Source: Psammoneis japonica (taxonomy: Eukaryota). From it: a stretch of DNA of 64,000 nucleotides. Each line of letters opens with the position of its first letter. Position 1 is the stretch's first letter. Below, piece by piece: positions 1 through 64,000 of the stretch. The stretch covers positions 124,001 through 188,000 of the forward strand of contig QPGO01000053.1 of the NCBI GenBank assembly GCA_008632985.1, in the 5' to 3' direction. The translations under genes and the position numbers were made by a program. The notes beneath the pieces are model-generated. The model did no database searches. It had not been told where the DNA came from and saw only the letters and a list, made by a program, of their open reading frames with translations.

Positions 1-2662
1 CCATCCTGTGAACAACCACTGCATTGCCTTGCACCATGGATGGATCTTTGATTCCAACCACCCTTTTGCATTGCCAGCAAAGGACATCAAGTGTTTCAAT
101 TGTGGTGTCTTGGGAACGAGGAACATGAGGTGAAATGCGTGGTGAAAAAGCATCTGCAACAAGTGTTCATGGTGCACCAGTTCGAACTTCCCAGGGCGGT
201 GCAGCAGAAGTTGCGTGCAAAAAGGAAAGCTTTTGTGTTGGATGGTCAATCTAGTTGCACAACATTGCCATGTCATTTGTCAGAATTGTTGCTGTCACTG
301 TCCCCTGCTGTGCTCTCATCATCCTCCACAGTGTCTTCCATGTCGTCATTCTCTCCCCCCCACTCACCAGTTTCGATGTCTTGTTCCTCCACCTCGTCTG
401 AACAGTCCTCAAAACAATCCATTGCCTCCCGCTGTTGGATGGCATCCAGAATTCCTTCATGCTCATCATCACTCAAATGACGTGGATGAAGAAGTGAAGC
501 CTCATTCCTGTTGCACGTGCTTGGCAGTTCCAGATTGGCTGATGGTTCGTTGAGCTCAATGTTGGCAATTGCAATTTGCTTGAGCAACACTCTTGTCTTA
601 CATTCCTCAGCATCACCGGGAGTGCACCATCCTCTGGCCCATGGAACAGGGTTAAGATGCATTCCCTTGCAAACCCATTCACCGGCCTTGACAGTTGTGG
701 GTGGGTCAAACTCTTTCCAAACCTCGTCCTCCTGTGCTTTGTGGGGGAGTTCATCCCATTGCAGCAGATAGAATCCCTCCTCAGATTCACAAGACAAAGT
801 GGCATGGCTGTTTGGAACAATTTCCTTGGCCATTTCCTCAGCAAGGAAGTCCAACACAGATTTGTGAACCAACTGCACCTCGTTGGCATCACTCTCATCT
901 GTTTGAATCACCTGACACACTTGCCAATCGTTCAGTCCCTCAAAGATGGGCCACAGTTTGCAAGCTCGGTTGCCACCTGCACATCGTGGCTGCTCTGTTG
1001 GCTCAACATTTTTAACCCAAGGCCATTTCAGCTGATCCAGGCAGGCTTCACAAGCACAAGGAATTCTTCGCATCGCAACCCAACCAATGGGGAAAAGAAG
1101 TTCAAATCGGAAATGGTGCAAGGCTCCAATGCCACAATGGCGCATGCACACTTGCGCCAATCCAATCAACTTGACTTTGATTGAAGAGCCAAGAACTTCA
1201 TCAGCTTCCTGCAGACAATGCACCCTTTGCATTGACTTTCGAAGGGATTCCCTCTTGGCATGTTTTCTGTCACCAACTGCGCCGAAAGCATTCTTGTTCT
1301 TTGTGAGCATTTTGCAACATTCCTTTGCATGACTGTGTGCGGCTACAACACTGTTGTCATCCATGACCAAAGCTTCAGGTCTAATTTTCTTGTCCTTGTC
1401 ATTGACTCCTGCAACAGTTGTGGACTGCATTTCTCGATGTGCGAGTGATTTGATGCAGGCTCCAATGCCATCAACCTCTCCTTTGCCATGTCCAGTTGCT
1501 CCAATGGCACGGTCAAACACAATGTTGCATTTGTGCACAAAGACAGACAACAAGCACAGTGCCAAAGCACATCGGCATTGTTTGGCACAACCATCAGTGT
1601 GATCCCAAATCACAAGCCACACCTTGTGCAGGTTGCAGTTTTTTAACCAGGTGACAAACTTTTCCAAGTGAGCATTGGTGGTGGTGGCATCTTGCTTGGA
1701 AGAGTCAGAGAGATGCGCATGATGTGTTTTCTGAAGCTTGTTGTCAACCATTGCATCACAAACTCTTCCTTTGATTGACAATGTTTGGTTGTTGCCACAA
1801 TGGTTGCCCTGAACTTGTTTGTTGAACTCTGCCTTCTGATGCTCGGAGCAGTCATGAGACGTGAACAGGCTGTTGGGTGTTGACTCAAATGCTTTGCGAT
1901 GCATTTCCATGCAATGATTTTTCCCAAGAATGACCACGTGGGGAAGGTGGTGGCAGAGCTTCCCTAAACTTGGAATGCAGTGCTCTTTTGTAAAGACACC
2001 AACTGGTTTTCAGAACCTTGTCAACAAGGTCCTACGTTTCACCTTTGCGCCCTGGTTCCCATCTGGATCTGCCTCACAAACAGGACATGCTTCCATGTGC
2101 ACACCATGCTTGGAACAGCTTTTTACAGTCAAGTGACGTTGAAACAAAACTTGGGGCACACTGGGACTTTCATTCTGTTCCAACAATGGAGTTGGACAGG
2201 ATGGGCAATGCTCGCATTCACCCAAAACGCATTTCCAATGAGGATGATCCTGACCATTGACATCGCCACAAGTGATGGTTGCAACTGCATCTCGGGCTTT
2301 AGGATGAAGGTGATGGCCGTTGGGGCCAAACGCTTCCTCTTGACAGACACGCATTGTTTCCTCCAATTTGCCAAGGGCACTGTCATGGTTCTCAAGTTCT
2401 CAGGATCCTCACTCGCGAGCTTCAACCGATTTTGCTCCACCTCCATCTCTTTTAAAAGCTTCCTTCGAAACCTGTTCAATGCATCTTGTAGAAAATTGGC
2501 ATTGGTGCAATCGCTGCATTGACACATGCTGCGTTGACTTGCGCTCATTTTTCGACACTGCTTGGGAATCAAAAATCAAAACATCGTGTCACTGATGAGG
2601 GTCTTGCCATTGGCATCACGTGCATGTTCGAATCCGCCAACAGACACAGGCTTCAACATGTC

Positions 2663-3058
2663 GACGCGTTCCAGCCCTGGGTGGGAGCTCGTAGCACTGA
2701 CGTGTGACACAAATAATTTTTATCATCCGTCGTATGTTTTGCACGTACATTTCTACGTATAATATTTAAAAAAAATTGTCCAGACTCGCTGTTTTGCGAA
2801 GCCCCAGACGTTTTACATAACGAATTTATAGAAACAGTAATGCGCCAGTTACATTCTTCAATGTCTGAAGAATGTAACTGGCTAAGTAAAAAACGATGTA
2901 CTTCAATCATGTGCGAGTTTGTGCGTTCGCAAAATTGCCTCATTTTCTGTTGGCGAACATTGACATTCTAATTACTGTATAATTTTACTACGGAGCTCGC
3001 ACGTAGAATTCTACGGGCCCAATGTCACACGGATTCCCACCTACGTCTGGAACGCGTC
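2663..3058. mobile_element. 396-bp MITE, copy 1 (intact)
   Basis: Imperfect TIRs GACGCGTTCCAG-N5-GGTGGGA; 4-bp TSD TGTC (2659-2662, 3059-3062); second copy at 4923-5236 + 10082-10166 in the opposite orientation. Confidence 0.92.
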
Positions 3059-3759
3059 TGTCGTTGTGCAGCTCACGCATGGACACATTGCGCAACCATT
3101 TGTTCACTCGTTTCTTGTTTCCATCTTCATCTTTAATGAGAATCATGTCTCGTGTGTTGGGAGGCTGCACTGTGTCGGGATGATTTGACAACCAGTGCAC
3201 AAATGCCTTTCGGATCTCAGGGGGAACTTTGTGAGGACGCCGACGGGGTTGCACTGAAGACCACATGACATCGTCAGTGTTTAAAAGCAGTGCCTCTCTG
3301 GCAATCTTTCCCTTCTTCATTTGGCGATGAACAGTGCTCCGTCTCAGGCCAAGTGCCTTGGCGCAGTCATGGGAAGACAACTTTTCCTCTTCAGCAGATT
3401 TTTCTGGTGAGCCGGAGATTCCAGCTGCAAGAGCACGGACAAACGATTTTTTGTCGTCGGCGAGGTGTTGACCATTGCTGGTGTCGTTGGCACGTGCCCA
3501 CATTTTGCCCAACTGCTTGGCAATTTGCAAAGCCGCAGCATTTGTTTTCAGCAATGTCAAATTGCAAGCCTGAAGAAATGGGGCTGTTTCGGGAAAATGC
3601 AAAGCACACACAAACGCACAGATTTGTTGTTCTTGAGTGGCGGCGCAAGACAACACTCCTTCTCTCACTTTGACCGCTGCATGACAAAGTGCCTGTTGGG
3701 GATCTTTGTGGGTTGCTTTGAATGCATGAGGATCAAAAGTGGGGCAACCTTGGGAGGCA

Positions 3760-4190
3760 GTGAGGTTGACAGCAGTTGGGTTGGCCGAAGCGACAGAGGG
3801 AGTGACGGTGGCATTGTCAGAGTCAGGGTTGGAGGGAGTGGCGGCCGCTCCTGCAGTTTGCGTTTGGGAGGGGCCTGGAGGTCTTGGCAAGGACAACCCT
3901 GGACAATGAGTGGGGTGTTCCTTGGAGGGGTTTGGGTTGAAAGCAGCCAGGTCGGTGGGAGCAACGGAGGAAGTGACGGCGGCATTGTCAGAGTGAGGGT
4001 TGGAGGGAGTGGCGGCCACTCCTGCAGTGTGCATTTGGGAGGCGCCTGGCGGTCTTGGCAAGGACGACACTGGACAATGAGTGGAACAGGTGTTGGGTTG
4101 AAAGCAGCCAGGTTGGTGGGAGCAATGGAGGGAGTGACGGAGGCAGCAGAGCTCGGGTTGTTCGGATTGAAGGGAGTGGCTGCAGCTGCT
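3760..4190. repeat. ~160-170-bp tandem repeat (~2.4 copies) in the Pro/Ala/Thr-rich N-terminus of the Sola2-like transposase
   Basis: agtgacggNggca recurs at ~3800, ~3971 and ~4132; peptide SLPRPPGxSQxxTAGxAATPSNPxSDNA is repeated. Confidence 0.85.
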
Positions 4191-5236
4191 TCAGCTGCAG
4201 CAACGACATGGTCGGAGACCGTGTCGTGTGTTTCAAGTTCACGACGAGGCTTCTTGTTTTTGCTGTTGCCAGTCCCTGACTTGTGTCGATGGCCAACTCC
4301 ATTTTGCTTCTTCCTCTTGTTGCCCATGATGCACTGGAAATTTGATTGAAAGTGTGCATCGAGAGGGCTGGTGGATGAGACGGATGGCAAGTCGAGAGGA
4401 CACATTTTTTTGGCGTGCTCAATCAAATTAACTCCATTGTGTCTGTAGAAATGAGGCATGTTCGGACGTCAGTTGAGTTGAAGAAGACCAAACACACAAG
4501 CTCCAAAAAATGAAAAAGTGAGTGATCACGAGCATTTTTCACGCAGAGTGGGACACCAGCCGAAAATTACATTTGGCACAATTGACTCCCCAATTTTTGA
4601 TCATTTCGAAAATCAAAAGGTGAGTGTACACCCGAAAACACATGTAAAGTGTACACTCACCCTTCGATTTGGCAAAAAACGGATTTTGAAAAAGTCATTT
4701 GCACTGAACCTAAAAATGAATCGAACCCACGCGGAGCGCCTGGAGCTGGAACAGGCCTGACGACAGTTGCGTGACAAATTCCCAGAGTGCATTTTCATTG
4801 ACCAGGCATTGCTCAACAACCACCAAGAGTTTTGGAACAATCAACGGCAACAATGTTTTCTGCAGAATGAGCACTTTCTAATGGAGTTGCTTTTGTTTTC
4901 ACACCTCAAGCAAACTGCTGATGACGCGTTCCAGACGTAGGTGGGAATCCGTGTGACATTGGGCCCGTAGACTTCTACGTGCGAGCTCCGTAGTAAAATT
5001 ATACGGTAATTAAAATGTCAATGATCGCCAACAGAAAATGAGGCAATTTTGCGAACGCACAAACTCGCACATGATTGAAGTACATCATTTTTTACTTAGC
5101 CAGTTACATTCTTCAGACATTGAAGAATGTAACTGGCGCATTATTGTTTCTATAAATTTGTTATATAAAACGTCTGGGGCTTCGCAAAACAGCGAGTCTG
5201 GACAATTTTTTTAAACATCACACGTAGAAATCTACG

Positions 5237-8200
5237 CACCACGGTTCACCCATAACATTAGCGTCTGTAGAGCGATTTTTTTTGTACGAGCGTAGAATCA
5301 GTACCAAGATTTTGTGTAGGCTTGTGACGACACGACGTCGCACATTTTTTCCGCCTTTCGCTCATTTTTCGTTCGCATCCGAAACCTTCACCATGACGCT
5401 TCGAAGTGTTTCGACGGCCGTTGTAAGTGTTACATGTACAGGCGATCAGTTTATTGCATTATTGACATTCAAAGTCATACCTCACATTGCTTGTTTGTTT
5501 GAAATTGCTTGGAAAGTAAAGAAATTCAGTTGCCAACAACGGGGAAGTAATGTGCAAACAGTTTTAGGGTGCCAACAAGTGTCGCGGCGGGGTTTCGTGT
5601 CGGTTCATCTTGTTGAACCGAGAGCTGGAACATTGTTTCTTTCTCATAATCAAGGTGAGCTGCATGTGACCATTGCAATTCCAAGCAATGCCAAAATGTT
5701 GAAATGTTCTTTTCCATTTTCTCAATTGAAGTTTCTCCTCTCTTTTGCACTCTGAAGAAGAAGCAACAGCACTCGATTGATTTTTGCTTCTGTTGCGGCA
5801 GCAGGGTCTAATGCTGTCATGTGATGATGCAAGAAGGCGAGTGCGGAGGATCTGGGATGAATTGTTGATCCGCTGGTTTGTTGCTTGCTCCGTCAGACAT
5901 CAGTTGTTGCACCAGTCGATTCCACCCGCTGCGCCGAGGAGAAAAGGTGAGAAGTCTTGTCAGTTTTCGTTTCATTGCGGTGCAAAGCTCTTGAATTGTC
6001 GTTTGGACATGCAAGAATGCGCAAGTGTGGTTTGGAGTTTTGCCATTGACTGAATCTTGCTTTTTCTTTCGATGCTGTGCTCAGGTCGGTGTGAGCATCA
6101 AATGGAGCCCACCACGAATCCGGCACCTTCCCCCCCCTCGGCCATGTGGTAGACTTCCTTCCAGTCTAGACACATGAGGGTGCCATCAGGGGTCTGGAAG
6201 CATTCCCCTCCCTCCACCATCTCAGCCAATTGATTCGCCACAGCCACATCATCATTCGCTCTTGTTTGGCTTGAAACGTTGTAAGTGCCGCGCTTCTTCC
6301 CTGTTGCGCTCTTTTCAACAACGGCTTTTGCTTCTGACACGTCTTCTTTCAATCCATTGTGTGGTCTCTGGCACATTGTGTTGATTCGTTGTGTTGTGGA
6401 TGCCACAGACTTGAGCATGTGTCGCATTTCATTTGCGACTGGATGGGCATTCTCGAAGCCCTCCTTGGACAATCTGCCATGCATCCGCCACCGTTCCAAA
6501 AAGCCACACACGTGGGCTTCAAGATGATGAAGCTTGAGGAAGACATTGACCCCAGGGAAGCACTTGCGCCAATTCTTGGACAGTTGGAATAACGCATTCT
6601 TCAACTGCACAAGATCTCGGTCTGTTGGTTTCTTTTGGGATTTCAGAATCTTTGAAACTACGAGCAACGGCCGCGCAACGTTTCTAGAGCTTTCCATTGG
6701 CTCTTTTAAAAGATCATGTAAGTTTTGCTGTTGGTCATCACCTGCATGGCACTGCACCACATTCTCACAAATGGTGTCCCACTTTTCTAAAGATTTCATT
6801 CCGTCCGCGTGGCTCAACTCGCAATCGCTGTGCTCCGCACGAAACCTCACCTGCGCCAACACCTCAAAGCTCTTGTTGTGTGCAAACTCGCCTCTCCCTT
6901 TTGGCTTCTTGCCATTCTTGTCACGGCATGATTGCAGAGATGACAGAAATCGAGCAAGTCCCTCCTGTGACCCATGCTCCTGTCCCAAGTTCGTCATCTC
7001 GGCAGCATGATGGGCCACCCAAACCTTGGCATGCTGCAACTGTTCTTGGAGTTGTTGCACTCGTGCTTCATCTCGGTTGTCTCTTGCCATTTCCTTCTCA
7101 AGGTCCTTTTCTAATTTCCTTTGTGACCTGACATGCTGACTTGAATTCCTTCTTGCCTTCAGCCATCCTGGACACTTCTCCTTGATGCGATTCTCTGCCG
7201 CGGCATGCACACGGTCGACCTCAGCACTCCATGCTGAATTCTTTTCAATCAAACGCATGCGCTTCCTGATTTCATCGGCAAAATGAGTGAAACGCCTTGT
7301 GGCGCGTGCACGGGTGCCATCGTTTCCTTGTGAGGCGGTGCTCTCAAAAGGGGAGCCTTGTGAACGCTCCCGCATGCAAGCCTGTCTTCTTTGTTGGACG
7401 ACGGTAAGTTTCCGTTGAGGGTGCGTTCGGTCCACTTTTGATGAAGCAAATGATTGGCATGATCTCCTTCACGCACAGGGGCTGGTGTGCACTTGACTGT
7501 CGCCATCTCATTTTCGACATCCATTGCTTGAATCCATTTGGGGATGTGGCTTGTAAAGTTCACGTGATCTTCCATGCAAATCAAACAGTTGCATTGATTG
7601 GATGCAGTGCCTTGGCCAGAAACTGTCAGCGACTGCTTTGTGTCGTTGCTCGGAAACCCGATCATTTGCTGGAATGTCGCGTTGATGTTCCCATTGTCCC
7701 CCACTGCGAGTTTGCCTTCTTCGAACTCATGGCGACACACAATTGGCCCGGTGGCACCGACCGAAAGTCTGAACCCGTCACATTCACTGGAAGTTCCATT
7801 CGACTTTACCAACGTGGCGACGAGCTCAATCTTGTTCCCTGGAGCAGTCGCGCAGCTTGAGAGATCTGCCGTGTCAGGCTGTTCTTCATTTGCTTCTTGC
7901 TCTGCCGGCAAAGCGGCATCTGAAAAGGAGGCGTCGACTGCAATGCTGTCAAACGACACTGAATGTTCAGCATTGCTTGAAGAGGAAATGAACTTGACGG
8001 AAGCGCGTTTGCAACAGCTGCGTCCATTGCCGGCGATGAATGTGATCATGTGGAGGGCATCATCCAACAGATCTTGAAAGAATGCTGCCGTTGGAAACAT
8101 CACATCACAGGCAGAGGCTCGAAGGTTGAACTCGCATTCTGCTGCACACTCGCACTGGCACAGGGGCTGGCAATTTGTTCCTTTATTTCCGTCTTTGCGA

Positions 8201-10081
8201 TTTGCCACGCGAATCAAAAGGGTGAATGCATCACCTCCTTTGTCACTGCCAAATGCTGCCACGAGTTTGTTCGTTTTGGAACTGAAGGACTCGGATTTCT
8301 CGAATTTGCCAGCAATGTGGCACACCTCGGCAAGCTTCTCCAAAACACGTTGCGGTTGCTTTGTCCACCAAAATGCCCTCAGAGCTTTCTTGTTTCCGTT
8401 CTTGTCTATCATCATGGGTGTTAGAGTCACTCCATGCGCCAGACTGCCTTTTGATTCGCATCGTGAGATTTTTTTCTTCAGCTGGGTAGAGAATGTTCGA
8501 ATGTTGAGATGAGCCTGAATGAACCTGTCCAGCCGCAGCACTCCGTTTAGACTCATCTTGACACAGTCTCTAAGTGCTGCGACCCTTGGCTCATCGAGCA
8601 CGAGATCTTGTGTGCGAATTAGAGCACAATCGAAACTGCTTGCAACCAGTTTCAAAAGGGTTTGGTCCTCATCGCTGTTTTCTTGAAGCAGTTCAATTGT
8701 TTGGTTGACTGTCTTTGACCGATTCTTCGCATTTCGTGCACTTGTTTTCGCTGTGGGTTTTTGTGGTTTCGGCAACGCCGCATGCAGTCTCTCTGTTTTG
8801 CGGTTTGCCTTGTCCAGGACGGTCAACTTTGTGATTGCGCTTCCGGATTGATCAGACAATGATTGCAGCATTAGATGGGCAAGTGTCTGCAATTCTACAG
8901 ATGGCAGAAAATCCTTGTCATCACGCACTGTCGCAAGCAACTGTGTTGCTGCACTAGTTGCAGTCGGTCCACCTGTTTCAACAGATGACAACAGCATGCT
9001 GCAACCAACTCGAGAGATGCCTTTGAGACGAGGAAACTTTGTCGGGCCTTGCGCCACATTACAAGGGCTCGGTGTGACTGTTTGTTTCCTGCCAGCGTCT
9101 TCCTCGCTTGGATTGCAAGGGCTTGGCGTGACTGTGCGTTTCCTGCCAGCATCTTCCTTGCTCTGGAAGCTGCCATCCTGTGCGTCGCAACGGCTTGAGT
9201 CCATTTCTTCGGCGGTGGGGGCAACATTTGCAGCATCAAGGGCACCTTCTTCAGTGACAGCTGCTTTGGAATTCAAAGAATGACTGGAGAGGAAACTCAT
9301 TTGATCCTTGTTAGAAGCAATGACAAGATCACAAGGTGCACAGTTTGACGGTTTTGGGATGAGAGCATTGTCGTCCCTGGCTTCTAGCACGGTGACAAAG
9401 AATGCACCAGAATGCTCTCCAAGTTTGAGCATTGGAAATCTCTGAAGAAGCTTGTTGACATGACAAAACTTAGTGAACGCCAAGTCAAACGCATCCTCGG
9501 TGATGTCGAGCTGCTCCAGAAGAGTGACAGCTTTGGGGAAGCGCTTTCTTTGTTTCTTGTTGAGCTTGGGGGGCCACCACAGTTTCCCAGGACGAAACTC
9601 CATGTTCTTGATTTGTTTTTGCATGTGGGCAATGAAAGACTCCAACCGAGCCACCACTTCTGTGCCAAAACAAGCGACAAAAAAAGCGCATTGGTTGGCT
9701 GCAAGGAATGCATCGAAACAGGATTCCAAAAATGTGTCGGCGACAGCAACAACATTCCCGCTTCCAACCCTCGGCAAAGGCTGGCCATGTGAGCTCAACA
9801 CATGCCAAGGTTCGCATGTGGGGCCGTCATGCCGAGGGTGTTCATGCCTTTACTCGACATTGCGCAACGTTTTTCGCTCATCGTCGATGCGAAAAAAAAA
9901 AGTGTGTTGTGTTGCGATCTTTGCTTCTGGTGCATCACTCGTAGATTCTACGTTCTCCCTTCGACAGGTGTTTTTCGCTGAGAATTCCAAATTCCCAATG
10001 ATGGTCTGCATGTGCCACCAAATGTTTTTAGTCAAATGATTTGACGCCAATGCCACCTCACGCAGGAGTTGAACCGTGGTG
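5237..10081 (-). mobile_element. Chapaev/Transib-like (RAG1-type transposase) DNA transposon, 4845 bp
   Basis: 12-bp TIRs CACCACGGTTCA (5237-5248) / TGAACCGTGGTG (10070-10081). 4-bp TSD TACG (5233-5236) / TGCG (10082-10085). The empty site is visible in MITE copy 1. Confidence 0.85.
6098..9801 (-). pseudogene. RAG1/Transib/Chapaev-type DDE transposase (~1200 aa; frameshift near 7295)
   Basis: FGSDKGG (first D); NDTKQSLTVSGQGTASNQCNCLIC resembles RAG1 [40 protein letters not shown]...GRLSKEGFENAH resembles RAG1 HKTLAHV...GAWASEGNESGN. No Tyr in the 850-aa ORF. Confidence 0.8.
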
Positions 10082-10170
10082 TGCGTGCGAAACATGCGAT
10101 GGATGATAAAAATTGTTGTTGTCACACGTCAGTGCTACGAGCTCCCACCTGGGGCTGGAACGCGTCTGAT

Positions 10171-11586
10171 GTGGGGTGCCATTCAGACATGACCACAGGC
10201 TGGGAGGGGGGCACGCAAACATTTGATCACCTGCACATGTGTTGCCTTCTTGAAGGCACGCAATGGCATTCGTCAGAAAGTGCATGACACGGGTTTGAGC
10301 AAAGACAAGATCTGCATCAACCCCAAGCTTCTTTGTGTTCTTCACCGCCAGGAGTGGGGGCAGCTGCTCCGGTCTTGCGTGTCCATGCTCAATTGCTTCC
10401 CGGGTGCTGTTGAGGTTGTCATTCTCGTTTTCTAAGCCACTCAGGGCTGGAAGAGGTTCATGCCTCGTCTGAATGCAGAACCAATGCCCACTGAACATTG
10501 AATCAGCACATGATGCAAAAACTCATCCAAAGCGTTGCAAACACAAATCACGAATGCACTCATCCCGCTGGCTCCACTGATGCAGAGTCGGACCCTGTTC
10601 ATGTGCCGATGTGGGGCCAAAAGTTGCCAACGTCATGCCACATGGATCGCATTGAGTGAGCATCTTAATGGCATGGGTGTGATGATGCCCGTCCCAAACA
10701 GCTCACTGCATCATGTGTGCAAAAAGATGTCGGGCCCCATCATCTGCACTCGCTGGTCCAGATCCAAGATGGCAACACTGGCAGATGGATGTGTCAATGA
10801 AGGAGCATGTGTCTGGCTCCCTGCGTTTCGGTGCACCGACGTGGTTCCATGACACCTGTCGCCGCACTCCTCCTGCCGTGCATGTTTTCTTCTTCTTAAG
10901 ACAGGCACAGATTTTGTCACGAAACATGGGAAAGCATGGAACCCACATGGCAATTGCCTCTGGCCCAATCAAGTGATGGAATTTCACATCAAGACACATC
11001 ACAAGAAATCGGCATCCTTTTTCCCACCTGTTCTCGGAACCCCAAAATCCATCGAATCGGCAAGCTTCTTGTGAGCCACAGTTGTGGACATTTTGGAAAG
11101 CATGCAGATGAGAAGCTCCTCGGAGGTAAAATGGCAGAAACTCCCATTGTGCTGCTGACTGTTTTGAGGAACCCAAACATCCTTGTCCAATTCAAAAATT
11201 TGCAACAAAGCCCGGAGTTCACCCTTTGAGAGCCGTGTCTCTTGGTCTGATCGATCGTCACATTTCAAGAAATCAATTGATGTGTCCTGATTTTTGGGAA
11301 TAAGATGACCAGACATTGCACCTTGTTCATCCAGATCTGGCAACGCCTGATCAAGCTCCACACACACAATTGCGAGATCAAAGCGCCTGCATGCTTTCAC
11401 AATGTGCTGGAGGGCGAGCAGGATTAAAGCCCTGATTGACAATGCTGCCAATGACTCTGCATTTTCTTTTGTCACATTCAATGCCACCTTTCCCATCCCA
11501 AGCTGCATCTCATAACTTTTCAGGTGCAAAACAAGACCCTTCTGCACCTGCTTTGCACACATGCACTCTTTGACCGTGGACGACAT
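10171..11586 (-). pseudogene. PIF/Harbinger (HARBI1-like, DDE_Tnp_4) nuclease
   Basis: Motifs SEELLICMLSK, SFIDTS, WDGHHHTHAIK..PCGM..FGP, ADS, REAIEHG and LTNAIACLQEGN..F.CPPPSL, with frameshifts and in-frame TGA stops. Confidence 0.75.
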
Positions 11587-12624
11587 CGTCGCCCATCTCT
11601 TTCGTGGCAAACTCCGCCTGGAAAGTTTGCGCCTCCCCACCTGTGACAGGATTGCACTGAACCACACTCACGCAACATCCATCATACAACATCTGTCATC
11701 CACAGTCCACACCTCGTTTCTTTGGTGATTTTGAGCTGCAGATCGATTGTTTGTTGGTTTGCCGTGCTGCGCTGCACCTTCGAGCCCCCACACTCGGCTT
11801 CTCCTTTTTGCGGCAAGGCTGGCACAAGCAAAAACTACAAAGCAAATGTGGCGCATCCCACTTTTCATGTTCATGATGGATGCGACTGAACAAGAACGAC
11901 CTCGACGGAATTCCCAACCATCCGGCAATCGTGTTTTTATCATGGCTGTCGTGCTTCTCGCCCCAAACCAAACAGCGCCGTTTGGCCCCGTGCTGTTCGT
12001 CGCGGCACATTGGAAACCATCTGCTTCAACACGTCATCATCAGAAATGCCACAAATGATTGCGCAATTGAACTGTCAGGGTTCTCAGGCCGTCAAATGCC
12101 ACTCTGGGGGAAGTCTCCAGCCAGCTGCTGGCTGAAGAATTTTGTGTAGAAATTGCACTGAAAGAGTCTGTCAATCTGTGCGTTTGGGGGTTTTGGTGAA
12201 CGCTGGACAGACTCGTCTTCTTTTGCATACACGTAAAAATTGTACTTGAAAAACCCCCAACCCGAACCCCATGCAAGACTGACCCAAGAAGCGCGGGAAA
12301 GTTCTTGGCGAACAATCACCGTCGAAAGATAGAGCGAAGATTGAGAATGAAAAGAATGTTATTTGACGGGACTGCTTCGCGAAGGAGATGGCAGTCGAGC
12401 AACACTGACGGATCATTTCATGATAAGAAGCGCCTTTTATTCTTGCCTACTGTACGTTGTTACATTGTGTTCAGTCTCCATCGCACTGTGCGTCTGTGTT
12501 TTGTTGCATCTCCCTCCGCAAGCAACTTACGGTGCCATCTTACCAACCCCCCTCGATTCGTTGTTTTGTTCTTTCGTAGAAACGTGTCAATCCACTCAAA
12601 ACTCGACCATCAAGGAGAAAAACC

Positions 12625-14640
12625 ATGGACAGCAAAACCAGCAAGAGAGCAGAAGGGAAGGGAGAACATGCCCATCAGCATCTCCCAAGCCCGGCTTTAG
12701 AAGAAGAATTTATCCCAGAGTCAAACTCACGCCAAGTTGGTACCTTTTCTATGGAAGATGAAGTTCCACTCACAGAAGTTGGTGCCTATGCTGTGTCAAC
12801 GGAGAGGCATGTATCTGTGCGACGAGATCGTGGTGTCTACCCGGACGAGCAATCGATTTTTGCTCCTGAAACAGTTGTTGACCATGAGGACAGAGAGCGT
12901 GAGCCACCCGCAGAAGAAACGGAAGAGCAACCTCTAGCACTAGATGTGCCAATTGCTGCCGAGGTGGCTCAATCTGATGAATCGTTACAGGCACGAGTAA
13001 ACGCTCTCCAAGAACGAGTGAATCAAATGGAACAGCCCCTCAGACAGCCAAAACCTCCTACGATTCCTGCGCAAGAGGTGCACCCCATGTCCGACGCAAC
13101 AGTTGTGACGATTGATGTGGACGATCCACAGGATGGAGAGTCACTCACAGTGACAAACCACGACGACGACGTTACTAAAAAACGAAGGCGTCTCTTTCTT
13201 GCATTGGTGCTTCTGCTGATGTTACTTGCCGTCTTGGTCGCGGTTGTAGTCGTTCTTGTCACCAAGAACGGTTCAAGTCCGGGTACGGCAGTTCCGACCA
13301 GTCCTGCGGAACAAAATGAAGAAACAACACCTCCTTCATCATCCCCGCCTTCAACAGCTCATCCAGTGACCAGTTCACCAGTAACAAGCCCACCGGTCAC
13401 AACTCCTCCCGTCACAAGTCCACCGGTATCACAGCCTCCTACGCCAGCGGGACCGGCATCATGGAAACCACTTGGACAAGAGTTGATTGGAGCAGGTGTG
13501 GCCGACTTTGTTGGTCATGCTGTCTCCTTGTCCCGAGATGGGCGTGTTCTTGTAGTTGGTGCTCCAGAACCCGGTGAATCAGCTGGCCGTGTTAACGTTT
13601 ATCGATTGGACGAGGCTACTCAAACTTGGGTTGGCATGGGCGAAGCAATCAGGGGCAAGAGCAACAACTACCGCTTTGGCTGGTCCGTGACGTCCAACGG
13701 AGACGGGAACGTAGTCGCAGTCGGTGCCATTCCTCGTTTTGCGTTCTTAGAGGAGCTCGCTGGCTACGTTAGTGTGTACGAGTTTGACGACTCTGCTTCA
13801 AGCTGGGCTCAAATTGGCTCTGATATTAATGGGATCGATGATGGAGAAGGCTTTGGAGAATCTGTTTCTCTGTCAGACGCTGGAGATATTCTCGCAGTTG
13901 GAGCAGTTTTGGTTGATGTCGTCACTACTCAAGGACTGGTGCGACTGTACAACCGCGATACCATCCCACCGTGGCAGCAAATGGGACAGACGCTCTTTGG
14001 CGACGACATTGAGGATAAGTTTGGCCATTCGGTGACTCTGAGTAAAGCTGGTACGATTGTCGCTATTGGTGCCTATGATTATGGAGATGACTTTGAAGGA
14101 AAGGTTTCGGCATATCAGTACCAATATGACACCACCTCGTGGGTCCCACTTGGCGACCCGTTACGCGGAAATGCAGACGGTGAACGCTTTGGGTTCTCTC
14201 TCGATCTTGACGACAGCGGCTCTGCCATGGCTGTAGGAGCCAGATGGGGCAAGGCAGATCGTAAGGGCAGCGTTTCTGTCTTCGACTATGACTCCCTACA
14301 GTTCGAGTGGAATAGGCGCGGTCAAATTCTCCACGGTAAGGCTGATTATGACTTGTTTGGTTGGTCTGTTTCCATTAGCTCTGATGGCAACCTGGTTGCC
14401 GGAGGCGCCCGGTTCAACGACGACAACGGAAACAACACCGGCCAGGTCCGGATCTTTGAGTACGACTCAAGCAGTGACTCTTGGGATCAGTTGGGATCAG
14501 ATCTGAATGGCGATGATCCTCACGAAGAGTACGGCAAATCTGTTTCTTTGGGTGGCACCTCGACAAAGCCAGTGATTGCATGCGGCGGCCCATACTATAA
14601 CAATCGCAGAGGACATGCCGAAGTGTTCGCCTTTCATTGA
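12625..14640 (+). CDS. Single-pass membrane protein with Pro/Thr stalk and FG-GAP (integrin-alpha-like) beta-propeller
   Basis: 671-aa ORF; TM segment LFLALVLLLMLLAVLVAVVVVLV; about seven FGxSVSLSxDGxxxAVGA repeats. Confidence 0.88.
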   Translation: MDSKTSKRAEGKGEHAHQHLPSPALEEEFIPESNSRQVGTFSMEDEVPLTEVGAYAVSTERHVSVRRDRGVYPDEQSIFAPETVVDHEDREREPPAEETEEQPLALDVPIAAEVAQSDESLQARVNALQERVNQMEQPLRQPKPPTIPAQEVHPMSDATVVTIDVDDPQDGESLTVTNHDDDVTKKRRRLFLALVLLLMLLAVLVAVVVVLVTKNGSSPGTAVPTSPAEQNEETTPPSSSPPSTAHPVTSSPVTSPPVTTPPVTSPPVSQPPTPAGPASWKPLGQELIGAGVADFVGHAVSLSRDGRVLVVGAPEPGESAGRVNVYRLDEATQTWVGMGEAIRGKSNNYRFGWSVTSNGDGNVVAVGAIPRFAFLEELAGYVSVYEFDDSASSWAQIGSDINGIDDGEGFGESVSLSDAGDILAVGAVLVDVVTTQGLVRLYNRDTIPPWQQMGQTLFGDDIEDKFGHSVTLSKAGTIVAIGAYDYGDDFEGKVSAYQYQYDTTSWVPLGDPLRGNADGERFGFSLDLDDSGSAMAVGARWGKADRKGSVSVFDYDSLQFEWNRRGQILHGKADYDLFGWSVSISSDGNLVAGGARFNDDNGNNTGQVRIFEYDSSSDSWDQLGSDLNGDDPHEEYGKSVSLGGTSTKPVIACGGPYYNNRRGHAEVFAFH

Positions 14641-14812
14641 AGTGAGCGGTGGATGTAGATTCATGATAAATTTTTTACTGTACCTTTTGCACAACGTTGA
14701 GCGGGGACAGAAACATCCGAATATGATGACCTTGCGTACCTTCCCAAGAGAGCTTTGACTTTGCTGAACATCAATCACAATCCATATCGTATAAGTGGTA
14801 AACATTGGATTT

Positions 14813-16186
14813 TCATGTTGAACGTGTTTTTGTCCACGGCCAGACCACCTTTTGATTTGATCCTCGTTTATCTCGAACAGTAATATGCGTTGAGTGTATT
14901 TCTACGGACGTCAGCTGCTTCTTTTCCAGGTAGCGCACAGCTTTGCTTGCCTCCCAGTCGCTGTCCATGAGGGTTAATAGCGTAAGCTTGTGGATGGTGG
15001 TCACGTCACTATTGTCTCGCGCTTGCGCGAGTCCAGTAAAGGTCCATTCCAATCGAGTTTGTAGACGATCTTCTCCACAAATCAATGAAAACACTTTAGA
15101 CTTGCCTCGGGGTGGTACCCACCAAGGAGCGTCAAGTCTCAAATTGACTTGCGAACCGCCCAAAGTTCGTCCGGGCATTACCGGAGTGCAGAGTGAGTCA
15201 CCTATCGAAACTAAAAGCTCTGTGTGACTGCCGACTAAGGTTGCGATTATGATTCCAATGGCAGCAAAAGCCAATAATCCAATGGTTGCTCCAGACAAGC
15301 TCGGTTTTGTTGAATTCGGCGGTCTTTCCTTGGAAATATCCACTTGAGTTTTATGATCAGTCATTGGTTGCAGTGACTTAGCGTTTTCGCCTACAGCTTT
15401 TTCAGAAACACTGGTTGACTTCTGATCTGGGGACTTTGGTTCATCCTTGTCCTTTGCAACCGGTGACGGGATAGGCTTTGCTGCTGGCGAGGAAGATGAT
15501 GTGGAGCTCTTTTTTCCTCGGAACCATATCTTTGAGGTTGGTTGTTTCGACGGACTGGGACCAATCTCAGCCTTCTCATGGGCTGTTTCTACTTTCGTTT
15601 TAGAGACTGGCATTGTGTGTACCTTCCCGATTTCCTCGAACGTGATTTCCTCTTCTGCCGGTTCTTTCTTTCCCGACGCTCCTTCTTTGCTAGGAGGAGT
15701 ATGCGGGGCGGCACTCTTGTTTTCCTTTGCATCGGCCGTCACTGTTCCCTGTATAGTCGAAGGCGATTGTTCTGCAGGCGCTGCATGAAACAGATTCTTC
15801 ACACTTTCCACACTGCCCGACAGAGCTTCTGTTCGTGCTTGACGTGCCTCTTCAAATTGCTTTTCGAATTCACGAACCACTCGAGCCTCGTCGCACCGAA
15901 AAAAGTACCGTTGCCAAAAGTCTTCAAAAGACACTTGTGCCGGAACAAGTTTCTTGTAGTACATTCCAACAGTGTTGGGATGTTGCTCAAGAATGATATT
16001 CAGTTCTGGCCTTCGCTTGTAGATGGTCTTGTAGAAATCAAACAGAAACTGCTTCACGTCGTCCATCTCTTCTTGACTCTTTTTCGACCCATCTTTTTGC
16101 AACAGCGGTTCCGTATATGTTTTTTCTTGATTTCTCCGCCTAGCCACCTCCAAGGACGCTTTCTTTTGACGAAAACTAGCCAACAT
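14813..16186 (-). CDS. BSD-domain protein with a TM helix
   Basis: 457-aa ORF; LVPAQVSFEDFWQRYFF is a BSD signature; TM IGLLAFAAIGIIIATLV. Confidence 0.75.
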   Translation of the reverse strand: MLASFRQKKASLEVARRRNQEKTYTEPLLQKDGSKKSQEEMDDVKQFLFDFYKTIYKRRPELNIILEQHPNTVGMYYKKLVPAQVSFEDFWQRYFFRCDEARVVREFEKQFEEARQARTEALSGSVESVKNLFHAAPAEQSPSTIQGTVTADAKENKSAAPHTPPSKEGASGKKEPAEEEITFEEIGKVHTMPVSKTKVETAHEKAEIGPSPSKQPTSKIWFRGKKSSTSSSSPAAKPIPSPVAKDKDEPKSPDQKSTSVSEKAVGENAKSLQPMTDHKTQVDISKERPPNSTKPSLSGATIGLLAFAAIGIIIATLVGSHTELLVSIGDSLCTPVMPGRTLGGSQVNLRLDAPWWVPPRGKSKVFSLICGEDRLQTRLEWTFTGLAQARDNSDVTTIHKLTLLTLMDSDWEASKAVRYLEKKQLTSVEIHSTHITVRDKRGSNQKVVWPWTKTRST

Positions 16187-16369
16187 GGTGTCTGTTGTTG
16201 TGATATGGTATATACCAAAGGGCGTGGGATGTCAAGTCAATAACTTGCGGCACACCCAACACAAAATCTCCATCCGACGGCGCGCTTCAACTTCCAAACT
16301 TCAACTTCGCGCGCGTCCGTCGTACGCATTTTCGAAAAAATGTGAAATCAGAAACCGCCGCATTCGACC

Positions 16370-17299
16370 ATGGCGATGGGCTTTCATACACCACGACGGA
16401 CAACGACAATCTCAAAAGCAACATGCCTCATACTACTGATACTTCCATACTTGGTGGTGTCTTCGTCGTTGAATTATAACGCTTACCACTACGACATGAC
16501 GACACCCATGTTCACACCTGACGGGCGCCTCTTGCAGGTGGAGTATGCTTCGTTAGCATCCACACATTCGTCACCGCTCTTGGTGTTTCCAATTAGATCA
16601 TCCTCATCAGCGGAACCTTACGCCACTATACTGATGGTTTGCAACAAGCGACACGGCCAAGACCGATTGGTGGAATTGGGCGAATCATCATCTCGTGGTA
16701 GTGCCGTTGTTGTAGGCATGAGCGGTGTGTTATCCGACTCTGTAGCGTTGCTGCAAAAGGTATTGGAGGACCAGGAGCGACGATTTCGCATGTATGGAGG
16801 GGATGACACGTCGATCACGGTTCAGGACGTTGCTACAGCTATTGGTAACGCGTGCCAACTACATGCTTTTGGTGGTGGGATTCGGCCTTATGGTAGTATC
16901 ATGCTGGTTTGTGGCCTTGAACAAAAGTCAAAGCTAGCTGTTTCCATTACAGACCCATCCGGTGCCGTTCGTTCTCTTGAAAACAGCGATAAGAAGGACA
17001 TGGTGTTTGTGGGCGGAAATAGGTCGATACAGGATCGGATAAAGCGAGAGATTGAGAAGAGAATGTTGGCTAAAGGAAGAGGAGAAGGCGAGCAAATGCA
17101 TTCTAAGCTACAGAACGCTCTAAGGGCAGCAGCGAGCGCATTGCTAAAAGAGCGGGCTGACGCAATAAAGTCACAAAAAGTGAAAGGCGGCTCGCCCGAT
17201 TCCGATGACACTGACTCTAGCGGTATAGAGGATGCGTGGTTGGAAGTTGTTGTTCTATCACCAGAGCATGGTTCATATAGACTTACGGATTCACAGTGA
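16370..17299 (+). CDS. Divergent 20S proteasome alpha-subunit-like protein with N-terminal signal peptide
   Basis: YDMTTPMFTPDGRLLQVEYA, SGVLSD, GGIRPYG and TDPSG motifs; hydrophobic leader CLILLILPYLVVSS. The C-terminus may extend to 17340 if one base is missing. Confidence 0.85.
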   Translation: MAMGFHTPRRTTTISKATCLILLILPYLVVSSSLNYNAYHYDMTTPMFTPDGRLLQVEYASLASTHSSPLLVFPIRSSSSAEPYATILMVCNKRHGQDRLVELGESSSRGSAVVVGMSGVLSDSVALLQKVLEDQERRFRMYGGDDTSITVQDVATAIGNACQLHAFGGGIRPYGSIMLVCGLEQKSKLAVSITDPSGAVRSLENSDKKDMVFVGGNRSIQDRIKREIEKRMLAKGRGEGEQMHSKLQNALRAAASALLKERADAIKSQKVKGGSPDSDDTDSSGIEDAWLEVVVLSPEHGSYRLTDSQ

Positions 17300-17419
17300 A
17301 GGCTCTCATCAGGGAGACTTTGGACACGGCAGCTCAGTAAGGACACGATAGCTAGCTACTTGTTAATATGACAATTTCTTTCGTGAATACTGTGGAGCTG
17401 ATTGCATATTATTTGGAAC

Positions 17420-20028
17420 CTATGTTTGTTCTTTGCTCGGGGCACCACCTTCTGGTCTCATTTCTGTAGGACGAGGATTCTCCTTGATGGCTGCGCTGTC
17501 TTCTTCCTCTGCCACACTGCCTCGTGTCCTTGCTCTCGCCATTCGGTCTCTCATTCGATCATAGCGAGCTTGATCCTTTTTCGACACGGACGGCATGACA
17601 TGATCAAAAGCGTATGCAAAGTGACGAGCTGAAATGTGCAACGTAGCCTCGCTGCTGCATTCTCCGAGATGCGATTCCTTGAGAACCGCCAATCCAGCCT
17701 CTCGCAGCAACGCTGCACAATCCGCCCCGCTGTATCCCTCGGCTCGAGCGCTACGACCGATATCATCCAAGTGCACATCCGGACCAAGCTTGACTTTGGT
17801 AGCCAGTGCCTTGAGAATCGCCACGCGGTCGTCAGCGCTGGGTACTGGAACATAGAGCAGCTTGTCGAGACGCCCGGGTCTCATCATGGCTGGATCAATC
17901 AATTCTGGTCGATTGGTGGCCGCAATCACAAAAACACTGCGACGACTGTCTAGTCCATCCATTTCCGTCAAGAGCTGATTCACCACTCGTTCACTGACAC
18001 CCCCACCGCCACTATCGCTGCCGCGTTTGGGACAAAGAGAATCCAATTCATCAAAAAAGACAATGCACGGACTCGAGGATCGGGCGCGCTCAAAGACAAC
18101 ACGGACAGCGCGCTCACTCTCGCCCACGTACTTGTCCAGCAGCTCGGGTCCCTTGACACTGATAAAGTTGGCACCACTTTCATTGGCAATCGCCTTGGCC
18201 AAGAGCTCTTTCCACAACCGGGTGGTCCGTACAACATGACACCGGCAGGCAGGGGCAAACCAAGCGCTTGAAACTTTTCGGGATTTTGAATGGGTTCCAA
18301 GACACTGAGTGACAGTTCTTGTCGAACCGCGGCAAGGGCGCCAATGTCATCCCACGTAACATCGGGCACGGTAGCAAATCCCTCGCGCTTGCTGGAAGGC
18401 TGTACAAGAGGAACAGCGTTCAAAAAGTCAGTCATTGTTACGTAGAGAGGATCCATCTGTGCGGGTGTCAGTGGAGTTATGGATGCAATGTCGGTCGGAG
18501 GAGCTTGAACGGATTGTCCGTCTTTTGTTTCCTGAATTTCGGTCGACTTTGCCTCGTTGGAGTTGTCGGGTGAAGAATCAGCAACAATTCCATTGGTCGC
18601 TGGCATTATGTCTACACGATTCGTCAAGACATTTTCAAAGATTCGATTAATCGCCAACACTGCTGCTTCCTTTGTCAGACTCTTCATATCGGCTCCGACA
18701 AAGCCCGGCGTCTTTTTGGCAAGCAGTTTGAAATCAACTCCAGGCGCCAGTCTCATTTGCGTCGTCATTGTCTGAAGAATGGATTCTCGTGCGTCTTGAT
18801 CCGGAATACCGAGCAAAATTTCCTTATCAAATCGGCCGGCTCGTCGCAATGCTGGATCCATGGCATCGGGTCGGTTGGTGGCACCCAGCACCATGACGGG
18901 AGCATGGTTGCGGTTGTACTGTGGATCAATTGAATCCAGGCATGTTAACAATTGCGCCACCATGCGTTTCTCCATTCCCCTCGAAGCGTCGCCACCCCGT
19001 TTGGGTGCAATGGCGTCCAACTCATCCATGAAAATGAGCGCGGGTGCCGTGTCGGATGCGGCACGAAACAAGTCTCGAATCCGGCTTTCTGACTCTCCAG
19101 ACATGCTCGACACCAATTCGGGTGCCGAGACACAAAAGTACGGCAGATTCAATTGTCCTGCAATGGCATTGGCCAAATGAGTCTTGCCACATCCCGGTGG
19201 TCCTCGCAACAAGACACCTCGAGGAGGATCAATTCCAAGGTGCTGGTACAATTCTGGCCGAACAAGCGGATATTCAATCAATTGTCGAATTTGCGTCAGT
19301 ATATCCGTCAGTCCACCTAAATCGGCATAGCGCTCCTTGGGACGTGGTACAGGCACTGCATGACTGCTTTCACTGGAAGGCATAGGTGTCAGTCCATTCT
19401 GACTTGTTGATCGACCACCTAATCCTGATTTCTTTCGTTTTAGCTTTCTCGATATTCTTTGTTCAGAAGCTTCTTTTTCTTGCTTTGCTTTCACATCTTG
19501 TTTGTATTTATCCCGCAAACCTGCATTCAGCATGCTTCCACTACTTTGACTATCAATCAGTTCTTGCCTGACGGCATCATGTTCTTGTGCTTCTTGTTCA
19601 AACGCAGCCTCCTCTTGATCCATCGCTTCTTCCTCTTGAAGAGCTCGTTTGGACGACAAGAGTTGCGGCGGCTTTGCTTGCGGAGATTTTGTTGTTGAAG
19701 CAGATGTAATTACAACCAACGCTCGTTGTACATTCCGTTTCAACCACGCTGGATCTTTTCGTTGGTATTCTCGATGCTGTGTCTTTAAACAATTCACCAC
19801 ATAATCGACCGACGGCGGAGGTTCTTGGTCTACTACAACGAGTCCCAACTTTCGTACCAAGTGCAGCAATTTTGAATCCACTTGTGATGGTGGCGGTACC
19901 GGCGAAGAAGAACGTGACGTTGACGTCTTGGGAGGAGGACTGTGAATAAAGCCAGATGGGCGTTTCTTTGCCATGGTGGTGGTTGCTGTTGTCATTTCTC
20001 GCTTGCGTTTATTATTCTGGATGGCCAT
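17420..20028 (-). CDS. NVL: Nuclear VCP-like (NVL2/Rix7) double AAA+ ATPase, ribosome biogenesis; 1-nt frameshift near 18205
   Basis: Two AAA modules (GPPGCGKT/DELD, twice); N-terminal REYQRK motif; VQPSSKREGFATVPDVTW; SVKGPELLDKYVGESE. Confidence 0.9.
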
Positions 20029-20298
20029 TTTCTTTTGCAGATTTTCATGTCGCCGATTTTTTGAGTGGTGGCCAGAAGAATCATCGGACTGAATGGTGTG
20101 CGGACGGACCTCTGCAGGATCGTATGAGTCTTTCTCGTATGTAGAACGCTACGTTGACACCTACTGCCACGTAAATTTCAACTTCTACACATTTTTCAGT
20201 ACAGTTCCACGTACCCGTAGAAGACATACTGAACGTGCTGTCAACGCGAACGGATCGCAAAATTTTTTAGATTGCGAAGAACAGATTGAAGATTGACC

Positions 20299-20783
20299 AT
20301 GACACGCTTAGTACGGCTGCGTTGCTTGTTCCTTGTTTCGTCAACGCTAGTGTTTGGTGAAGCATGGGTTCAGAATACAAGTCCTAAACGATATTCTACG
20401 AGATTGAGACAATCCATGCACGACAACAGCGATGAGGAAGCTCTCAGAGTTGCGCGTTTTCGGCAACTCTTGGAAAACACCTTTGTCGTCGTTGAAGAAG
20501 AAGAGGATGAGTTTGATGATTATTTGTTGAATGACTTGGAGTATTGTCTAAACGAAGAAGATTGTGAGGTGAGACGGTCGGCAGTGTATTTCAATCACGG
20601 TCTGTATGAATCGCAGTACGCGGAACTAACACGATCGCCTCAAAACTTACTTGCTTCCAGCAGCAATGTGAGATTCCTGAAGAATTCAAGGTACTGCCTA
20701 GTGTTGCGTCTTCGGCCGATATCATGGCATTCCTCGGTATTCAGCGAGCGGAACCTTTGCGAGTTCACAGAGATTGGGAGTGA
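20299..20783 (+). CDS. Small probable plastid-targeted protein, 2 exons (20299-20568, 20661-20783)
   Basis: Signal peptide ending GEA-W; GT-AG intron 20569-20660 restores ...EDCE-QQCEIPEEFK...AFLGIQRAEPL. Confidence 0.6.
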
Positions 20784-21237
20784 CTGCTCGAAAATTGGAG
20801 ACTTTGCAGAACACAAATCAATGAGAACCCTTACTTGCCGAGCTAGCATACCGGTAGAAGCGCGCAACACACAAAAAGAGCCATATATTAGAGAAAACTA
20901 GCGTTATGAAGAGACAGACACAAAGGATAGAGACGAATGCGAGAATACCCGTAGATCGGGGGGAGATGAAGAAATCCGTATCAGGATGGATAGCACACGA
21001 AGCCAGACGAGCCCATGACTCAATTTTCACGACCAAACCGGAACACAGGAGACAAAGGTTGAGATAGCAGTAATAGAAATTTAAAGATGAAAGTCAATTG
21101 GTCTTAATTTTATTGATTCGTTTACTTGTCACCTTATTTGCCATATAACTCCCTACCGTAGTGTACTTTAAGGACTGCATCCTAGTTGCAATCTCTAGCT
21201 AGCTAGCTTCGTTGGATCTTCCTCGCAGGACCAACTA

Positions 21238-24200
21238 CTAAACCCGGTAGCTACGCTGAGTTTCCGCTATTTCTTCGGCAATCGCCTCTGCTTCTTCGCC
21301 AATTGTCTTGAGGGGAAGTAGTTTGTCGTTGCCGAAGCCTGCAAGGTACAACCCGTTGAGTCGATCTTGCCTCGACACCACGCATTCTTTTTTGTACCCC
21401 GTAGCGAGAATGACCATGTCAATAGCCACGGGCGTCCCTCCGGTACCGGCACCATCTTGAAACACCAACTTCTTATCATTACCAACATGAAGAACAGGTC
21501 CATGACCAACCATTTTGCCAGATCGTAGCGCAGACGCGACTTGTCCGTACTTGTCAATGACTGGGACCCGTCCCGCGACTTTGGACCATCGTGGAAGGTG
21601 AACCGGAAAGGCTGCGTCGCAAGCGGCGCTATCCTTGAGACCCCACCACAAGAGCCGAATTGTTGATTCCTGTAGAATATTCGGCATCCAACGAACAAAG
21701 TATCCCAACGTGTCGACTCGAAAGAATCCTCGTCGGCGTGGGAATACAGGAGGTACAGTTCGTGCAGCTACATGAATTCTGGCTGCTTGATTTGATTCTT
21801 CATTCGCCATTGGCGACGCTGCGCCCTGTAGAATAGCAGTACAGAGATCTGCGGCCGAGTTTCCAAAGCCAACGACACACAGCTTGCCGTCACGAGCCGC
21901 ATCAATTGCTCCCTTCCAGGTATCTTCGTTTTTCAGATCCGTACTATGAAGTACCCGAATGCCCTCTTTTGTCAGACGGGCACTAAGCTGGTCACTTGTA
22001 TCGCGTTGAGGAACACGATGCTTTCCTGTGGAGACAATTACTGCCGATGCTCGAAAGGTTTCGTCAGTTCCTTCACACTTCACCACCCATGGAGCGCAAC
22101 TGTCGCCCTTGACCACATCCTTCACTCGGTATCCACGTTTGATTTGGATCCCAAATCTATCTGTATACATTTGCAAGTAGCGCTTGTAGTCGTTTGCTCC
22201 AACATTTTCGCCCGGAAACTCACTGTCGTTCATGGCGTACCCTGGAAGATTGCACCAGCGCTTTTGTGTCGTCACCTCCAAACCTGAAAAGTGCTGATCC
22301 CAAGAGCCAAATGCATCAGGTTCGGTCTGCTCTTCCAACACAAAGCATGATACACCTCGGCGACGTAACGATGCTGCCGCTGCGAGCCCCGAAGGACCAG
22401 CTCCAACGATTATAACTGGAGGAGTCGCAGCACTGGCGGTAGACGCGGTAACAGCGTTAACCGACGCTGAATGAATCGGTTCCACTGGCGGGACACTAAA
22501 TCCTAATGACTTGGCATCCTCCAACCAGCTGTCCATAGTGTTCGGATCAACGGGACCAGTCTCGTCCATTAGATAATGTCTATCTCTGCCGACTCGCTGC
22601 TTGATTCGGTGAGCAGCAACAACACCCGCAGCATGGCAAGCAAATATCTCATGGCGTTTAAGTTTGTTGCAAAAAACACGAGGTTGATCCAAGCGCGTAA
22701 GATCCATATGAAGTGTTCCGGCCTCAATCACTCGAACGTCCTTGCGGCTCTGCAACGGGTGTGGGACAGAAAAGACAATGGCAACTCCTCCCTGTGGCAT
22801 CGTATCAGCTACGGCCATGTCGTGCTTTCCAACAATCCACAATGGGCTGAACGCTGTTCCCTCCGTCAAAGTCGATGCGGGCTGAAAACCTTTCTCTTTG
22901 AAGAAATCGCGGCGCCCCTGATCTGTACTATGACAGAGTACTTCGTAACCATACCGATCTCGCAACGCTTGTGCCACCGCCCAACCGACCTTTGAACTTG
23001 CTCCTGGATCAAGAACGAAACGAAAAGGGCGGCACATTGAGTCTTTGTGAACCAAGCGTTAATAGCTTTCCGAGTACCTGGTATTGCACCTACTCACCGG
23101 TTAGAAAAACACGGGCTTTCTCTCCAAAGCACTGATGAGTGGTCTCAACCACGGCAGCAGCAGTTAGGTGGTTTCCGTGGATAATGGATACTCGGCGCTT
23201 CGGTCCAAGCGCTCTGACCACACCGGAACCTCCACCGTTAATACTTTCAGCTTTATTCAATGCACCCAGGCATAGAACCTTTACCCCCGTATCGTTCGCG
23301 TGCCTTGCCGCTGCCTCAATGTTGCTCCTCACCGCTCGCGGTGAAGTCACAAAGTGTCGACCGAAATGGGCTGCAACCCACGTCTGCATATCAACACCAG
23401 TGTAGTTCACGTCATCACTGACAAAAAAGGAGCCACTGTCTCCCCACAGCTTCTGGCGCCACATACAGGTGTAGTAACCCACAACGTAGTGTAGCGGCCA
23501 CAGCGGCACGGTCCACCAAGGTCTCTGCCACCTCTCTCGCAACGAGTACGGCAGGAGCCACAACGCCCAGCAGTCACTCAAGTAAAGCGGATGGCCGAGA
23601 AACACGATATCTGCAACCTTGTCATCGCTCTTTCGAAGAGGAGCACTCTTTTCACTCCTTTTAGTTGCCGCAGTAGCAAAACCCCACAAGACGGATACTG
23701 CCGCACCAACCAAGGCTGTCAGGTCATCGTCTGTATTGACCATCCACCTGGCAAGCAGCAACTTCATGCATATCTCCGTGCCTCTCATTGCAAGCCATAG
23801 TACCTTTGCTCCTCTCCATTTTGTCGCCTGCAAGAACGACTTTGTCGTAACTCCGGCACCAACCACGAAAGAAAGGACTCTCACAAAAGGTCCCACATTG
23901 GCGACTGAGACACCGATCACCATTATCGAAACATCCACGGCGTTCGTCATCGATCGTTTTCTTCCAAGTGCATGCACGGGTGACCTCTGACGGTAATCAG
24001 ATGGAAACACAAGCGTGGTCGCCGCATACAAAAGACTTCCGAGCAGCCAAGCATATGTCACAGACACCCATGGATCGCTGTTCATCAAATTTGTAGTGGC
24101 TGCTTTGACATCCAATGTCATAATCCGAAGGGGCACGTCGCCAAGTCCTATAATGTAAACCGTAGCAAGAATTGCGAGAGCTGTTTCGATGCGAACGGCA

Positions 24201-25189
24201 GTGTCGACACCACTGGAGGCTGCACCCTGTTGACCCTTTAGTGCTCCTGGAACTCGCCCCGGTCGAAGCAACCGCCTAACCTGAAATGTCTCGGAATCAC
24301 TGTCGTCTTCGAAAGCAGACCCCCCATCAGTTTCGGAAGCAGAATCGTCGTCACTGGTTTCACACATCGTCAAGTGCGTCGGTACTTCTTTCCCGCACTT
24401 TAAAGTAAGAGAGCGCCATGCCTGTACCATGAGTGTTGCTGTACTGCATCGAAACAGCTGGTTCATGGCAGCATGCAAAACCCAAACAGCAAAAAGAGTA
24501 CGAAGCATTGGTAAGATCCTTGTGGTCATCCCAGCCGCGATCAATGGAGAAGCCGTCATGTCCTTGACAATCATCATGTGTATCCAAGTGTCGACGGCCT
24601 GCAGAGCAAGCCTCGAGACTGTCACAGTTTTCTCGGTAGTGCTGTGTAGATAGAAATTATCAATTACTTGTCTCATGATACCAAACGTTGATGAACATCG
24701 CTGCAAAGCATCTTTACGAATTCCACGACTCTTGATTGTGTGATACACCAACGAGTAAAGGACCAGGTATTGTGTGTATCTCGATACAAGTGGGAGGCAC
24801 AGAAACATGGAAAGACTCTCCCGACACCAGTATGCCGATAAAGTTCCAGCAATAGCCCAATGTTGATTGGTCTTGAGGAGAGCAATGCCGTACTGTCGAT
24901 CCAAACGTTGGCAAAAAGGATTTGCTAGCACGTTTGAATGCTGAAGATATACCCAGTACTCATGAGCCAGTAGGCAAACCGCCCACAATACTACTGTTTC
25001 TGTCCTGCTATTTTCATCGTCATGTGTGCCTTTGTTATGATGAATCACCCATATCGTTCCAAAATGCACCACCATGCCGTACATCACGGTGTTCAGTGCA
25101 CGAACGACAGGATCCACGTAGCCAACAGGTGAGGCTGGTGATTTCAGCACATCATTTTCTTGCATCTGCACCTTGCTCTGGCACATCAT
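21238..25189 (-). CDS. Multi-TM + CER1/CER3 (WAX2) C-terminal domain + flavin-containing monooxygenase fusion; intron 23004-23097
   Basis: WAX2-type motifs VFLGHP, GVKVLCLGALNKAESINGGG, HGNHLTAAAV, VFLTG|ASSKVG (joined by the intron) and FACHAAG; then FMO motifs IIVGAGPSGL, VVGFGNSAAD and ILATGY. Confidence 0.85.
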
Positions 25190-25405
25190 TTTCTATCTTA
25201 TCGTTGCTTTAATGGCCGTTGTTTCACCAACGAGTGATGAACATTGGAAGAAACAATAAAAAGTGATTCATTCCTCGATTATCCCATTCAATGAATGATG
25301 TGTCATGTTGTTGTGTTTGCCTCAATGCCGACGCGAAAACGCCAATGACGTCATAGCGTGAATGACGTCAAGCAAAGCACAGGGCCCTGCATAAAATAAA
25401 AAAGA

Positions 25406-25454
25406 CTCTCTCTCCTCCTCCTCCTCCTCCTCCTCCTCCTCCTCTCTCTCTCTC
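25406..25454. repeat. (CT)n/(CCT)n microsatellite
   Basis: Directly visible. Confidence 0.95.
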
Positions 25455-25489
25455 AGAGAGTGCTCGAGAAGAAGCCTCCAGTAGAGAAG

Positions 25490-28400
25490 AGAGAGGATGT
25501 CCCTGCCTGCAATGCATCAAATGCTCGCCTTGGGCCTTGGGTTCGTCGCTGGCTTTGGAATCAAAGTTCCCTCCATCACTCTGCCTGAAGAACGCAAAAC
25601 CACAATGAGAAAACAAATGACAAGCTGAAACGAATGCCGCCGAAAGAGCGGGCAGTGCAAAGGCTCTTTCCAGCTCAACAAAAAATGTCCCAGTTGGGGA
25701 AAAATTTTTTGAGTTGTTCCTCTGCCTCTCTCTGCAGTGGATGATGGAGATGTGCTGACGAGGGGATGTGGTTGGTTGCCAAGAGAGGGAAACATCATCC
25801 TGCCCCCCCCCCCCCACGCTGCTCACCCACAAAGGCCAAAGCACCTTTCAAAGCTGAAAAAACCTGGGACAAATCAGCAAACAACTGGCAACTCTGGGGT
25901 GACAGACTTGCACTTGTCTGTCATTCCAAGCAGTTTTGGCAGGGTCTGCAGCTGCCCAAGTGGCTCAAACAATGCCTTTGTTGAAGGCTCGACAGCACTG
26001 CCAAAAGTGTCAAGCAATCACCCACAGGACATGTTGGCAGAAGCTTCTTCAACTTCTCTCCATCACTGCTAACAACCTTTTGTGAACAGAAGCAAGTTGT
26101 GGGATGTTTTGTGTGTGTGCAACACTGCTGCTCACAACAAGCAACACAAATTTTTTAATCTGTTGCACAGAAAATTGTGCTTCAATGACAGTGTGCTGTG
26201 CACTTTGCAGCTGTCTTCTTGATGCCTGGGGTCTTCAAGGCATGTCAAGAACAATTTGCCTCTTGGGGGGTTGCTTCAACAATGGTGTGCATGCACAAAA
26301 GAAAAAATGAGTTTGTCTCAAAAATGTGTGGCCAACCCACTTGCGCTCTTCTTGTCAACAAGTTTTTGGGGCTGTTTCATGCTGACAGTCATTCTTGCAT
26401 TGCTCTGTTCTGGCCATCAAGCACTTGTGTGTGATTTCTGTGCCACCCTGCACAATTCACCATGCACCTGGCAAAACAGGGCAAGCTCTCTCTCTCTCTC
26501 TTGCTGACCTCTGAGGCAACCCTTGCTGATGGTTGCACTGCAAGAAGGGCTGCACTGTTGCTTGTGTGCCATGCCTGTTGTGCGAATGTCAGAGTGCAAG
26601 AACACCAAATGTGGTGGACTCATCTCTTTCCTGTGCCAAGCCCATCAACAGATGTGTGGAATGAAGAAGCGCTGCTTTTGTTTCTTTTTGGTTCTCTCAG
26701 CAGCATCACAAAGGATGAGTGTGGCAATGGCAGTGACACCACAGAAATCGTGGCCCTGTCTTGCTGGTGCAGGCTTTTTCAGGTCAACAAGTCGGTGCAA
26801 AAGATCACATGAGAGATTTGTTGCACAATGTGCAGATGTTTTCACAGCCACAAGCTGAGCAACTCTGGTCAACAAGAGTGCGAGTGTGGCACTTGCACAA
26901 GGTGGCTCAAAAATGTCTTTCAAGTGAGCCAACCTGTCAAAAACCAAGTGCTTTGTTTGTTCCTTTTTAGCAGGGGATCCCATGTGTGCCATTGTGCATC
27001 CTGATCTGACTCTGGCAGTGCTGGCAAGTGATCCCACAATGAGGTGCAAATTTGACCATTCCACACAAAAGGCAATTTGGGCATTGGATTTCTAACCTGT
27101 TCATTCTAAGGCATTTGTTCAAAAGTGCCTCAGCTGGCACATCATGAACTGCACAAAATTGCAGACAATTCTGAAAGCAACAGTTGTGCCCACCAAAGAA
27201 AAAAATGTTGGAACATCTGGGTCAGAGGTGGTTTTTGCATGGCAGATGGACAATGTTGCAGTGGAAGATCATGCACTCGCTGGTGATTGTGGACAATGTG
27301 GTGAATTTGTGTTTGCAACTTGGTTTGAGTTGCGAGTCCAGTGCTCACTTTTTGGTGTCTGCACCTGGTTGACATGGCAACAGTGTTTGGCATCAGCATC
27401 AGCCATGAGTTTGCAAGCCACATTGTGAGAGTTTGGGGTCAGCGAGACTGGACAGCCCACACACTGGTCGGCAAGCTGCAGCACAGAAGCTGAAAAGTCA
27501 CAGTGCGTTGCTCAAAGGTGTGGTGTCATCAAAAGGCTGGGAAGTCAACAGGAGTCCACAAAGAAAAAGGCCAGAAAGTCCGTGGGAATCCAAAGGAGGT
27601 GCACCTCACATTGGTGGACTGCAGCAAACAAGCCAGCTTGATGAGGGCTGCAAAGATGTGATCTCTGAAAGGGGGCCTTTCTGTTGAAGAAGCTGTCAAG
27701 GGTCTGTTGAAAGAGGGTGTGGGGCAAGGTTGCATCAGGGTTGGCAAGACAGAGTGTGCAGCTGTTGGCAAGCCATGAAGCTCCAACACAAGTCCCAGAA
27801 AATGTGGGCAAGGACACAGCTGAGTGCAGAAACATGAAGACAGTGTGTGTGTGACACCATTGCTGAGTCAGGATGACACATGCAGATGGTGCATTGCATT
27901 GAAACCACAAGGAAGATCAGCAAGCATGTTGAAAGAATGCAGGTGCCAGCATCTCAGAGGCAGGAGAGCATGCCAAGAGATCAGACTGCAGCCTGTTGGG
28001 AGACGCCACATCAGAGAAGGACGAGGCAATCTGGGGCAAGCAACGTGACCACTGTGCAAAACAGATCAAGCTCAATGAGAAGCAAGCAGCGCTGATGGCA
28101 TGACTGGCTGGTCACCATGAAACACACACCCAATCATGTGGTGAAACATGTCTGCCACTGGTGCAGGCCCTGCCAACAGCAATCATTTGGTGCCAAAATT
28201 TGGGTTGTGGGATTGAACTGTGTGTCAAAAAATGGATTTGAACATTTGTCCAGTGAGGCCACCTTGTTGGGCAAAATTGCATGTAAATGCACACATTTGT
28301 GCAAATGGGTGCATGCAACTTGTGCAGAATGTGCCAGCCTTGGGTTCTTAGAAATGCTCTGCCATTTTTCTGCACCCCCCTCACAAAAAACCCATGCACT

Positions 28401-29810
28401 GTCTTGCACAACAGTGCAAAATGCACTGTGAAGATTGCGCTGTTGCTTGTGTGCAATGCTTGCTCTTTTGTGCAAATGCCAGAATGCAAGGAGACGCCAA
28501 CAAAGGGGGGGCAGCCATGGGCTCCTGAACTGGCCAGTCAAGAACCATTTGCCTTTGATCCCATGCAGCATGCCATGTGCCCACACCCTTGTCCAACTCT
28601 GCTCCAGCACATGCAATCTCAAGGTGGGATGCAAGTTGACACTTTTGCACAAAGAGCACTTTGGGGCTGCTCTGAACACACACAAAGCAAACTTCATGTG
28701 AGTGCTTTGTGCACACTGGATTTTTTGGCGTGTGTTCATTCTCAGGCATTTTTTGTCCAAAGCTCCAACAGGTGGCACATTGTGAACAGAACAAGAAAAG
28801 CACTGCAAATGTGTGTGTCCATTCTAAAAACAGTGCGTGTGTGTGTCCACTCTAAAAACAGTGCTTGTGCCCACAAAAAAGAGAGAGTGACCACATGCAA
28901 GAAGCAGGGAACAAGTGTTGGCTCTGAGCCCTCCCTCCAGCTCTGCACAGGTGTCTGAAAAGAGCCTGAGCAACTGGCAGAAGAAAAAGTTTTTTGCACC
29001 AAGGCACCCAACAGAGGAGAGAAGGTGTGGCCTTGAAGTGTGCAAATGCGCAAATGTCATGCACCTCCAAACTGCATGTTGAAGCAAGTGCGCACAAAAA
29101 CCCAACCTGACCTGCAACTGTGAGAATCATGCTCAATGTTGCAGCAGGTGTGATGGCCAAGCTAAAGCCAAACAACAGAGCCACAGCTTGCTTTGAACTC
29201 TCCCCTTTTCCTTGCCTGCAATGTGGTGCAAGAGCAAGCAGAAATCAAAAATGCAAAAACAAACTGGCTGATTGGCAGCAAAAGCAATGAAAAATGTGAG
29301 CCAGTGACAACAAAAATGCAAAGCTTTTTGCTGCTTTGGCTTGCAATGCATGTTCCAGAAAATGCACACTGCGCTTGCCAACAAGCACAACGAAGCCAAA
29401 GCACTTGTGAGCAGCCAGCAGCGGCTGTTGCAGAGAAGCACCAAAACAGCTTCGTTGCCTCACTTTGTGGAAAGAGCTCATAAGAGCTTTGGCCTGCTGG
29501 CACCTTTTGTGCAAAATGTGCATGCCATGGCTGTTGCAAAAACATGTTCACGTGCTCTGGTGCAAAACAGAGCCCTCCCAATGTCCAAACTTGCCAAGTC
29601 CGCAGAACACCCCAGCATGCTTTTGCACGAAGAAAAGATCTTCCTCAGAAAGGTCTTTCCCTTTTCCCTCCTCTGCACACTGCCAAGACTCCCATGCGAT
29701 GTTGGGCACTCTCATCAGACTGACAATCCAGCCAGGGTGCTGTTGCACAACATCGCCACAGCAGCTGGGGTCCGGGTAGGTGGCAAGACGAAACAGGCAG
29801 AAAGTCACAG
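25490..29810. mobile_element. Heavily degenerated repeat/transposon relic of unknown family
   Basis: About 4.3 kb with only ~11 TA dinucleotides by eye, few CG, and excess CA/TG. No coherent ORF. Same composition as the identified transposons at 1-12 kb. Confidence 0.6.
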
Positions 29811-29811
29811 A

Positions 29812-29834
29812 TGTGTGTGTGTGTGTGTGTGTGT
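29812..29834. repeat. (TG)n microsatellite
   Basis: Directly visible. Confidence 0.95.
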
Positions 29835-29880
29835 CACAATTCGGACATTTTTTATTTAACAAATGTGTAACATTTAACTA

Positions 29881-29983
29881 GAAAGCCATTAAATGGACAA
29901 CAACATTTATGTTGAAAGCTGTTAAATGGATTGCAACATTTGACATGTACAAAGCTGTTGAATGGACGACAACATTTATGTTT
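29881..29983. repeat. Three imperfect ~33-37-bp tandem units (aaagctgttaaatggacaacaacatttatgtt)
   Basis: Units start at ~29881, 29914 and 29951. Confidence 0.8.
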
Positions 29984-30156
29984 GGTTCTTGCATAAGAAG
30001 ATGAAGAAACACAATCACTCCCGATGCGAACCGTCGTTAGTAACCGCGAACCATGTTCATGTCAACAATAAAACATGCTGTCATTTCACATTGCCCCGAG
30101 AATTGAAAACTCGCTCATAAAACCCAAGAACATTAAAAACAAATTCTCGTTTTACC

Positions 30157-32658
30157 ATGAAACTATTTTACAACGGAGGATTCCTCCTCTTGACTTCTTT
30201 GCTCTGCAAGGCGACAGGTGCGTTAGGTCTGTAATCTTTGGGCGACTCTGCCCCAACTGTGTGCCAGCTTTGACTCTCATTTTCTGTCGTTTTGTGATTG
30301 CCCTTGGTGTCAGGCATTCCATCCGACTCGGCAGATGTAAGTTTCGCTGAACTCCACGCCATTTAAGCTTGTGTTTTCCGCAATTATGTCGCCTGACATT
30401 AATCATGTTGTTAATTGACGACTGCATGCACAGCCTGCACCTGTTGAAGTTGTGGATGAAGCTAAAGACCCGAACGAGAGAAGCCTTGGTTCGGGAGGGG
30501 TACGTTTCGTTGCAAACAACCTCTCATGCGTTTTTCACTAATGGGTCTCACCTTGTCAATCTCTCTGCTGTGTATGAATCACAACGCTTGAAAAGATGCC
30601 CGGCCAATGTTGCTACGAAGGCGACGAGACGTGCCACCTCATTACGAAGTATGGTTGCGAGCACACCGGAGGAACTTTCAAGGGGGGCGACACGTGTCAC
30701 TGGAAAACTTGCCGCGCGGGTGCGTGTTGCTTTCCAGATGAAGAGCGGTGTGTTGTGCTCCAACCCAAGGTGTGCTCCAACCAGGGAGGTAACTTCAAAG
30801 GACACGGCACCACCTGCGAAAGGAAAAACTGTCCGGAAGCTTATGGTGCCTGCTGTCAACGTAACGGAGAATGCAAGATTCGTAGAAAGAAGAACTGCGA
30901 TGGTGAGTAGCGAATTAATGGATTGTTGTTTTCATTGGCTTTTGACAAAACTCGACAATGTCTAACTACGTTTGCGTTCGTACAGGCGACTACAAGGGGC
31001 CGAAAACACTATGTCGCTCAGACACGTGTGATCCAATTGTTCCACCTCTAGGAGGCTGTTGCTTGCAAGAGGCTGGTACGTGCGAGAACCACGCGACGGA
31101 AGTGTGGTGCAAGGCGAGCGGAGGCACCTACCTTGGAGACGGTTCCACGTGCAATGCGGATAACTGTGAACTTAATGGTGCCTGCTGCCTCGCTGGCGGC
31201 GGCTGCGAAGAGCTCAAGCAGTGGCGGTGCGACTGGATAGGAGGAACTTTCGTGGGTTTCGGAGAAAATTGCTCCCCCCCTGGAACCCGCCCAGACATCT
31301 GTGATTTCATTGGTGTCGACCGTGGAGCTTGCTGCTATGGCGACGGGGAATGCGTCAACGGCACCCCGGAGTCATACTGCAAGTACGAACTGAGCGGTGT
31401 CTTTCAAGGAAAAGATACCCTGTGTAAAGATGTCGACTGCAGCCCCACAGTTGATGAGACGGGAGCGTGCTGCGTCAGCGGGGAGTGTGTTGACAACGTC
31501 AAAAAAGACACCTGTGAAGGTCTTCTTTACGGCGTCTTTCAAGGAAAAGATAGCAAATGCAAGTATGTCGACTGCTCTCCTAAGCCTGGAGCATGCTGCA
31601 TCCGCGAACATTGTCTTGAACCCCTCAAGAAGGACATTTGCGAAGGTATCGCCGGCGGCATCTTTCAAGGCGAGAATAGCAAGTGCAGAAATGTCGACTG
31701 CGCAGGCACCCCTGTGACGGGGGCCTGCTGCAATCTTGAAGCAGGAGAGTGCACGATTCTCGAGAAGAAATTCTGCTACAAACCGGGTGACGTCTATCTT
31801 GGAGACAACACCGTTTGTAACCAGAGTACTTGTCCGCTCCGTGGCGCTTGTTGCGGGCCCGCGATCCAAGAACCTATCTGTAATCGCCGCGGGTGCCACG
31901 GTGGTGGACCAGTGTGCAAAGAGATATCGAAGAAGTCGTGCGAAGGAGAGTTCAAGGGATTTGGTCAAAAGTGCGACGGCAAGTACGGCAACGACATCTG
32001 TTTCGAAGACGTTCCAACCAGTGCCTGCTGCCTCCAGGAAAGGGACGAGTGCATCGACACCACAGAGGACGTGTGTAAATTGTTGGACGGCGAGTTTTGG
32101 CACGATTCCAGCATTATATGTGACAGTGGAAAGTGCCCACCAATCGTTGTGGAGCCCCCCGAGTTTCCATGCTGCTTGCCCCGAAGTTGTGATTATCTTA
32201 CCGAGACTCACTGCCAGGAAGCAGGAGGCACTACCAAGAGCAAGTGTTCCGAATGCCCGGCACCAACTGGAGCCTGCTGTTCTTCCATTTTTGGACATAG
32301 ATTGAATTACTGCCGCGAGATTACAGCTTCCGAATGCCAAGGCAAGGGCGGTACATTCAGAGGCGATTTCACCAAGTGCGATACCGATGGTATATGCGAG
32401 GGCGCGTGTTGCTACAAAGAGCACGGGTTCTATGACTTCTGCGACGAAGTCTCCGAGGCGAAGTGCGACTCTTATGATGAAAGCCACTTCTTTGGTGTCG
32501 GCACTGAATGTGACAAATTGACTTGCATTAACCATGATCCACTAGTCAATTGCTGCTCACCCTCTCGTAAACATTGCGGAAAACTCCTTAAGAAGTCCGA
32601 GTGTATTAAGAATGGAGGCGAGGTTGTCTCTGATTGTGCTCTCTGCAAGCCACACTAG
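30157..32658 (+). CDS. Secreted Cys-rich protein with ~14 GACC...C...C...GGxFxG...C repeats; about 5 exons
   Basis: Signal-like MKLFYNGGFLLLTSLLCKATG at 30157, then short exons bounded by GT-AG, ORF 30596-30902, an intron (~30903-30985) and the long final exon. Confidence 0.75.
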
Positions 32659-33745
32659 AGGAAAAGCATGCAAAGAGACCGTGTCGGAGTTCGTGATGGC
32701 GTGCAGAGTATATATTTCGGTGGGTAGGTAGGTTCCATAGTAGTGACACGTAGCAAAGGCCCTGAAGGAGTTCATGAATACACGCTTCAGGCAGGTGGGT
32801 AGGTGGTGTATGGCCGCGCATCATGCTTGAGTTCATGTTATTGGTTCCCTTCCCAAGCCATGTGGTAGAAGGCGTGACTTTTGGAAGGCATCAGTTTGTA
32901 ACGTATTGATTAGAAAACATTCGCGTGTATTCCTTTTCCGCTTGTAGATCAAAAGTGCACATTGCAGTAGATCGTCGTAGTTTGTTTCGGTCAAGTTTCT
33001 TCCCCTCCTTTCGTTGGGTATGTCAAGAGGTATAATGAGATCGTCCAAAAGGGGGTGGAACACACTCATCTTGCGGAGGCAACACGGTTTAGAAATTATT
33101 CCAACCAGCCAGTCCTGTTGCCTGTCTCAAAGAAAGAAAACAACAACTGAACCGACAGAACAGCGGACGTGTGTGAACGGCTAGTGTTCGGGCGACACCA
33201 GAGTCCACCAATCGCAGCCCCTCGAGTTCTCTTCCTCCTAGTCTGGCGGTTGCGTCTCGCTTACCGAGACTCTAAGCAAAGAAGCAGGAGGTATTTTACT
33301 TGCTTAAGTCCTCTCAACACCCGATAACAACACTTTTGTCGTGAACGTGCAAGGGTGGTGCATTCACGAGACGATTACACCAGGTCTGACCTTTTCGGCA
33401 TTGGCGCCGGAGAGTGTGTTACCGAGAAACAGAAATCAACGTTAAGCCTTGTGCCACAACAAGTCACGGAGACCTTTGGTGTACCGGTAGTCCAGGAGAC
33501 CCAAGTAGAAGACAAAGAGAATCCATCGCATTTCGCAAATACGTTCGGTAGGATTGTACCGGTACTGCGAATACCGCTTGGAGTAATTTTTCCCCGGTCA
33601 AGTTAAATAGCCACGGCGACGGGGAGGTGGTGTGGTTTGTAGGGAGGCTTTAGCCTGAGTACAGTAGACCGCGGTGAAAGGTAAATCTTCATTCGTCGTT
33701 TGCCTGCGACCTCAACAACGCCGAACATAGATGCACCTTCAGCCA

Positions 33746-34640
33746 CTACTTGTTATTGTCGACGTCGGATTTTCTCAACAATAGGTCGTCTAGATCGTCG
33801 TATTTTGGTCGATCTGTAAAGGTGCCAATTAATCTGGGAGCTTCTTGGCTTGTTTCATAGGGCATGGGTTCCAAAAAGACAGCCCATTCGTGTGGATATG
33901 CCTTGAGCAAGCTCATCTTTCTACCTCGAACGACAAACTGATCCAGCGCATATGTAACTTCATAGCGGTTCAGAATCTGTTTCTCTCCCTTGGCAGCGCC
34001 AAAGAAACCCCAGCTGCTCTTATCTCTCCAGGTTGCATTCACGAGCAAAAAGAGCCTTTTTGCTTTCCCGGGGGTGTCACTGAAAGCTTCTTCGATGGAC
34101 TGAATGGTCTTCATGTAATAGTCGTCGGTGTTTGGTTGAAGCATGGCTTGTATGTCGTATCGAGGACCAGCGGGATGTTGAGCAGAAAGTAAAGAGCTCC
34201 CGTCAAAGTCAAGCAAGACCTGCTCTTCCACCTTGGCAACCACCCACCCGACGACGGTGGTTCGCAGAGAGATATTTCTTGCAAAACACTTGTGGCGAGC
34301 GGTTGCAGAAATCGGTACGTTTCTTGTTGTCCGCCCTGCCATCCAATAGCCCGGTCAGCGACAAATCCCTCCTCCTTTTTGCTGTACATGCTTTCGCTTA
34401 GCGGTAGTTTCACTTGTTGTCTATGAATCCATTGCAAAAGGCTGTATGGATTGCTAAGGATGCTTGCTTAACTACAGCTTTTTCAGTAAGCGGCATGTCA
34501 ATGGCTGAAGACAGCGCATTCACCGCTTGTGACTGCATGACACAGCACAAAGCACCAGAAAACGACGGCGAAGCGTTATGCTCGACCGCAAGGCTACGAT
34601 TTTCGAATAGGCCTTTAAACGCTTCATTGGATGATGGCAA
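33746..34640 (-). CDS. DUF1995-like (probable plastid) protein; apparent frameshifts near 34425 and 34245
   Basis: Consecutive ORF pieces 34410-34640, 34111-34437 and 33746-34342; motifs LLVNATW..WGFF, YEVTYAL, LLKAYPHEWAVF and F..RP.Y. Confidence 0.6.
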
Positions 34641-35337
34641 TCACTGCATTTCACGTCTTAACGCTTCCACAACAATGCTGTTTCACCATGGTGACGGGCG
34701 TTCACGATGCGATGTGCGGTGCGTGCAGTTTGCACTGCGGTCGTCCGTCCTTCCGACACGTTTCCCGCGCATTTTGCAGTTTTGGCCATTTTGTCATTTT
34801 CATTTCTTCAATTTTGAGCCAATGCGTTGCCAATGCGAAATGAATCCCAGCAGCGTCCTTCCCCCGCGCACCTTCCATCATAGTCGCAACATCTATCTAT
34901 TACTCGGATAGCACTTCTCTTCCGTTTCTTTATTCCTCGGTGCACTCTAGAGAGAGAGAGAGCGCATAAAAGTTACGCGAGCAGAAAACACTTCAAATAT
35001 GGGCAACTCCAAAACGCAAAACAAACATGAACAACCCTTTGGAAGCTAAAGCCGCTTTGTTTTTCTCTCACTGGCTCTCTAGTAGAGGCTAGTATGTACG
35101 AGCGAGGGAATCTTTAGGTGAATACGACTAGTAGAATGTAACTAGAGGTTTTGCAATCCTACCATTCAGAAAGGGGACGCGAGGACGCGAGGTAACAGAA
35201 GAGTCATCAATACAGATTCCTTCATTGTCGTGGATTCGCTTTGATTCAAGAGCAAGTTTTAAAAAGTACAGCAACACATACCGTAGCAAATTGAAGGAGC
35301 ATCTTCACCGCGCATCTCTATCTCGTGATGTAGATCT

Positions 35338-38140
35338 TCAAAATTCATCAAAGGTGACGTCTTCGACAAAACCGACCGAATCAACGTGATCAAGTCTAAA
35401 CTCTTCAAAAAGCAATCTCACCGATTCGTCATAAGCACTAAGGAATTCTTCCTCTGTAGGCGCTCGATCCGCAGCGTCAGCTGGGCAATAGCAGGTATCA
35501 AGGGACTCTACGAGAAGGCGTTCAAACGGAAACAATGAAGTCGCTTTCCGTCTCCGGTCATCAAAACACCTTGATAGACTGGCGCATCCGCGGCATCGCC
35601 CTGTGGTACGGTGGAGATAACGGAAGGGTTTCCCTTCCAACTGCCTATTCCTGTAGATGTCTGGAGGGATGATAATTTCCACAGAATCAACCACACGGAA
35701 TTGAGGGTCGCACAACTCGCCACTCAATGCATTCACCTGATTGTAGATTTCTTTGTATTCTGCTGCCAAGGTGTTGATCTCGGCACTCGTGACCTCTTCA
35801 GGGAACCCATTGTATTCAACGACGACTTCACACTGGAATTCTGTAATTTCCCCCGCACAGTCAACCTCTTCGAGTTCAGCTATGCTTTCAACTGAATCAA
35901 CGTTCACAAGAACATCACTATAAACGAGATCTTTGACAGCGTCGTTGTATTTGGCTGTAAAGTAACTCAAGGATGGGGCCGGGCAATTGCAGACCTTGAT
36001 TTCGCTGTTGTACCGATGCATCTCATTTGAAAAACTGTCTTTCTGGTTGCGCGACTCTTCAATTTCTAGAGTTCTGCGTCGTTTGTTGTCAAAAGCTGTA
36101 CTACGACCTTCACAACCATGACAGCGTCCGGAAACATGATATAAGCGCCTTCGCGATCTAACAAGCTCCCTCCGACCTGCTGAAGCCGTCAACCCCGGAT
36201 TGATTTCTAGCTTGATATCGACACTGTCGATAAACAACGAATCTGGGCCACAAGATACGAATGTAATGTCATTGTACGTCTCGATGAATGCATTCTCAAG
36301 TGCGCTCAGCTCCTCTGGCGTAAGGTCGTCAGGCCTTTCTCCAACAAGGTCAACTAACAACTTGGCTTCAAAGGTGTCAAATGGCTTACTTTCACATTCT
36401 CCGTTTTCTGGCTTTTCTGGTCTTGGTGCTGGGTTTCCCCCTGGACTTGGGACTGGGTCTCCTCCTGGGCTTGGTGCTGGGCCTCCTCCTGGGCTTGGTG
36501 CTGGGCCTCCTCCTGGGTTTGGAGATGGGTCACCTGGCTTACCTCCGTTTACTGGCTCCGGTCTTCCTCCGGGGCTCGGAGAAGGTTTGGGTTCTTTCCC
36601 AACTCTCGGAGATGGACCGCTTCCGTCCTTTGATCTAGAGCCCGGCGAGCCCGGAGAACCCGGAGATCCTCGAGAATCGGGTGGTGGACCAGATGAAGCA
36701 CTCTCTCTCTTTCCTCCCTTACCCTTGCTCTTGGCTGCCGGCCGCCTCCAGCAGACGGGCTCTTTGCGGAAGATGGGGCACCAGAACTAGGCTTCGTTGG
36801 CGGGGTCGGTTTAGAAGGCGGTCCTGGCGATCCAGATGACGGACTCTTGGTAGAAGAAGCGCCGCCTCCGGTAGACGGGCTCTTGGCAGAAGATCCGCCT
36901 CCAGTAGATGGGCTCTTGGCAGAAGATCCGCCTCCAGCAGATGGGCTCTTGGCAGAAGATCCGCCTCCAGCAGATGGGCTCTTGGCAGAAGATCCGTCTC
37001 CAGTAGATGGGCTCTTGGCAGAAGATCCGCCTCCAGCAGATGGGCTCTTGGCAGAAGATCCGCCTCCAGAAGACGGACTCTTGGCAGAAGATCCGCCTCC
37101 AGAAGATGGGCTCTTCGCAGAAGATCCGCCTCCGGAAGAGGGGCTCTTTGCAGAAGATCCGCCTCCGGAAGACGGACTCTTGCCAGAAGATCCGCCTCCA
37201 GAAGACGGACTCTTGCCAGAAGAACCGCCTCCAGAAGACGGACTCTTGCCAGAAACCCCCAGGACCTCTTGCCAGAAGAACCGCCTCCAGAAGACGGACT
37301 CTTGCCAGAAGAACCACCTACAGAAGACGGACTCTTGCCAGAAGAACCAGCTACAGAAGACCCACTGCTTCCACTGGAGCCAGGTGAGCCGCTTTCGCTC
37401 TTGCTGCTTGAACCACCCTTGCTCTTGCTGCTCGAAGCAGAGGAACCGCTTTCACTCTTGCTGCCTTTCTTACCGCTCTTAGATTTGCTAGACCTCGAGG
37501 AAGAGCTCGACGAGCTTGAACTGGGAGAAGGCGGCTTCGGTGAAGGCGACGGCGGTTTCGGGGACGGAGATGGTGGCTTCGGTGAAGGCGACGGCGGTTT
37601 AGGGGACGGCGATGGTGGCTTTGGTGAAGGCGACGGCGGTTTAGGGGACGGCGATGGTGGCTTCGGTGAAGGCGACGGCGGTTTAGGGGACGGAGATGGT
37701 GGCTTCGGTGAAGGTGAGGGTGGAGGAGGAGGAGGCGGTTTTGCAACGGGGGGAGGAGGTGGTGGTGGCCGCGGCGGTGGGTCGTCGCTGCTGCTGCTGC
37801 TGCTACTCCCCTTCTTGCCGCCTTTGCCACTACTGCCGCTTCCCTTTTTGCCACCTTTGCCACCACTGCCGCTTCCCTTTTTGCCACCTTTTCCACTGCG
37901 GCTACTCCCTTTCTTGCCACCTCTCAACACATTCTCTGCATTCTCCGTTGTGCATCCGCTGCAATTACAATCACAGTAGTTGACCGATCGCTTGTCAAAT
38001 TCGGATTCGAAACACTCACAATCAACGCAACAACTCAGGACCCGGCCCTCCAGCATTCGAGTCATCTTTTGTGCGTCGACAGGTGCGACGTATTGAGCGC
38101 TGAGAAGCACGGCGGCTACTGAGGCAACCGACACTCTCAT
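35338..38140 (-). CDS. Secreted Ser/Gly/Pro/Lys-rich repeat protein with a duplicated C-terminal Cys-containing domain; frameshifts near 37262 and 36742
   Basis: Signal peptide MRVSVASVAAVLLSAQYVAPVDA; RXL sites; GKGGKKGS, (PKPPSPS)n, (SGGGSSAKSPS)n and PAPSPGG repeats, then two copies of L..[AE][FY]...YN.....C.P. Confidence 0.78.
36835..37340. repeat. 33-nt coding tandem repeat (~15 units)
   Basis: gggctcttggcagaagatccgcctccagcagat-like units. Confidence 0.95.
37525..37715. repeat. 21-nt coding tandem repeat (PKPPSPS), alternating as a 42-nt unit
   Basis: ggcttcggtgaaggcgacggc and ggtttaggggacggcgatggt alternate. Confidence 0.95.
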
Positions 38141-39006
38141 GGCTTATTTGTTACACGATTTTCGTTAACACGATGAGATTCAGGGACGTCTGGGTCAAGT
38201 AAATTCACTGCGTGTAAGCAAACAGCAAGTGTGAGTCATTCCGATTTTCATTAACATGGGCAAGAGCGCGATCGCAGGGAAGATATGTAATAGGCTTCCC
38301 ATCGTTCATCGCTTTTCAAATGCGAACCTAGGCCTTATACACGAAGTCGTCACACTCTATCTACTATTGATTCTTGTCGTCGTCATACCTTGCTTAAACA
38401 CAACGCTACAAGCTTTGAAGGTAAGAGAAGAGTCGCTGATCCCAATAATTGTAACATCATCCGTCGCCGCGCCTCACGACGAAAATTTCGAAACCGATTT
38501 GACCGCGATTTTTGAAAATTTTCGGTTTTGGTAGCCTGTTTTGGCGGGAATGCGTTCTTTATTTATCATTGCTTTTTCAGGCTATGAGAAATAGGAAAAA
38601 GCTAATATCATAAAACCTGAATTTATATTCATATATGGTTTTTAAATATGTGTAAAATTTGAACTTCGATACTTCCTACGTCAGCTAAATGTTTTTCACG
38701 TTGACATTTTCCGTTGAAAATATATATTGGTATACAATGCCCAATGTAAATACTCACTTGTAGCAATGAATAAGTTCAATTTCAACTCATGGGTGGCCCG
38801 CCACATTTTTTGACTGATCCGATCATACTGAAGCTAAAGCGGTTAGTAAGATCCTACCGGCCGTATCCGACTTGAGTTCGCTCTCTACGGTAGAGTAGCT
38901 AGCTACTACGAGAGGTACTACTCTCTCTCTAGAGCTAGAGAGAGTAGAGCTAAGATAAGTTAGAGAGCCCTATGGAGCGTCCAAATAATTAACGAGAATG
39001 GATTTC

Positions 39007-41305
39007 CTATGGTTGCTCCAGGCTACCTAGATGGGGAGAAACTGCACCCTCCGCAGACTGTAGACTCAACAAGGCAGCTTCCATTCCAAACGATACCGCG
39101 CTTTCAATATCTTTACCTTGCAGCACTGCATGGACGAATGCTCCACAGAGAGTGTCTCCAGCACCGGTACTATTTTGCACACTGATTACTCCATCTGTCG
39201 GTGGAAAGTGCTTGAAAGATGGATGTTGCCCGGGTGCCTTTCTTGACGCGAGCAACACACCGTCTTCACCCATAGTCACCACCACGTGAGCGTCGTCGCT
39301 GTGACGCATGCGTAATATAACTCCTGCAGCGGCCATCTTTATCATTTCAATACTTACATCTTCTGTATCTTCAGTACTCGTGTGATTCCCTGGTCCCCGT
39401 GTCATGGCTATTAGCTCGTCCGTGTTGGGAAACGTGCAAGCAAGACACGACATGAAATCCTTGTTAGTTGCAACCTCGCTTGCCTTCTTGACACTTGTTG
39501 GCTCAAAGTACACAGCGACACCCTCCTCCACAGCCGTTTTGGCTGTAGTTGTTAAGACGTCTATTGAAGGGTTAGCGTCTACAACAAGAATTTCCGCTTG
39601 TTTTAGAGCGTCGGCAGGAGGTGGTCGAATGTGGCTGAGTACCGACATGTCAGCAATTGCAGTGTGCAAATCACCAGCACTTTTTGAGTCGCTACTGCCA
39701 CCATCAAGGACAGCGACATACGTGGCGGTGCGCTCATCTTTGATAACCGCAACTGAACCTTGATCTACCCCGTGTATTGTTCCCTCGTCCCGTATTCGAC
39801 TCAACATTGAATGGCCTCGTGAATCATCACCCACCGCCGACACCAAAACAGGATTCGAGCCTAGCAAGCCAAGTGTTTCTGCAATGTTCCGCCCCACACC
39901 TCCAAACGATTCGGAGCAAATTCCTGGATTGGAAGTACCCAGCACTAGAGTTTCGTCGGCGTGAGGTCTGGCGATAATGTCAACGACCGCTCCTCCCATT
40001 ACCACAACTCGTGATTCCGGTAGCTTTTGCGATGGATCGGGTAGGGGAGCCGCTTTGTCTTCCTGTAGAGTAGTTCCCATGGAAATGATTGGCGATTGAA
40101 AGGTTCTTGCTTCACTCTTTTGTTCTGCAATCGCAATAGCAATGTCTGCACCAACTCTAGCATTTTCCTTCACAAGCGACATGTTACTTCTGAGGCTGTC
40201 TCCTCCCGTCTGATCTGCAACTTCTTTCAATATAAATGGCGTCACGTCTCGTCCATGAATTCCCATTTCTTCTGCCTTGAGGAGAGCATCCTGAATCGCC
40301 CGTTCCACGTTGGCACCTGCCGGATCGTTGTTTGGTACTGCCACCAGCATGCCGCAAGGCAATTGTAGCTGTCGACACGCGTAATACGACGAGGCAATCT
40401 CTGCTGCAGTATCGATTCGAGCAGGTGTCTTGATGCCCGAGCTTGGAGAAAAGAAAGCTGGAAACTCGTCGCTCCCAAACGTCACAGCAGGAACGCCCAT
40501 GGTTTCCAAAACTTCCAGAGTTCTGCCAATGTCCAGAATGGATTTGATACCGGCTGATACGACCACCACGGGTGTTTTTGAAGCTGCGTCAAATCAGAAG
40601 ACACGTCCATACTAATATGTCCATTTCTATGAACACCCCCTATCCCACCAGTGACAAAGGTGGATATCCCAGCCAGGTTTGCCAGTACCATCGTGGATGC
40701 CACCGTGGTTGCTAAAGCGACAGAAACAAAATGTGATTCATAAGTGACAGTTCAATTTCTTTTCTTCATGGGAAAGGCAAGACTCTACTTACCACCCCAC
40801 TGAATTCCTTCTTTGTTTTGATGACGAGACGCCATTGCAAAAGGTAGCTCTCGCGTGGAGCACTTGGTCGCTCGCCCTTCTTGCCCAGATTTTGCCAAGT
40901 CGCCCAGGTCCGCTCCAACGAGGCCCACATGACACACGCCGTTCTTAACAGCAATCGTTGCTGGTGTGACGCCCTATGAGGAAAAAAGGATTATAAGTTA
41001 GGTAGGTTGAATCGACACTTTTTTCTGCATTCTGTCGCATAAGCAGTTTTCAAACATACCTTTGATTGAAGGAGAGTTTCAACCTCTTGAGCGAGCATCA
41101 TGTTTTCGGGCCATGGCATGCCGTGAGCAACAATTGTAGATTCTAGAGCAACCACAGGTTCACCATTTGACAGCGCTTCCTTTACCTTATCTTCGACATG
41201 AAATGAAGAAGAAGAAAGAGACATGGCGGAGAGGGGGCGCTTCGTTCCGGCTACCACAACACATGAAAAGCATCGAGCTGCTTGTGTTCTTGAAAACATC
41301 ATCAT
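39007..41305 (-). CDS. Bifunctional pseudouridine-5'-phosphate glycosidase (PsuG/IndA) - PfkB kinase; 3 exons, frameshift near 40580
   Basis: [40 protein letters not shown] and VTPFIL; PfkB motifs GGVGRN and [11 protein letters not shown]. Confidence 0.9.
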
Positions 41306-41653
41306 GATTGATAAAAGGCGATCTCGATTCTCTTTTCATATAAAACTTTAACACCGGTACTCAGGTTCATCTCAGGCAAGGCGAGAATACATGAAAACAA
41401 AGCATACAGAAGGCCGCTGAACGATAAGCTTTGCCATTGCCATTTGGCAGTCGGCAGGTGAGATCTGAGATCCAATTGTGTGTAGTTCGCGCGTTTGAGT
41501 CGCGCGAAAACGTGGTGCCGTTGAGAGGTCTGCCTGCCTGTCCGTCCTAGTCTCTTGTCGATGACGTCACCGATTTTTGAAATCTCTGTTCTCCGCTTTC
41601 TTTGCCTCGTCCTGCCTGACAATGGCAGATGATTCCACACCGCGGTAGTCACA

Positions 41654-43732
41654 ATGAAGAATGACAACAACAGAATGGCATTTCTTTCTCTACTTATTTG
41701 GTCATGCTTAGTTTGGATCAGTTGTGCGTTTCTCCCAATAATTCATCGCGCGCATAATGTACAAAGCTCAAAATTGGTCATGCAAGCCAAGCTATGCGAT
41801 GGCGAAACAGATAGAAGAAAATTTATTGGAGGATTGACGGCAGCAGCTTTTCTAGCAAACTCTAATCCTGTAGATGCTCGAGGACTGGTTCTGTTCCCGT
41901 GCACCGAGCCGTTGGGCAATACATACCATTTTATGCGAGCTGGAGAATCTCTTCTTGAAGTCGACGACATTTGGTCGACGAATCCTTTGTTTCTGTAAGT
42001 CACGTCGGTTTTACTACTCTCTTTTGCCAGTTTTTAATGCTCACATTCTGAATTGAACAGAACGAATCGAGAAGCAGCATTGTCGGATCGAGGGATTGAG
42101 GAGGTGGAGAGAGCTTGTCGTCAATTTAAATCCGAAAGCATAAACCCAACTCTTGTTCGGTACAGCTTGGCTGCTAGTGCGACGGATACGGCAAATATTG
42201 TTGCCAGAGAACTCAGGATCGGAAGGGATCGAGTTGTTCCTGAATTTAATTTTATGGTGCGTCTCGAGGATTATTGGTAATGTTGCAACTTTGTAAGCGT
42301 TCATGGATGATGCTTTTTGTTTCCATAAAATGGCAGGATCCAAGGTCTGTGGGGAAGTGGGATATGCTTCCGTTATCGGCCACACAAACTGCCGTATGGG
42401 CAATGGATAACGACGAAGCAGGCCCAGAAGGAATGGTACGTTGCAACGCACTTGCGCACAAACTCTTCCTTTCATTTCGCTAACAAGTCTCTGTTATGTT
42501 GCTACTGGTTGTAGGGTGCGCGACCACCTGCAAACGAAGATGGCACTCCACACGAAACGCTTGCCGACCAGGTTGTACGGTTACGGCAGTTGATATCCGT
42601 TTTGGAAACCCAATTCTCTGGCGAAATTATTCTCTTGGTCTTTCCGGATGGCACCGGACCAGCACTACTCTCTGCCATGGTGGCTGGCATTCCACTCAAT
42701 CGAGCACATGAATTGGAGTTTCAACCGGGCGAAGTAAGATTAAACGTCACCATGAAATCAACCTTGGCATTGGCAGCTACTAAATCGACACCAGAGTACA
42801 CTGCCACCTTGGAGCAAGGCCGGGAGGAGCTACAACGTCTTCGTTCGACGTCTCCCGACGCTGTCGTGAGTGTGCAGGACCAGCAATTAGAGCAAGAGCA
42901 AATTGAAATAGAAAAAGAAGTGCAAAGACGGCAAAATGAACGCAAAGCCAACGAAGAAGCAATTCTTGCAGAGCGCAAAGCAAGGGAAGAAGCCGTTCGA
43001 GCCGAGCGCAAAGCAAAAGTAGAAGAAGCTCGTGCCGCACAGCGGGAGCGGACCCAACAATTGGAAGCCGAGCGACAACGGCGGCGTGATGAGAGTAAAG
43101 CAGCAAGACAACAAGAGCTGTCACAGAAACGAGCTGAATCAGAAGTCTCAGACCAAAACGAATCTGATGGTAGTGTGGCGAATACAATTTTGGGATCTGT
43201 TGGAGCACTGCTGCTTGGAGGTTTGGCTGTGGCGAGTACTTCGAACAACAGTGGAGAGGATGCTGTGCAACAAAGATCAGAGGTAAATTCAGAACTGGAG
43301 GCTACAAGCGATGCTAATGCATCAACGCAACCACATGGTGAAGAAATAATAGAGCAAAGTTTGGGGGTAAAGACAGAATCGGAGGTCGCAAGCGCTGTTG
43401 ATCCGTCGACACAACCACGTGATGCGGGCTCGCGAACGGAAGTCGAGGAACCTTTAGTAGATGTAGATCTTGATGACCAACCCGAGGATGAACTAGATGA
43501 GGACAAAAGCCTCAACGAGCCAGCGACGAATCGACAAACCATCACGGTAAACGGAGGATCGTCGGTGTTTGACGCTCCAAACGGCGCTACCGCGAATGCA
43601 CTACAAACTCCAGCTCAAACAACACAGCCGCCACAAACGTTTGACGACGGCGGAGATTCATGGCTTCAATCACTTGCGGAAATCATTCAAGAGGATGATG
43701 ATGTTGACTTGGATGGTGTGGATAGACAATAA
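41654..43732 (+). CDS. Plastid-targeted phosphoglycerate-mutase-like protein with coiled coil and TM tail; 4 exons
   Basis: SCA-F leader; NTYHFMRAGES, TNREAALS..G, DPRSVGKWD, DGTPHETL and QLISVLETQFSGE; introns ~41995-42060, ~42257-42337 and ~42436-42514. Confidence 0.75.
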
Positions 43733-44156
43733 CCCATAGATTTTTACAATATATGCTAAGCAACAGCAGAAGAACCCTTGCAAACCGGAGCAGCTTGTGG
43801 CACTGCTTGGGATGACTGCAATGAGACGACACAGTCGCTTTTCATGGGAGATTTTGTGAGGCTACTAAATCCAAAATGCTGTGGAGCAACTTTTCACTTG
43901 TCTATAAAGATCTTGCTGAATAATACTTCTTTTCGTCATTGCTATGCGAAGAGACATTGGGCGCGGGAATGCGTGCAAAATCGGAGTCTTCCGAAGCTCA
44001 ATCACCCGTTTATGATAAGCCAAGTTTCGTCTTGCCTTTCGCCCGCGCAACAAGACGAGCTCGAGCTCTTCTCCACCACAAAAAAAAAAAACCGACCGTT
44101 CTCAGCCGCTCTTCTCGTCCTTCATTCTGAAGAGTCTTTCGGTGTTTGTGTCGACA

Positions 44157-45989
44157 ATGGCGGCGTCTCTGTGTTGCAAATCGTCGTTGCCGTGGGATAA
44201 TGAAAGTGATTTCAACATGGAAAACAAAGAACAACAGTTCTTGGTGAGATTTCAAAACAAGACTCACGTTCTCTACGCACCACCACCTCAACTCGACGAC
44301 GACTGCGAATCGTTGCTGTTGAGACAAGTCTCGGACATTTCTGGATGGCCGGTTCATCGATTGGCATTGAAACAGAGTATTAGTGATGATGATTCTTCGT
44401 TTGTATCTGTTCGTGTCGTTTCGTCTATTGTCGGTGGTAAGGGTGGGTTCGGTACATTGCTCAAGGGTCAGTCCAAACAGGCCGGAGCACGCTTGACAAC
44501 CGACTTTGGAGCCTGTCGTGATTTGCAGGGACGAAGGTTGCGGCATGTCAATGATGAAATCAAATTGAGAAAATGGAGAGAGATTCAACAACGCAAGGCC
44601 AATGGCGAAGAAGTGGATGAAATCAAGGAGCTTACGACACAGTCGGGCATTGCGAATTGGCACTTGATGGTTCCCAACTGGGCTCAAGATAGTTTGTCCA
44701 ACAAGGCAACTTCGAAATTACAACGAACTTGGCAGCGGCAAATTCGAGATTATCAATCGCAGCAAGAACGAATTAAGAAAGAAAAGGAGGCTCGGGATCA
44801 AGCCTTTCAACAGGGTGTCGCGGATTATGTGCAACGAACCACAGAGGCTGCCGATTCCGACAACATGGCCGATGCAATCAAGCAGGGGCTCTTGCAGCAA
44901 AAGCTAAAGAAGCAACAGGAAACGGCCACTGCCAAGCGGAAACGACCCATCAAGGAAGAAGAACTACAGGAGGAGCAACCTCAGTCGCTCTGTACACTAT
45001 CCGGAGATGCTGTTGTAGTCGAAAGTGAGGACGGCAGTGGCTCGTTTCAAGTTCAGTCCAAGTCTGACTTTTGTACCGTTGCGCTCATGCTGGATGCTCA
45101 ACAACAGGAGGAACCCAACAAGTCATTATATTATGAAATTAAAATTGTTTCGGGTGGACTGGCTCAAGTTGGCTGGGCGGCGGTGCAAGAGGGCTGCTTT
45201 AATCCCAACAATGATACCGGTGACGGGGTTGGGGATGATGCCGGCAGCTTTGCCTATGACGGATCAAGAAGCATGACGTTCCATAACGGTATTGAAACTC
45301 CGTATGGCAATGAAATTTGGAAGCATGGTGATATTGTGGGATGTCGATACAACCCCTCCAATGGTGAAATTTCATTCTCGTGCAATGGAAATGATTTTGG
45401 CGTTGCCTTTGTCACAAAGCTATCGTCATTGATGGTTCCAGCCATGAGTTGCAACGAGGGCGAGATATTGGAAGTAGCAGTGAATGAAAAGGACATGAAG
45501 TACATGCCAAAGGAATGCATGTCGGTGGGGAATTTTGTAGCTTCGTCATTGGTTGATTCATCAAATGTAAAAGACGAAGCGGATAAAGACACGGTTGAAG
45601 AAGAATCAGCACAAGAGCCGGTGAAAAAGCAAAAGCTAGAACCGCCACCGAAACAATCCCCGTCACCAAAGACAAAACCAAAACCCGCTCCAGTTGAGAT
45701 AAAGCCCCTTGACCTTGAAGAATTCAACTCAGTCGAGGAGCTTTCGGAATTGGGATTGGATCGACTAAAGGGAGCTTTGATGGCTATTGGCGTCAAGTGT
45801 GGGTACGTTCAACTATTGACTGCCACGTCTATTCTTGTTCTCCTCTTGTTTTCATTTCTCTCTCAATGCGCTTTCTTCTATTCGTTTAGTGGATCATTAC
45901 AAGAACGAGCCGAGCGATTATTCTCATTGAAGGGTTTGAAACGAGAAGATTACCCCATGAAGGTGCGTGGCAAGAATTTCAAGGTATAA
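44157..45989 (+). CDS. SDE2: SDE2-like protein with inserted SPRY domain; in-frame intron 45803-45889
   Basis: GGKGGFGTLLK...DFGACRDLQGRRLRHVN; SPRY YYEI...QVGWA...GVGDD..SFAYDG; C-terminal LGLDRLK..L...G.KCGGSLQERAERLF after splicing. Confidence 0.88.
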   Translation: MAASLCCKSSLPWDNESDFNMENKEQQFLVRFQNKTHVLYAPPPQLDDDCESLLLRQVSDISGWPVHRLALKQSISDDDSSFVSVRVVSSIVGGKGGFGTLLKGQSKQAGARLTTDFGACRDLQGRRLRHVNDEIKLRKWREIQQRKANGEEVDEIKELTTQSGIANWHLMVPNWAQDSLSNKATSKLQRTWQRQIRDYQSQQERIKKEKEARDQAFQQGVADYVQRTTEAADSDNMADAIKQGLLQQKLKKQQETATAKRKRPIKEEELQEEQPQSLCTLSGDAVVVESEDGSGSFQVQSKSDFCTVALMLDAQQQEEPNKSLYYEIKIVSGGLAQVGWAAVQEGCFNPNNDTGDGVGDDAGSFAYDGSRSMTFHNGIETPYGNEIWKHGDIVGCRYNPSNGEISFSCNGNDFGVAFVTKLSSLMVPAMSCNEGEILEVAVNEKDMKYMPKECMSVGNFVASSLVDSSNVKDEADKDTVEEESAQEPVKKQKLEPPPKQSPSPKTKPKPAPVEIKPLDLEEFNSVEELSELGLDRLKGALMAIGVKCGYVQLLTATSILVLLLFSFLSQCAFFYSFSGSLQERAERLFSLKGLKREDYPMKVRGKNFKV

Positions 45990-46121
45990 CGAGTTTTTTC
46001 GCAAAAATCGTTTGATCGATGCACCGCGGAGGCAGGACATGCCTAAAGCTTGCGCACGTGCATCAGACGCAAATACATTGGAGATAAATTAATCTATTGC
46101 TAATAGCAGTTCTGCTTTTAT

Positions 46122-47279
46122 CTAGTTTTGAACTCGACGAACTAGTTGTCTTCGTTGTTGTTCACCTCTTGAAAAGGTTTCGTGCCACGCTTGTAACCAT
46201 CTATACAAATGTTCCTTGGTTACAAACAGTCCACTACTCCCCATGGCTTGCATCATCCATGATTCCATTTGCTCAAATTGCTCCAACGGTATTCCCAAAC
46301 TCTGCAGTCTTGTCCAATACTGCTCCGTGGTGCCTCCATGGACCGCCTTGGTGGCAATCACAAGTGCCACCACGGACAGTCGATGGACGGTACGTGGTGT
46401 CACACTGGGGCATTTCCGCGGCGGTTGCATGGCATGGTCGTGGGTACGGTGTGTTTCCGCCGAACACGCTCGGTCGAGATAAATCATGGTGAGCGCGAGA
46501 ACAATCGGGGATTGATCTTGGCGTATATCCAACATGCTTGTCAAGTTTTTCAAAAAAACTTCCAAGTCGGGTCCCCATTGACTGCATCCACGTGGACGAC
46601 GAATGAGTTGTTTCTTCCTGACCGGCCGTGGTGATTTGGCATGAAACAAGGTTAATTCCGTTTTGTGGGGTACTGTCGGTGCAGCGGCGATTGGTCGTTG
46701 TTGCCATTGTTGATGAGACGTATGTAAATTTACTGGTCCGCTACTGCTGCCAATGTTTCCTCCCGAATTATGTTGCTGTTGTTGTTGTTGCTGCTGCTGA
46801 TCCCATGATGATATGCCAGGCATTCCCACCGTTTGTCCTCCACGTTGTCCTAGAGCCACAGAGTGAGGATGGTATAGCGGGGGGAGCGACGGTGTTGTTA
46901 TGGATGGGTGAGATATTCCATATGCCAGTCGACGATTCATTTCAGACGTGAAACGTAATGTCAAGGCCATGTGTTTCAAATCAATCCTTGGTAATGGCGG
47001 TGGTTGAGAAACTTGAGATGCATGACGTGCCCGTATCATTACCGCTGATTCCATGTTGTTGTGGTCCGCACCACCTCCATACGAAGAAGATGGTGTATGC
47101 TGGCTGCTGTAGGGTGACCATGCTTGCTGTTCATCTGATGGATACGAGGGGTCACTTCCAGCGGCGGATGGGTCTCGCTGTGCAGAATAGTAATCACCTT
47201 GAAGAGTTGCTGCGTTACTGAGCGATGCAACCAGCAAAGAAAACACCCATATTCTCGACGCTGTCATTTTCTTGCCCAT
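46122..47279 (-). CDS. PHO80/U-type cyclin-domain protein with N-terminal signal-peptide-like leader
   Basis: LTMIYLDRAC...TVHRLSVVALVIATK...GIPLEQFEQME cyclin box; leader IWVFSLLVASLSNA; polyQ. Confidence 0.75.
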   Translation of the reverse strand: MGKKMTASRIWVFSLLVASLSNAATLQGDYYSAQRDPSAAGSDPSYPSDEQQAWSPYSSQHTPSSSYGGGADHNNMESAVMIRARHASQVSQPPPLPRIDLKHMALTLRFTSEMNRRLAYGISHPSITTPSLPPLYHPHSVALGQRGGQTVGMPGISSWDQQQQQQQQQHNSGGNIGSSSGPVNLHTSHQQWQQRPIAAAPTVPHKTELTLFHAKSPRPVRKKQLIRRPRGCSQWGPDLEVFLKNLTSMLDIRQDQSPIVLALTMIYLDRACSAETHRTHDHAMQPPRKCPSVTPRTVHRLSVVALVIATKAVHGGTTEQYWTRLQSLGIPLEQFEQMESWMMQAMGSSGLFVTKEHLYRWLQAWHETFSRGEQQRRQLVRRVQN

Positions 47280-47783
47280 AGAATTCTTGAAAAGCCGCTT
47301 ACTGCAAGAGTGGTGGTGACACAGAGATCAAAGGGAACTCAGTCGTCGTAGTGATCTTCTTTTGATATCTAGGCCTACCCAATCAATCTTGCATCTTGCG
47401 CTTGCTTCAACAGCAGAGTCAATTCATTCGTCGATGTGGCGGGGAGCATGACAGAGCTCTTGCGTAGGTTCCACGTAGAAAACATACGTGGACAAATACG
47501 ATGACGTATCTTTGGACACTCATCCACGTGGATCCCGAATGGTGCGTGAGTTTTCGCATTTCTTAAAAAAAAACAGCATTTCGATAAAATGTGGGAAATT
47601 GCAAATAGGACTCAGAAAATGGCTATTTTGATTTTGCACTCAAAGCGCACGCACCGATCATCGATCATCGCAACGCCATGGCCAATGCCCGATGCCCATC
47701 ATTGCGATGCTGTGAATGAGCCATCAAAACCCTCTTCTTTTGCTTGAAAGAAACACTCTGTATAATCATTACAGCTTAAGAAA

Positions 47784-49762
47784 ATGTCATTTGATGCCTA
47801 CGTCTCGTGGTCAGACGACAACAATGACGTGGAAAAAGGAAATCGCTCATCATCCAACAACAACAAGAATAACAATCTGGACGGCGTGGGCAAACAAGCA
47901 TGGAACAAACAATTTCGATCCTTTCGAATCATGGCAACACCTTTCTTTCGAGAGAATCCCGCCAGTACATGTTCTTTGGTAATTCTTTGTGTCTTGGCAA
48001 TTCTCAACAGCCTCGTAAGCGTCCTCTTTAGCTACCTTGGCAATTTCTTTTGGACGGCCCTGTCGGACAAGGACGAGAGCGATTTTACGAAATTCTGCAA
48101 TGGTTCGTCGTGGCCTTGCTCCTTTTGGCGCCCATTAATGTCATTTATCGATACCAAAGACAAAAGCTTGCTATTGCTTGGAGAGAATGGTTGACGCAAA
48201 GGACTATGAAATTGTACACGTCGAGTCGAGTTTACTATCAATTGGAATTTCTTCTGGAGAATCGCGACTCGATCGACAATCCCGATCAACGCATTTCCGA
48301 AGACATTCGTTCGTTTGCTGAATTCAGTCTGAGCTTTTTCCTGATTGTCCTCAATTCGACACTCGATCTCGTTTGCTTTTCCATCATTTTGTTTCTGATT
48401 CGACCCCAGCTATTCTTGGCCATTGTTGGCTTTGCCAGTGTCGGAACGTTGGCCACGTGGCTGATTGGAAAGCAATTGATTGTGTTAAACTTTGAAAAGC
48501 TCAAAAAGAAGCCGACTTTCGTTTTTCGCTCGTGAGAATACGCGAAAACGCGGAATCGATTGCCTTTTATGCCGGAGAACACATTGAAATCAAGGCAGTG
48601 ACACGCCGTTTTCAAAGAGTGATTGGAAACATGCACCAAGTCAATGTCGCACAACGCAACCTTGACTTGTTTACTACTCTTTACAGTTACCTGGTATGGG
48701 TCGTGCCTCTCATTGTGGTGGCACCCGAGTACTTTGCCGGCAATGTGGCTCTGGGCGTGGTCCAACAGTCGGCCGTGGCGTTTAGCCATGTATTGTCGGA
48801 CCTATCCCTCATTATCAATCAGTTTGATTCTCTTTCGGAGTTTGCTGCCGGCATTGATCGGCTGTTTCAATTCTTCAATGCCGTCAAATCGGCAGATGAC
48901 GACCGAGACGAAGGATCGCCACTCTTGGCAAAACAAGAAGCAATAGCTGTCGGAGGAGCCAATGCTGTTTCTCAAAGCACTGGCAGCACTATTGAACTGC
49001 GTAAAGTCCAGCCTCCTCTTTTGACTCAAGACGCTCATGCCAGTGGGTCTGCCGCCGTATCCCTGCGGAATGTAACACTCTACACACCAGATTTCAAGCG
49101 CACCTTGATTCACAACTTGACGTTTTCGCTTCCATGGGGCCGACGCGTACTGATTACAGGCAACTCGGGTGTTGGGAAAAGCAGTTTACTCCGAGCCATT
49201 GCAGGGCTATGGACTGCGGGGTATGGATCGGTGGAGCGCCCGACAAATGATTGTGTTTGCTTTTTACCGCAACGGCCCTATTGTGCGCTGGGGTCTTTAC
49301 GAGATCAGCTCTTGTATCCCCATGGCTTGGGACCATGTCGATACCGACAAGGAGGAACCCTACAGTTTTGCTACCGACAGACAGCCCGTTAGCGATCCAG
49401 AACTTGTCGATATTTTAAAGGCGGTCGATTTGACCAATGTGGCCACCCGGGCCGGCAATGGCGATTCAACAAGGGGGTTGGATGCTGTGCTCGACTGGAG
49501 CAACACTCTATCACTGGGGGAGCAGCAACGTTTGGTGTTTGGAAGGATCCTTTCCAACAAGCCAAAACTGGTATTTTTAGACGAATCCACTTCGGCACTC
49601 GACGTGGAATCGGAACGAAAAATGTACGCATTGCTAAAATCTCTGGACCAGGGACGTCTGACCTACATTAGCGTCGGCCATCGCCCGTCGCTCGAGGAGC
49701 ATCATGACATCAAGTTAATCTTGAACGGGGAAGAAAACTACTCGGTGGAGACAATAAAGTAA
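47784..49762 (+). CDS. ABCD/YddA-type half ABC transporter; frameshifts near 48090, 48508 and 49320
   Basis: IDNPDQRISED, RIRENAESIAFY, GNSGVGKSSLLRAIAGLW, LPQRPY, LSLGEQQR, LDESTSALD and SVGHR. Confidence 0.9.
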
Positions 49763-50772
49763 ATCGTCATTGCCAACATCAAGAAGGCGTCGGATGGTTT
49801 TTTGAGTCGTTCTCTTTCCAATGTTTGTAGCGACCCGCAGCTCTCGGTGACAATGGATGAGTGAACCTCAAAGATCACAACATTTTGTTTCAAGTAGCAA
49901 CGATGTGCCTTTCCGCACCGCACTGTCGCCCCGCCTGCCATTTTTTCTTGTTTTCGTTGAATCAACAGCTGGCCTGCAGCTGATGGGAGTTTGCAAAAGA
50001 CAGGGCGAAACAAACTTCTCTTCTAGAGAGTAGGCTTGTGCATGCGCAGAGATGGAGGAAAAGAGAGATTCGAGGGACACGCAAGTTACTTACCATGTTT
50101 TTAATAGATTCTGACTGATACAAGGCCTTTCTTATTATGGTTTACCACCCAATCAATGCGCCTTCATTCTCTCGAAGAGCCTTCTTTTGCGTTTTCGCGT
50201 TTCGAAGGGAAGTTTGTGAGACTGGTAAATCGTGGATGTCCGTTGAGTTGGATCGTGCGTATGCAGACCGTATGAAATGAACGTAGGCTTAACGCAGCTT
50301 TAAATTCATCCGTTAACGTTATCACTATCGGAATTTTGTGGGCGTATATATGACACCGAATATTTTTTAAATAAGTCTTCATTTTATACATACATTTGGT
50401 TCCACGATACACTCCGTTCACTCTGTTCATCGCAAATTTGTTTTTGTACCAAGCTTCGCGTGGATTCTACGATGTTTGTCAGGTGCGACCAACGCAAGCG
50501 CGTCATTGAAATTCAACCCACGTTCGTTCAATGCTCGATTAGCAAGCGAGCGGACATTGAAAATCGCATCCAACAAAAGGAGACTTGGGAAGAAATTCAC
50601 ATTGCTGAAGAGGTATAGGGACTGCCTTACGTTCATAGATCGACTTATAAGGTCACTTGAGAGACCCTTTGACTTACAATTCTGATTCTGAATTCGCGGT
50701 TGAAGTTTGACTCAGAAACGCGATAAATACCGAAATTGAAAAAGAAAACGAAACAAAAATGCTTGGCAGTCT

Positions 50773-51946
50773 CATGGAAATGATCCGTTCCGGTGCGGGT
50801 TGGGGTGTGACACAGAATCATCGTGCTCTTCAAGGTGGAATTCCGGTGCTGGTGAACCTACGCCCGTTTGAAGTACTTGTGGACGTGACAAACAGTTCAG
50901 CGGTGAACCCGATTCGACTTCAAACGACGGTTGGAACATGGATGCAAGACGGCTTTAACGATGTGATTGATCGATTGGGATCCGATCTCTTTGCTCCGTT
51001 TGAACAGATATTTCTGACGTTTCAGCAAGACACGAGAAGATCATTGTTGCGAGGAGTTTTGGAACACGCCGCGGAGGAACGCGAACTTCAGCAGCTGTAC
51101 AAGGCGGCGTATGCAGGCGTGTCTGTATGGTCAACGACCGAAGGGGCGACCGTGCCGTCGGAGGATCTAGTGGCATCGATTCAGTTACAAACAATTCTTA
51201 CAGCAGACACAGTCTTGCTTGAGTACCTTCAAGACCCATCGCTCAACAGCGCCGGTTTGGGTGATGCGGTTCAGGCCGTTCAAGCACAAATTTCAGGCAA
51301 CACTGGCGGAGGAGGAGGAGGTGGCGGCGGCAACGACGGACTGGATATAGTGGTAATTATTGCCATTGTTGTTGCTGTTCTTGCGTTTCTACTGCTTGGA
51401 GCTACCTTATTTTTGGCGTACCGAAGGAATGCGAAACAGAAGGAGGCGTACAAGGTTGGAGCGCCTCGTCCTCCTCCCAATACGACCGCAACGGAAGAAA
51501 AGGAATCGGGGTCTAGGAAGTCAAAGGAGAACGGAGTGAAACCTCCCGTCAGTATCAATGGGTCTAATGACTATGCTGTCAGTGATTTGGGGGCGCCAAG
51601 TATTCTGGAAAGTGAAGATCAGGGCGGTGGCTTGTATCCAGAGAGTCTCATCAGTGAAGATATTAGCACGTCTTTGACGGCATACTACAGAGGCGGCATG
51701 GCAAGTCGGAATTCGTCAGGACCTTTGGGTAATCCAAGAGACCTTAATGATGCTGCGAGTATCAGCTCCATGGAAAGCTATGGATATTCTCTTGATGGAA
51801 TTCAGAGCACTGTCGCTACAAGCCGACAAGACTCCTTCCTCAATAATGGCACTGAAAAGGCGCCTGAGGTCGAAGAAACAGAAGACAAGCTAGATGTTCC
51901 TACGCGAAACTTTGACGAGCCTTCCAAGGACGATGTCTCGAAGTAG
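50773..51946 (+). CDS. Uncharacterised single-pass membrane protein
   Basis: ~390-aa ORF; poly-Gly then TM IVVIIAIVVAVLAFLLLGATLFLAY-RR; tail motif SSMESYGYSLDG. Confidence 0.7.
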
Positions 51947-52172
51947 CCGTGCTATCTTGACTTGGCGTTGATATCATTTCCGGTGTCGACGCACGCATTC
52001 GGATACTGTATTTCCCGTGTTTTTTGTTCTGACATTTCTATAAGGCATGATAAGCAGTTAGGCTTTCATCTATCTAAGGTAGTTAAAAATTGCATTTGTG
52101 ACTGTTTTGAAATAGCGTACTCTTGGTAGAAACAAGGATACTCTCGTACGATAAGGTGCTCTCGATGCTTGT

Positions 52173-55100
52173 TTAGAATTCGGGGTAAATTCCGACCAAT
52201 CCCTGCCTGACGGCGTAAAACACGTCGAGCACCAAAGCAAGGTCGTCAGAACTGACTTGGAAGAGGTTCTTTACGAAATCGTACAAGAAGAACTGCAACC
52301 CGATAACCAAGAAGAAGAATGCCGATCGAGCAGGTAACCCAACAAAGAGATTTGCAATCCCTCCATCTTTGCTTAGCAGTTCCTGTACAACTGGGCGCCA
52401 GTCAGATTCATTTTTCTCATCCTCATCCTCTTCTGTTTTGCTGTCCAAATTGTTGACCTCTTGTTTTGCTTTTGCTGATGTTAGCGTTAGAATCAAATCT
52501 GCGGGATGGCTAACGATGGCGCCCGCAATCCCAGCCAGTGCCCCCGACAATGCTGAAATTGCCAACCCGGTTGTGCCCACTCCTATCTGTATTGGCATTG
52601 CGCCATGGGCGGCCATTGAGTTGAGGGTGGATATTAACGTGAGGGAAATGAGATCAAAGACTAGGAATTTCGTGACGGCGAATGGCAGTTCTCTGAAAAC
52701 AATGGGGTAAAAGCGAGAAAACAAAGGAGCAATGTCTTGCTTCCGTATATCCTTCAGTGAAAGTCCCTCCTCAACTGAATCACCACCGATTGATTGCAAA
52801 TTTGTCGCATCGTCACCTCGTTGTTCATTCTACAAGAATAACAAAGAGAAAACAATTGAGAAGGGATCTGACAAGCGACGACAGCAACAGAAATACCAAA
52901 TCTCTGAACGAAGCTATGCTTACCAAGAAGTCTTTTAAAACTTCAATCCAGCTCTTAGATTCAACAAGGCTCATGCTTTTCACTCGCAATGTCTCGAAGG
53001 GAGTCGCAACGAAACTGGTGACAACACAGGCCACAGCAGCCGCAGCCAACAAAATAAACTCCGATCCAGTTTCACCTCCGGTCTGAGAATAAAACGCTGA
53101 CGTGAAGGAACGCCGAAACAACTCTGTTGCTCCAAAGCCAAGGGATCCAAATACAAGCGATGCAAGAAAGGTAATGTCCGAGCTTTGAAATAGGCCCGAC
53201 AATCCCTTCAGCGTCACAATTGCTTTCATCATGTCGATAGTACCGACAGAAACCGCGGCCTCTTCCTCTTCGTCAGCCACGGCCACAGCTTGCTCTGGCA
53301 TTGTCAGAGTCGCTGTACTCGTAGACCCTTCAAAGGATTTAGAGGGTAAGGTCTGCGCAGCTGGACTTACTCCTTCAGCCTTCCTTGTTCCGGGATTTCC
53401 CTCTTTTCCCTTGTCACTCTCAAGTCTCTCCTGCATTATGTCATATGCAACTCGATCTACTTCCTCATTTATATCAAACAACTGAAGGTGAGTCTTGGCC
53501 AATTCCAGTGGATTTAGCAAAGTACGAACAAGGACTGTGCAGACAGCACCACTCAATGCAAGGCGCCAATACTCGTCAGCTTTAAGAGAGCGAGCCGTCT
53601 TTTGAATCGGGACAGTACCGACTCCTCCAAAGATTGGGTCAATGGCTCGATACTGAGGTGAGGGCAACTTAACATTCACAGGGACTGGAGGGAGACCTTG
53701 AAGTCGGTATACACCGTCCACGGTCAGCCGGGGCCTGACGGAACTTGGAATTAAAGCCAAAGCATCTCGTTCAAGCCTTTGCAGCATGCTGTTCTCCACT
53801 GCCTTCGATGACATTTCCGTCACTGGTAAGCCATTCCCATAGTTCATGGCAAACACTTGAGCTTTCAGAAATTCTTTTTCAAATGGCACTCGCCCTGCTT
53901 TTTGAAAGATTTCACCTGTGGATACGTACCAATCTGGGTCGTCCTTGGGTGGTGTAACGAAAACTGCCGGCGGCTCAGAAGCAACATATCCATTCCCTCC
54001 TTTCACAAGTTCAATACCGGCAATTTCATACTCCAGCTCCGCCACTGCCTTTGCAGGACGAAAGACAGCGTCGCTTCCACTCTTGCCTTTCGTTTTGCCA
54101 TTTTTCTTTGGTGATTTTGGGGGTGATATCTGTACCGTCGGTTCAATGTCTCCGCCTCTTCCACCACCAAAGCCAAACCCCGGATCAAGTACAATCACGG
54201 ACTCCACATGGCCACGGCGATCCAAAATTGCGCAAGCATCGCACTGCTTTCGAACCGAACCTTGCTTTATTGTCACGGTCGGAGCAGACGCGTAGCCTTC
54301 ACCAGGATCAGTCACGCGAATTCGGAGAATTCTCGAGGTGGGCTTTAGTAAAGCCCGAGCTTCTGCTTGCTCGAAGTCGTCTCCAAGGGCCGGTGGTGGC
54401 TCAATGATTACTTGCGGTGGCTCGTAAATTGAATATCCGCCTCCACGGCGACAGCTGGTTCTCGAATTCACCTCGCTCGTATCAGCTGGCGGTCGAAGGA
54501 TTTCCAACTCTGTAATTGTGGCATTGTCCGCCTCTCCCAAGAGACCACAAATCTCGGCTGTTGGTTGTAGCTCTTTTGATGAAATTAGTGAGAACAAAAT
54601 TGCTAGCTGTCGCTTGGACGAAACCGATGTGTAGCGTGCTTTGAGTAAGGCGTAGAGATTGAGCACACCTTGCCGCGCCATTGATATGCTGTCTTCGGTT
54701 GACACTGCGTCATCTGTCGGTTTGAACAATGAGAATTTTCCCATTCTTTTCGAGGTGCTTTTCTTTGACGGACGCATTGATTTTACTGGTGCCGCAGCAT
54801 TCAGTCCAGCCTTCGCAGCAGTTACTGAAGCATAAGACCCGTATGGTCCGACAAAGTAGTCTGCCAGACCAATTTCGACACTTTCGGCAAACTCTGCAAA
54901 TTTGGCCTGCCTCTGAGACTCATCGTTAGGCGACACATCAGACAATGGCGTGTCCCACGTGTCTGCGTATCCCTGTTTGATCCACCAAGCATGTGCTGCT
55001 TGATCATATGTAATGAGAAATCTAGTCAGGTATGCGATAAATCTTGTTTCGTATACATCTTGAAGTGCTTCACCAGGCTTCAATCTTTGCTTTTGTTGAA

Positions 55101-55491
55101 ACCCCTCACGCCGAATGCCTCTTGTTGCTTCACTTCCACCACTCAACATTTCGCCCTTGGGTGAATACAGTTGTCCCGTTGTAGTATCAAGTTCTGGTCT
55201 AGCTGCCAAAGCTGAAGCTGGAATACAGGCGGTTGCCGCGATTAAACTTCGCAGTGCCCATCGGCGGGCTTCACTTGGTGGAGAATCGTTGATTTCATCG
55301 CAACAATCATGTGGCCGTTGACGAATATTGTGTAATTGCAATAAAGTGGAATGTATAGCAGGATCAAAGCGCAATTGACCGATTCTGGACGGCAAAATAT
55401 AGCTCTGACTCGGGGACAAGGTCAGCGCAAGAACGAAGAAGAGGATCAACAGCCTCAATTGTAACTGATAAGCGCTCATGTTCAAATGCAT
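52173..55491 (-). CDS. Signal-peptide-bearing protein with GxGY..P.V repeats and a C-terminal mitochondrial-carrier (SLC25) domain; intron 52830-52923
   Basis: Carrier motifs PLELAKTHLQ, PFETLRVK and HPADLILT; GT-AG intron joins ORFs 52825-55491 and 52173-52799. Confidence 0.82.
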
Positions 55492-56067
55492 CCCAACAAC
55501 CTAGCAAAGCTATTGCGTCACTTTTTGCTCATTTCGATGGTTGTTTTGGTGGCGTTCTCATTCTCATCGATGCGATGATGTCACTCTCCAACTCGCACAC
55601 AACGCGAGAAGACATACACATCAACTATTTATCGATACAGGGGAGCTCGTACACGTCTCTATTTTCAACACTTTGCACGAGCTCCACATAGGCACTATCT
55701 TGCGCGTGAAAAACGCATGAGTGCGGTTTCCCTCCGACAATACAACTGATCTGCTACCGATCCATACTTGCTTTTGAGCTATGCAACGTACAGAATACTC
55801 TACTCTCTCTAGAGGAATGTGATGTGCAGTGTAGTAATCTATCTAACTACAAGGTCTATCGTTATATAATATTTGCGCCCCTTCAGCAGAATTCGCGAGC
55901 TCGATTGAGCGCTATCTTTGGGACACAAACGCATGCGTGTTGCGGTCCAAAGACTCACTCTTTGAACTTCCCTCCGAGCGACGGTCGATGGTGTCAGTCA
56001 CGACGACGACGGTGAAGACACACAACATCCACCGAGTGCTGTACGACATATACCCCAGTGGATGATA

Positions 56068-57122
56068 ATGATGCACAGGAAATGCCCTTATCTCGTTTCC
56101 TTGGTGCTTGCGTTTGACGTGTTGTCAAGTAGCGATGCGTTGGTAGCACCAGAAGGAATGGGCCGACGTGCCATGATGGGATGGCTGGGGGCGGGAACTG
56201 CCGCGGTGCTATCACAGCAACCTGGGTGGGCTCGAGAAGATAACAGACCCGACTCACTGAATGTTGATGACTATTTGCGAACTGGTGGTGTTGCTCAGCC
56301 AATGGGCGTATCTGGACAAGCTGGAAAAAGCCGCCCAGAAACGGGGGTTGTGTTGAGGTAGGGTTTCGGAAGACGTAAAGGAATGCAGGATGACTTAGAA
56401 AATCGTATCGTAAACAGCATCCTTACAGTTTCAGCGTTTTCTGCTGCCAGGGATGGGAGTGAAGTTGCTCAGGATGGTTCTGGGAACGTCTCAGTAGAAC
56501 TCGTCGTAAAGGACACCTCGAATGAGGCAATAGCAATTTTGACAGGATTTTCTTCTCCGTGGTCGCTTGGTAAGATTTTGGTATCGTCGTTAATCTCATC
56601 GTCCATAGTATGTCTAAATTCCTATTTCACTTGACGAATTGCTATCTGTGCGACGTAGCTACCGGCTCTGTGTTTGACGTTGAGTGTCGCGATGCAAAAT
56701 CAGGCGATGGCGCGTTCTTGGCCGTCACCGACAGCGTTGGAGGCAAGTCTTTAGCTGACGTGAAAGACTCCTTTTTTGTCAACCAGCTAGTAAAACCCAC
56801 TGGTCGTTTCTCCTTTTACGGCACGCCGACGGATGTCAAGGTCACTAAAAGCGCTGTCAAAGGAAGCTACAAAATCATTGACTTGTCCTTTTCAACTCTG
56901 TCTCAATCGACACAAACCGAAATTCCCCGCAAGGCTCGTCTTGCTGCTACTATTCCGGATGGCTCTACCCAGGCTGTCATGTTGGTTGCTAGTGCCTCTG
57001 CTCTTCGTTGGAAGAAGGGATCTGAAAAGACAATCGACGATACTATATCATCGTTTCGCGCTGTCCCTGCTCCCAAGTCTGCTCTCAAGGTGCGAGCCAA
57101 GAAGCGCGAAAGTAGTTTGTAA
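56068..57122 (+). CDS. PsbP-like thylakoid lumen protein; 3 exons
   Basis: Signal peptide plus RR motif and hydrophobic AWA-type lumen leader; GRFSFYGTPTDVKV; introns ~56358-56450 and ~56570-56658. Confidence 0.65.
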
Positions 57123-57714
57123 AGGCGAGAACGCTAGCTAGAGGCCTACGTATTGCTATTACAAATGTATGGTAGGGTTCTGAAATTTTAAATACAGCAC
57201 TGCCCAGACAAAGCAATTAATGCTCTAACGAAGCACTTCGAAGCGAGGTTGTGCAACAGCACGTATGCTCTTTGCATAATAGAGAGTCTAGTAGAGAGAG
57301 GTCAAACGAATTTGACCCAGCCCAGCCAACACGATGCATCCAACTAATGCATCTGCTTGTTTCCACGACATCGAGTTGGAGTACCTCCTGTGACTGGACA
57401 TAATGCTGAGCAAGGGAACTTCATGATACACAGTTTGATGAGTCATCGCAGTCCTGTCCTGTGGAATTCTGATGAATCATTTGGAGTCGTGTTTGCTGCC
57501 GCAGCGACCAGCGAAGCAAATGCCTTCGTAGTTTTAACGCTAACTTCTGGTACAAACAGATGCTACGTAATTTTTCACAGGTGTCATCAGTACATTAAGT
57601 CGTGAGTCAGCACCACCTCAGCGTATTTGCACCGAATTCTCTCGGCCTTTTCTTCTCACAAATTGCATTGCAACACATTTTAACGTCAACTACATTTACT
57701 CTTTCCGAAACAAC

Positions 57715-58392
57715 ATGGTTCGCCCAAGCATCAGCACTATTTCTCTTTTGGCCATGGCGGCATGCTCGTGCAGCGCCTTTGCTCCAGTTGCTACAAGACC
57801 ATTGACATCGTCTCTGCAGGCGGCGGCTGTCGGCATTCCAGAACCACCGCAAAATAACATTTCAGAGCCAATGAAAACTGAAAGTGTTCTTGAGTCGGAG
57901 AGAACCGAAACGTCTCCTGCTTCACCGAGAAGCCCATCTCCCAAGCCAAAGAGGAAGGGCGGCGGCAAAGCACAGAAGCACAACGAGGGAATATTCTCCC
58001 CGGTTGTGCAGCTCTTCAAGATCATTCTCGGGGACCAAGAATTGAACAAGGTTCGGGCAAAGGCCATTTCTATGCACTCCGATGTGATTGGTTCTTTTGT
58101 CGAGACTGCGGATACTGAGTTTGGTCAAGCTGTTCTGCGACGACTGTTTGAATTGAGCGACAAGGATCACGACGGAACTATCGACAAGGAAGAGCTCCAC
58201 GAGGCCCTTTCGGCACTAGGATTTTCTTGGTTGAAAGACAAGCAAATTGAAGGAATTCTGAAGCGATCTGATGAAGATGGCAATGGTGTTCTTGACATTG
58301 ATGAGTTTTCCGCTGCTGCCCCCAAGACACTGCGAACAAACTTGGTGAAGCTTGCAAAGAAGAACGGAGGAGAACTTGGGTTCCTCGTATAA
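57715..58392 (+). CDS. Plastid-targeted EF-hand protein
   Basis: CSA-FAP cleavage motif; EF hands DKDHDGTIDKEE and DEDGNGVLDIDE. Confidence 0.88.
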   Translation: MVRPSISTISLLAMAACSCSAFAPVATRPLTSSLQAAAVGIPEPPQNNISEPMKTESVLESERTETSPASPRSPSPKPKRKGGGKAQKHNEGIFSPVVQLFKIILGDQELNKVRAKAISMHSDVIGSFVETADTEFGQAVLRRLFELSDKDHDGTIDKEELHEALSALGFSWLKDKQIEGILKRSDEDGNGVLDIDEFSAAAPKTLRTNLVKLAKKNGGELGFLV

Positions 58393-58759
58393 ATAAACCA
58401 AAAGCGATCGACACTAGCATGACATAAAGAATAGAATTACATATGAACAGTACTGACTGATAGGACAATGTGTTATTGATCTAGTCGACGCTCTGATTGC
58501 TGTGTTTCGGTTCGTTTCTAAAATTTTCTTTTACGACGCACGCTCCCACGTCCATCGTGACATATGAGTCAGTAGTGTCTAAGAAAACACCTTACGGAAT
58601 TGCGGTATGATGATGCAGCGTTAATGGTAGTTTATCTCGGAAGTAAGGTCATCATACGTCTGAAACGAACATGCAACCGTAAGAAGTAGTTCAGTGCCGG
58701 TAGGTCTGAACGTGAGCATACAATGATCACCCCATGGTAAAGATTTATATATATATCCT

Positions 58760-59527
58760 CTAGAGAGACACAACGTGAATGCCCAGTGGGAACTCGACAG
58801 GATAGATATTGGTGACGCGAATGGTATAACCAGCATCAGGCGGAGTTTCAAACTCGCAGAACAGCGGAGTCTTGTACCCGTTCGAAGCATAGTACTCAAT
58901 AGATTGCTTAATGTTGTTGGGTCCCTGCAACAACTCAAGCCTGACATTAATGTTTCGAGCGCCTTCACCAGCCTTGAGGAAAACCTGTACCTTGTCCCCA
59001 TAATGCGTAAACGTCTTGACGGCGCCACCACCTTGAACCAACTGACTTGGTGTTTCTGAAATGGACTCGGCTGCCTCAAGGATTGGAGAGGGAGTACCTG
59101 GTTGTTCCTTGGCCACGCGAGCCCGTAAGGGAAGCTCTTGCGGACCAGTGTTGAGCAGCCGGACCGTGTCAAATTCGCCTTTTTGTTTCAGCACGACGTT
59201 AAACGGGAAGGTTGCGCCATCTTCAAGATACACCTTCAAATTGGCTGGCTGATAATTGGGACCCGACCATAGCGAGATCTCAGAGTATGCAGGACGGCCA
59301 CTGGTAGTCACCTTTACGTGAACATGCTTGGAGCTAGGATCGAGATCCCATGTTCTGAGAGAATCCCCCTGGATAAGCACGTCGGAGAAATATGTTTCCG
59401 TTTGCAAGCTCATATCTAATTTGGTACAAGAAGAAGGTGCCTTGGATAAGGTAGGCTGTATCACAAATGCAGAAGCAGAAGAGGCGCACGCCGCAACGAG
59501 CGCCATGGCAGAGGTAACGAGCTTCAT
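58760..59527 (-). CDS. Diatom-type protein with bipartite leader and two internal repeats (xQGxxxxT...V.V.L...L..GP)
   Basis: MKLVTSAMALVAACASSASA-FV; IQGDSLRTW...LWSGPN and VQGGGAVKTF...LLQGPN; ELPL/EFPL. Confidence 0.8.
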   Translation of the reverse strand: MKLVTSAMALVAACASSASAFVIQPTLSKAPSSCTKLDMSLQTETYFSDVLIQGDSLRTWDLDPSSKHVHVKVTTSGRPAYSEISLWSGPNYQPANLKVYLEDGATFPFNVVLKQKGEFDTVRLLNTGPQELPLRARVAKEQPGTPSPILEAAESISETPSQLVQGGGAVKTFTHYGDKVQVFLKAGEGARNINVRLELLQGPNNIKQSIEYYASNGYKTPLFCEFETPPDAGYTIRVTNIYPVEFPLGIHVVSL

Positions 59528-59804
59528 GGTGTCGAGTGTCCCGGTATCGGGTGTCGGGTATCGGGTTGCAAAATGAGAGTGGCAACCGGCAGATGTGAGT
59601 AAATGAGAAAGGAAAAAGGCCGCAATGACGTCCGCGATCTTCACGCGAAAGATCGATCGCAAATATTCGAAATTCTGCGCAACGGCGTCACAAACGCAAC
59701 GCCGCGCGCCGCCGCCGGCCGAAGCCAGCGCGTTCTGCCACTCGTTCACTAACTCCAAAGAACGAAGCAGACAAACATACCGTACCAAGCAAACAGCGAC
59801 GGCG

Positions 59805-60455
59805 CTGGCTGTTCACTGTCACGGATGCCACGACAACATGATCTTCTGTTCCTGCAGTTGCCATTTGACAGTTGCACATCTGCAAGCACCTGGATGTTTT
59901 TTTTCAGCTCTGATGTGCTGTTTTGAATGAGGCGTTGAGCCCCCCACTCCCATGCACCTTTGCTGCTCGCTCTGCTGCTTCTGTCCCTTTTTGAGCGTGG
60001 TGTGGGCAGACATGTTGTGACTGCAACAGGAGATTGGCACAAACAGCCAGTGCGGTCGATTTCTACACCAAGGCCCATTGCTGGATCATCACCACCTCCA
60101 GATCTAGCATCTCAAAGAGGCCACAAGAGCAAAAATGCAAAACTAAAAGAGAGGCGATGACTCTCTTTCAAGCAACCAATTTTTTGGAAAAAGCCCTCCT
60201 GGTGTCTGACCTTGCCATCAGGCCCTTTTAAAAATCGCAGGTCCAACATTGCTCACTCACACTTGCCCCAATGACTCTCTTTGAATCAACAAGTTTTTGA
60301 AGAACCCTCAGCTCAGCTTGTTTGAGCCCTTGAAATCGCAGGTCCAACGTTGATGCTCGCTCAAACTTGCCACACCACACAGAGACTGATGATGAATGAT
60401 CCGATCCAATGAATCATCAAAGACACGCGCAAAAGCAAGAAAAGGAATCCCGCCA
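59805..60455. mobile_element. Short TA-depleted repeat relic with an internal ~110-bp tandem duplication
   Basis: About 4 TA in 650 bp; 60157-60268 resembles 60271-60370 (atgactctcttt...aaatcgcaggtccaac...acttgcc). Confidence 0.55.
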
Positions 60456-61038
60456 TGTAATTATAAGTGTTCGAATAAAATATATGAACAGGTCGATCTA
60501 ATAGGAATCTTTCGAAAATGACCCGTGACGTAAAAAGCATAAATTACTTATAGACGTCCGTAGAATCTACACGTTTTTGTACCAAAACTGTTATCTTCTC
60601 AAAACTTTCGCAAAAAAGGACATTACTGCTAATCAGGTGTATTTCTGCAAATATGTTGTTCTAAAATACGCATGATCAGTTTGCAGTAAAGTCCATTTTT
60701 CGCAAAGTTAAAATTTACTAAGGACAGACAGACAGACTTTTCAATAATTATCTTGGTACTGTTCTACACATTTCTACGTAAATGACTCTACGGCGCGAAA
60801 GATTGCTATTGCCCCCAACGGACGAGCTCACAAAATTGCGCAACCACAGACCACAAGACGGCACATGACGACTCTCTGTCCTAGGGAGCAGGAGTACTCC
60901 TCAACGCACCAAAAGCGCAAAAGAGCACAAAGGCAACGTGGTTCCACTGAGATGGAATAGAGCATTGTCTGTAACACCCCTGTTTTGATTCCTGATTTTC
61001 AACACAACCGCGTTTTTTAGCAGACGCTCCAAAAAAGA

Positions 61039-62415
61039 ATGAACAAGTCCATCATGAATCTTCTCTTTTTCTTGATTGGCATTGACATTTTTGTCTCCTA
61101 CACGAAGCTCACGGCTGATTATTTTCTCCAACAACAAGCGCATGTTTCCGCCATGAATCATTATCACGACGATGCTTTTGTTGTAGCCTCCCAAAAAAAG
61201 TACAGTACTACTCGTTTGGACTATCGTGTTTGTCAAGGTGCCGCCAACGCCAACAACAGCACCGAAATCACACAACGACGCTTTTGTTTGACTTGTAAAA
61301 TGAAATCGTCATTACATCGCCACCATGATGTGAGTTGTGGCAAACGAGCCATGTTTTTGGAACAACGATACAATTACTCGACACCCGAAGAGGCGATTCG
61401 AGCCGTTGTTTCCGAGTCTCCGCAAGACTGTTGCCAACGTATTCCAGAAAAAAGAAAAATAGAGGACGGCGTTCCGGGTGTCGTTGGTGAACATGAAACG
61501 AACGACAACAATGTTACTACGGCTTGGTGCATCTTGGGAGGAAACAACACGCCACCACCCGCCTTTTGTGAGGGATTTTCCCATTCGGCACAAGCCCTTG
61601 TACCGTGTTGGAGCTACGCGTGTCGTGTACGAGAACGTTTGCCAGAAGCTCGTTGCGGAATTTGGTTTCAACCACCCCAAGATTCCGTTTTTTATCGTCA
61701 CTACTTTCAAAACAGTGGCGGTTGGGTGGGTGATTTGATGAGAAAAATGAACTGTTCCTACCATTTTGGAAACGATGCACCGCCCAACATGTCGTCGTCG
61801 TGGTATTATCGACCCGACAATTTGGATTGGAATGAGTGGTTTCAGGATGCATCTGATGCAACTCGTTTGTCCAAGGCTGTATTTGGTAAAGACAATGAAA
61901 ACAGCAACGACAATGATGGCTCTAATCCAAAACTCCGTATTGGCCTCGTGCAACGACGTGGACAGCGCCGCAACATTACCAATTTGCCCGAAATCAAAGA
62001 CCAACTCCAAAACTACTACTCATCGAACGACGCCGTAGTAATTGAGTGGGCAGAAATGGAGGACATGTCATTCATGGAACAAGCCTCGTTTTGGCACCGC
62101 CAAGATGTGGTGGTGGCGGCCCATGGTGCCGCCATGACGAACGCATTGTTCATGAAACGTGGAGCCGCCGCCGTGGAAGTCTTTCCCATTCATTACTACG
62201 TCATGATGTATCAAAGTCTTTGTGAAACCATGGACATTCACCATTTTCCTTATATCGACGAGGGAATTTCGTACCCGGAATATGACTACATCAAGCATGC
62301 GGGAATACGTAAAGTTCGTTATCAATTGAGATCGAATCCACTGACTCCACAGCTGGACCGCATTGTAAATCTGATCCATCAAGCCGTCAATGCAAGCATG
62401 AAGAACAAGGAATAG
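61039..62415 (+). CDS. Glycosyltransferase family 61-like protein
   Basis: 458-aa ORF; RNITNLPE, MSFMEQA..W...DVVVAAHGAAMTNALFM and VEVFP; N-terminal anchor. Confidence 0.85.
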   Translation: MNKSIMNLLFFLIGIDIFVSYTKLTADYFLQQQAHVSAMNHYHDDAFVVASQKKYSTTRLDYRVCQGAANANNSTEITQRRFCLTCKMKSSLHRHHDVSCGKRAMFLEQRYNYSTPEEAIRAVVSESPQDCCQRIPEKRKIEDGVPGVVGEHETNDNNVTTAWCILGGNNTPPPAFCEGFSHSAQALVPCWSYACRVRERLPEARCGIWFQPPQDSVFYRHYFQNSGGWVGDLMRKMNCSYHFGNDAPPNMSSSWYYRPDNLDWNEWFQDASDATRLSKAVFGKDNENSNDNDGSNPKLRIGLVQRRGQRRNITNLPEIKDQLQNYYSSNDAVVIEWAEMEDMSFMEQASFWHRQDVVVAAHGAAMTNALFMKRGAAAVEVFPIHYYVMMYQSLCETMDIHHFPYIDEGISYPEYDYIKHAGIRKVRYQLRSNPLTPQLDRIVNLIHQAVNASMKNKE

Positions 62416-62462
62416 AGATACTACACATGCTGTTTTGTTTTTGCAGCATTTACCAAGGTTCG

Positions 62463-62739
62463 AGGTGCCTTGAACAGGTAGACTGTATCACAAAAAATGA
62501 AGCAGCAGAAGAGGCGCACGCCGCAACCAGCGCCATGGCAGAGGTAACGAGCATGGTGTTGAGTGTCCCGGTATCGCGTTGCAAAATGAGAATGGCAGCC
62601 GGCAGATGTGAGATAGGCCGCAATGACGTCTGGTAACCTTAGCAAAGATCGCAAATTGAAATTCGAAATTTGAATTCGGCGCAACAAAATAACTCCAACG
62701 AACGAAGCAGACAAACTTACCAAACAAACAGTGACGGCG
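62463..62739 (-). pseudogene. Truncated duplicate of the promoter and signal-peptide region of the 58760-59527 gene
   Basis: Direct repeat of 59435-59804 with deletions; encodes MLVTSAMALVAACASSAASFF...* (62554-62450). Confidence 0.85.
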
Positions 62740-62899
62740 GTGATTGCGGTGGTTGTTGATTGTTCATACCATGGTTCAAACATTGTTTCGGATATCATCC
62801 GTACAACGACATCGTCTTCCTGAAGTTGCTTTTTGATAAGATAGTTGTTCTGCTTCAATCAGTACATTACTGCTTGCTGTTTGTTTCTTCTGAGAATCA

Positions 62900-64000
62900 A
62901 TGGCGTTTTTCTGGATCCTCCATCTCGTCCTGTTAGAGGTCGCGCTTGCGTGCACCGACGTCCTTGTAACAAAGGGCGCATCCGAGGATGGATCGGCCAT
63001 GATTGCGTACAACGCTGACTCTGGTTCTCTCATGGGTCTTCTCTATCATTATCCAGCCTCTGAGGGCTTGGGTGGTCAACCAAGAAAGATATACGAGTGG
63101 GATACAGGCGTAAGTCTCGGTTGAGGTATCTTTGTTTCGAGTCAAAGTAGTGTGAGCATCACCCTCAAATTGTTTTCCTGCGTCTTATCTTTTTTCAGAA
63201 ATATCTAGGAACGATCAGCGAGGCAAACAAAACATACAATGTAGTTGGGAACACAAATGAGTACGGACTGTGTATTGGAGAAAGTACGTTTGGTGGTGTT
63301 CCTGAATTGGCGCAACAAACCGGAGCGGTGTTGGATTATGGGAGCGTCATTTACATTACGCTTCAACGCAGTAAAACGGCAAGAGAAGCGATTGAAACCA
63401 TGGTGAAGCTCATGGACACTTATGGATATGCATCGGAAGGAGAATCCTTCTCGATTGCCGATCGTTCTGGTGAAGTATGGATCATGGAAGTGATTGGGAC
63501 GGGAGACAAGTATCCGAGGAAGGGAGCTGTTTGGGTGGCTCGAAAGATTCCTGACGGATATGTGACTGCTCACGCCAATCAGGCTAGAATTACCACTTTT
63601 CCACGCAATGACCCAGAAAACTGCATGTACGCGGAGGACGTTGTTGAAGTTGCGATCAGCTACGGGCTCTATCCACAAGATGCGTCTCCCGATGAATTCT
63701 CCTTTTCAGACGTCTATTGTCCCGTGTCTTTTATGACTGCACGGTTATCTGAAGCTAGGGTCTGGTCCATCTTCAGCCATCTGGCTGACAACGACTCGTC
63801 ATTTGAGCGAGAATACGCAGATTATGCGGCAGGTCGTAATCTCACGAAACGAATGCCACTGTGGATCCAGCCGTACCAAAAGGTTTCGTTGAAAGACCTC
63901 ATGACCGTCATGGCCAGTCACTATGAAGGCACCGAGTTAGCATCGTCCTCTGATGTCGGTGCTGGTCTTTACAGTCTTCCATACCGACCTCGTCCACTCG
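62900..64000 (+). CDS. Peptidase family C69 (dipeptidase), runs off window; intron 63110-63198
   Basis: Signal peptide then catalytic CTDVLVTKGASEDGS..AYNAD; NEYGLCIGESTFGG, LQRSKTAREAI, GESFSIAD and HANQARI. Confidence 0.92.

Follow-up and report, generated by a model that had tools for sequence, protein, structure and literature searches.

Probable TpA-specific hypermutation of mobile-element relics in a diatom nuclear genome

The DNA analysed here, a 64-kb stretch of the Psammoneis japonica nuclear genome (henceforth referred to as the window), contains blocks from which the dinucleotide TpA has almost vanished. The question raised by this locus is what removed it. The original prediction was of a TpA-to-CpA/TpG process acting on repeats. 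The best reading, and in our judgement a probable one, is a TpA-specific A:T>G:C hypermutation that is restricted to mobile DNA and overlaid by a slower decay of CpG. The predicted process was thus located in mobile-element relics, whereas its description as repeat-targeted in the sense of fungal RIP was not upheld. Confinement to mobile DNA refers to this one 64-kb window, in which two of the depleted blocks, D and E, are putative mobile elements.

Extent and composition of the TA-depleted blocks

Five blocks, designated A to E in Table 1, have TA observed/expected ratios (o/e) of 0.04-0.11. Blocks A, B, C and D contain 15, 9, 46 and 12 TA dinucleotides, compared with 99, 60, 225 and 154 expected at the host o/e of 0.55 (Poisson P 3e-16 to 4e-50); the count for block A agrees with the predicted number of about 16 in positions 1-2640. 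TA makes up 0.0053 of dinucleotides in the blocks and 0.0363 in the rest of the window, and none of the 186 host 1-kb windows has a TA o/e below 0.24. Single-copy DNA is not equally depleted, with host DNA outside long ORFs showing a TA o/e of 0.61 and a CG o/e of 1.03.

Table 1 Features of the window. Ratios for blocks A to D and the rest of the window are strand-symmetrised.
Feature	Position	Strand	TA o/e	CG o/e	CA/TG o/e	Remarks
Block A, TA-depleted multi-copy mobile-element relic	1-2692	-	0.08	0.40	1.71	Truncated by window start
ORF in block A, DUF7869-like protein, 578 aa	273-2009	-				1 Tyr
87-bp repeat	2663-2749					Inverted second copy at 10080-10166, 89.7% identity
315-bp element, copy 1	2744-3058	+	0.88	1.6		Word depth ~57000
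Block B, TA-depleted, same element family as block A	3100-4879	-	0.08	0.61	1.49	No TA at all from 3282 to 4429
ORF of block B, 400 aa	2988-4190	-				1 Tyr
315-bp element, copy 2, inverted	4923-5236	-	0.82	1.5		Word depth ~47000
TA-normal spacer separating relics	5237-5559		0.57	1.43
Block C, TA-depleted relic, mostly low-copy element	5560-12147	-	0.11	0.71	1.52
Block C ORFs, jointly encoding one DUF1280-like protein (~1190 aa) in two halves	7249-9849, 6098-7468	-
Host gene with FG-GAP repeats, TA/Tyr-normal control	12580-14640	+				Pfam FG-GAP_2, E 1e-17; word depth 55-155
Block D, intergenic putative relic, TA- and CpG-depleted	25482-29777		0.04	0.17	1.85	Sharp edges; longest ORF 229 aa; no Pfam family at curated cut-off, only a weak Aconitase match listed
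Block E, short TA-depleted patch	59783-60458		0.11	0.48	CA 1.43, TG 1.76	Upstream of pyrenoid-shell gene
Rest of window			0.55	0.98	1.18

The missing TA is balanced by CA and TG. Summed over the four YpR dinucleotides (TA, CG, CA and TG), o/e amounts to 3.67-3.91 for the blocks and 3.89 for host DNA, a near-equality predicted by transitions within the YpR class. Other dinucleotides were counted as undepleted, namely AA/TT (1.24-1.38 in blocks A to D versus 1.18 in host DNA), AT (0.69-0.93 in blocks A to D) and GA/TC (0.83-1.09 in the blocks versus 1.11 in the rest of the window). Both strands are equally affected, as indicated by CA:TG counts of 297:277, 152:180, 597:657 and 487:507 in blocks A to D, and the two outcomes are interspersed without strand-coordinated tracts (runs test z +0.2 to +1.5).

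The edges at 12147, 25482 and 29777 are abrupt, with no spill of the depletion into the flanks. The first of these lies at the end predicted near 12.15-12.25 kb, and the reappearance predicted at two further places corresponds to blocks D and E. The predicted continuous range of 1 to 12150 holds for the depleted blocks within it but had left out two TA-normal islands, at ~2693-3100 and ~4880-5560. Among the surviving TA dinucleotides, the contexts TTA and TAA are enriched (chi-square P 2e-7), and TAG and TAA are both found. Editing possibly prefers T-A-Y (R-T-A on the opposite strand), although support is mixed: the survivor context, the product 4-mers and all six informative paralogue sites fit this preference, while Tyr codons after a pyrimidine, all expected to become Cys under this rule, have yielded His and Cys at 2:2.

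Tyrosine loss, direction of change and copy number

Depletion of TA was accompanied by the predicted loss of tyrosine from the encoded mobile-element proteins. No Tyr is present among the 866 residues of the longer block C ORF and one among the 578 of the block A ORF, compared with 18 of 686 in the host ORF. Cys is the TA>TG product of a Tyr codon and His the TA>CA product, each requiring a single transition. The block A protein, nearest to DUF7869-type clusters in the protein atlas, has 22 homologues at ~35% identity, with the ORF aligned over 95% of its length. All 22 contain 1.8-4.1% Tyr versus 0.17% in the window ORF. At 13 columns with Tyr conserved in 12 homologues, the window protein has Cys at six, His at four, and Tyr, Leu and Phe at one each.

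The block C protein has 151 homologues, and its halves align to residues 2-779 and 780-1160 of the homologue P0023. It represents a family independent of block A in which the direction of Tyr loss is repeated: five majority-Tyr columns hold His at two, Cys at two, Glu at one and Tyr at none, and Tyr content is 1.5-3.6% in 25 homologues. For both families, the ancestral state was read from homologues at 21-39% identity. Across the ~3.7 kb of block C coding sequence the frame is broken once and no stop codon lies within it, which, like the 95% alignment of the block A ORF, indicates that only point mutations occurred. Neither of these two verified protein families matches curated transposase models. 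Three motifs predicted to carry Cys or His at family Tyr positions, DGCAKQCRC (~1595), FAS-C-ADS (~10519) and IEHG-H-A (~10393), are all present on the minus strand, but only DGCAKQCRC could be matched to the consensus of a family, DGCxKQYRC.

Paralogues in the sequenced sample gave the same direction of change. Among 40 of 1534 differences, eight sites pair TA in the paralogue with CA or TG in the window, the reverse is seen at one, and the window has TG versus CA in the paralogue at two; the direction in the paralogues is read from these 11 informative sites. At the block C paralogue sites, the window letter accounts for ~60 of 210-860 depth units and another letter for the remainder.

Contigs from other copies join position 2639 to 3059 and 2662 to 3070, skipping the 315-bp element. 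Since block A is thereby joined directly to block B, the two belong to one family, and the predicted three unrelated transposons are reduced accordingly. Copy 1 of the 315-bp element was inserted into the A-B element at a later time. Word depth is ~2500-3400 in block A against ~60 for single-copy sequence. Block C is mostly at 2-7 times single-copy depth, yet its TA loss is saturated; the 315-bp element reaches ~800 times single-copy depth and has kept both TA and CpG. Copy number is therefore not the trigger, and repeat targeting of the RIP type was not supported. The two 315-bp copies are 95.9% identical, and four of their 13 differences are TA/TG or TA/CA sites.

Proposed process and alternative explanations

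Under the preferred reading, the blocks would be dead mobile-element copies rewritten by TpA-specific A:T>G:C transitions. Of this reading, the data show the footprint itself, the direction of change and its limitation to mobile DNA in the window, and they exclude an artefact. Each TpA would have been struck independently on either strand, giving TpG or CpA, until ~80-90% of sites were lost, with the process halting at element ends. Tyr codons would all have been converted to Cys or His while the frames stayed open, because the process creates no stop codons and can only destroy TAA and TAG. Ordinary deamination of methylated CpG would have acted as a second process, adding to the CA/TG pool. 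This decay would be slower than TA loss, since block C is saturated for TA while its CpG ratio is still 0.71, and used as a clock it would make block C the youngest, followed by B and A, with D the oldest. The targeting cue may be transcripts, small RNA or chromatin of coding elements, and is presumably something other than copy number because the non-coding 315-bp element, nested in a relic and present in hundreds of copies, is untouched. The system may be of the same kind as the TpA hypermutation of Bigelowiella natans.

A tentative candidate for the chemistry is that an ADAT/TadA-like enzyme, or another with the deaminase fold, deaminates adenine within 5'-TA. The natural target of TadA and ADAT2-ADAT3, A34, always follows U33 and thus lies in a 5'-UA context, although a DNA role in diatoms is putative. 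The bacterial TadA enzyme recognises U-A-C-G, a motif that would be compatible with a T-A-Y preference.

A less likely chemistry is that thymine is the attacked base, with a TET/JBP-type dioxygenase oxidising T in TpA to 5-hydroxymethyl- or 5-formyl-uracil, which mispairs with G and yields T>C. Because TpA reads the same on both strands, sequence cannot distinguish T>C 5' of A from A>G 3' of T, and the possible context preference reads as R-T-A in thymine terms. In dinoflagellates, 5-hydroxymethyluracil occurs preferentially at TpA and TpC. The window contains nothing that points specifically to this chemistry. TpC/GpA is undepleted, and the sole experimental study of the signature, in B. natans, proposes adenine deamination, albeit as a suggestion without a test in the available part of that preprint.

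Somewhat more doubtful is a single burst, in which a transposition or integration intermediate is edited in APOBEC3-like fashion so that copies land already mutated and nothing follows. The match of the edges to element ends with clean flanks and the almost untouched nested 315-bp copies are compatible with this explanation, and TA loss that is about equally saturated across blocks whose CpG decay differs 4-fold suggests an early burst. The interspersed CA and TG outcomes are nevertheless unlike editing of a single-stranded intermediate, the 315-bp copies themselves differ at TA/TG or TA/CA sites, and the B. natans mutations, as described in the available text, arise in situ in long-integrated DNA.

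It is very improbable that the elements are unmutated and intrinsically TA-poor, whether by foreign origin or by selection against TA/UpA (for instance to evade a TA-reading nuclease). TA is generally under-represented in the window, and TA is likewise scarce in one environmental relative, L049; that relative, however, is itself a degenerate copy with many stop codons. In relatives elsewhere, TA and Tyr are at normal levels. For 47 of 71 metagenome loci of the family, hand-picked and mostly longer matches, coding TA o/e spans 0.33-0.89 (median 0.63), and only two of the 526 1-kb windows in all 71 loci have values under 0.25. Same-sample paralogues likewise retain TA, and Phe, the conservative replacement that selection would favour, occupies only one of the 13 conserved Tyr columns.

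Systematic miscalling caused by a base modification at TpA within silenced DNA was excluded. All three sequencing runs come from one sample, possibly the source of the window itself, so that the check is logically strong but does not draw on an independent sample, and the library types are off record. A strand-specific miscall, however, predicts CA on one strand and TG on the other at every site and k-mer contigs broken at intervals of 20-30 bases. By contrast, contigs 1.0-1.4 kb long, with a depth of 59-64 equal to that of the host gene, differ from block C at 0-2 positions. The depleted sequence is therefore not a base-calling artefact, since accurate single-copy contigs reproduce it; former Tyr codons are also cleanly Cys or His, and the paralogues depart from the window at individual sites. 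Error-prone repair synthesis by a Pol-eta-type polymerase had been predicted as an alternative acting in silenced chromatin. Pol eta is established to misincorporate at WA motifs, giving A>G, but this alternative is most improbable, as WA includes ApA, yet AA/TT is undepleted in every block, the depletion is limited to TA and the survivors are enriched in TTA/TAA.

Relation to known systems

The original prediction knew of no description of the phenomenon in diatoms. No diatom report of TpA hypermutation was found in the literature searched, but a 2026 preprint on B. natans, a chlorarachniophyte, had measured the same spectrum (Mettrop et al., bioRxiv 10.64898/2026.01.13.699255). According to its available text, A>G or T>C changes accounted for 230 of 231 hypermutations in mutation-accumulation lines, all of these changes being stated to lie at TpA. 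The genome contains 124 TpA-depleted clusters enriched in CpA/TpG, DDE and reverse-transcriptase domains are over-represented among the TpA-depleted genes, the targets are integrated giant-virus and virophage DNA, and an ADAT-type candidate is proposed, in that text without a test (bioRxiv 10.64898/2026.01.13.699255). Both systems show only A:T>G:C changes, only at TpA, giving TpG or CpA by strand and only in foreign or mobile DNA, and TA frequencies are of comparable magnitude, 0.0018 in the low-TpA genes of B. natans versus 0.0053 in the diatom blocks. They differ in lineage, in that de novo mutations were measured in B. natans while the diatom process is known from its fossil footprint, and in that the hypermutable virus region of B. 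natans stands at 0.45 while the diatom transposon relics are saturated (o/e 0.04-0.11).

RIP in ascomycete fungi is similarly a fast, transition-only hypermutation of mobile DNA that leaves dead copies and a dinucleotide footprint without indels. RIP, however, changes C to T mostly at CpA, thereby making TpA and stops and lowering GC, whereas the diatom process destroys TpA, cannot make stops and raises GC. RIP is also triggered by duplication, and the most duplicated diatom sequence is spared. Methylated-CpG deamination in silenced transposons is recognised here as the second process (CpG o/e 0.17-0.71 versus 0.98 in the host) but cannot remove TpA. Animal deaminases that restrict mobile or viral nucleic acid by editing, APOBEC3 on retroelement cDNA and ADAR on repeat RNA, are functionally alike. 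APOBEC, however, causes C>T; ADAR shares a preference for a 5' U, but its substrate is RNA, it favours a 3' G and its edits form strand-coordinated tracts, whereas TAG and TAA survive in the diatom blocks and tracts are absent.

Beyond B. natans, the diatom case adds the Tyr-to-Cys/His read-out, sharp edges at element ends, a spared short element of very high copy number, a possible T-A-Y/R-T-A preference and superimposed CpG decay. With the most repetitive sequence spared, a role in defence fits only if targeting ignores copy number or the process ended before that element was inserted. With this proviso, the blocks carry the footprint of a targeted DNA-editing defence, reported so far only in one unrelated alga.

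TA depletion in five blocks of the window

TA dinucleotides were located by a per-kilobase scan and a 150-bp profile along the window. The five TA-depleted stretches, referred to as blocks A–E, are listed in the table below with the protein frames of blocks A and C and the two copies of a 315-bp element. The near-absence of TA claimed in the original prediction is borne out by a count of 15 in positions 1–2692, and the Poisson probability of the TA deficit in blocks A–D ranges from 3e-16 to 4e-50. Strand-symmetrised observed/expected (o/e) values for TA were 0.08, 0.08, 0.11 and 0.04 in blocks A, B, C and D, compared to 0.55 in the rest of the window (host). The corresponding CA=TG values were 1.71, 1.49, 1.52 and 1.85 (host 1.18), and those for CG were 0.40, 0.61, 0.71 and 0.17 (host 0.98). 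All five blocks fall within 0.04–0.11 for TA and 1.43–1.85 for CA/TG. The YpR sum (TA+CG+CA+TG) is conserved, at 3.90, 3.67, 3.86 and 3.91 in blocks A–D and 3.89 in the host, indicating that the lost TA and CG are now present as CA/TG, as expected of transitions.

Coordinates of the TA-depleted blocks, protein frames and 315-bp element copies; expected TA counts are those at the host o/e of 0.55
Feature	Position	Strand	TA count	Expected TA	Remarks
Block A	1–2692		15	99	
Block B	3100–4879		9	60	
Block C	5560–12147		46	225	
Block D	25482–29777		12	154	
Block E	59783–60458				Short; TA o/e 0.11, CG 0.48
Block A frame	273–2009	minus			578 aa; 22 relatives, ~35% identity (metagenomes and marine transcriptome set)
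Block C frames	7249–9849 and 6098–7468	minus			Halves of one ~1190-aa protein
315-bp element copies	2744–3058; 4923–5236 (inverted)				95.9% identical

Within the 64-kb window, none of 186 host 1-kb windows had a TA o/e below 0.24. Host ORFs have a TA o/e of 0.51, and host non-ORF DNA has values of 0.61 for TA and 1.03 for CG, so neutral single-copy DNA shows no drift to the block state. The edges of the blocks are sharp, with TA density regaining the host level within ~150 bp of positions 12147, 25482 and 29777. In this window, the hypermutation footprint is confined to the five blocks, of which A–C are relics of mobile elements, and host DNA is unaffected. A separate stretch at 36727–37723, where long ORFs of the two strands overlap, consists of GC-rich tandem repeats (76–90% identity); its low TA is attributed to base composition and repeats and not to the CA/TG signature (CA/TG o/e 0.87–1.03).

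Identity of the blocks and the spared 315-bp element

Sample contigs were placed on positions 1–16000 of the window at 80% likeness, with the host gene at a word depth of ~60, the single-copy level. Blocks A and B have word depths of 2000–3400, which compared to ~60 corresponds to some tens of copies of their family (family A). Contigs from other copies connect 2639 with 3059 and 2662 with 3070, demonstrating that blocks A and B belong to one element, into which the intervening piece was inserted in this copy alone. These joins also correct the earlier description of three unrelated transposons, since they assign blocks A and B to a single family. The block A protein adjoins DUF7869-type clusters in the protein atlas, which are spread over animals, diatoms and haptophytes. 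At curated cut-offs, Pfam matched no relic ORF and likewise none of the unmutated family A relatives.

The longer and shorter block C frames align to residues 2–779 and 780–1160 of protein P0023, respectively. A word-indexed search with the 866-aa block C ORF returned no relatives; an exhaustive search returned 151, and members of this family (family C) are 1000–1600 aa in length. A DUF1280 Pfam match was found in 6 of 26 aligned members, and family C, loosely tied to DUF1280, probably represents a transposase or other element protein not yet described. Most of block C lies at 2–7x single-copy depth. Blocks A–C are multi-copy or encode element-type proteins. Blocks D and E obtained no identity from ORFs, Pfam (no match at curated cut-offs) or a solved-structure search; a weak hit of block D to Aconitase (E 0.0011, 18.5 bits vs a cut-off of 28.7), with no solved-structure backing, was judged to be due to chance.

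Self-comparison within the window detected no paralogy among blocks A–D, and positions 12050–12350, including a high-copy piece at the block C edge, showed no similarity to the rest of the region. An 87-bp inverted repeat with 89.7% identity is present at 2663–2749 and 10080–10166. Further contig joins run from 3029 to 10143 and from 3060 to 12139, indicating that at other sites in the genome the relics are connected in different arrangements through short pieces that they share. Other genes of the window include a diatom pyrenoid-shell gene (Pfam PF25192, E 8e-53; PDB 8wqp, E 3e-37) and a ribosome-biogenesis ATPase, whose named best matches are all diatoms, with 50–61% identity across roughly three quarters of the query. 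These two genes mark the DNA as diatom, and none of the named genomes matched closely. A CpG spike at 59600–59750 (24 CG per 150 bp) is located at the 5′ end of the pyrenoid-shell gene, directly beside block E, and a 165-bp stretch at 59435–59599 is repeated at 62463–62612 with 81.5% identity.

The two 315-bp copies, which lie nested in the relic, have TA o/e values of 0.88 and 0.82 and CG values of 1.6 and 1.5. Word depth in the corresponding bins is near 57000 and 47000, or roughly 800 copy-equivalents, making this the most repeated sequence of the region. The element contains an internal palindrome and ranks among the commonest repeats of the genome; no obvious target-site duplication was seen at either copy. 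Four of the 13 differences between the copies are TA versus TG or CA. Since these copies are spared though most repeated, neither copy number nor, at present, mere location within a targeted neighbourhood triggers the process. The repeat targeting first proposed is therefore not supported in the RIP sense, an ~800x element being spared while block C, mostly at 2–7x, is saturated. The process may have ended before the 315-bp copies inserted, or it may depend on a property missing from short non-coding elements, such as length, transcription or a matching small RNA.

Direction of the change and alternative processes

Four independent lines agree that these copies lost their TA through mutation. 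Tyr is conserved at 13 columns in 12 relatives of family A, and the window copy retains Tyr at 1 of these, with Cys in 6, His in 4, and Leu and Phe in 1 each. The former Tyr codons in block A read TGC/TGT and CAC/CAT, which are single TA>TG and TA>CA products. Tyr content is 1.8–4.1% in all 22 relatives compared to 0.17% in the window. Family C, which is unrelated to family A, retained none of five majority-Tyr columns (His 2, Cys 2, Glu 1), with a Tyr content of 1.5–3.6% in 25 relatives and none in the window. In family A, Tyr is replaced by Cys or His at 10 of the 13 columns and in family C at 4 of the 5, with a Cys:His ratio of 8:6 over both. The loss of Tyr noted previously was likewise reproduced: the 866-aa frame contains no Tyr and the 578-aa frame a single one, compared to 18 in the neighbouring host frame. 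Selection against TA would favour Tyr>Phe, and the finding of Phe at only 1 of 13 columns speaks against it.

The coding TA o/e of family A relatives was 0.33–0.89 (median 0.63) in 47 of 71 metagenome loci, listed by hand and mostly representing longer matches. Over all 71 loci, 2 of 526 1-kb windows had a TA o/e below 0.25, one of which (locus L063) is GC-rich with normal CA/TG; the other belongs to locus L049, described below. Among the 40 listed of 1534 differences between the window and paralogues in the sample, the paralogue has TA where the window has CA/TG at 8 sites and the reverse is seen at 1; adjacent double differences, window TG versus paralogue CA, occur at 2 sites. At block C difference sites the window letter has ~60 depth units, equal to one copy, and the other letter 120–740. 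The central proposal of A:T>G:C hypermutation at TpA was supported by every refutation test run.

A decayed, stop-ridden copy of the same superfamily as family A was observed on an environmental contig (L049, positions 1–1182), with values of 0.14 for TA, 0.04 for CG and 1.77 for CA/TG. This double depletion hints at TpA erasure in other genomes or loci.

Decay of methylated CpG is present in the window only as a second process. It is indicated in block A by the change of conserved Arg to His, Gln and Lys. Acting alone it does not explain block C, where CpG is 0.71 but TA is 0.11, and a further process is needed for the TA loss. Saturation of TA loss is similar in every block, whereas the extent of CpG loss varies from mild in C (0.71) to near-complete in D (0.17); the ORFs of A and C are intact and those of D fragmented. 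Together these observations suggest that a burst of TpA editing came early and fast, and that methylated CpG then decayed slowly. The ~3.7 kb of family C coding sequence is interrupted by a single frame break and by no in-frame stop; the family A frame aligns over 95% of its length. These open frames are explained by TA>CA/TG changes, which destroy TAA and TAG and create no stop; the density of TAA+TAG is 2.5–5.0 per 1000 positions in the blocks compared to 15.7 in the host.

A per-strand miscall of modified bases would mix CA and TG at each former TA and thereby shatter 31-mer contigs. Contigs of 999–1376 bases at depth 59–64 match block C with 0–2 letter differences, and this depth equals that of the host gene (55–61). 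A base-calling artefact was rejected since long, intact contigs at single-copy depth reproduce block C. As caveats to this rejection, all three sequencing runs (X1, X2 and X3) derive from one sample, possibly the assembly's own, and their library type is not recorded. X3 placed no contigs on positions 1–16000. Run X2 skips 128 letters with GT..AG ends at 12452–12579, just upstream of the FG-GAP gene, and X1 has no such skip; X2 is therefore probably RNA, and the FG-GAP gene has a 5′ intron. Run X2 covers the host gene and a 12–16% diverged paralogue of block C, from which some copy of the block C family seems to be transcribed. That X2 leaves blocks A and B uncovered does not indicate that they are silent.

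Flanking bases point to a tentative R-T-A (T-A-Y) preference. Among 82 surviving TAs, ATAT was found 0 times and ATAC/GTAT once, and TTAA and TTAG/CTAA were 3–4x over-represented (conservative chi-square P of 2e-7 for the context bias), although later C>T changes making new TAs could have affected this set. Product words show an R-CA-R excess of 9.5 per kb and an R-TG-R excess of 3.1 per kb. A model of R-T-A > R-C-A (equivalent to T-A-Y > T-G-Y) gave r of 0.19–0.43 compared to −0.58 to +0.05 for its mirror, in every block, and the rule fits 6 of 6 informative paralogue sites. Tyr codons after a pyrimidine tend, if anything, to count against it, with Cys:His at 2:2 where the rule predicts Cys only.

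Error-prone synthesis of the Pol-eta type, one of the agents initially suggested, would change A>G at both TpA and ApA (WA motif). AA/TT o/e is 1.24–1.38 in the blocks (host 1.18) and AT is 0.69–0.93; neither is depleted, which argues against the WA motif and also against an ApT-directed process, and makes Pol-eta unlikely. CA:TG counts of 297:277, 152:180, 597:657 and 487:507 in blocks A, B, C and D show both strands to be equally hit. A runs test on CA/TG order gave z of +0.2 to +1.5 in the blocks versus −2.9 to −3.4 in the host, the two outcomes being unclustered and interspersed, so single-strand processive editing is without support. ADAR-type hyper-editing via RNA was rejected because 3′ G contexts survive (TTAG/CTAA and TTAA are enriched among survivors) and no strand tracts are present.

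Relation to known systems and significance

To our knowledge, few eukaryotic systems defend the genome by mutating intruders, namely fungal RIP, animal APOBEC and ADAR, and those acting at the DNA level all make C>T changes. Fungal RIP is a functional analogue and was rejected as the process itself: it makes TpA by C>T at CpA (or CpN) and lowers GC, whereas in the blocks TpA is destroyed and CpA gained, and it is duplication-triggered and stop-creating, whereas the ~800x 315-bp element of the window is spared.

The original prediction knew of no description of such a process in diatoms; the phenomenon itself has, however, already been reported in the alga Bigelowiella natans. An A:T>G:C editor specific to TpA was first described in 2026, from one rhizarian alga and with no enzyme assigned (10.64898/2026.01.13.699255). 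In B. natans mutation-accumulation lines, 230 of 231 mutations of the integrated giant-virus and virophage DNA were A>G or T>C, all of them, per the preprint, on TpA and at rates ~1000x background (10.64898/2026.01.13.699255). Mettrop et al. propose an ADAT2-like DNA adenine deaminase, a candidate put forward without test (10.64898/2026.01.13.699255). The diatom footprint matches this signature feature for feature. Both the A>G/T>C change at TpA, giving TpG and CpA, and the clustering of low TpA with high CpA+TpG are present in the window. The cluster cut-offs given there (TpA ≤0.43, CpA+TpG ≥1.52; 10.64898/2026.01.13.699255) are passed by blocks A, C and D, with block B narrowly short on CA/TG (1.49 vs 1.52). 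Full-text literature searches gave the B. natans preprint as the one work of direct relevance and no mention of a TpA-erasing signature in diatoms, and term look-ups in two diatom transposon papers (PMC2806351 and 10.1101/2025.10.24.684338) were empty. The present data are the first evidence known to us for TpA-directed hypermutation in a diatom, saturated on transposons.

An ADAT/TadA-like DNA adenine deaminase (HxE-PCxxC fold) is a candidate agent on indirect grounds, as the 5′-T and possible 3′-Y contexts would fit such an enzyme. It is possible, although we would put the balance somewhat against it, that TpA editing is an old and widespread DNA immunity of SAR algae, and perhaps wider, guided by transcripts or small RNA and carried out by a T-A-Y adenine deaminase. 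Coding mobile elements in diatoms would then be sterilised to saturation soon after arrival. Guidance by transcript or small RNA, not by copy number or chromatin neighbourhood, would allow a nested non-coding element to escape even at hundreds of copies. The L049 copy, of the same superfamily and likewise depleted in both TA and CpG, hints at such editing in further genomes.

For annotation, the relics keep long open frames, since the process is unable to make stop codons, lose all Tyr and escape profile searches; as a result, gene callers will mistake them for unusual orphan genes. An adenine editor with a two-base motif that acts naturally on double-stranded DNA would be of interest to the base-editing field. 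A diatom case would open comparative genomics, through shared deaminase or dioxygenase genes, and diatom genetics as routes toward the enzyme. A saturated footprint of this kind in diatoms would place the system in widely separated algal lineages, with ordinary transposons as well as viruses among its targets.

Follow-up and report, generated by a model that had tools for sequence, protein, structure and literature searches.

Loss of TpA from transposon bodies in a diatom transposon nest and its probable bearing on a pair of MITE copies

Two copies of one MITE lie close together in the window (the whole stretch of 64,000 nucleotides of Psammoneis japonica DNA analysed here), and they raise the question of whether the direction of mutation can be read from their differences. 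An earlier note had answered that TA is the ancestral state, that both strands are hit and that the clustering of changes suggests processive action. We compared sequences within the window, its dinucleotide composition and reads of the same organism. Evidence for a process converting TA to CA or TG is strongest in the neighbouring large transposons, from which almost every TA is gone.

The transposon nest and the MITE pair

Comparison within the window showed that the region is a transposon nest in the diatom genome (Table 1). MITE copy 1 (TpA o/e 0.87, CpG o/e 1.5) is embedded in a TpA-free transposon body, which resumes beyond it at 3059–4470 (TpA o/e 0.05), and a 4,845-bp CAC...GTG element interrupts MITE copy 2. 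The depth of the MITE in the reads (36,533) corresponds to about 600 copies; for the inner element, depth suggests about 2–8. The high-copy 396-bp MITE would have entered older transposon bodies twice, and the 4.8-kb CAC...GTG element, with its 4-bp TSD, would later have inserted into copy 2. Behind 7289 the window lacks an A that all reads have; with it, the transposase forms one open frame of 1,250 aa with 2 Tyr, 45 His, and 41 Cys. ORF 273–2009 (minus strand) has 1 Tyr in 579 codons. No recognisable gene was found in the 4.3-kb block 25401–29700, where for lack of TAA and TAG there are 27 overlapping stop-to-stop frames of at least 90 aa. A host ATPase in the window has its best named relatives in diatoms (52–61% identity).

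Table 1. Features of the locus, in window coordinates.
Feature	Position	Strand	Details
TpA-free transposon body	1–2662	.	TpA o/e 0.08, CpA/TpG 1.7–1.8, CpG 0.39
MITE copy 1	2663–3058	-	396 bp, uninterrupted
MITE copy 1 TSD	2659–2662 and 3059–3062		GACA
Empty target site of inner element, in MITE copy 1	2744–2747	-	reads TACG
MITE copy 2, left piece	4923–5236	+	96% identity to copy 1
MITE copy 2, right piece	10082–10166	+	90% identity to copy 1
MITE copy 2 TSD	4919–4922 and 10167–10170		TGAT
Inner TIR transposon	5237–10081	-	4,845 bp, termini 5′-CAC...GTG-3′
Inner element TIRs	5237–5248 and 10070–10081		12-nt perfect, CACCACGGTTCA...TGAACCGTGGTG
Inner element left TSD	5233–5236		TACG, final four bases of MITE copy 2 left piece
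Inner element right TSD	10082–10085		TGCG
Transposase gene, inner element	6098–9849	-	two overlapping frames in window
Transposase frames in window	7249–9849 and 6098–7468		866 aa and 456 aa
TpA-free repeat right of MITE copy 2	10167–12100	.	TpA o/e 0.08, CpG 0.61
Second TpA-free block	25401–29700	.	TpA o/e 0.04, CpG 0.16, CpA/TpG 1.7–2.0

The sequence facts listed in the earlier note all proved correct. The stretch aaTAtTATAcg of copy 1 (2764, 2761, and 2759) faces aaCAtCACAcg in copy 2 (5216, 5219, and 5221); the pairs cgTAtg/cgCAtg (2733 vs. 10096), aaTAat/aaCAat (2714 vs. 10115), and cgTAc/cgCAc (2746 vs. 10083, the TSD site) are present, and the opposite TIR has TA where one TIR dinucleotide reads CA in copy 1 (2679/2678) and TG in copy 2 (10150/10151). 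The list was selective, however, and the pair as a whole shows no excess over chance. Across all 396 columns the two copies differ at 21, by 15 transitions, 5 transversions, and 1 indel; these include a site of the opposite sense (TG at 2816 in copy 1 vs. TA at 5165 in copy 2) and five of CpG type (2976, 2894, 2822, 2740, and 2729). The asymmetry of TA vs. CA/TG is 5:1 (two-sided binomial p = 0.22), the TA/CA/TG class makes up 6 of the 15 transitions vs. 28% of sites (p = 0.22), and three substitutions within 6 columns have p = 0.31 given 20 in 396 columns. The overall placement of substitutions is non-random: 12 of the 20 fall in the last 103 columns, adjoining the inner element, and ten in a span of 60 columns (p = 0.006). 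Taken alone, the MITE pair proves little.

TpA loss in the transposon bodies

Dinucleotide composition gave a TpA o/e of 0.03–0.17 in five transposon-body segments (14,507 bp in total), vs. 0.54–0.55 in 47,600 bp of host sequence and 0.82–0.87 in the MITE. With 69 TpA observed vs. 924 expected from base composition and 508 from the host ratio, the transposon bodies in the window are short of about 90% of their TpA. CpG o/e is also lower in them (0.16–0.78 vs. 0.98 in host sequence). Within the inner element, the body (5651–9849) has a TpA o/e of 0.03–0.15, and the termini are less depleted (0.53 at 5237–5650 and 0.24 at 9850–10081). A simply element-wide process does not fit, as the left terminal 414 bp stand at 0.53 and no TA has been lost from the adjoining left MITE flank. 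Among the 13 majority differences listed between copies of the inner element there is no TA-type site, so most of the TpA loss may be inherited with the lineage rather than local.

The loss depends on sequence context. RTAY is almost extinct in transposon bodies (0.07 per kb vs. 10.93 in the host), RTAR/YTAY is reduced to 1.00 vs. 9.59 per kb and YTAR to 2.69 vs. 6.18 per kb, consistent with a sequence in which RTAY would be lost first, then RTAR/YTAY, and then YTAR. Gains, as body/host ratios, were detected for RCAY/RTGY (1.82) and RCAR/YTGY (1.46); the value for RTGR/YCAY (1.18) was not counted as a gain.

Outgroup proteins gave the polarity. In aligned cells, which are not independent because window sites are common to several of them, the inner transposase has Cys 40, His 37, Phe 33, and Tyr 10 times in 254 cells opposite Tyr of 13 relatives (relative vs. 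relative: Tyr 344, His 62, and Cys 21 of 1,005), and ORF 273–2009 has Cys 107, His 98, and Tyr 19 times in 347 cells opposite Tyr of 22 relatives (relative vs. relative: Tyr 1,002, His 95, and Cys 12 of 1,664). Cys and His are thus near-equal in number at the relatives' Tyr positions in two unrelated transposon proteins. Of the roughly 2,300 residues encoded by the four TE ORFs, 4 are Tyr, while the Tyr content of relatives from elsewhere is normal (1.3–4.1%). Tyr codons (TAY) would have become Cys (TGY) or His (CAY). As a general statement about the genome, ancestral TA with both strands hit is therefore borne out by the TpA loss and the Tyr-to-Cys/His replacements, evidence that the earlier note lacked.

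Could the TpA poverty be non-mutational, resulting from selection against UpA in transposon transcripts, from codon usage or from a donor genome of such composition? Viruses are known to avoid UpA, TpA is moderately scarce in host genes as well (0.55), and the inner element is most strongly depleted across its transcribed gene and less so at its termini. Yet the gene-less block 25401–29700 is the most depleted (TpA o/e 0.04), and depletion is equal across all three codon phases. Moreover, conserved Tyr was replaced by exactly the two one-step products in two unrelated families whose relatives from elsewhere have normal Tyr content, and the context hierarchy, with gains only in the RCA/TGY classes, fits a single-base enzymatic rule. 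We regard such an origin as quite improbable. Even harder to credit is an artefact in which a modified base in transposon DNA was miscalled in sequencing or polishing of the window. At least one homopolymer length difference between window and reads (at 7289) suggests a long-read assembly, but independent, unique contigs of read run X1 (depth 58–64) match the window, inner element included, with 0–2 different letters per 383–1,115 bp, and the Tyr-to-Cys/His pattern and the open reading frames hold together codon by codon.

The three-site cluster and the right flank of the inner element

Family majority in the reads covers two of the three cluster sites. The other MITE copies have C (MITE strand) at 2759 in 11,555.7 of 11,628.8 depth units (27 contigs) and at 2761 in 11,140.5 of 11,628.8 (26 contigs), i.e., CA in 99% and 96% of about 190 MITE copy-equivalents, under a majority rule that is possibly misleading where a process is directed. 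The cluster TAs of copy 1 are therefore private or rare; T at 2759 accounts for about one copy's worth of depth and is therefore private to copy 1. The majority letters at 2759, 2761, and 2740 are G, G, and C (shares 0.99, 0.96, and 0.89), and a 152-bp contig from a sediment metagenome of another study has the same majority letters at 2740, 2759, 2761, and 2819. Among the 40 listed of 714 differences between reads and window, each with a share of at least 0.82 for the other letter, majority CA/TG with TA in the window (5) is not rarer than the reverse (3); 2764, 2746, 2733, and 2714 are not among these 40.

These data bear on the full reading of the earlier note, in which TA is ancestral at every TA-vs.-CA/TG site of the pair, cluster included, and a processive enzyme changed it in copy 2. 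Copy 1 does have TA at 5 of 6 such sites, all of them at most 35 bp from the inner element, and a TA-destroying process does exist in the genome. By the note's own reasoning, though, a CA/TG consensus speaks for a gain of TA in copy 1, and the consensus is CA at 2759 and 2761; parallel conversion of all copies is incompatible with the some 25 other TpA kept per copy. The middle site (tTAt to tCAc) lies outside the RTA/TAY context and the clustering is not significant, so that processivity is not borne out either. This reading is already largely refuted, and we consider it improbable. What stands of the note's interpretation is the general claim and its argument from the TSD.

TACG stands at the empty site and to the left of the inner element, TGCG to its right. 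This mismatch is most simply one A-to-G change in place, which would have arisen after insertion because the site (10083) lies in the TSD of the element; it is the sole event dated in this way. TAY sites of copy 1 read TGY in the right piece of copy 2 at 10083, 10096, and 10115, none of them more than 34 bp from the inner element's right end. The polarity proposed for 10096 and 10115 is weakly founded; a loose end of a third MITE copy, reading ...CATA, is the only direct evidence for it. TpA sites of the MITE are TG in copy 2 at 3 of 5 in the right piece vs. 0 of 24 in the left (Fisher p = 0.003; p = 0.034 with the cluster counted as in the earlier note). The flank events number three, and each is possibly an ordinary transition.

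All differences of the MITE pair, TSD mismatch included, might be background (CpG decay and random transitions) unrelated to the TpA loss. Neither the spectrum nor the direction of the pair departs significantly from expectation, CpG-type sites (five or more) are spread across both copies, the MITE copies have near-normal TpA content, and there is no spill-over at the left end of the inner element. Against this, the three right-flank changes share type, strand and context, and their TAY-to-TGY signature was derived independently from 14.5 kb of transposon bodies; the right–left contrast in TpA sites and the concentration of substitutions beside the inner element also argue against it. We consider pure background a possible but rather unlikely explanation, and favour spill-over of a hypermutation as the source of the three flank changes, as we infer from their direction and context.

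Known systems and a proposed mechanism

RIP of ascomycete fungi is likewise transition-only and dinucleotide-specific, and hits both strands of transposons while host genes are untouched. Yet RIP turns CpA into TpA and enriches TpA, the opposite of what is seen here (TpA/ApT 0.18 in the inner element), and it creates stop codons. The TpA-erasing process cannot make them, and frames therefore stay open. Hyperediting of the A-to-I type by ADARs, which are animal proteins, acts on repeat-derived double-stranded RNA in animals; it resembles our case in changing A to G, in preferring U/T 5′ of the edited A and in affecting both strands of repeats. There, however, RNA is edited and the change is not inherited, whereas here it is found in genomic DNA of cut-and-paste transposons without an RNA intermediate. 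Decay of methylated CpG would agree with the CpG-poor bodies and with the five or more MITE-pair differences of CpG-to-TpG/CpA type, but it leaves the TpA loss and the Tyr-to-Cys/His replacements unexplained; diatom transposon methylation is described in PMC9998398.

Literature searches found no report of TpA-specific hypermutation in diatoms. Mutation-accumulation lines of the chlorarachniophyte Bigelowiella natans served to measure a T/A-to-C/G hypermutation that is TpA-only; it hits integrated viral DNA, and DNA adenine-to-inosine deamination is proposed as its mechanism (Mettrop et al. 2026, bioRxiv 10.64898/2026.01.13.699255). The likenesses are that TpA alone is hit and becomes TpG and CpA according to strand, that only foreign or mobile DNA is affected, the host genome having a normal spectrum, that the long-term footprint is TpA depletion with CpA and TpG enrichment, and that TpA-poor coding sequences are enriched for DDE and reverse-transcriptase domains. 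The differences are the host (rhizarian vs. a diatom, i.e., a stramenopile), the targets (giant-virus and virophage insertions vs. transposons), the depth of depletion (TpA o/e 0.45 in an NCLDV region vs. a far deeper 0.03–0.17), and the kind of evidence (measurement in lines vs. a single dated event, the TSD mismatch, here). The TAY/RTA rule (3′ pyrimidine/5′ purine) visible in the window is absent from the preprint's main text.

We thus consider it probable that, in this nest, the MITE pair mixes ordinary decay with TpA-specific, transposon-directed hypermutation. Ordinary C-to-T decay would explain changes at five or more CpG sites, which occur in one copy or the other, and the three clustered CpA-to-TpA changes, private or rare in copy 1. 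The second kind would be A-to-G at 5′-TAY-3′ in copy 2, near the right end of the inner element; its direction and context are those of a hypermutation from T:A to C:G that is specific to TpA and directed at transposons. The long-term footprint of the latter would dominate the window, having turned TpA of the bodies into CpA/TpG on both strands, with MITEs and transposon termini largely spared. Its chemistry, we infer, would most likely be a DNA adenine deamination that yields inosine at TAY of either strand and targets silenced transposon bodies.

Depletion and polarity of TpA in transposon bodies

The window is eukaryotic and gene-dense, with ~48% G+C, and a host AAA ATPase on the minus strand (17980-20148) has its best named relatives in diatoms (Cylindrotheca, Nitzschia, Bacillariaceae; 52-61% identity). 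A nest of mobile elements occupies 1-12,100. Unique contigs of run X1, reads of the same organism, had a depth of 58-64 and were 0-2 letters off the window per 383-1,115 bp. Two sediment metagenomes (runs X5 and X7) gave 3 and 1 matched contigs, respectively, at less than 95% likeness, and are uninformative on habitat or strain.

Features of the locus, with observed/expected (o/e) dinucleotide ratios, target-site duplications (TSD), changed sites and the letters found in reads
Feature	Position	Strand	TpA o/e	CpG o/e	Description
Depleted segment	1-2662		0.08	0.39	
Depleted segment	3059-4470		0.05	0.62	
Depleted segment	5651-9849		0.03-0.15	0.65-0.78	
Depleted segment	10167-12100		0.08	0.61	
Depleted segment	25401-29700		0.04	0.16	
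Host sequence			0.54-0.55	~0.98	47.6 kb
Two longer MITE pieces	2663-3058, 4923-5236		0.82-0.87	1.5	
MITE copy 1	2663-3058	-			perfect 4-bp TSD GACA
MITE copy 2	4923-5236 and 10082-10166	+			perfect 4-bp TSD TGAT
Inner element	5237-10081	-			4,845 bp; flush perfect 12-nt inverted repeats, 5'-CAC...GTG-3'
ORFs of the 273-4470 element	2988-4190, 273-2009	-			
Palindrome sites	3003-3014, 4967-4978, 5224-5235, 9941-9951, 60560-60570				GTAGA-N(1-3)-TCTAC
Right-flank change (TSD)	10083				TAC to TGC; 2 bp from promoter-side end of inner element
Right-flank change	10096				TAC to TGC; 15 bp from the same end
Right-flank change	10115				TAT to TGT; 34 bp from the same end
Family letter, MITE	2759				window A, reads G; depth 11,555.7/11,628.8 (99%), 27 contigs
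Family letter, MITE	2761				window A, reads G; depth 11,140.5/11,628.8 (96%), 26 contigs
Family letter, MITE	2740				window T, reads C; depth 24,996.3/28,231.1 (89%), 33 contigs

Across the transposon bodies the TpA o/e was 0.03-0.17, with 69 TpA in 14,507 bp as compared to 924 predicted by base composition. The borders of the depleted blocks were sharp at 500-bp resolution and host sequence was spared. Both CpA and TpG were enriched in the depleted segments (o/e 1.3-2.0), and the loss of TpA was equal across the three codon phases. The four transposon frames contain 4 Tyr in ~2,300 residues, while host frames have 0.8-4.9% and relatives 1.3-4.1% Tyr. At the termini of the inner element (5237-5650 and 9850-10081), a transposon that splits the second copy of a 396-bp small element (MITE), CpG o/e was 1.26-1.37 and TpA o/e 0.53 and 0.24, with no such retention in the intervening gene body. 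The explanation is either protection of, or selection on, the termini, or else a process that tracks the transcription unit.

The direction of the change could be read from proteins related to two unrelated elements. Opposite Tyr in 13 relatives (254 aligned cells), the inner transposase has Cys in 40, His in 37, Phe in 33 and Tyr in 10 cells, compared with Cys 21, His 62, Phe 130 and Tyr 344 among 1,005 cells of relative versus relative, the cells having window sites in common and hence not being independent. With the same dependence between cells, ORF 273-2009 compared with 22 relatives gave Cys 107, His 98, Phe 42 and Tyr 19 in 347 cells, as against Cys 12, His 95, Phe 158 and Tyr 1,002 in the 1,664 control cells. 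TAY has become TGY and CAY in near-equal numbers (Cys:His 40:37 and 107:98). These replacements of Tyr by Cys and His show that TA is in general ancestral and that both strands are hit, as the earlier note had held on other evidence.

For the sequence context we compared the density per kb of strand-symmetrised tetranucleotides in transposon bodies and host (R, purine; Y, pyrimidine). RTAY was reduced to 1% of its host density (0.07 vs. 10.93 per kb), RTAR/YTAY to 10% (1.00 vs. 9.59) and YTAR to 44% (2.69 vs. 6.18). Gains were observed in RCAY/RTGY (ratio 1.82) and RCAR/YTGY (1.46), but not in RTGR/YCAY (1.18), and the changed base is thus the A of 5'-TAY-3' or, on the other strand, the T of 5'-RTA-3'. 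Surviving TpA have a 5' pyrimidine on 78% of strands, vs. 43% in the host. Since such changes remove TAA and TAG and never make stops, a frame of 1,250 aa in the inner element stays open (with an extra A, see below). By the same stop-codon rule the dead block 25401-29700 carries 27 overlapping frames of at least 90 aa in all six phases, with TGA the sole stop left; in this 4.3-kb block TpA and CpG are nearly gone, CpA/TpG is near 2.0 and there is no recognisable gene. None of the 13 majority differences listed among copies of the inner element is a TA-type site, so this element probably inherited most of its TpA loss from its lineage.

The inner element and its target site

The ends of the inner element read CACCACGG...CCGTGGTG. 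Compared with MITE copy 1, where the empty site reads TACG, four bases are extra, and these read TACG on the left and TGCG on the right, a duplication with one mismatch. CAC...GTG ends with a TSD of 3-4 bp are described as hallmarks of Chapaev/CMC transposons (PMC4079192); the inner element resembles these in both its termini and the 4-bp length of its TSD. A 2-bp TSD (CG) would remove the mismatch, yet is less likely because it offsets the otherwise flush, perfect inverted repeats by 2 nt. The two duplicates must have had the same sequence when the element inserted, and TACG is the family's site, so that the simplest account is a single A-to-G change at 10083. We thus agree with the earlier note that this A-to-G change happened in place after insertion, and it is the only datable post-insertion event.

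An initial homologue search with the 866-aa transposase frame gave no match, while an exhaustive HMMER search with the inner transposase retrieved 151 relatives (E<=1e-3). The sole Pfam match was DUF1280, borderline at up to 26.6 bits (cut-off 25) in 10 of the 16 relatives scanned (E<=0.01), along with one weak RAG1 match. A profile search against PDB sequences returned nothing significant (best match RAG1, E=0.38), and a search of viral contigs with the transposase as the single protein gave 0 confirmed relatives. Behind 7289 an extra A is present in all of the run X1 depth (163.4/163.4, 2 contigs) and turns two overlapping transposase frames into a single open one of 1,250 aa; a homopolymer error in the assembly is the probable source of the frameshift at 7289-7290. 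The depth of the inner element in run X1 (83-456) corresponds to a few copies.

The 396-bp element is short and non-coding, has 24-nt terminal inverted repeats (TIRs; 88% complementary), a TSD and a high copy number (depth 36,533 vs. ~60 for unique sequence, i.e., ~600 copies, more at the left end), and is thus a MITE. Two degenerate-pattern scans of metagenomes for further MITE copies gave 0 stretches each. Both the MITE and the inner element generate 4-bp duplications, and the family of the inner element may have a non-autonomous partner in the MITE. The palindrome GTAGA-N(1-3)-TCTAC occurs five times, as compared to 0.06 expected. Both MITE copies contain it, as does the inner element in its right subterminal region; the fifth occurrence, near 60,560, lies in a TA-rich stretch resembling another small element.

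Other repeats were also observed in the window. Directly left of MITE copy 2, 4536-4802 reaches a depth of ~12,800, a further high-copy short repeat that contains a 22-nt inverted repeat (4610-4631/4649-4670). A longer repeated element at 273-4470, broken by MITE copy 1, has a depth of ~30-50 copies; contigs joining 2662 to 3070 and 2639 to 3059 represent its MITE-free copies, and for its protein 22 relatives (30-38% identity) and no Pfam family were found. The long arrays of 33-, 24- and 21-bp tandem repeats in a G+C-rich stretch at 36400-37800, with no relation to the TpA finding, are probably a repetitive coding region.

Polarity of the differences between the MITE copies

The two MITE copies differ at 21 of 396 columns (15 transitions, 5 transversions and 1 indel). 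Copy 1 has TA where copy 2 has CA/TG at five sites (2764, 2761, 2759, 2733, and 2714) and the sense is opposite at one (2816 TG vs. 5165 TA); a further five differences are of CpG type (2976, 2894, 2822, 2740, and 2729), and one TIR dinucleotide is CA in copy 1 and TG in copy 2. Every difference cited in the earlier note is present, though these were a selection from the 21, and the pair taken alone is not significant: the 5:1 direction among TA-class sites (p=0.22), the share of TA-class transitions (p=0.22) and three substitutions within six columns (p=0.31) are all within chance. In turn, the accumulation of substitutions near the inner element is non-random, as the last 103 columns, beside that element, hold 12 of the 20 (ten in 60 columns, p=0.006).

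As an outgroup for the MITE, read contigs of uninterrupted copies were compared with copy 1; the differences listed are the best 40 of 714, each with a share of the other letter of at least 0.82. Read on the strand of the MITE, the family is CA at two of the three sites in the cluster (2764, 2761, and 2759), and at 2740 it is CG. About 73 depth units are left over at 2759, as much as a single copy would contribute. The same letters were found in run X2 (2 contigs) and in another study's sediment metagenome, on a contig of 152 bp. A majority rule may mislead under a directed process; yet ~190 copies cannot all have been converted at these sites and still keep ~25 other TpA each. At this cluster the proposal that TA is ancestral is therefore overturned, the consensus being CA at 2759 and 2761, and copy 1 either gained these T's or holds a rare variant. 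At 2764, 2746, 2733 and 2714 there was no majority against copy 1 among the best 40 of 714 differences, and where it corresponds to 2733, one loose end of a third MITE copy has ...CATA.

Measured against the family majority, copy 1 has three C:G-to-T:A changes in a 22-bp stretch (2740, 2759, and 2761). One of them affects a CpG and two affect CpA, and both strands are involved. A possible fourth is 2764, whose majority letter is outside the differences listed. Among those listed, only 2819, common to copy 2, differs in the rest of the 396 bp. The stretch 2740-2764 is a local cluster of ordinary deamination-type changes. We rejected left-side spill-over from the inner element as the source of the cluster: the majority is CA, the middle site is off-context and the left 414 bp of that element are undepleted (0.53). 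Nor is the clustering evidence of the processive action that the earlier note took it to suggest, given p=0.31 for its positions.

On the right side, the changes of copy 2 are all TAY to TGY on one strand, with three of the five TpA sites changed in the right MITE piece and none of the 24 in the left (p=0.003). We read these changes, few in number, as probable spill-over of the TpA process after insertion. A pair of copies plus a single TSD is too little to polarise a spectrum; at the most striking sites of the earlier note, it was the family majority that reversed the call.

A candidate TpA-directed process and its counterparts

We tentatively propose, at a little short of even confidence, a RIP-like genome defence of this diatom whose polarity is reversed. 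In silenced transposon bodies, the adenine of 5'-TAY-3' in DNA would be deaminated on either strand until TpA and all Tyr codons are erased, with the frames staying open; the process would still be active at this locus, and would have reached the TSD and the flanking MITE sequence by spilling at least 34 bp past the inner element's promoter-side end. Fungal RIP itself was rejected, as it is the mirror image: it converts C to T at CpA, with TpA enriched and CpA/TpG depleted in repeats, while the inner element has a TpA/ApT of 0.18 and a (CpA+TpG)/(ApC+GpT) of 1.64. CpA-to-TpA changes were found only in MITE copy 1 (2759, 2761, and possibly 2764). Methylated transposons have been described in diatoms (PMC9998398), and their CpG decay runs alongside here and accounts for no TpA loss.

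The closest counterpart is described in a preprint on Bigelowiella natans (bioRxiv 10.64898/2026.01.13.699255). According to its text, mutation-accumulation lines showed a ~1000-fold higher rate in an integrated giant virus and virophage, with 230 of the 231 changes in those regions being A-to-G or T-to-C and all of them falling on TpA. DDE and reverse-transcriptase domains were enriched among coding sequences poor in TpA, and an ADAT2/TadA-like DNA adenine deaminase was put forward as an unproven candidate. The words 'diatom', 'context' and 'trinucleotide' do not occur in the main text. Both cases share the change of TpA to TpG/CpA on both strands, confined to foreign or mobile DNA with the host spared. 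In turn, the diatom differs in a much deeper footprint, in transposon targets and in a visible 3'-pyrimidine rule; the rate was measured in lines of B. natans, whereas here the footprint is read from sequence. As far as literature searches reach, TpA-directed hypermutation of foreign DNA is known from this one 2026 preprint on one chlorarachniophyte, and our search turned up no account of diatom transposons losing TpA.

The underlying TpA phenomenon, real and striking, adds a new case to a kind that was described only very recently. Because long open frames are kept despite mutation throughout, gene callers will predict tyrosine-free proteins, and consensus-based repeat ageing misleads in TpA-poor blocks. 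The TAY/RTA rule would constrain the enzyme, and the question would move to organisms for which genetic tools exist and transposon methylation is known. With their much deeper footprint, the diatom transposons would demonstrate that more than one lineage has the process. If the proposed defence is true, the TSD mismatch is a dated, in-place event and TpA hypermutation would be a defence common to SAR lineages rather than the oddity of one chlorarachniophyte.

Follow-up and report, generated by a model that had tools for sequence, protein, structure and literature searches.

The closest known case to the pattern described here is found in the chlorarachniophyte Bigelowiella natans (Rhizaria), whose integrated viral DNA undergoes TpA hypermutation. 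According to the main text of the preprint, 230 of the 231 de novo mutations found in two integrated viral regions of mutation-accumulation lines consisted of A to G or T to C changes, every one at TpA, and an enrichment for DDE and RT domains is seen in TpA-poor coding sequences of this alga and in clusters that are poor in TpA and rich in CpA+TpG (bioRxiv 10.64898/2026.01.13.699255). In the view of its authors the process resembles RIP, and an adenine deaminase is the agent they propose (Mettrop et al., bioRxiv 10.64898/2026.01.13.699255). As reported there, the mutations were seen live in giant-virus and virophage inserts, which are single-copy and still only in part depleted (Rho TpA 0.45), and the process is not constitutive, the directly measured de novo rate being raised roughly 1000-fold in an episodic manner. 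RIP, known from fungi, is also a defence at the level of DNA that causes one type of transition in a dinucleotide context, on both strands and in each copy independently; it is triggered by duplicated sequence beyond a threshold length, unlike the process in B. natans, where the target is single-copy. RIP converts C to T mainly at CpA, which creates TpA and fills genes with stops, and short repeats escape it.

Several other systems share single traits with the locus described below. TadA, ADAT2-ADAT3 and the TadA-derived base editors target an A that is preceded by U or T, although the natural substrate of TadA and ADAT is a tRNA loop and not DNA. The natural site of bacterial TadA is U-A-C-G, which matches T-A-Y, and most eukaryotic A34 tRNAs carry a purine at position 35. 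ADAR hyper-editing and APOBEC3/AID hold viruses and retroelements in check by deaminase-driven mutation that likewise depends on the nearest neighbour. ADARs, which to our knowledge are confined to animals, act on double-stranded RNA and prefer a 3' G, and APOBEC/AID act on C, whereas the changes described here are of A:T in a probable DNA transposon, with a preference for a 3' pyrimidine.

Our analysis covers one window, a 64-kb stretch of the genome of the diatom Psammoneis japonica. Within it, four blocks (Table 1) have a TA observed/expected ratio (o/e) of 0.0-0.19, against 0.3-1.0 elsewhere in the window, together with a TG/CA o/e of 1.4-2.1. About 85% of all TA has been lost in the blocks and their borders are sharp; the TA-poor state of block 3 stops near 12147, close to repeat ends at 12105-12139. 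Blocks 1-3 are multi-copy and carry relics of transposon proteins, with a summed contig depth of 2000-3600 for block 1 versus about 60 for single-copy pieces. Block 4 is flanked by microsatellites, contains no frame of at least 250 aa, and shows a TG/CA o/e of 1.55-2.07 up to 29500 and of 1.77 in the 29501-30000 bin. Both strands are affected equally, as the TG/CA counts on the plus strand of the four blocks demonstrate (257/275, 157/119, 648/585 and 480/453). Only TA was lost: trinucleotides with AA are not depleted (AAA/TTT 1.13, AAG/CTT 1.09), and neither is ApT, in agreement with the original prediction (AT o/e per 2-kb bin 0.70-1.09 within the blocks, 0.66-1.12 elsewhere).

Table 1. Features of the 64-kb window (positions from its first nucleotide; a dot marks features given without strand)
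Feature	Position	Strand	Remarks
TA-poor block 1	1..2662	.	TA o/e 0.03-0.15, CG o/e 0.26-0.49; multi-copy repeat
578-aa open frame	276..2009	-	repeat-encoded protein relic; 1 Tyr, 31 Cys, 32 His
MITE-like insertion	2663..3058	.	12-nt terminal inverted repeats (GACGCGTTCCAG)
TA-poor block 2	3059..4922	.	0-5 TA per 500 nt up to 4500; multi-copy repeat
400-aa frame in block 2		-	
Second MITE-like copy	4923..5500	.	in TA-normal island
TA-poor block 3	5501..12150	.	TA o/e 0.07-0.19, CG o/e 0.49-0.91
456-aa frame	6101..7468	-	C-terminal part of the same transposase as the 866-aa frame, in another reading frame
Interval of the original prediction	6540..9480	.	within TA-poor block 3; 24 surviving TA
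866-aa open frame	7252..9849	-	0 Tyr; 151 homologues; probable Chapaev-type transposase relic
Older MITE-end copy	10080..10166	-	inside block 3
TA-poor block 4	25501..29800	.	TA o/e 0-0.06 up to 29500; CG o/e 0.04-0.33

As in B. natans, the changes at TpA gave TpG/CpA on both strands and spared other sites, they are confined to bounded regions of foreign, transposon-derived DNA (blocks 1-3 being multi-copy) with normal host genes next to them, and the process appears not to be constitutive. Unlike the partly depleted viral inserts, the blocks of the diatom are a near-saturated fossil (o/e 0.03-0.19) in relics of probable DNA transposons, and an episodic course is hinted at indirectly, by young MITEs that are untouched. 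With respect to RIP the pattern is a mirror image, TpA being destroyed and CpA/TpG created (TpA/ApT index about 0.1), and RIP itself was rejected since TpA o/e values of 0.03-0.19 and TG/CA o/e values of 1.4-2.1 point in the opposite direction. Long frames survive in the blocks, unlike in genes hit by RIP, because A:T to G:C changes create no stop codons.

The original prediction, based on an approximate tally, stated that the TAs surviving in the interval 6540-9480 are mostly YTAR and that RTAY is absent. The exact tally upholds this: the 24 TA comprise 13 YTAR (CTAA 3, CTAG 3, TTAA 1, TTAG 6), 11 RTAR or YTAY and no RTAY, while 7.5 YTAR (P = 0.017) and 4.5 RTAY (P = 0.0069) are expected from the NT and AN dinucleotide frequencies of the interval itself. 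For 25500-29800, where about 8 of about 11 TA had been assigned to YTAR, we counted 12 TA, namely 9 YTAR, 3 mixed and no RTAY. Outside the four blocks, the window holds 1715 TA (294 YTAR, 17.1%; 904 mixed; 517 RTAY, 30.1%), and from this make-up the interval alone already differs by Fisher's test (YTAR p = 4.9e-5, RTAY p = 3.8e-4). The same holds for the pooled blocks (counted over 1-2662, 3059-4922, 5501-12000 and 25501-29800), whose 85 TA are divided into 43 YTAR, 39 mixed and 3 RTAY (YTAR p = 8.8e-12, RTAY p = 1.9e-9; overall chi-square p 1e-15). The contrast persists against the background outside long ORFs (675 TA; 135 YTAR, 375 mixed, 165 RTAY), against the TA-normal MITE islands (65 TA; 7 YTAR, 45 mixed, 13 RTAY) and against 80 environmental relatives of one transposon protein (12584 TA; 18.1% YTAR, 31.2% RTAY). 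Uniform depletion across the NTAN contexts, which would have spoken against the original prediction, is rejected (chi-square 89.8, 9 df, p 1.8e-15), and the context bias of the surviving TA in the TA-poor blocks is thus confirmed.

Relative to background, the density in the blocks differs more than 50-fold among the ten NTAN contexts and rises from ATAT (0 in blocks vs 120 in background) over ATAC/GTAT (0.012), ATAG/CTAT (0.033), GTAC (0.042), ATAA/TTAT (0.12), CTAC/GTAG (0.15), CTAG (0.20), GTAA/TTAC (0.21) and TTAA (0.43) to CTAA/TTAG (0.61). RTAY was indeed erased first, but YTAR, which had been called resistant, was only lost more slowly and is left with a density of 0.2-0.6 of background. 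Among trinucleotides, survival decreases from TAG/CTA (0.22) over TAC (0.09) to TAT (0.04). Survival is roughly multiplicative by 3' base, with values of about 0.65 for A, 0.44 for G, 0.2 for C and 0.07-0.18 for T, as if each strand were hit independently, which is what had been proposed for RTAY; two such hits lead to the loss of RTAY first and of YTAR last. The proposed rule that TAY is the target holds as a graded preference for a 3' T over C, G and A, with the qualification that an A at +2 protects too. This A is present in 86 of 170 surviving half-sites, versus 27% in background, and half-site survival ranges from 0 for TATA and 0.034 for TACT up to 0.44 for TAGA.

Comparison of the encoded relics with their homologues indicates that the TA depletion is a mutational, derived state and not a native composition. 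The frames of the blocks contain 6 Tyr in 3766 residues (0.2%, vs 2.1% in other frames) and are rich in Cys (4.3% vs 2.2%) and His (4.3% vs 1.9%); Tyr content is 0.5-4.1% in all 172 database homologues. At 18 columns where the homologues of the 578-aa frame have Tyr, this frame has Cys 7 times, His 6 times, Phe and Leu twice each and Tyr once, and of the 13 Tyr columns with a conservation of 70% or more a single one is kept (Cys 6, His 4, Phe 2), while 132 of all 214 conserved columns, those with Tyr counted in, are retained. Facing Tyr of a homologue (n = 353), it carries Cys in 30.6%, His in 29.2% and Tyr in 5.4% of cases, whereas the homologues among themselves have Tyr in 63.5%, His in 4.4% and Cys in 0.4%. 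The 866-aa frame reads H, C, C, E, C, H at its six Tyr columns. Replacement of Tyr by Cys or His at such columns means that TAY became TGY or CAY. The 80 environmental relatives have a TA o/e of 0.19-0.97, and the depletion is not a property of the transposon family.

Copies of the same repeats lead to a similar view. The 396-nt MITE between blocks 1 and 2 has normal TA despite its position inside the TA-poor domain, and with its very high copy number it is the most abundant repeat here; one contig links 2662 to 3070 without it. This MITE is young and not hypermutated, and the process is therefore not active on every repeat now. Blocks 1-3 are multi-copy, as duplication-triggered RIP would have it, yet this most abundant repeat is unmutated, which could reflect either a length threshold or just its younger age. 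The trigger may lie in length, age, chromatin or an episode of activity. In the second copy, the arm 4923-5215 is 97% complementary to 2766-3058. The older MITE end inside block 3 reads ACA, GCA and GCA where the TA-normal stretch 2663-2749 reads ATA, GTA and GTA, and at one aligned MITE site three copies read TG, CA and TA. Among the 40 variants listed of 1157, 10 show TA in other contigs against TG or CA in the window, and at two places CA in other contigs stands against TG in the window. Since the copies differ in TA, TG and CA, the hits were independent and later than copying.

The 866-aa frame is probably the relic of a Chapaev-type (DUF1280, RAG1-related) DDE transposase, as judged from its homologues. 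DUF1280 comprises putative Chapaev transposases that form a clade with RAG1 (PMC3985635). The frame itself reaches an E value of 0.038 against this Pfam family (14 bits, below the cut-off of 25), and of its 12 best homologues scanned, four match at E < 1e-4, of which two pass the gathering score (26.6 and 35.1 bits) and two are just under it. The 456-aa frame shares 34% identity with residues 780-1160 of P0001 (E 7e-57). An Atlas annotation of the transposase as RAG1_RNase_H serves as a lead only, and RAG1 was found in a PDB profile search at a non-significant E of 0.15-0.33. No RT domain was detected in any of 10 block frames scanned. A DDE DNA transposon, if this assignment is right, implies that the process acts on DNA, without a reverse-transcription step.

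In our opinion the surviving TAs are probably the fossil footprint of a DNA-level TpA to TpG/CpA hypermutation (A:T to G:C) of transposon copies in this diatom that spared the host genes beside them. Each strand would be hit independently at the A of 5'-T-A-N-3', at a rate set by the base that follows it (T > C > G > A, about 5 : 3 : 2 : 1) and lowered further by an A at +2. Such per-strand hits would erase RTAY from both strands, and the longest survivors would be TAs within T-tract/A-tract contexts (TTYTARAA-like). Most likely, the adenine would be deaminated enzymatically to hypoxanthine in DNA and read as G at the next replication. The original prediction that the target is the A of TAY, rather than an A preceded by RT, agrees with most of the few polarisable mixed sites, about 9 for and 3-4 against. 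The predicted change (TAY to TGY, RTA to RCA) is seen in 6 of 7 informative variants at mixed-context sites and at the one polarisable mixed site of the paralogue alignment. Product 4-mers point the same way (YTGY/RCAR enriched 1.45-fold, YCAY/RTGR 1.19-fold) in a comparison that presumes a background-like ancestor; block 1-2500 shows no such asymmetry (1.46 vs 1.44), and Tyr codons after a pyrimidine became Cys twice and His 2-3 times.

An A:T to G:C change alone does not tell which base was attacked. An enzyme might instead modify the T of 5'-R-T-A-3' and cause T to C, for example by oxidising it to a base of the hydroxymethyl-uracil type, which mispairs with G, or through a glycosylase-linked repair error. 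Because this T is the partner of the A of T-A-Y on the opposite strand, all context counts fit thymine attack equally well, and in some protists thymine is heavily modified, with an enrichment at TpA. We consider it unlikely all the same: we know of no modified thymine that yields near-quantitative T to C, and for B. natans adenine deamination is preferred by the authors (bioRxiv 10.64898/2026.01.13.699255).

Slightly less likely still is a passive explanation that needs no dedicated enzyme: silent, methylated, late-replicating repeat chromatin would mutate with a context-dependent bias, for instance through error-prone repair synthesis that follows 5mC-derived mismatches and has a WA-type hotspot, or through decay of N6-methyladenine at an RTAY-like motif. 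RTAY is palindromic, as methyltransferase sites often are, and its pooled survival of 0.01 is lower than the value of about 0.04 from a two-strand product model. Moreover, the same blocks have undergone decay of CpG 5-methylcytosine, with the same TG/CA products (CG o/e 0.04-0.9; 5 of 19 conserved Arg columns now hold His or Gln). CpG decay cannot remove TA, though, and its depth varies among the blocks independently of TA loss, which is alike where CG loss is mild (5501-12000) and where it is severe (25501-29500). The two processes are therefore uncoupled, and CpG decay, which shows no flank preference (CCG 0.48, ACG 0.49, TCG 0.52, GCG 0.62), acts on these elements as a second process of its own. 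A WA hotspot is contradicted by the intact AA trinucleotides. Conserved Lys (7/8), Asn (2/4) and Gln (6/7) columns were retained in the 578-aa frame. TA-normal repeats lie inside and beside the domain, and a TA loss of this extent with such sharp borders far exceeds known passive biases.

It is very improbable that an ADAR- or ADAT-like enzyme edited UA in double-stranded transposon RNA that was then reverse-transcribed and integrated. A 5' U preference is typical of ADARs (bioRxiv 10.64898/2026.01.13.699255), and sense and antisense RNA together could give symmetric TG/CA. Against this, the element characterised best is probably a DDE DNA transposon, the block frames scanned lack RT domains, and the non-coding MITE end inside block 3 is mutated too. 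The 3' order observed is T > C > G > A instead of a preference for G, TAG surviving above TAT and TAC, and ADAR editing followed by retrotransposition was rejected on these grounds.

Just as improbable, and largely refuted, is the view that no mutation took place, the blocks reflecting UpA avoidance native to foreign elements or an artefact that arose in sequencing or assembly at modified bases, which can give systematic base-calling errors: no working protein family has Tyr-free frames with Cys or His at conserved Tyr, relatives elsewhere have normal TA, paralogues of the same genome differ in TA, TG and CA, and contigs of run X1 reproduce the blocks, matching 5207-12130 at 0-2 differences per kb and about 60-fold word depth, a match that is not independent if X1 is, as it may be, the source sample of the window assembly. 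RNA viruses and cytoplasmic RNAs commonly show suppression of UpA and CpG together with an excess of UpG/CpA (PMC3829696).

With regard to the agent of the proposed adenine deamination, the original prediction had turned to TadA, and the T before the target A is a trait in common, only TA having been lost. The UACG site of bacterial TadA fits in part, as the half-site survival of TACG (0.069) is no lower than that of other TAY half-sites. Amphioxus BjADAT2, the sole ADAT2 for which deamination of A in DNA has been demonstrated, favours GAA, unlike the order TAT > TAC > TAG > TAA found here, and the paper on it describes ABE7.10, ABEmax and ABE8e as broadly context-compatible for the target adenine (PMC10354150). 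These preferences lend no support to a TadA-like enzyme, and 18 long frames of the window outside 5501-12000 and 25501-29800 gave no match to a deaminase family of Pfam.

The hierarchy of TAY over TAR and the effect of the +2 base are not described in the main text of the B. natans preprint, in which the terms context, flanking, neighbour, trinucleotide and diatom do not occur. For a footprint of this type, as left by a targeted A-to-G mutator of DNA, there is one earlier report only, from that distantly related alga, and in the diatom, as proposed for B. natans, such a mutator may serve as a genome defence.

The window has a GC content of about 48% and is nuclear diatom DNA; its minus-strand frame at 58760-59812 matches the Pfam diatom pyrenoid-shell family (E 7.7e-53), and other ordinary eukaryotic genes lie alongside. 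A 500-nt scan of the observed/expected ratio (o/e) of TA delimited four TA-poor blocks, in which TA o/e is 0.0-0.19 as against 0.3-1.0 in the remaining window and TG/CA o/e reaches 1.4-2.1. CG is low in the blocks too, to an uneven depth: its o/e is 0.49-0.91 for block 3 and only 0.04-0.33 for block 4. As had been claimed in the original prediction, ApT is not depleted, the AT o/e being 0.70-1.09 in the blocks and 0.66-1.12 elsewhere. Block 4 is flanked at both ends by simple repeats, a (CCT)n/(CT)n tract at 25410-25455 and a (TG)n tract at 29810-29835.

Coordinates of the TA-poor blocks and of the MITE-like repeat copies in the window
Feature	Position	Bounds or orientation	Basis
TA-poor block 1	1-2662	sharp bounds	500-nt scan
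TA-poor block 2	3059-4922	sharp bounds	500-nt scan
TA-poor block 3	5501 to ~12150	sharp bounds	500-nt scan
TA-poor block 4	25501-29800	sharp bounds	500-nt scan
MITE-like repeat copies	2663-3058; 4923-~5236	opposite orientation	12-nt inverted termini (GACGCGTTCCAG)

Elsewhere in the window, a GC-rich region (57-61%) at 36742-37781 contains a 33-nt unit in 11-14 tandem copies and a 21-nt unit in about 10, and both of its strands carry long open frames. A segment roughly 165 nt long occurs in two copies that are 82% identical; one lies within the 5' portion of the gene of the pyrenoid-shell family (59435-59599), the other 3 kb off at 62463-62612, where it adjoins a GT61 glycosyltransferase frame. 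The pair may reflect duplication of a leader or N-terminal exon.

The flanks of the TA dinucleotides that survive in the blocks, scored as YTAR, RTAY or mixed (RTAR or YTAY), are highly non-random, and the predicted bias is confirmed. At 6540-9480 the hand count was reproduced exactly (24 TA, with 13 YTAR, 11 RTAR or YTAY and no RTAY), and at 25500-29800, where about eight of about eleven TA had been given as YTAR, exact counting found 12 TA, comprising 9 YTAR, 3 mixed and no RTAY. The flanking-dinucleotide frequencies of 6540-9480 itself lead one to expect 7.5 YTAR (P 0.017) and 4.5 RTAY (P 0.0069). RTAY outnumbers YTAR in the remaining window (294 YTAR, 904 mixed and 517 RTAY among 1715 TA), from which 6540-9480 alone already differs by Fisher's test (p = 4.9e-5 for YTAR, 3.8e-4 for RTAY). 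Pooling of the four blocks gave 85 TA, 43 YTAR, 39 mixed and 3 RTAY (chi-square versus background 69.0, p 1e-15). This contrast persists when the control is background TA outside long frames (675 TA, RTAY 24%), the repeat islands of normal TA content that separate the blocks (65 TA, RTAY 20%) or 80 environmental relatives of one block protein (12584 TA, RTAY 31.2%, YTAR 18.1%). Over the ten strand-symmetric NTAN contexts, the ratio of block to background density is lowest for ATAT (0; 0 vs 120) and ATAC/GTAT (0.012) and highest for TTAA (0.43) and CTAA/TTAG (0.61), and the counts reject a uniform depletion across NTAN (chi-square 89.8, 9 df, p 1.8e-15).

The rule had been worded as RTAY being hit twice and YTAR being resistant. 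The order is right, with YTAR slowed rather than immune, and the split into R and Y simplifies a graded preference that extends to the +2 base. Position +1 is occupied by A in 44% of the 170 half-sites that survive, by G in 30%, by C in 20% and by T in 6%, as compared with A 22%, G 22%, C 31% and T 26% in background half-sites, and A stands at +2 in 51% of the surviving half-sites versus 27% of the background. Half-site survival is lowest for TATA (0), TACT (0.034), TATT (0.036), TATC (0.045), TATG (0.055), TACG (0.069) and TACC (0.074), and highest for TAAG (0.32), TAAA (0.41) and TAGA (0.44). The ten-context table is fitted reasonably by the product of two independent strand terms, with survival by 3' base of s(A) ~0.65, s(G) ~0.44, s(C) ~0.2 and s(T) ~0.07-0.18, which by our own arithmetic corresponds to relative rates for 3' T : C : G : A of roughly 5 : 3 : 2 : 1; these rate estimates assume a background-like ancestral composition and come from one 64-kb window.

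The same signature can be followed in the proteins. The long frames in the blocks hold 6 Tyr in 3766 residues, versus 2.1% Tyr in other long frames, and have roughly twice as much Cys and twice as much His. For the 866-aa frame at 7252-9849 (minus strand), a first, non-exhaustive protein search returned no homologue and an exhaustive HMMER search found 151 (best E 3e-64); the minus-strand frame at 6101-7468 is the C-terminal continuation of this protein (E 7e-57 to residues 780-1160 of the homologue P0001). The 578-aa frame at 276-2009 (minus strand) has 22 homologues (best E 4e-97). Tyr content is ordinary in all 172 homologues (0.5-4.1%, median 2.6%). At the 18 columns with at least 40% Tyr, the 578-aa frame has C at 7, H at 6, F at 2, L at 2 and Y at 1, these 18 including ones where homologues have Tyr at 19/19 and 21/21, and the 866-aa frame reads H, C, C, E, C, H at its 6 columns of this kind. 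Among strictly conserved columns the 578-aa frame has retained Tyr in 1/13, compared with Trp in 4/4, Gly in 14/16, Lys in 7/8 and His in 7/8; its conserved Arg columns read His or Gln in 5/19, changes that are a CpG-decay component. Since Tyr is encoded by TAY, Cys by TGY and His by CAY, the replacement of Tyr reads directly as TA to TG and TA to CA. Judged from these alignments, the TA depletion is a mutational footprint and not a native composition. Frames of 456-866 codons are still open in the dead genes because, under the genetic code, an A:T to G:C transition never makes a stop from a sense codon.

The 866-aa frame is probably a Chapaev-type transposase relic. Among the 12 best scanned homologues, Pfam DUF1280 was found with E < 1e-4 in four, two of them above the curated cut-off, and DUF1280 is described as comprising putative Chapaev transposases in one clade with RAG1 (PMC3985635). 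The Atlas lead for the frame, RAG1_RNase_H, agrees with DUF1280 and is a lead only. Pfam scans of 10 block frames and of the 22 members of the alignment of 578-aa homologues gave nothing significant, and the Atlas lead for the latter family, DUF7869, is unconfirmed; a PDB profile search with the homologue alignment A2 returned RAG1 (E 0.15-0.33) and MutS2 (0.13), none of them significant. Cut-and-paste transposition of DNA involves no reverse transcription, which makes RNA editing an unlikely route. Within the transposase relic there is a tandem 51-54-nt duplication (9058-9108 and 9112-9162), whose units differ by TA/TG and CG/TG transitions (TTAC vs TTGC, CTCGG vs CTTGG).

Contigs of X1, the one public sequencing run found to contain this DNA, match 5207-12130 at 0-2 differences per kb and about 60-fold word depth, which rules out gross assembly error, although X1 may be the source sample and is thus not fully independent; almost none of the window's sequence words was found in two other runs, X2 and X3, and the search for runs turned up no RNA data set containing it. 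Contig depth shows that blocks 1-3 are repeats: summed over contigs aligned at 80% likeness, a sum that is not copy number, it amounts to 2000-4700 over 1-4340 (the bin 2605-3038, which holds the MITE and reaches 67,451, excepted) and to ~100-400 over 5643-9982, versus ~60-80 for single-copy sequence. TA in other copies corresponds to TG or CA in the window in 10 of 40 variant rows seen among the 1157 that exist, and at two places CA in the other copies corresponds to TG in the window. An 87-nt repeat end is present in a TA-normal copy at 2663-2749 and in a second copy at 10080-10166 inside block 3, which reads ACA, GCA and GCA for ATA, GTA and GTA of the former; at one site, the three copies carry TA, TG and CA. 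Self-BLAST of the window revealed no further paralogous pairs among the blocks, so that polarisation within the window is confined to the 87-nt MITE end. In each block the plus strand has TG and CA in roughly equal numbers, hence both strands were hit. The changes arose in the DNA of this genome, separately in each copy.

Whether the altered base is the A of T-A-Y or the A of R-T-A cannot be separated by the survivors alone, but it can be by the products. Over all blocks, the product 4-mers YTGY/RCAR are enriched 1.45-fold versus 1.19-fold for YCAY/RTGR, and mixed-context sites polarised by another copy went the T-A-Y way in 6/7 variant rows (the exception being 4568) and in 1/1 in the MITE alignment; the Cys excess over His, after allowing for homologue composition, is by our own estimate about 2 to 1. 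Two results count against the T-A-Y reading: the product asymmetry is absent from 1-2500 (1.46 vs 1.44), and Tyr codons with a preceding pyrimidine became Cys in 2 cases and His in 2-3. The observed ratio for and against it, about 9 to 3-4, equals that predicted from a 4-6-fold rate difference. The T-A-Y reading, which draws on few polarised sites, is favoured but not settled.

Not every repeat was struck at all times, as follows from the spared MITE-like islands and from 12153-12586. The two MITE-like copies, 96-97% alike, form two TA-normal islands despite their position inside the hypermutated domain, keep RTAY at 20% and have a summed contig depth of 57,000-67,000 versus ~60 for single-copy DNA. 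The insertion is missing from one or more further copies of the element around it, a contig joining 2662 directly to 3070. TA-rich 293-nt "arms" had been considered part of a transposon with a TA-poor body; this was dropped, since the 12-nt termini, the alignment and the contig without 2663-3069 identify them as separate MITE-like insertions. The repeated segment 12153-12586 (summed depth 1481) adjoins block 3 and is TA-normal, RTAY sites included, so the TA-poor state stops at the repeat boundary near 12105-12147. Young or short elements escape, which would fit an episodic process, as reported for Bigelowiella natans, or a length threshold like that of fungal repeat-induced point mutation (RIP).

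The closest case is the TpA hypermutation of B. natans, a precedent from another lineage described in one 2026 preprint. As reported there, 231 of 302 nuclear mutations in mutation-accumulation lines fell in two integrated viral regions, 230 of the 231 being A to G or T to C, all on TpA and seen in some lines only; TpA-poor coding sequences were enriched in DDE and RT domains, and the authors propose an ADAT2 homologue as agent (Mettrop et al., bioRxiv 10.64898/2026.01.13.699255). The words context, flanking, neighbour, trinucleotide and diatom are all absent from the main text of that preprint. No report of a TA-hypermutation signature in diatoms was found in the literature searched, a separate search on A-to-G hypermutation and genome defence yielded nothing pertinent, and "TpA" and "transposable" do not occur in the main text of the P. 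tricornutum mutation-accumulation paper. Fungal RIP is a mirror image, since RIP creates TpA whereas the diatom process destroys it. The preference of TadA, whose bacterial site is UACG, and of TadA-derived base editors had been cited in support of the rule. This is a resemblance at best, because the sole ADAT2 shown to deaminate DNA adenine is reported to prefer GAA and evolved ABEs are termed broadly context-compatible (PMC10354150). The signature is repeated in none of the 80 environmental relatives examined. The lowest TA o/e of the 80 (0.19) is that of L051:1-1182, a contig from a sediment metagenome that encodes a relative of the 578-aa frame, with CG o/e 0.03, TG/CA o/e 1.78 and 16 TA (4 YTAR, 10 mixed, 2 RTAY). 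This contig, too short to judge, may show the process acting elsewhere in weaker form.

We are highly confident that the blocks carry a mutational footprint with this context rule, and consider the chances evenly balanced that its agent is a DNA adenine deaminase serving genome defence. We read the pattern as the flank-specificity profile of a hypermutation, new in diatoms, that targets TA in transposon DNA and changes A:T to G:C. More tentatively, and with somewhat less than an even chance, diatoms might possess a dedicated "mirror-image RIP", in which a natural system for deaminating adenine in DNA is homologous to the process in B. natans. Such a system would recognise transposon or foreign DNA and, acting on both strands, turn T-A-Y into T-G-Y until the element was dead, and its homology with the B. 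natans process would make it an ancient genome-defence module within the SAR supergroup.

The flank rule is the first quantitative specificity profile of TA hypermutation found in the literature searched; it is directly comparable with the 231 de novo mutations of B. natans and usable for screening candidate deaminases. If the interpretation is true, the graded 3' preference (T > C > G > A), together with the protection given by A at +2, would serve as a fingerprint in the search for the enzyme, and a natural DNA adenine deaminase would be of interest to base-editing work. Gene predictors would call Tyr-free, Cys/His-rich "orphan proteins" from the long frames of dead transposons, and such regions can be marked cheaply in algal genomes by combining TA o/e with the YTAR/RTAY ratio. 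If the interpretation is right, hypermutation of selfish DNA from A:T to G:C at TA would be present in a second major marine algal lineage. What one 2026 preprint reported as the curiosity of a single species would then become a candidate for a defence that is widespread among eukaryotes.
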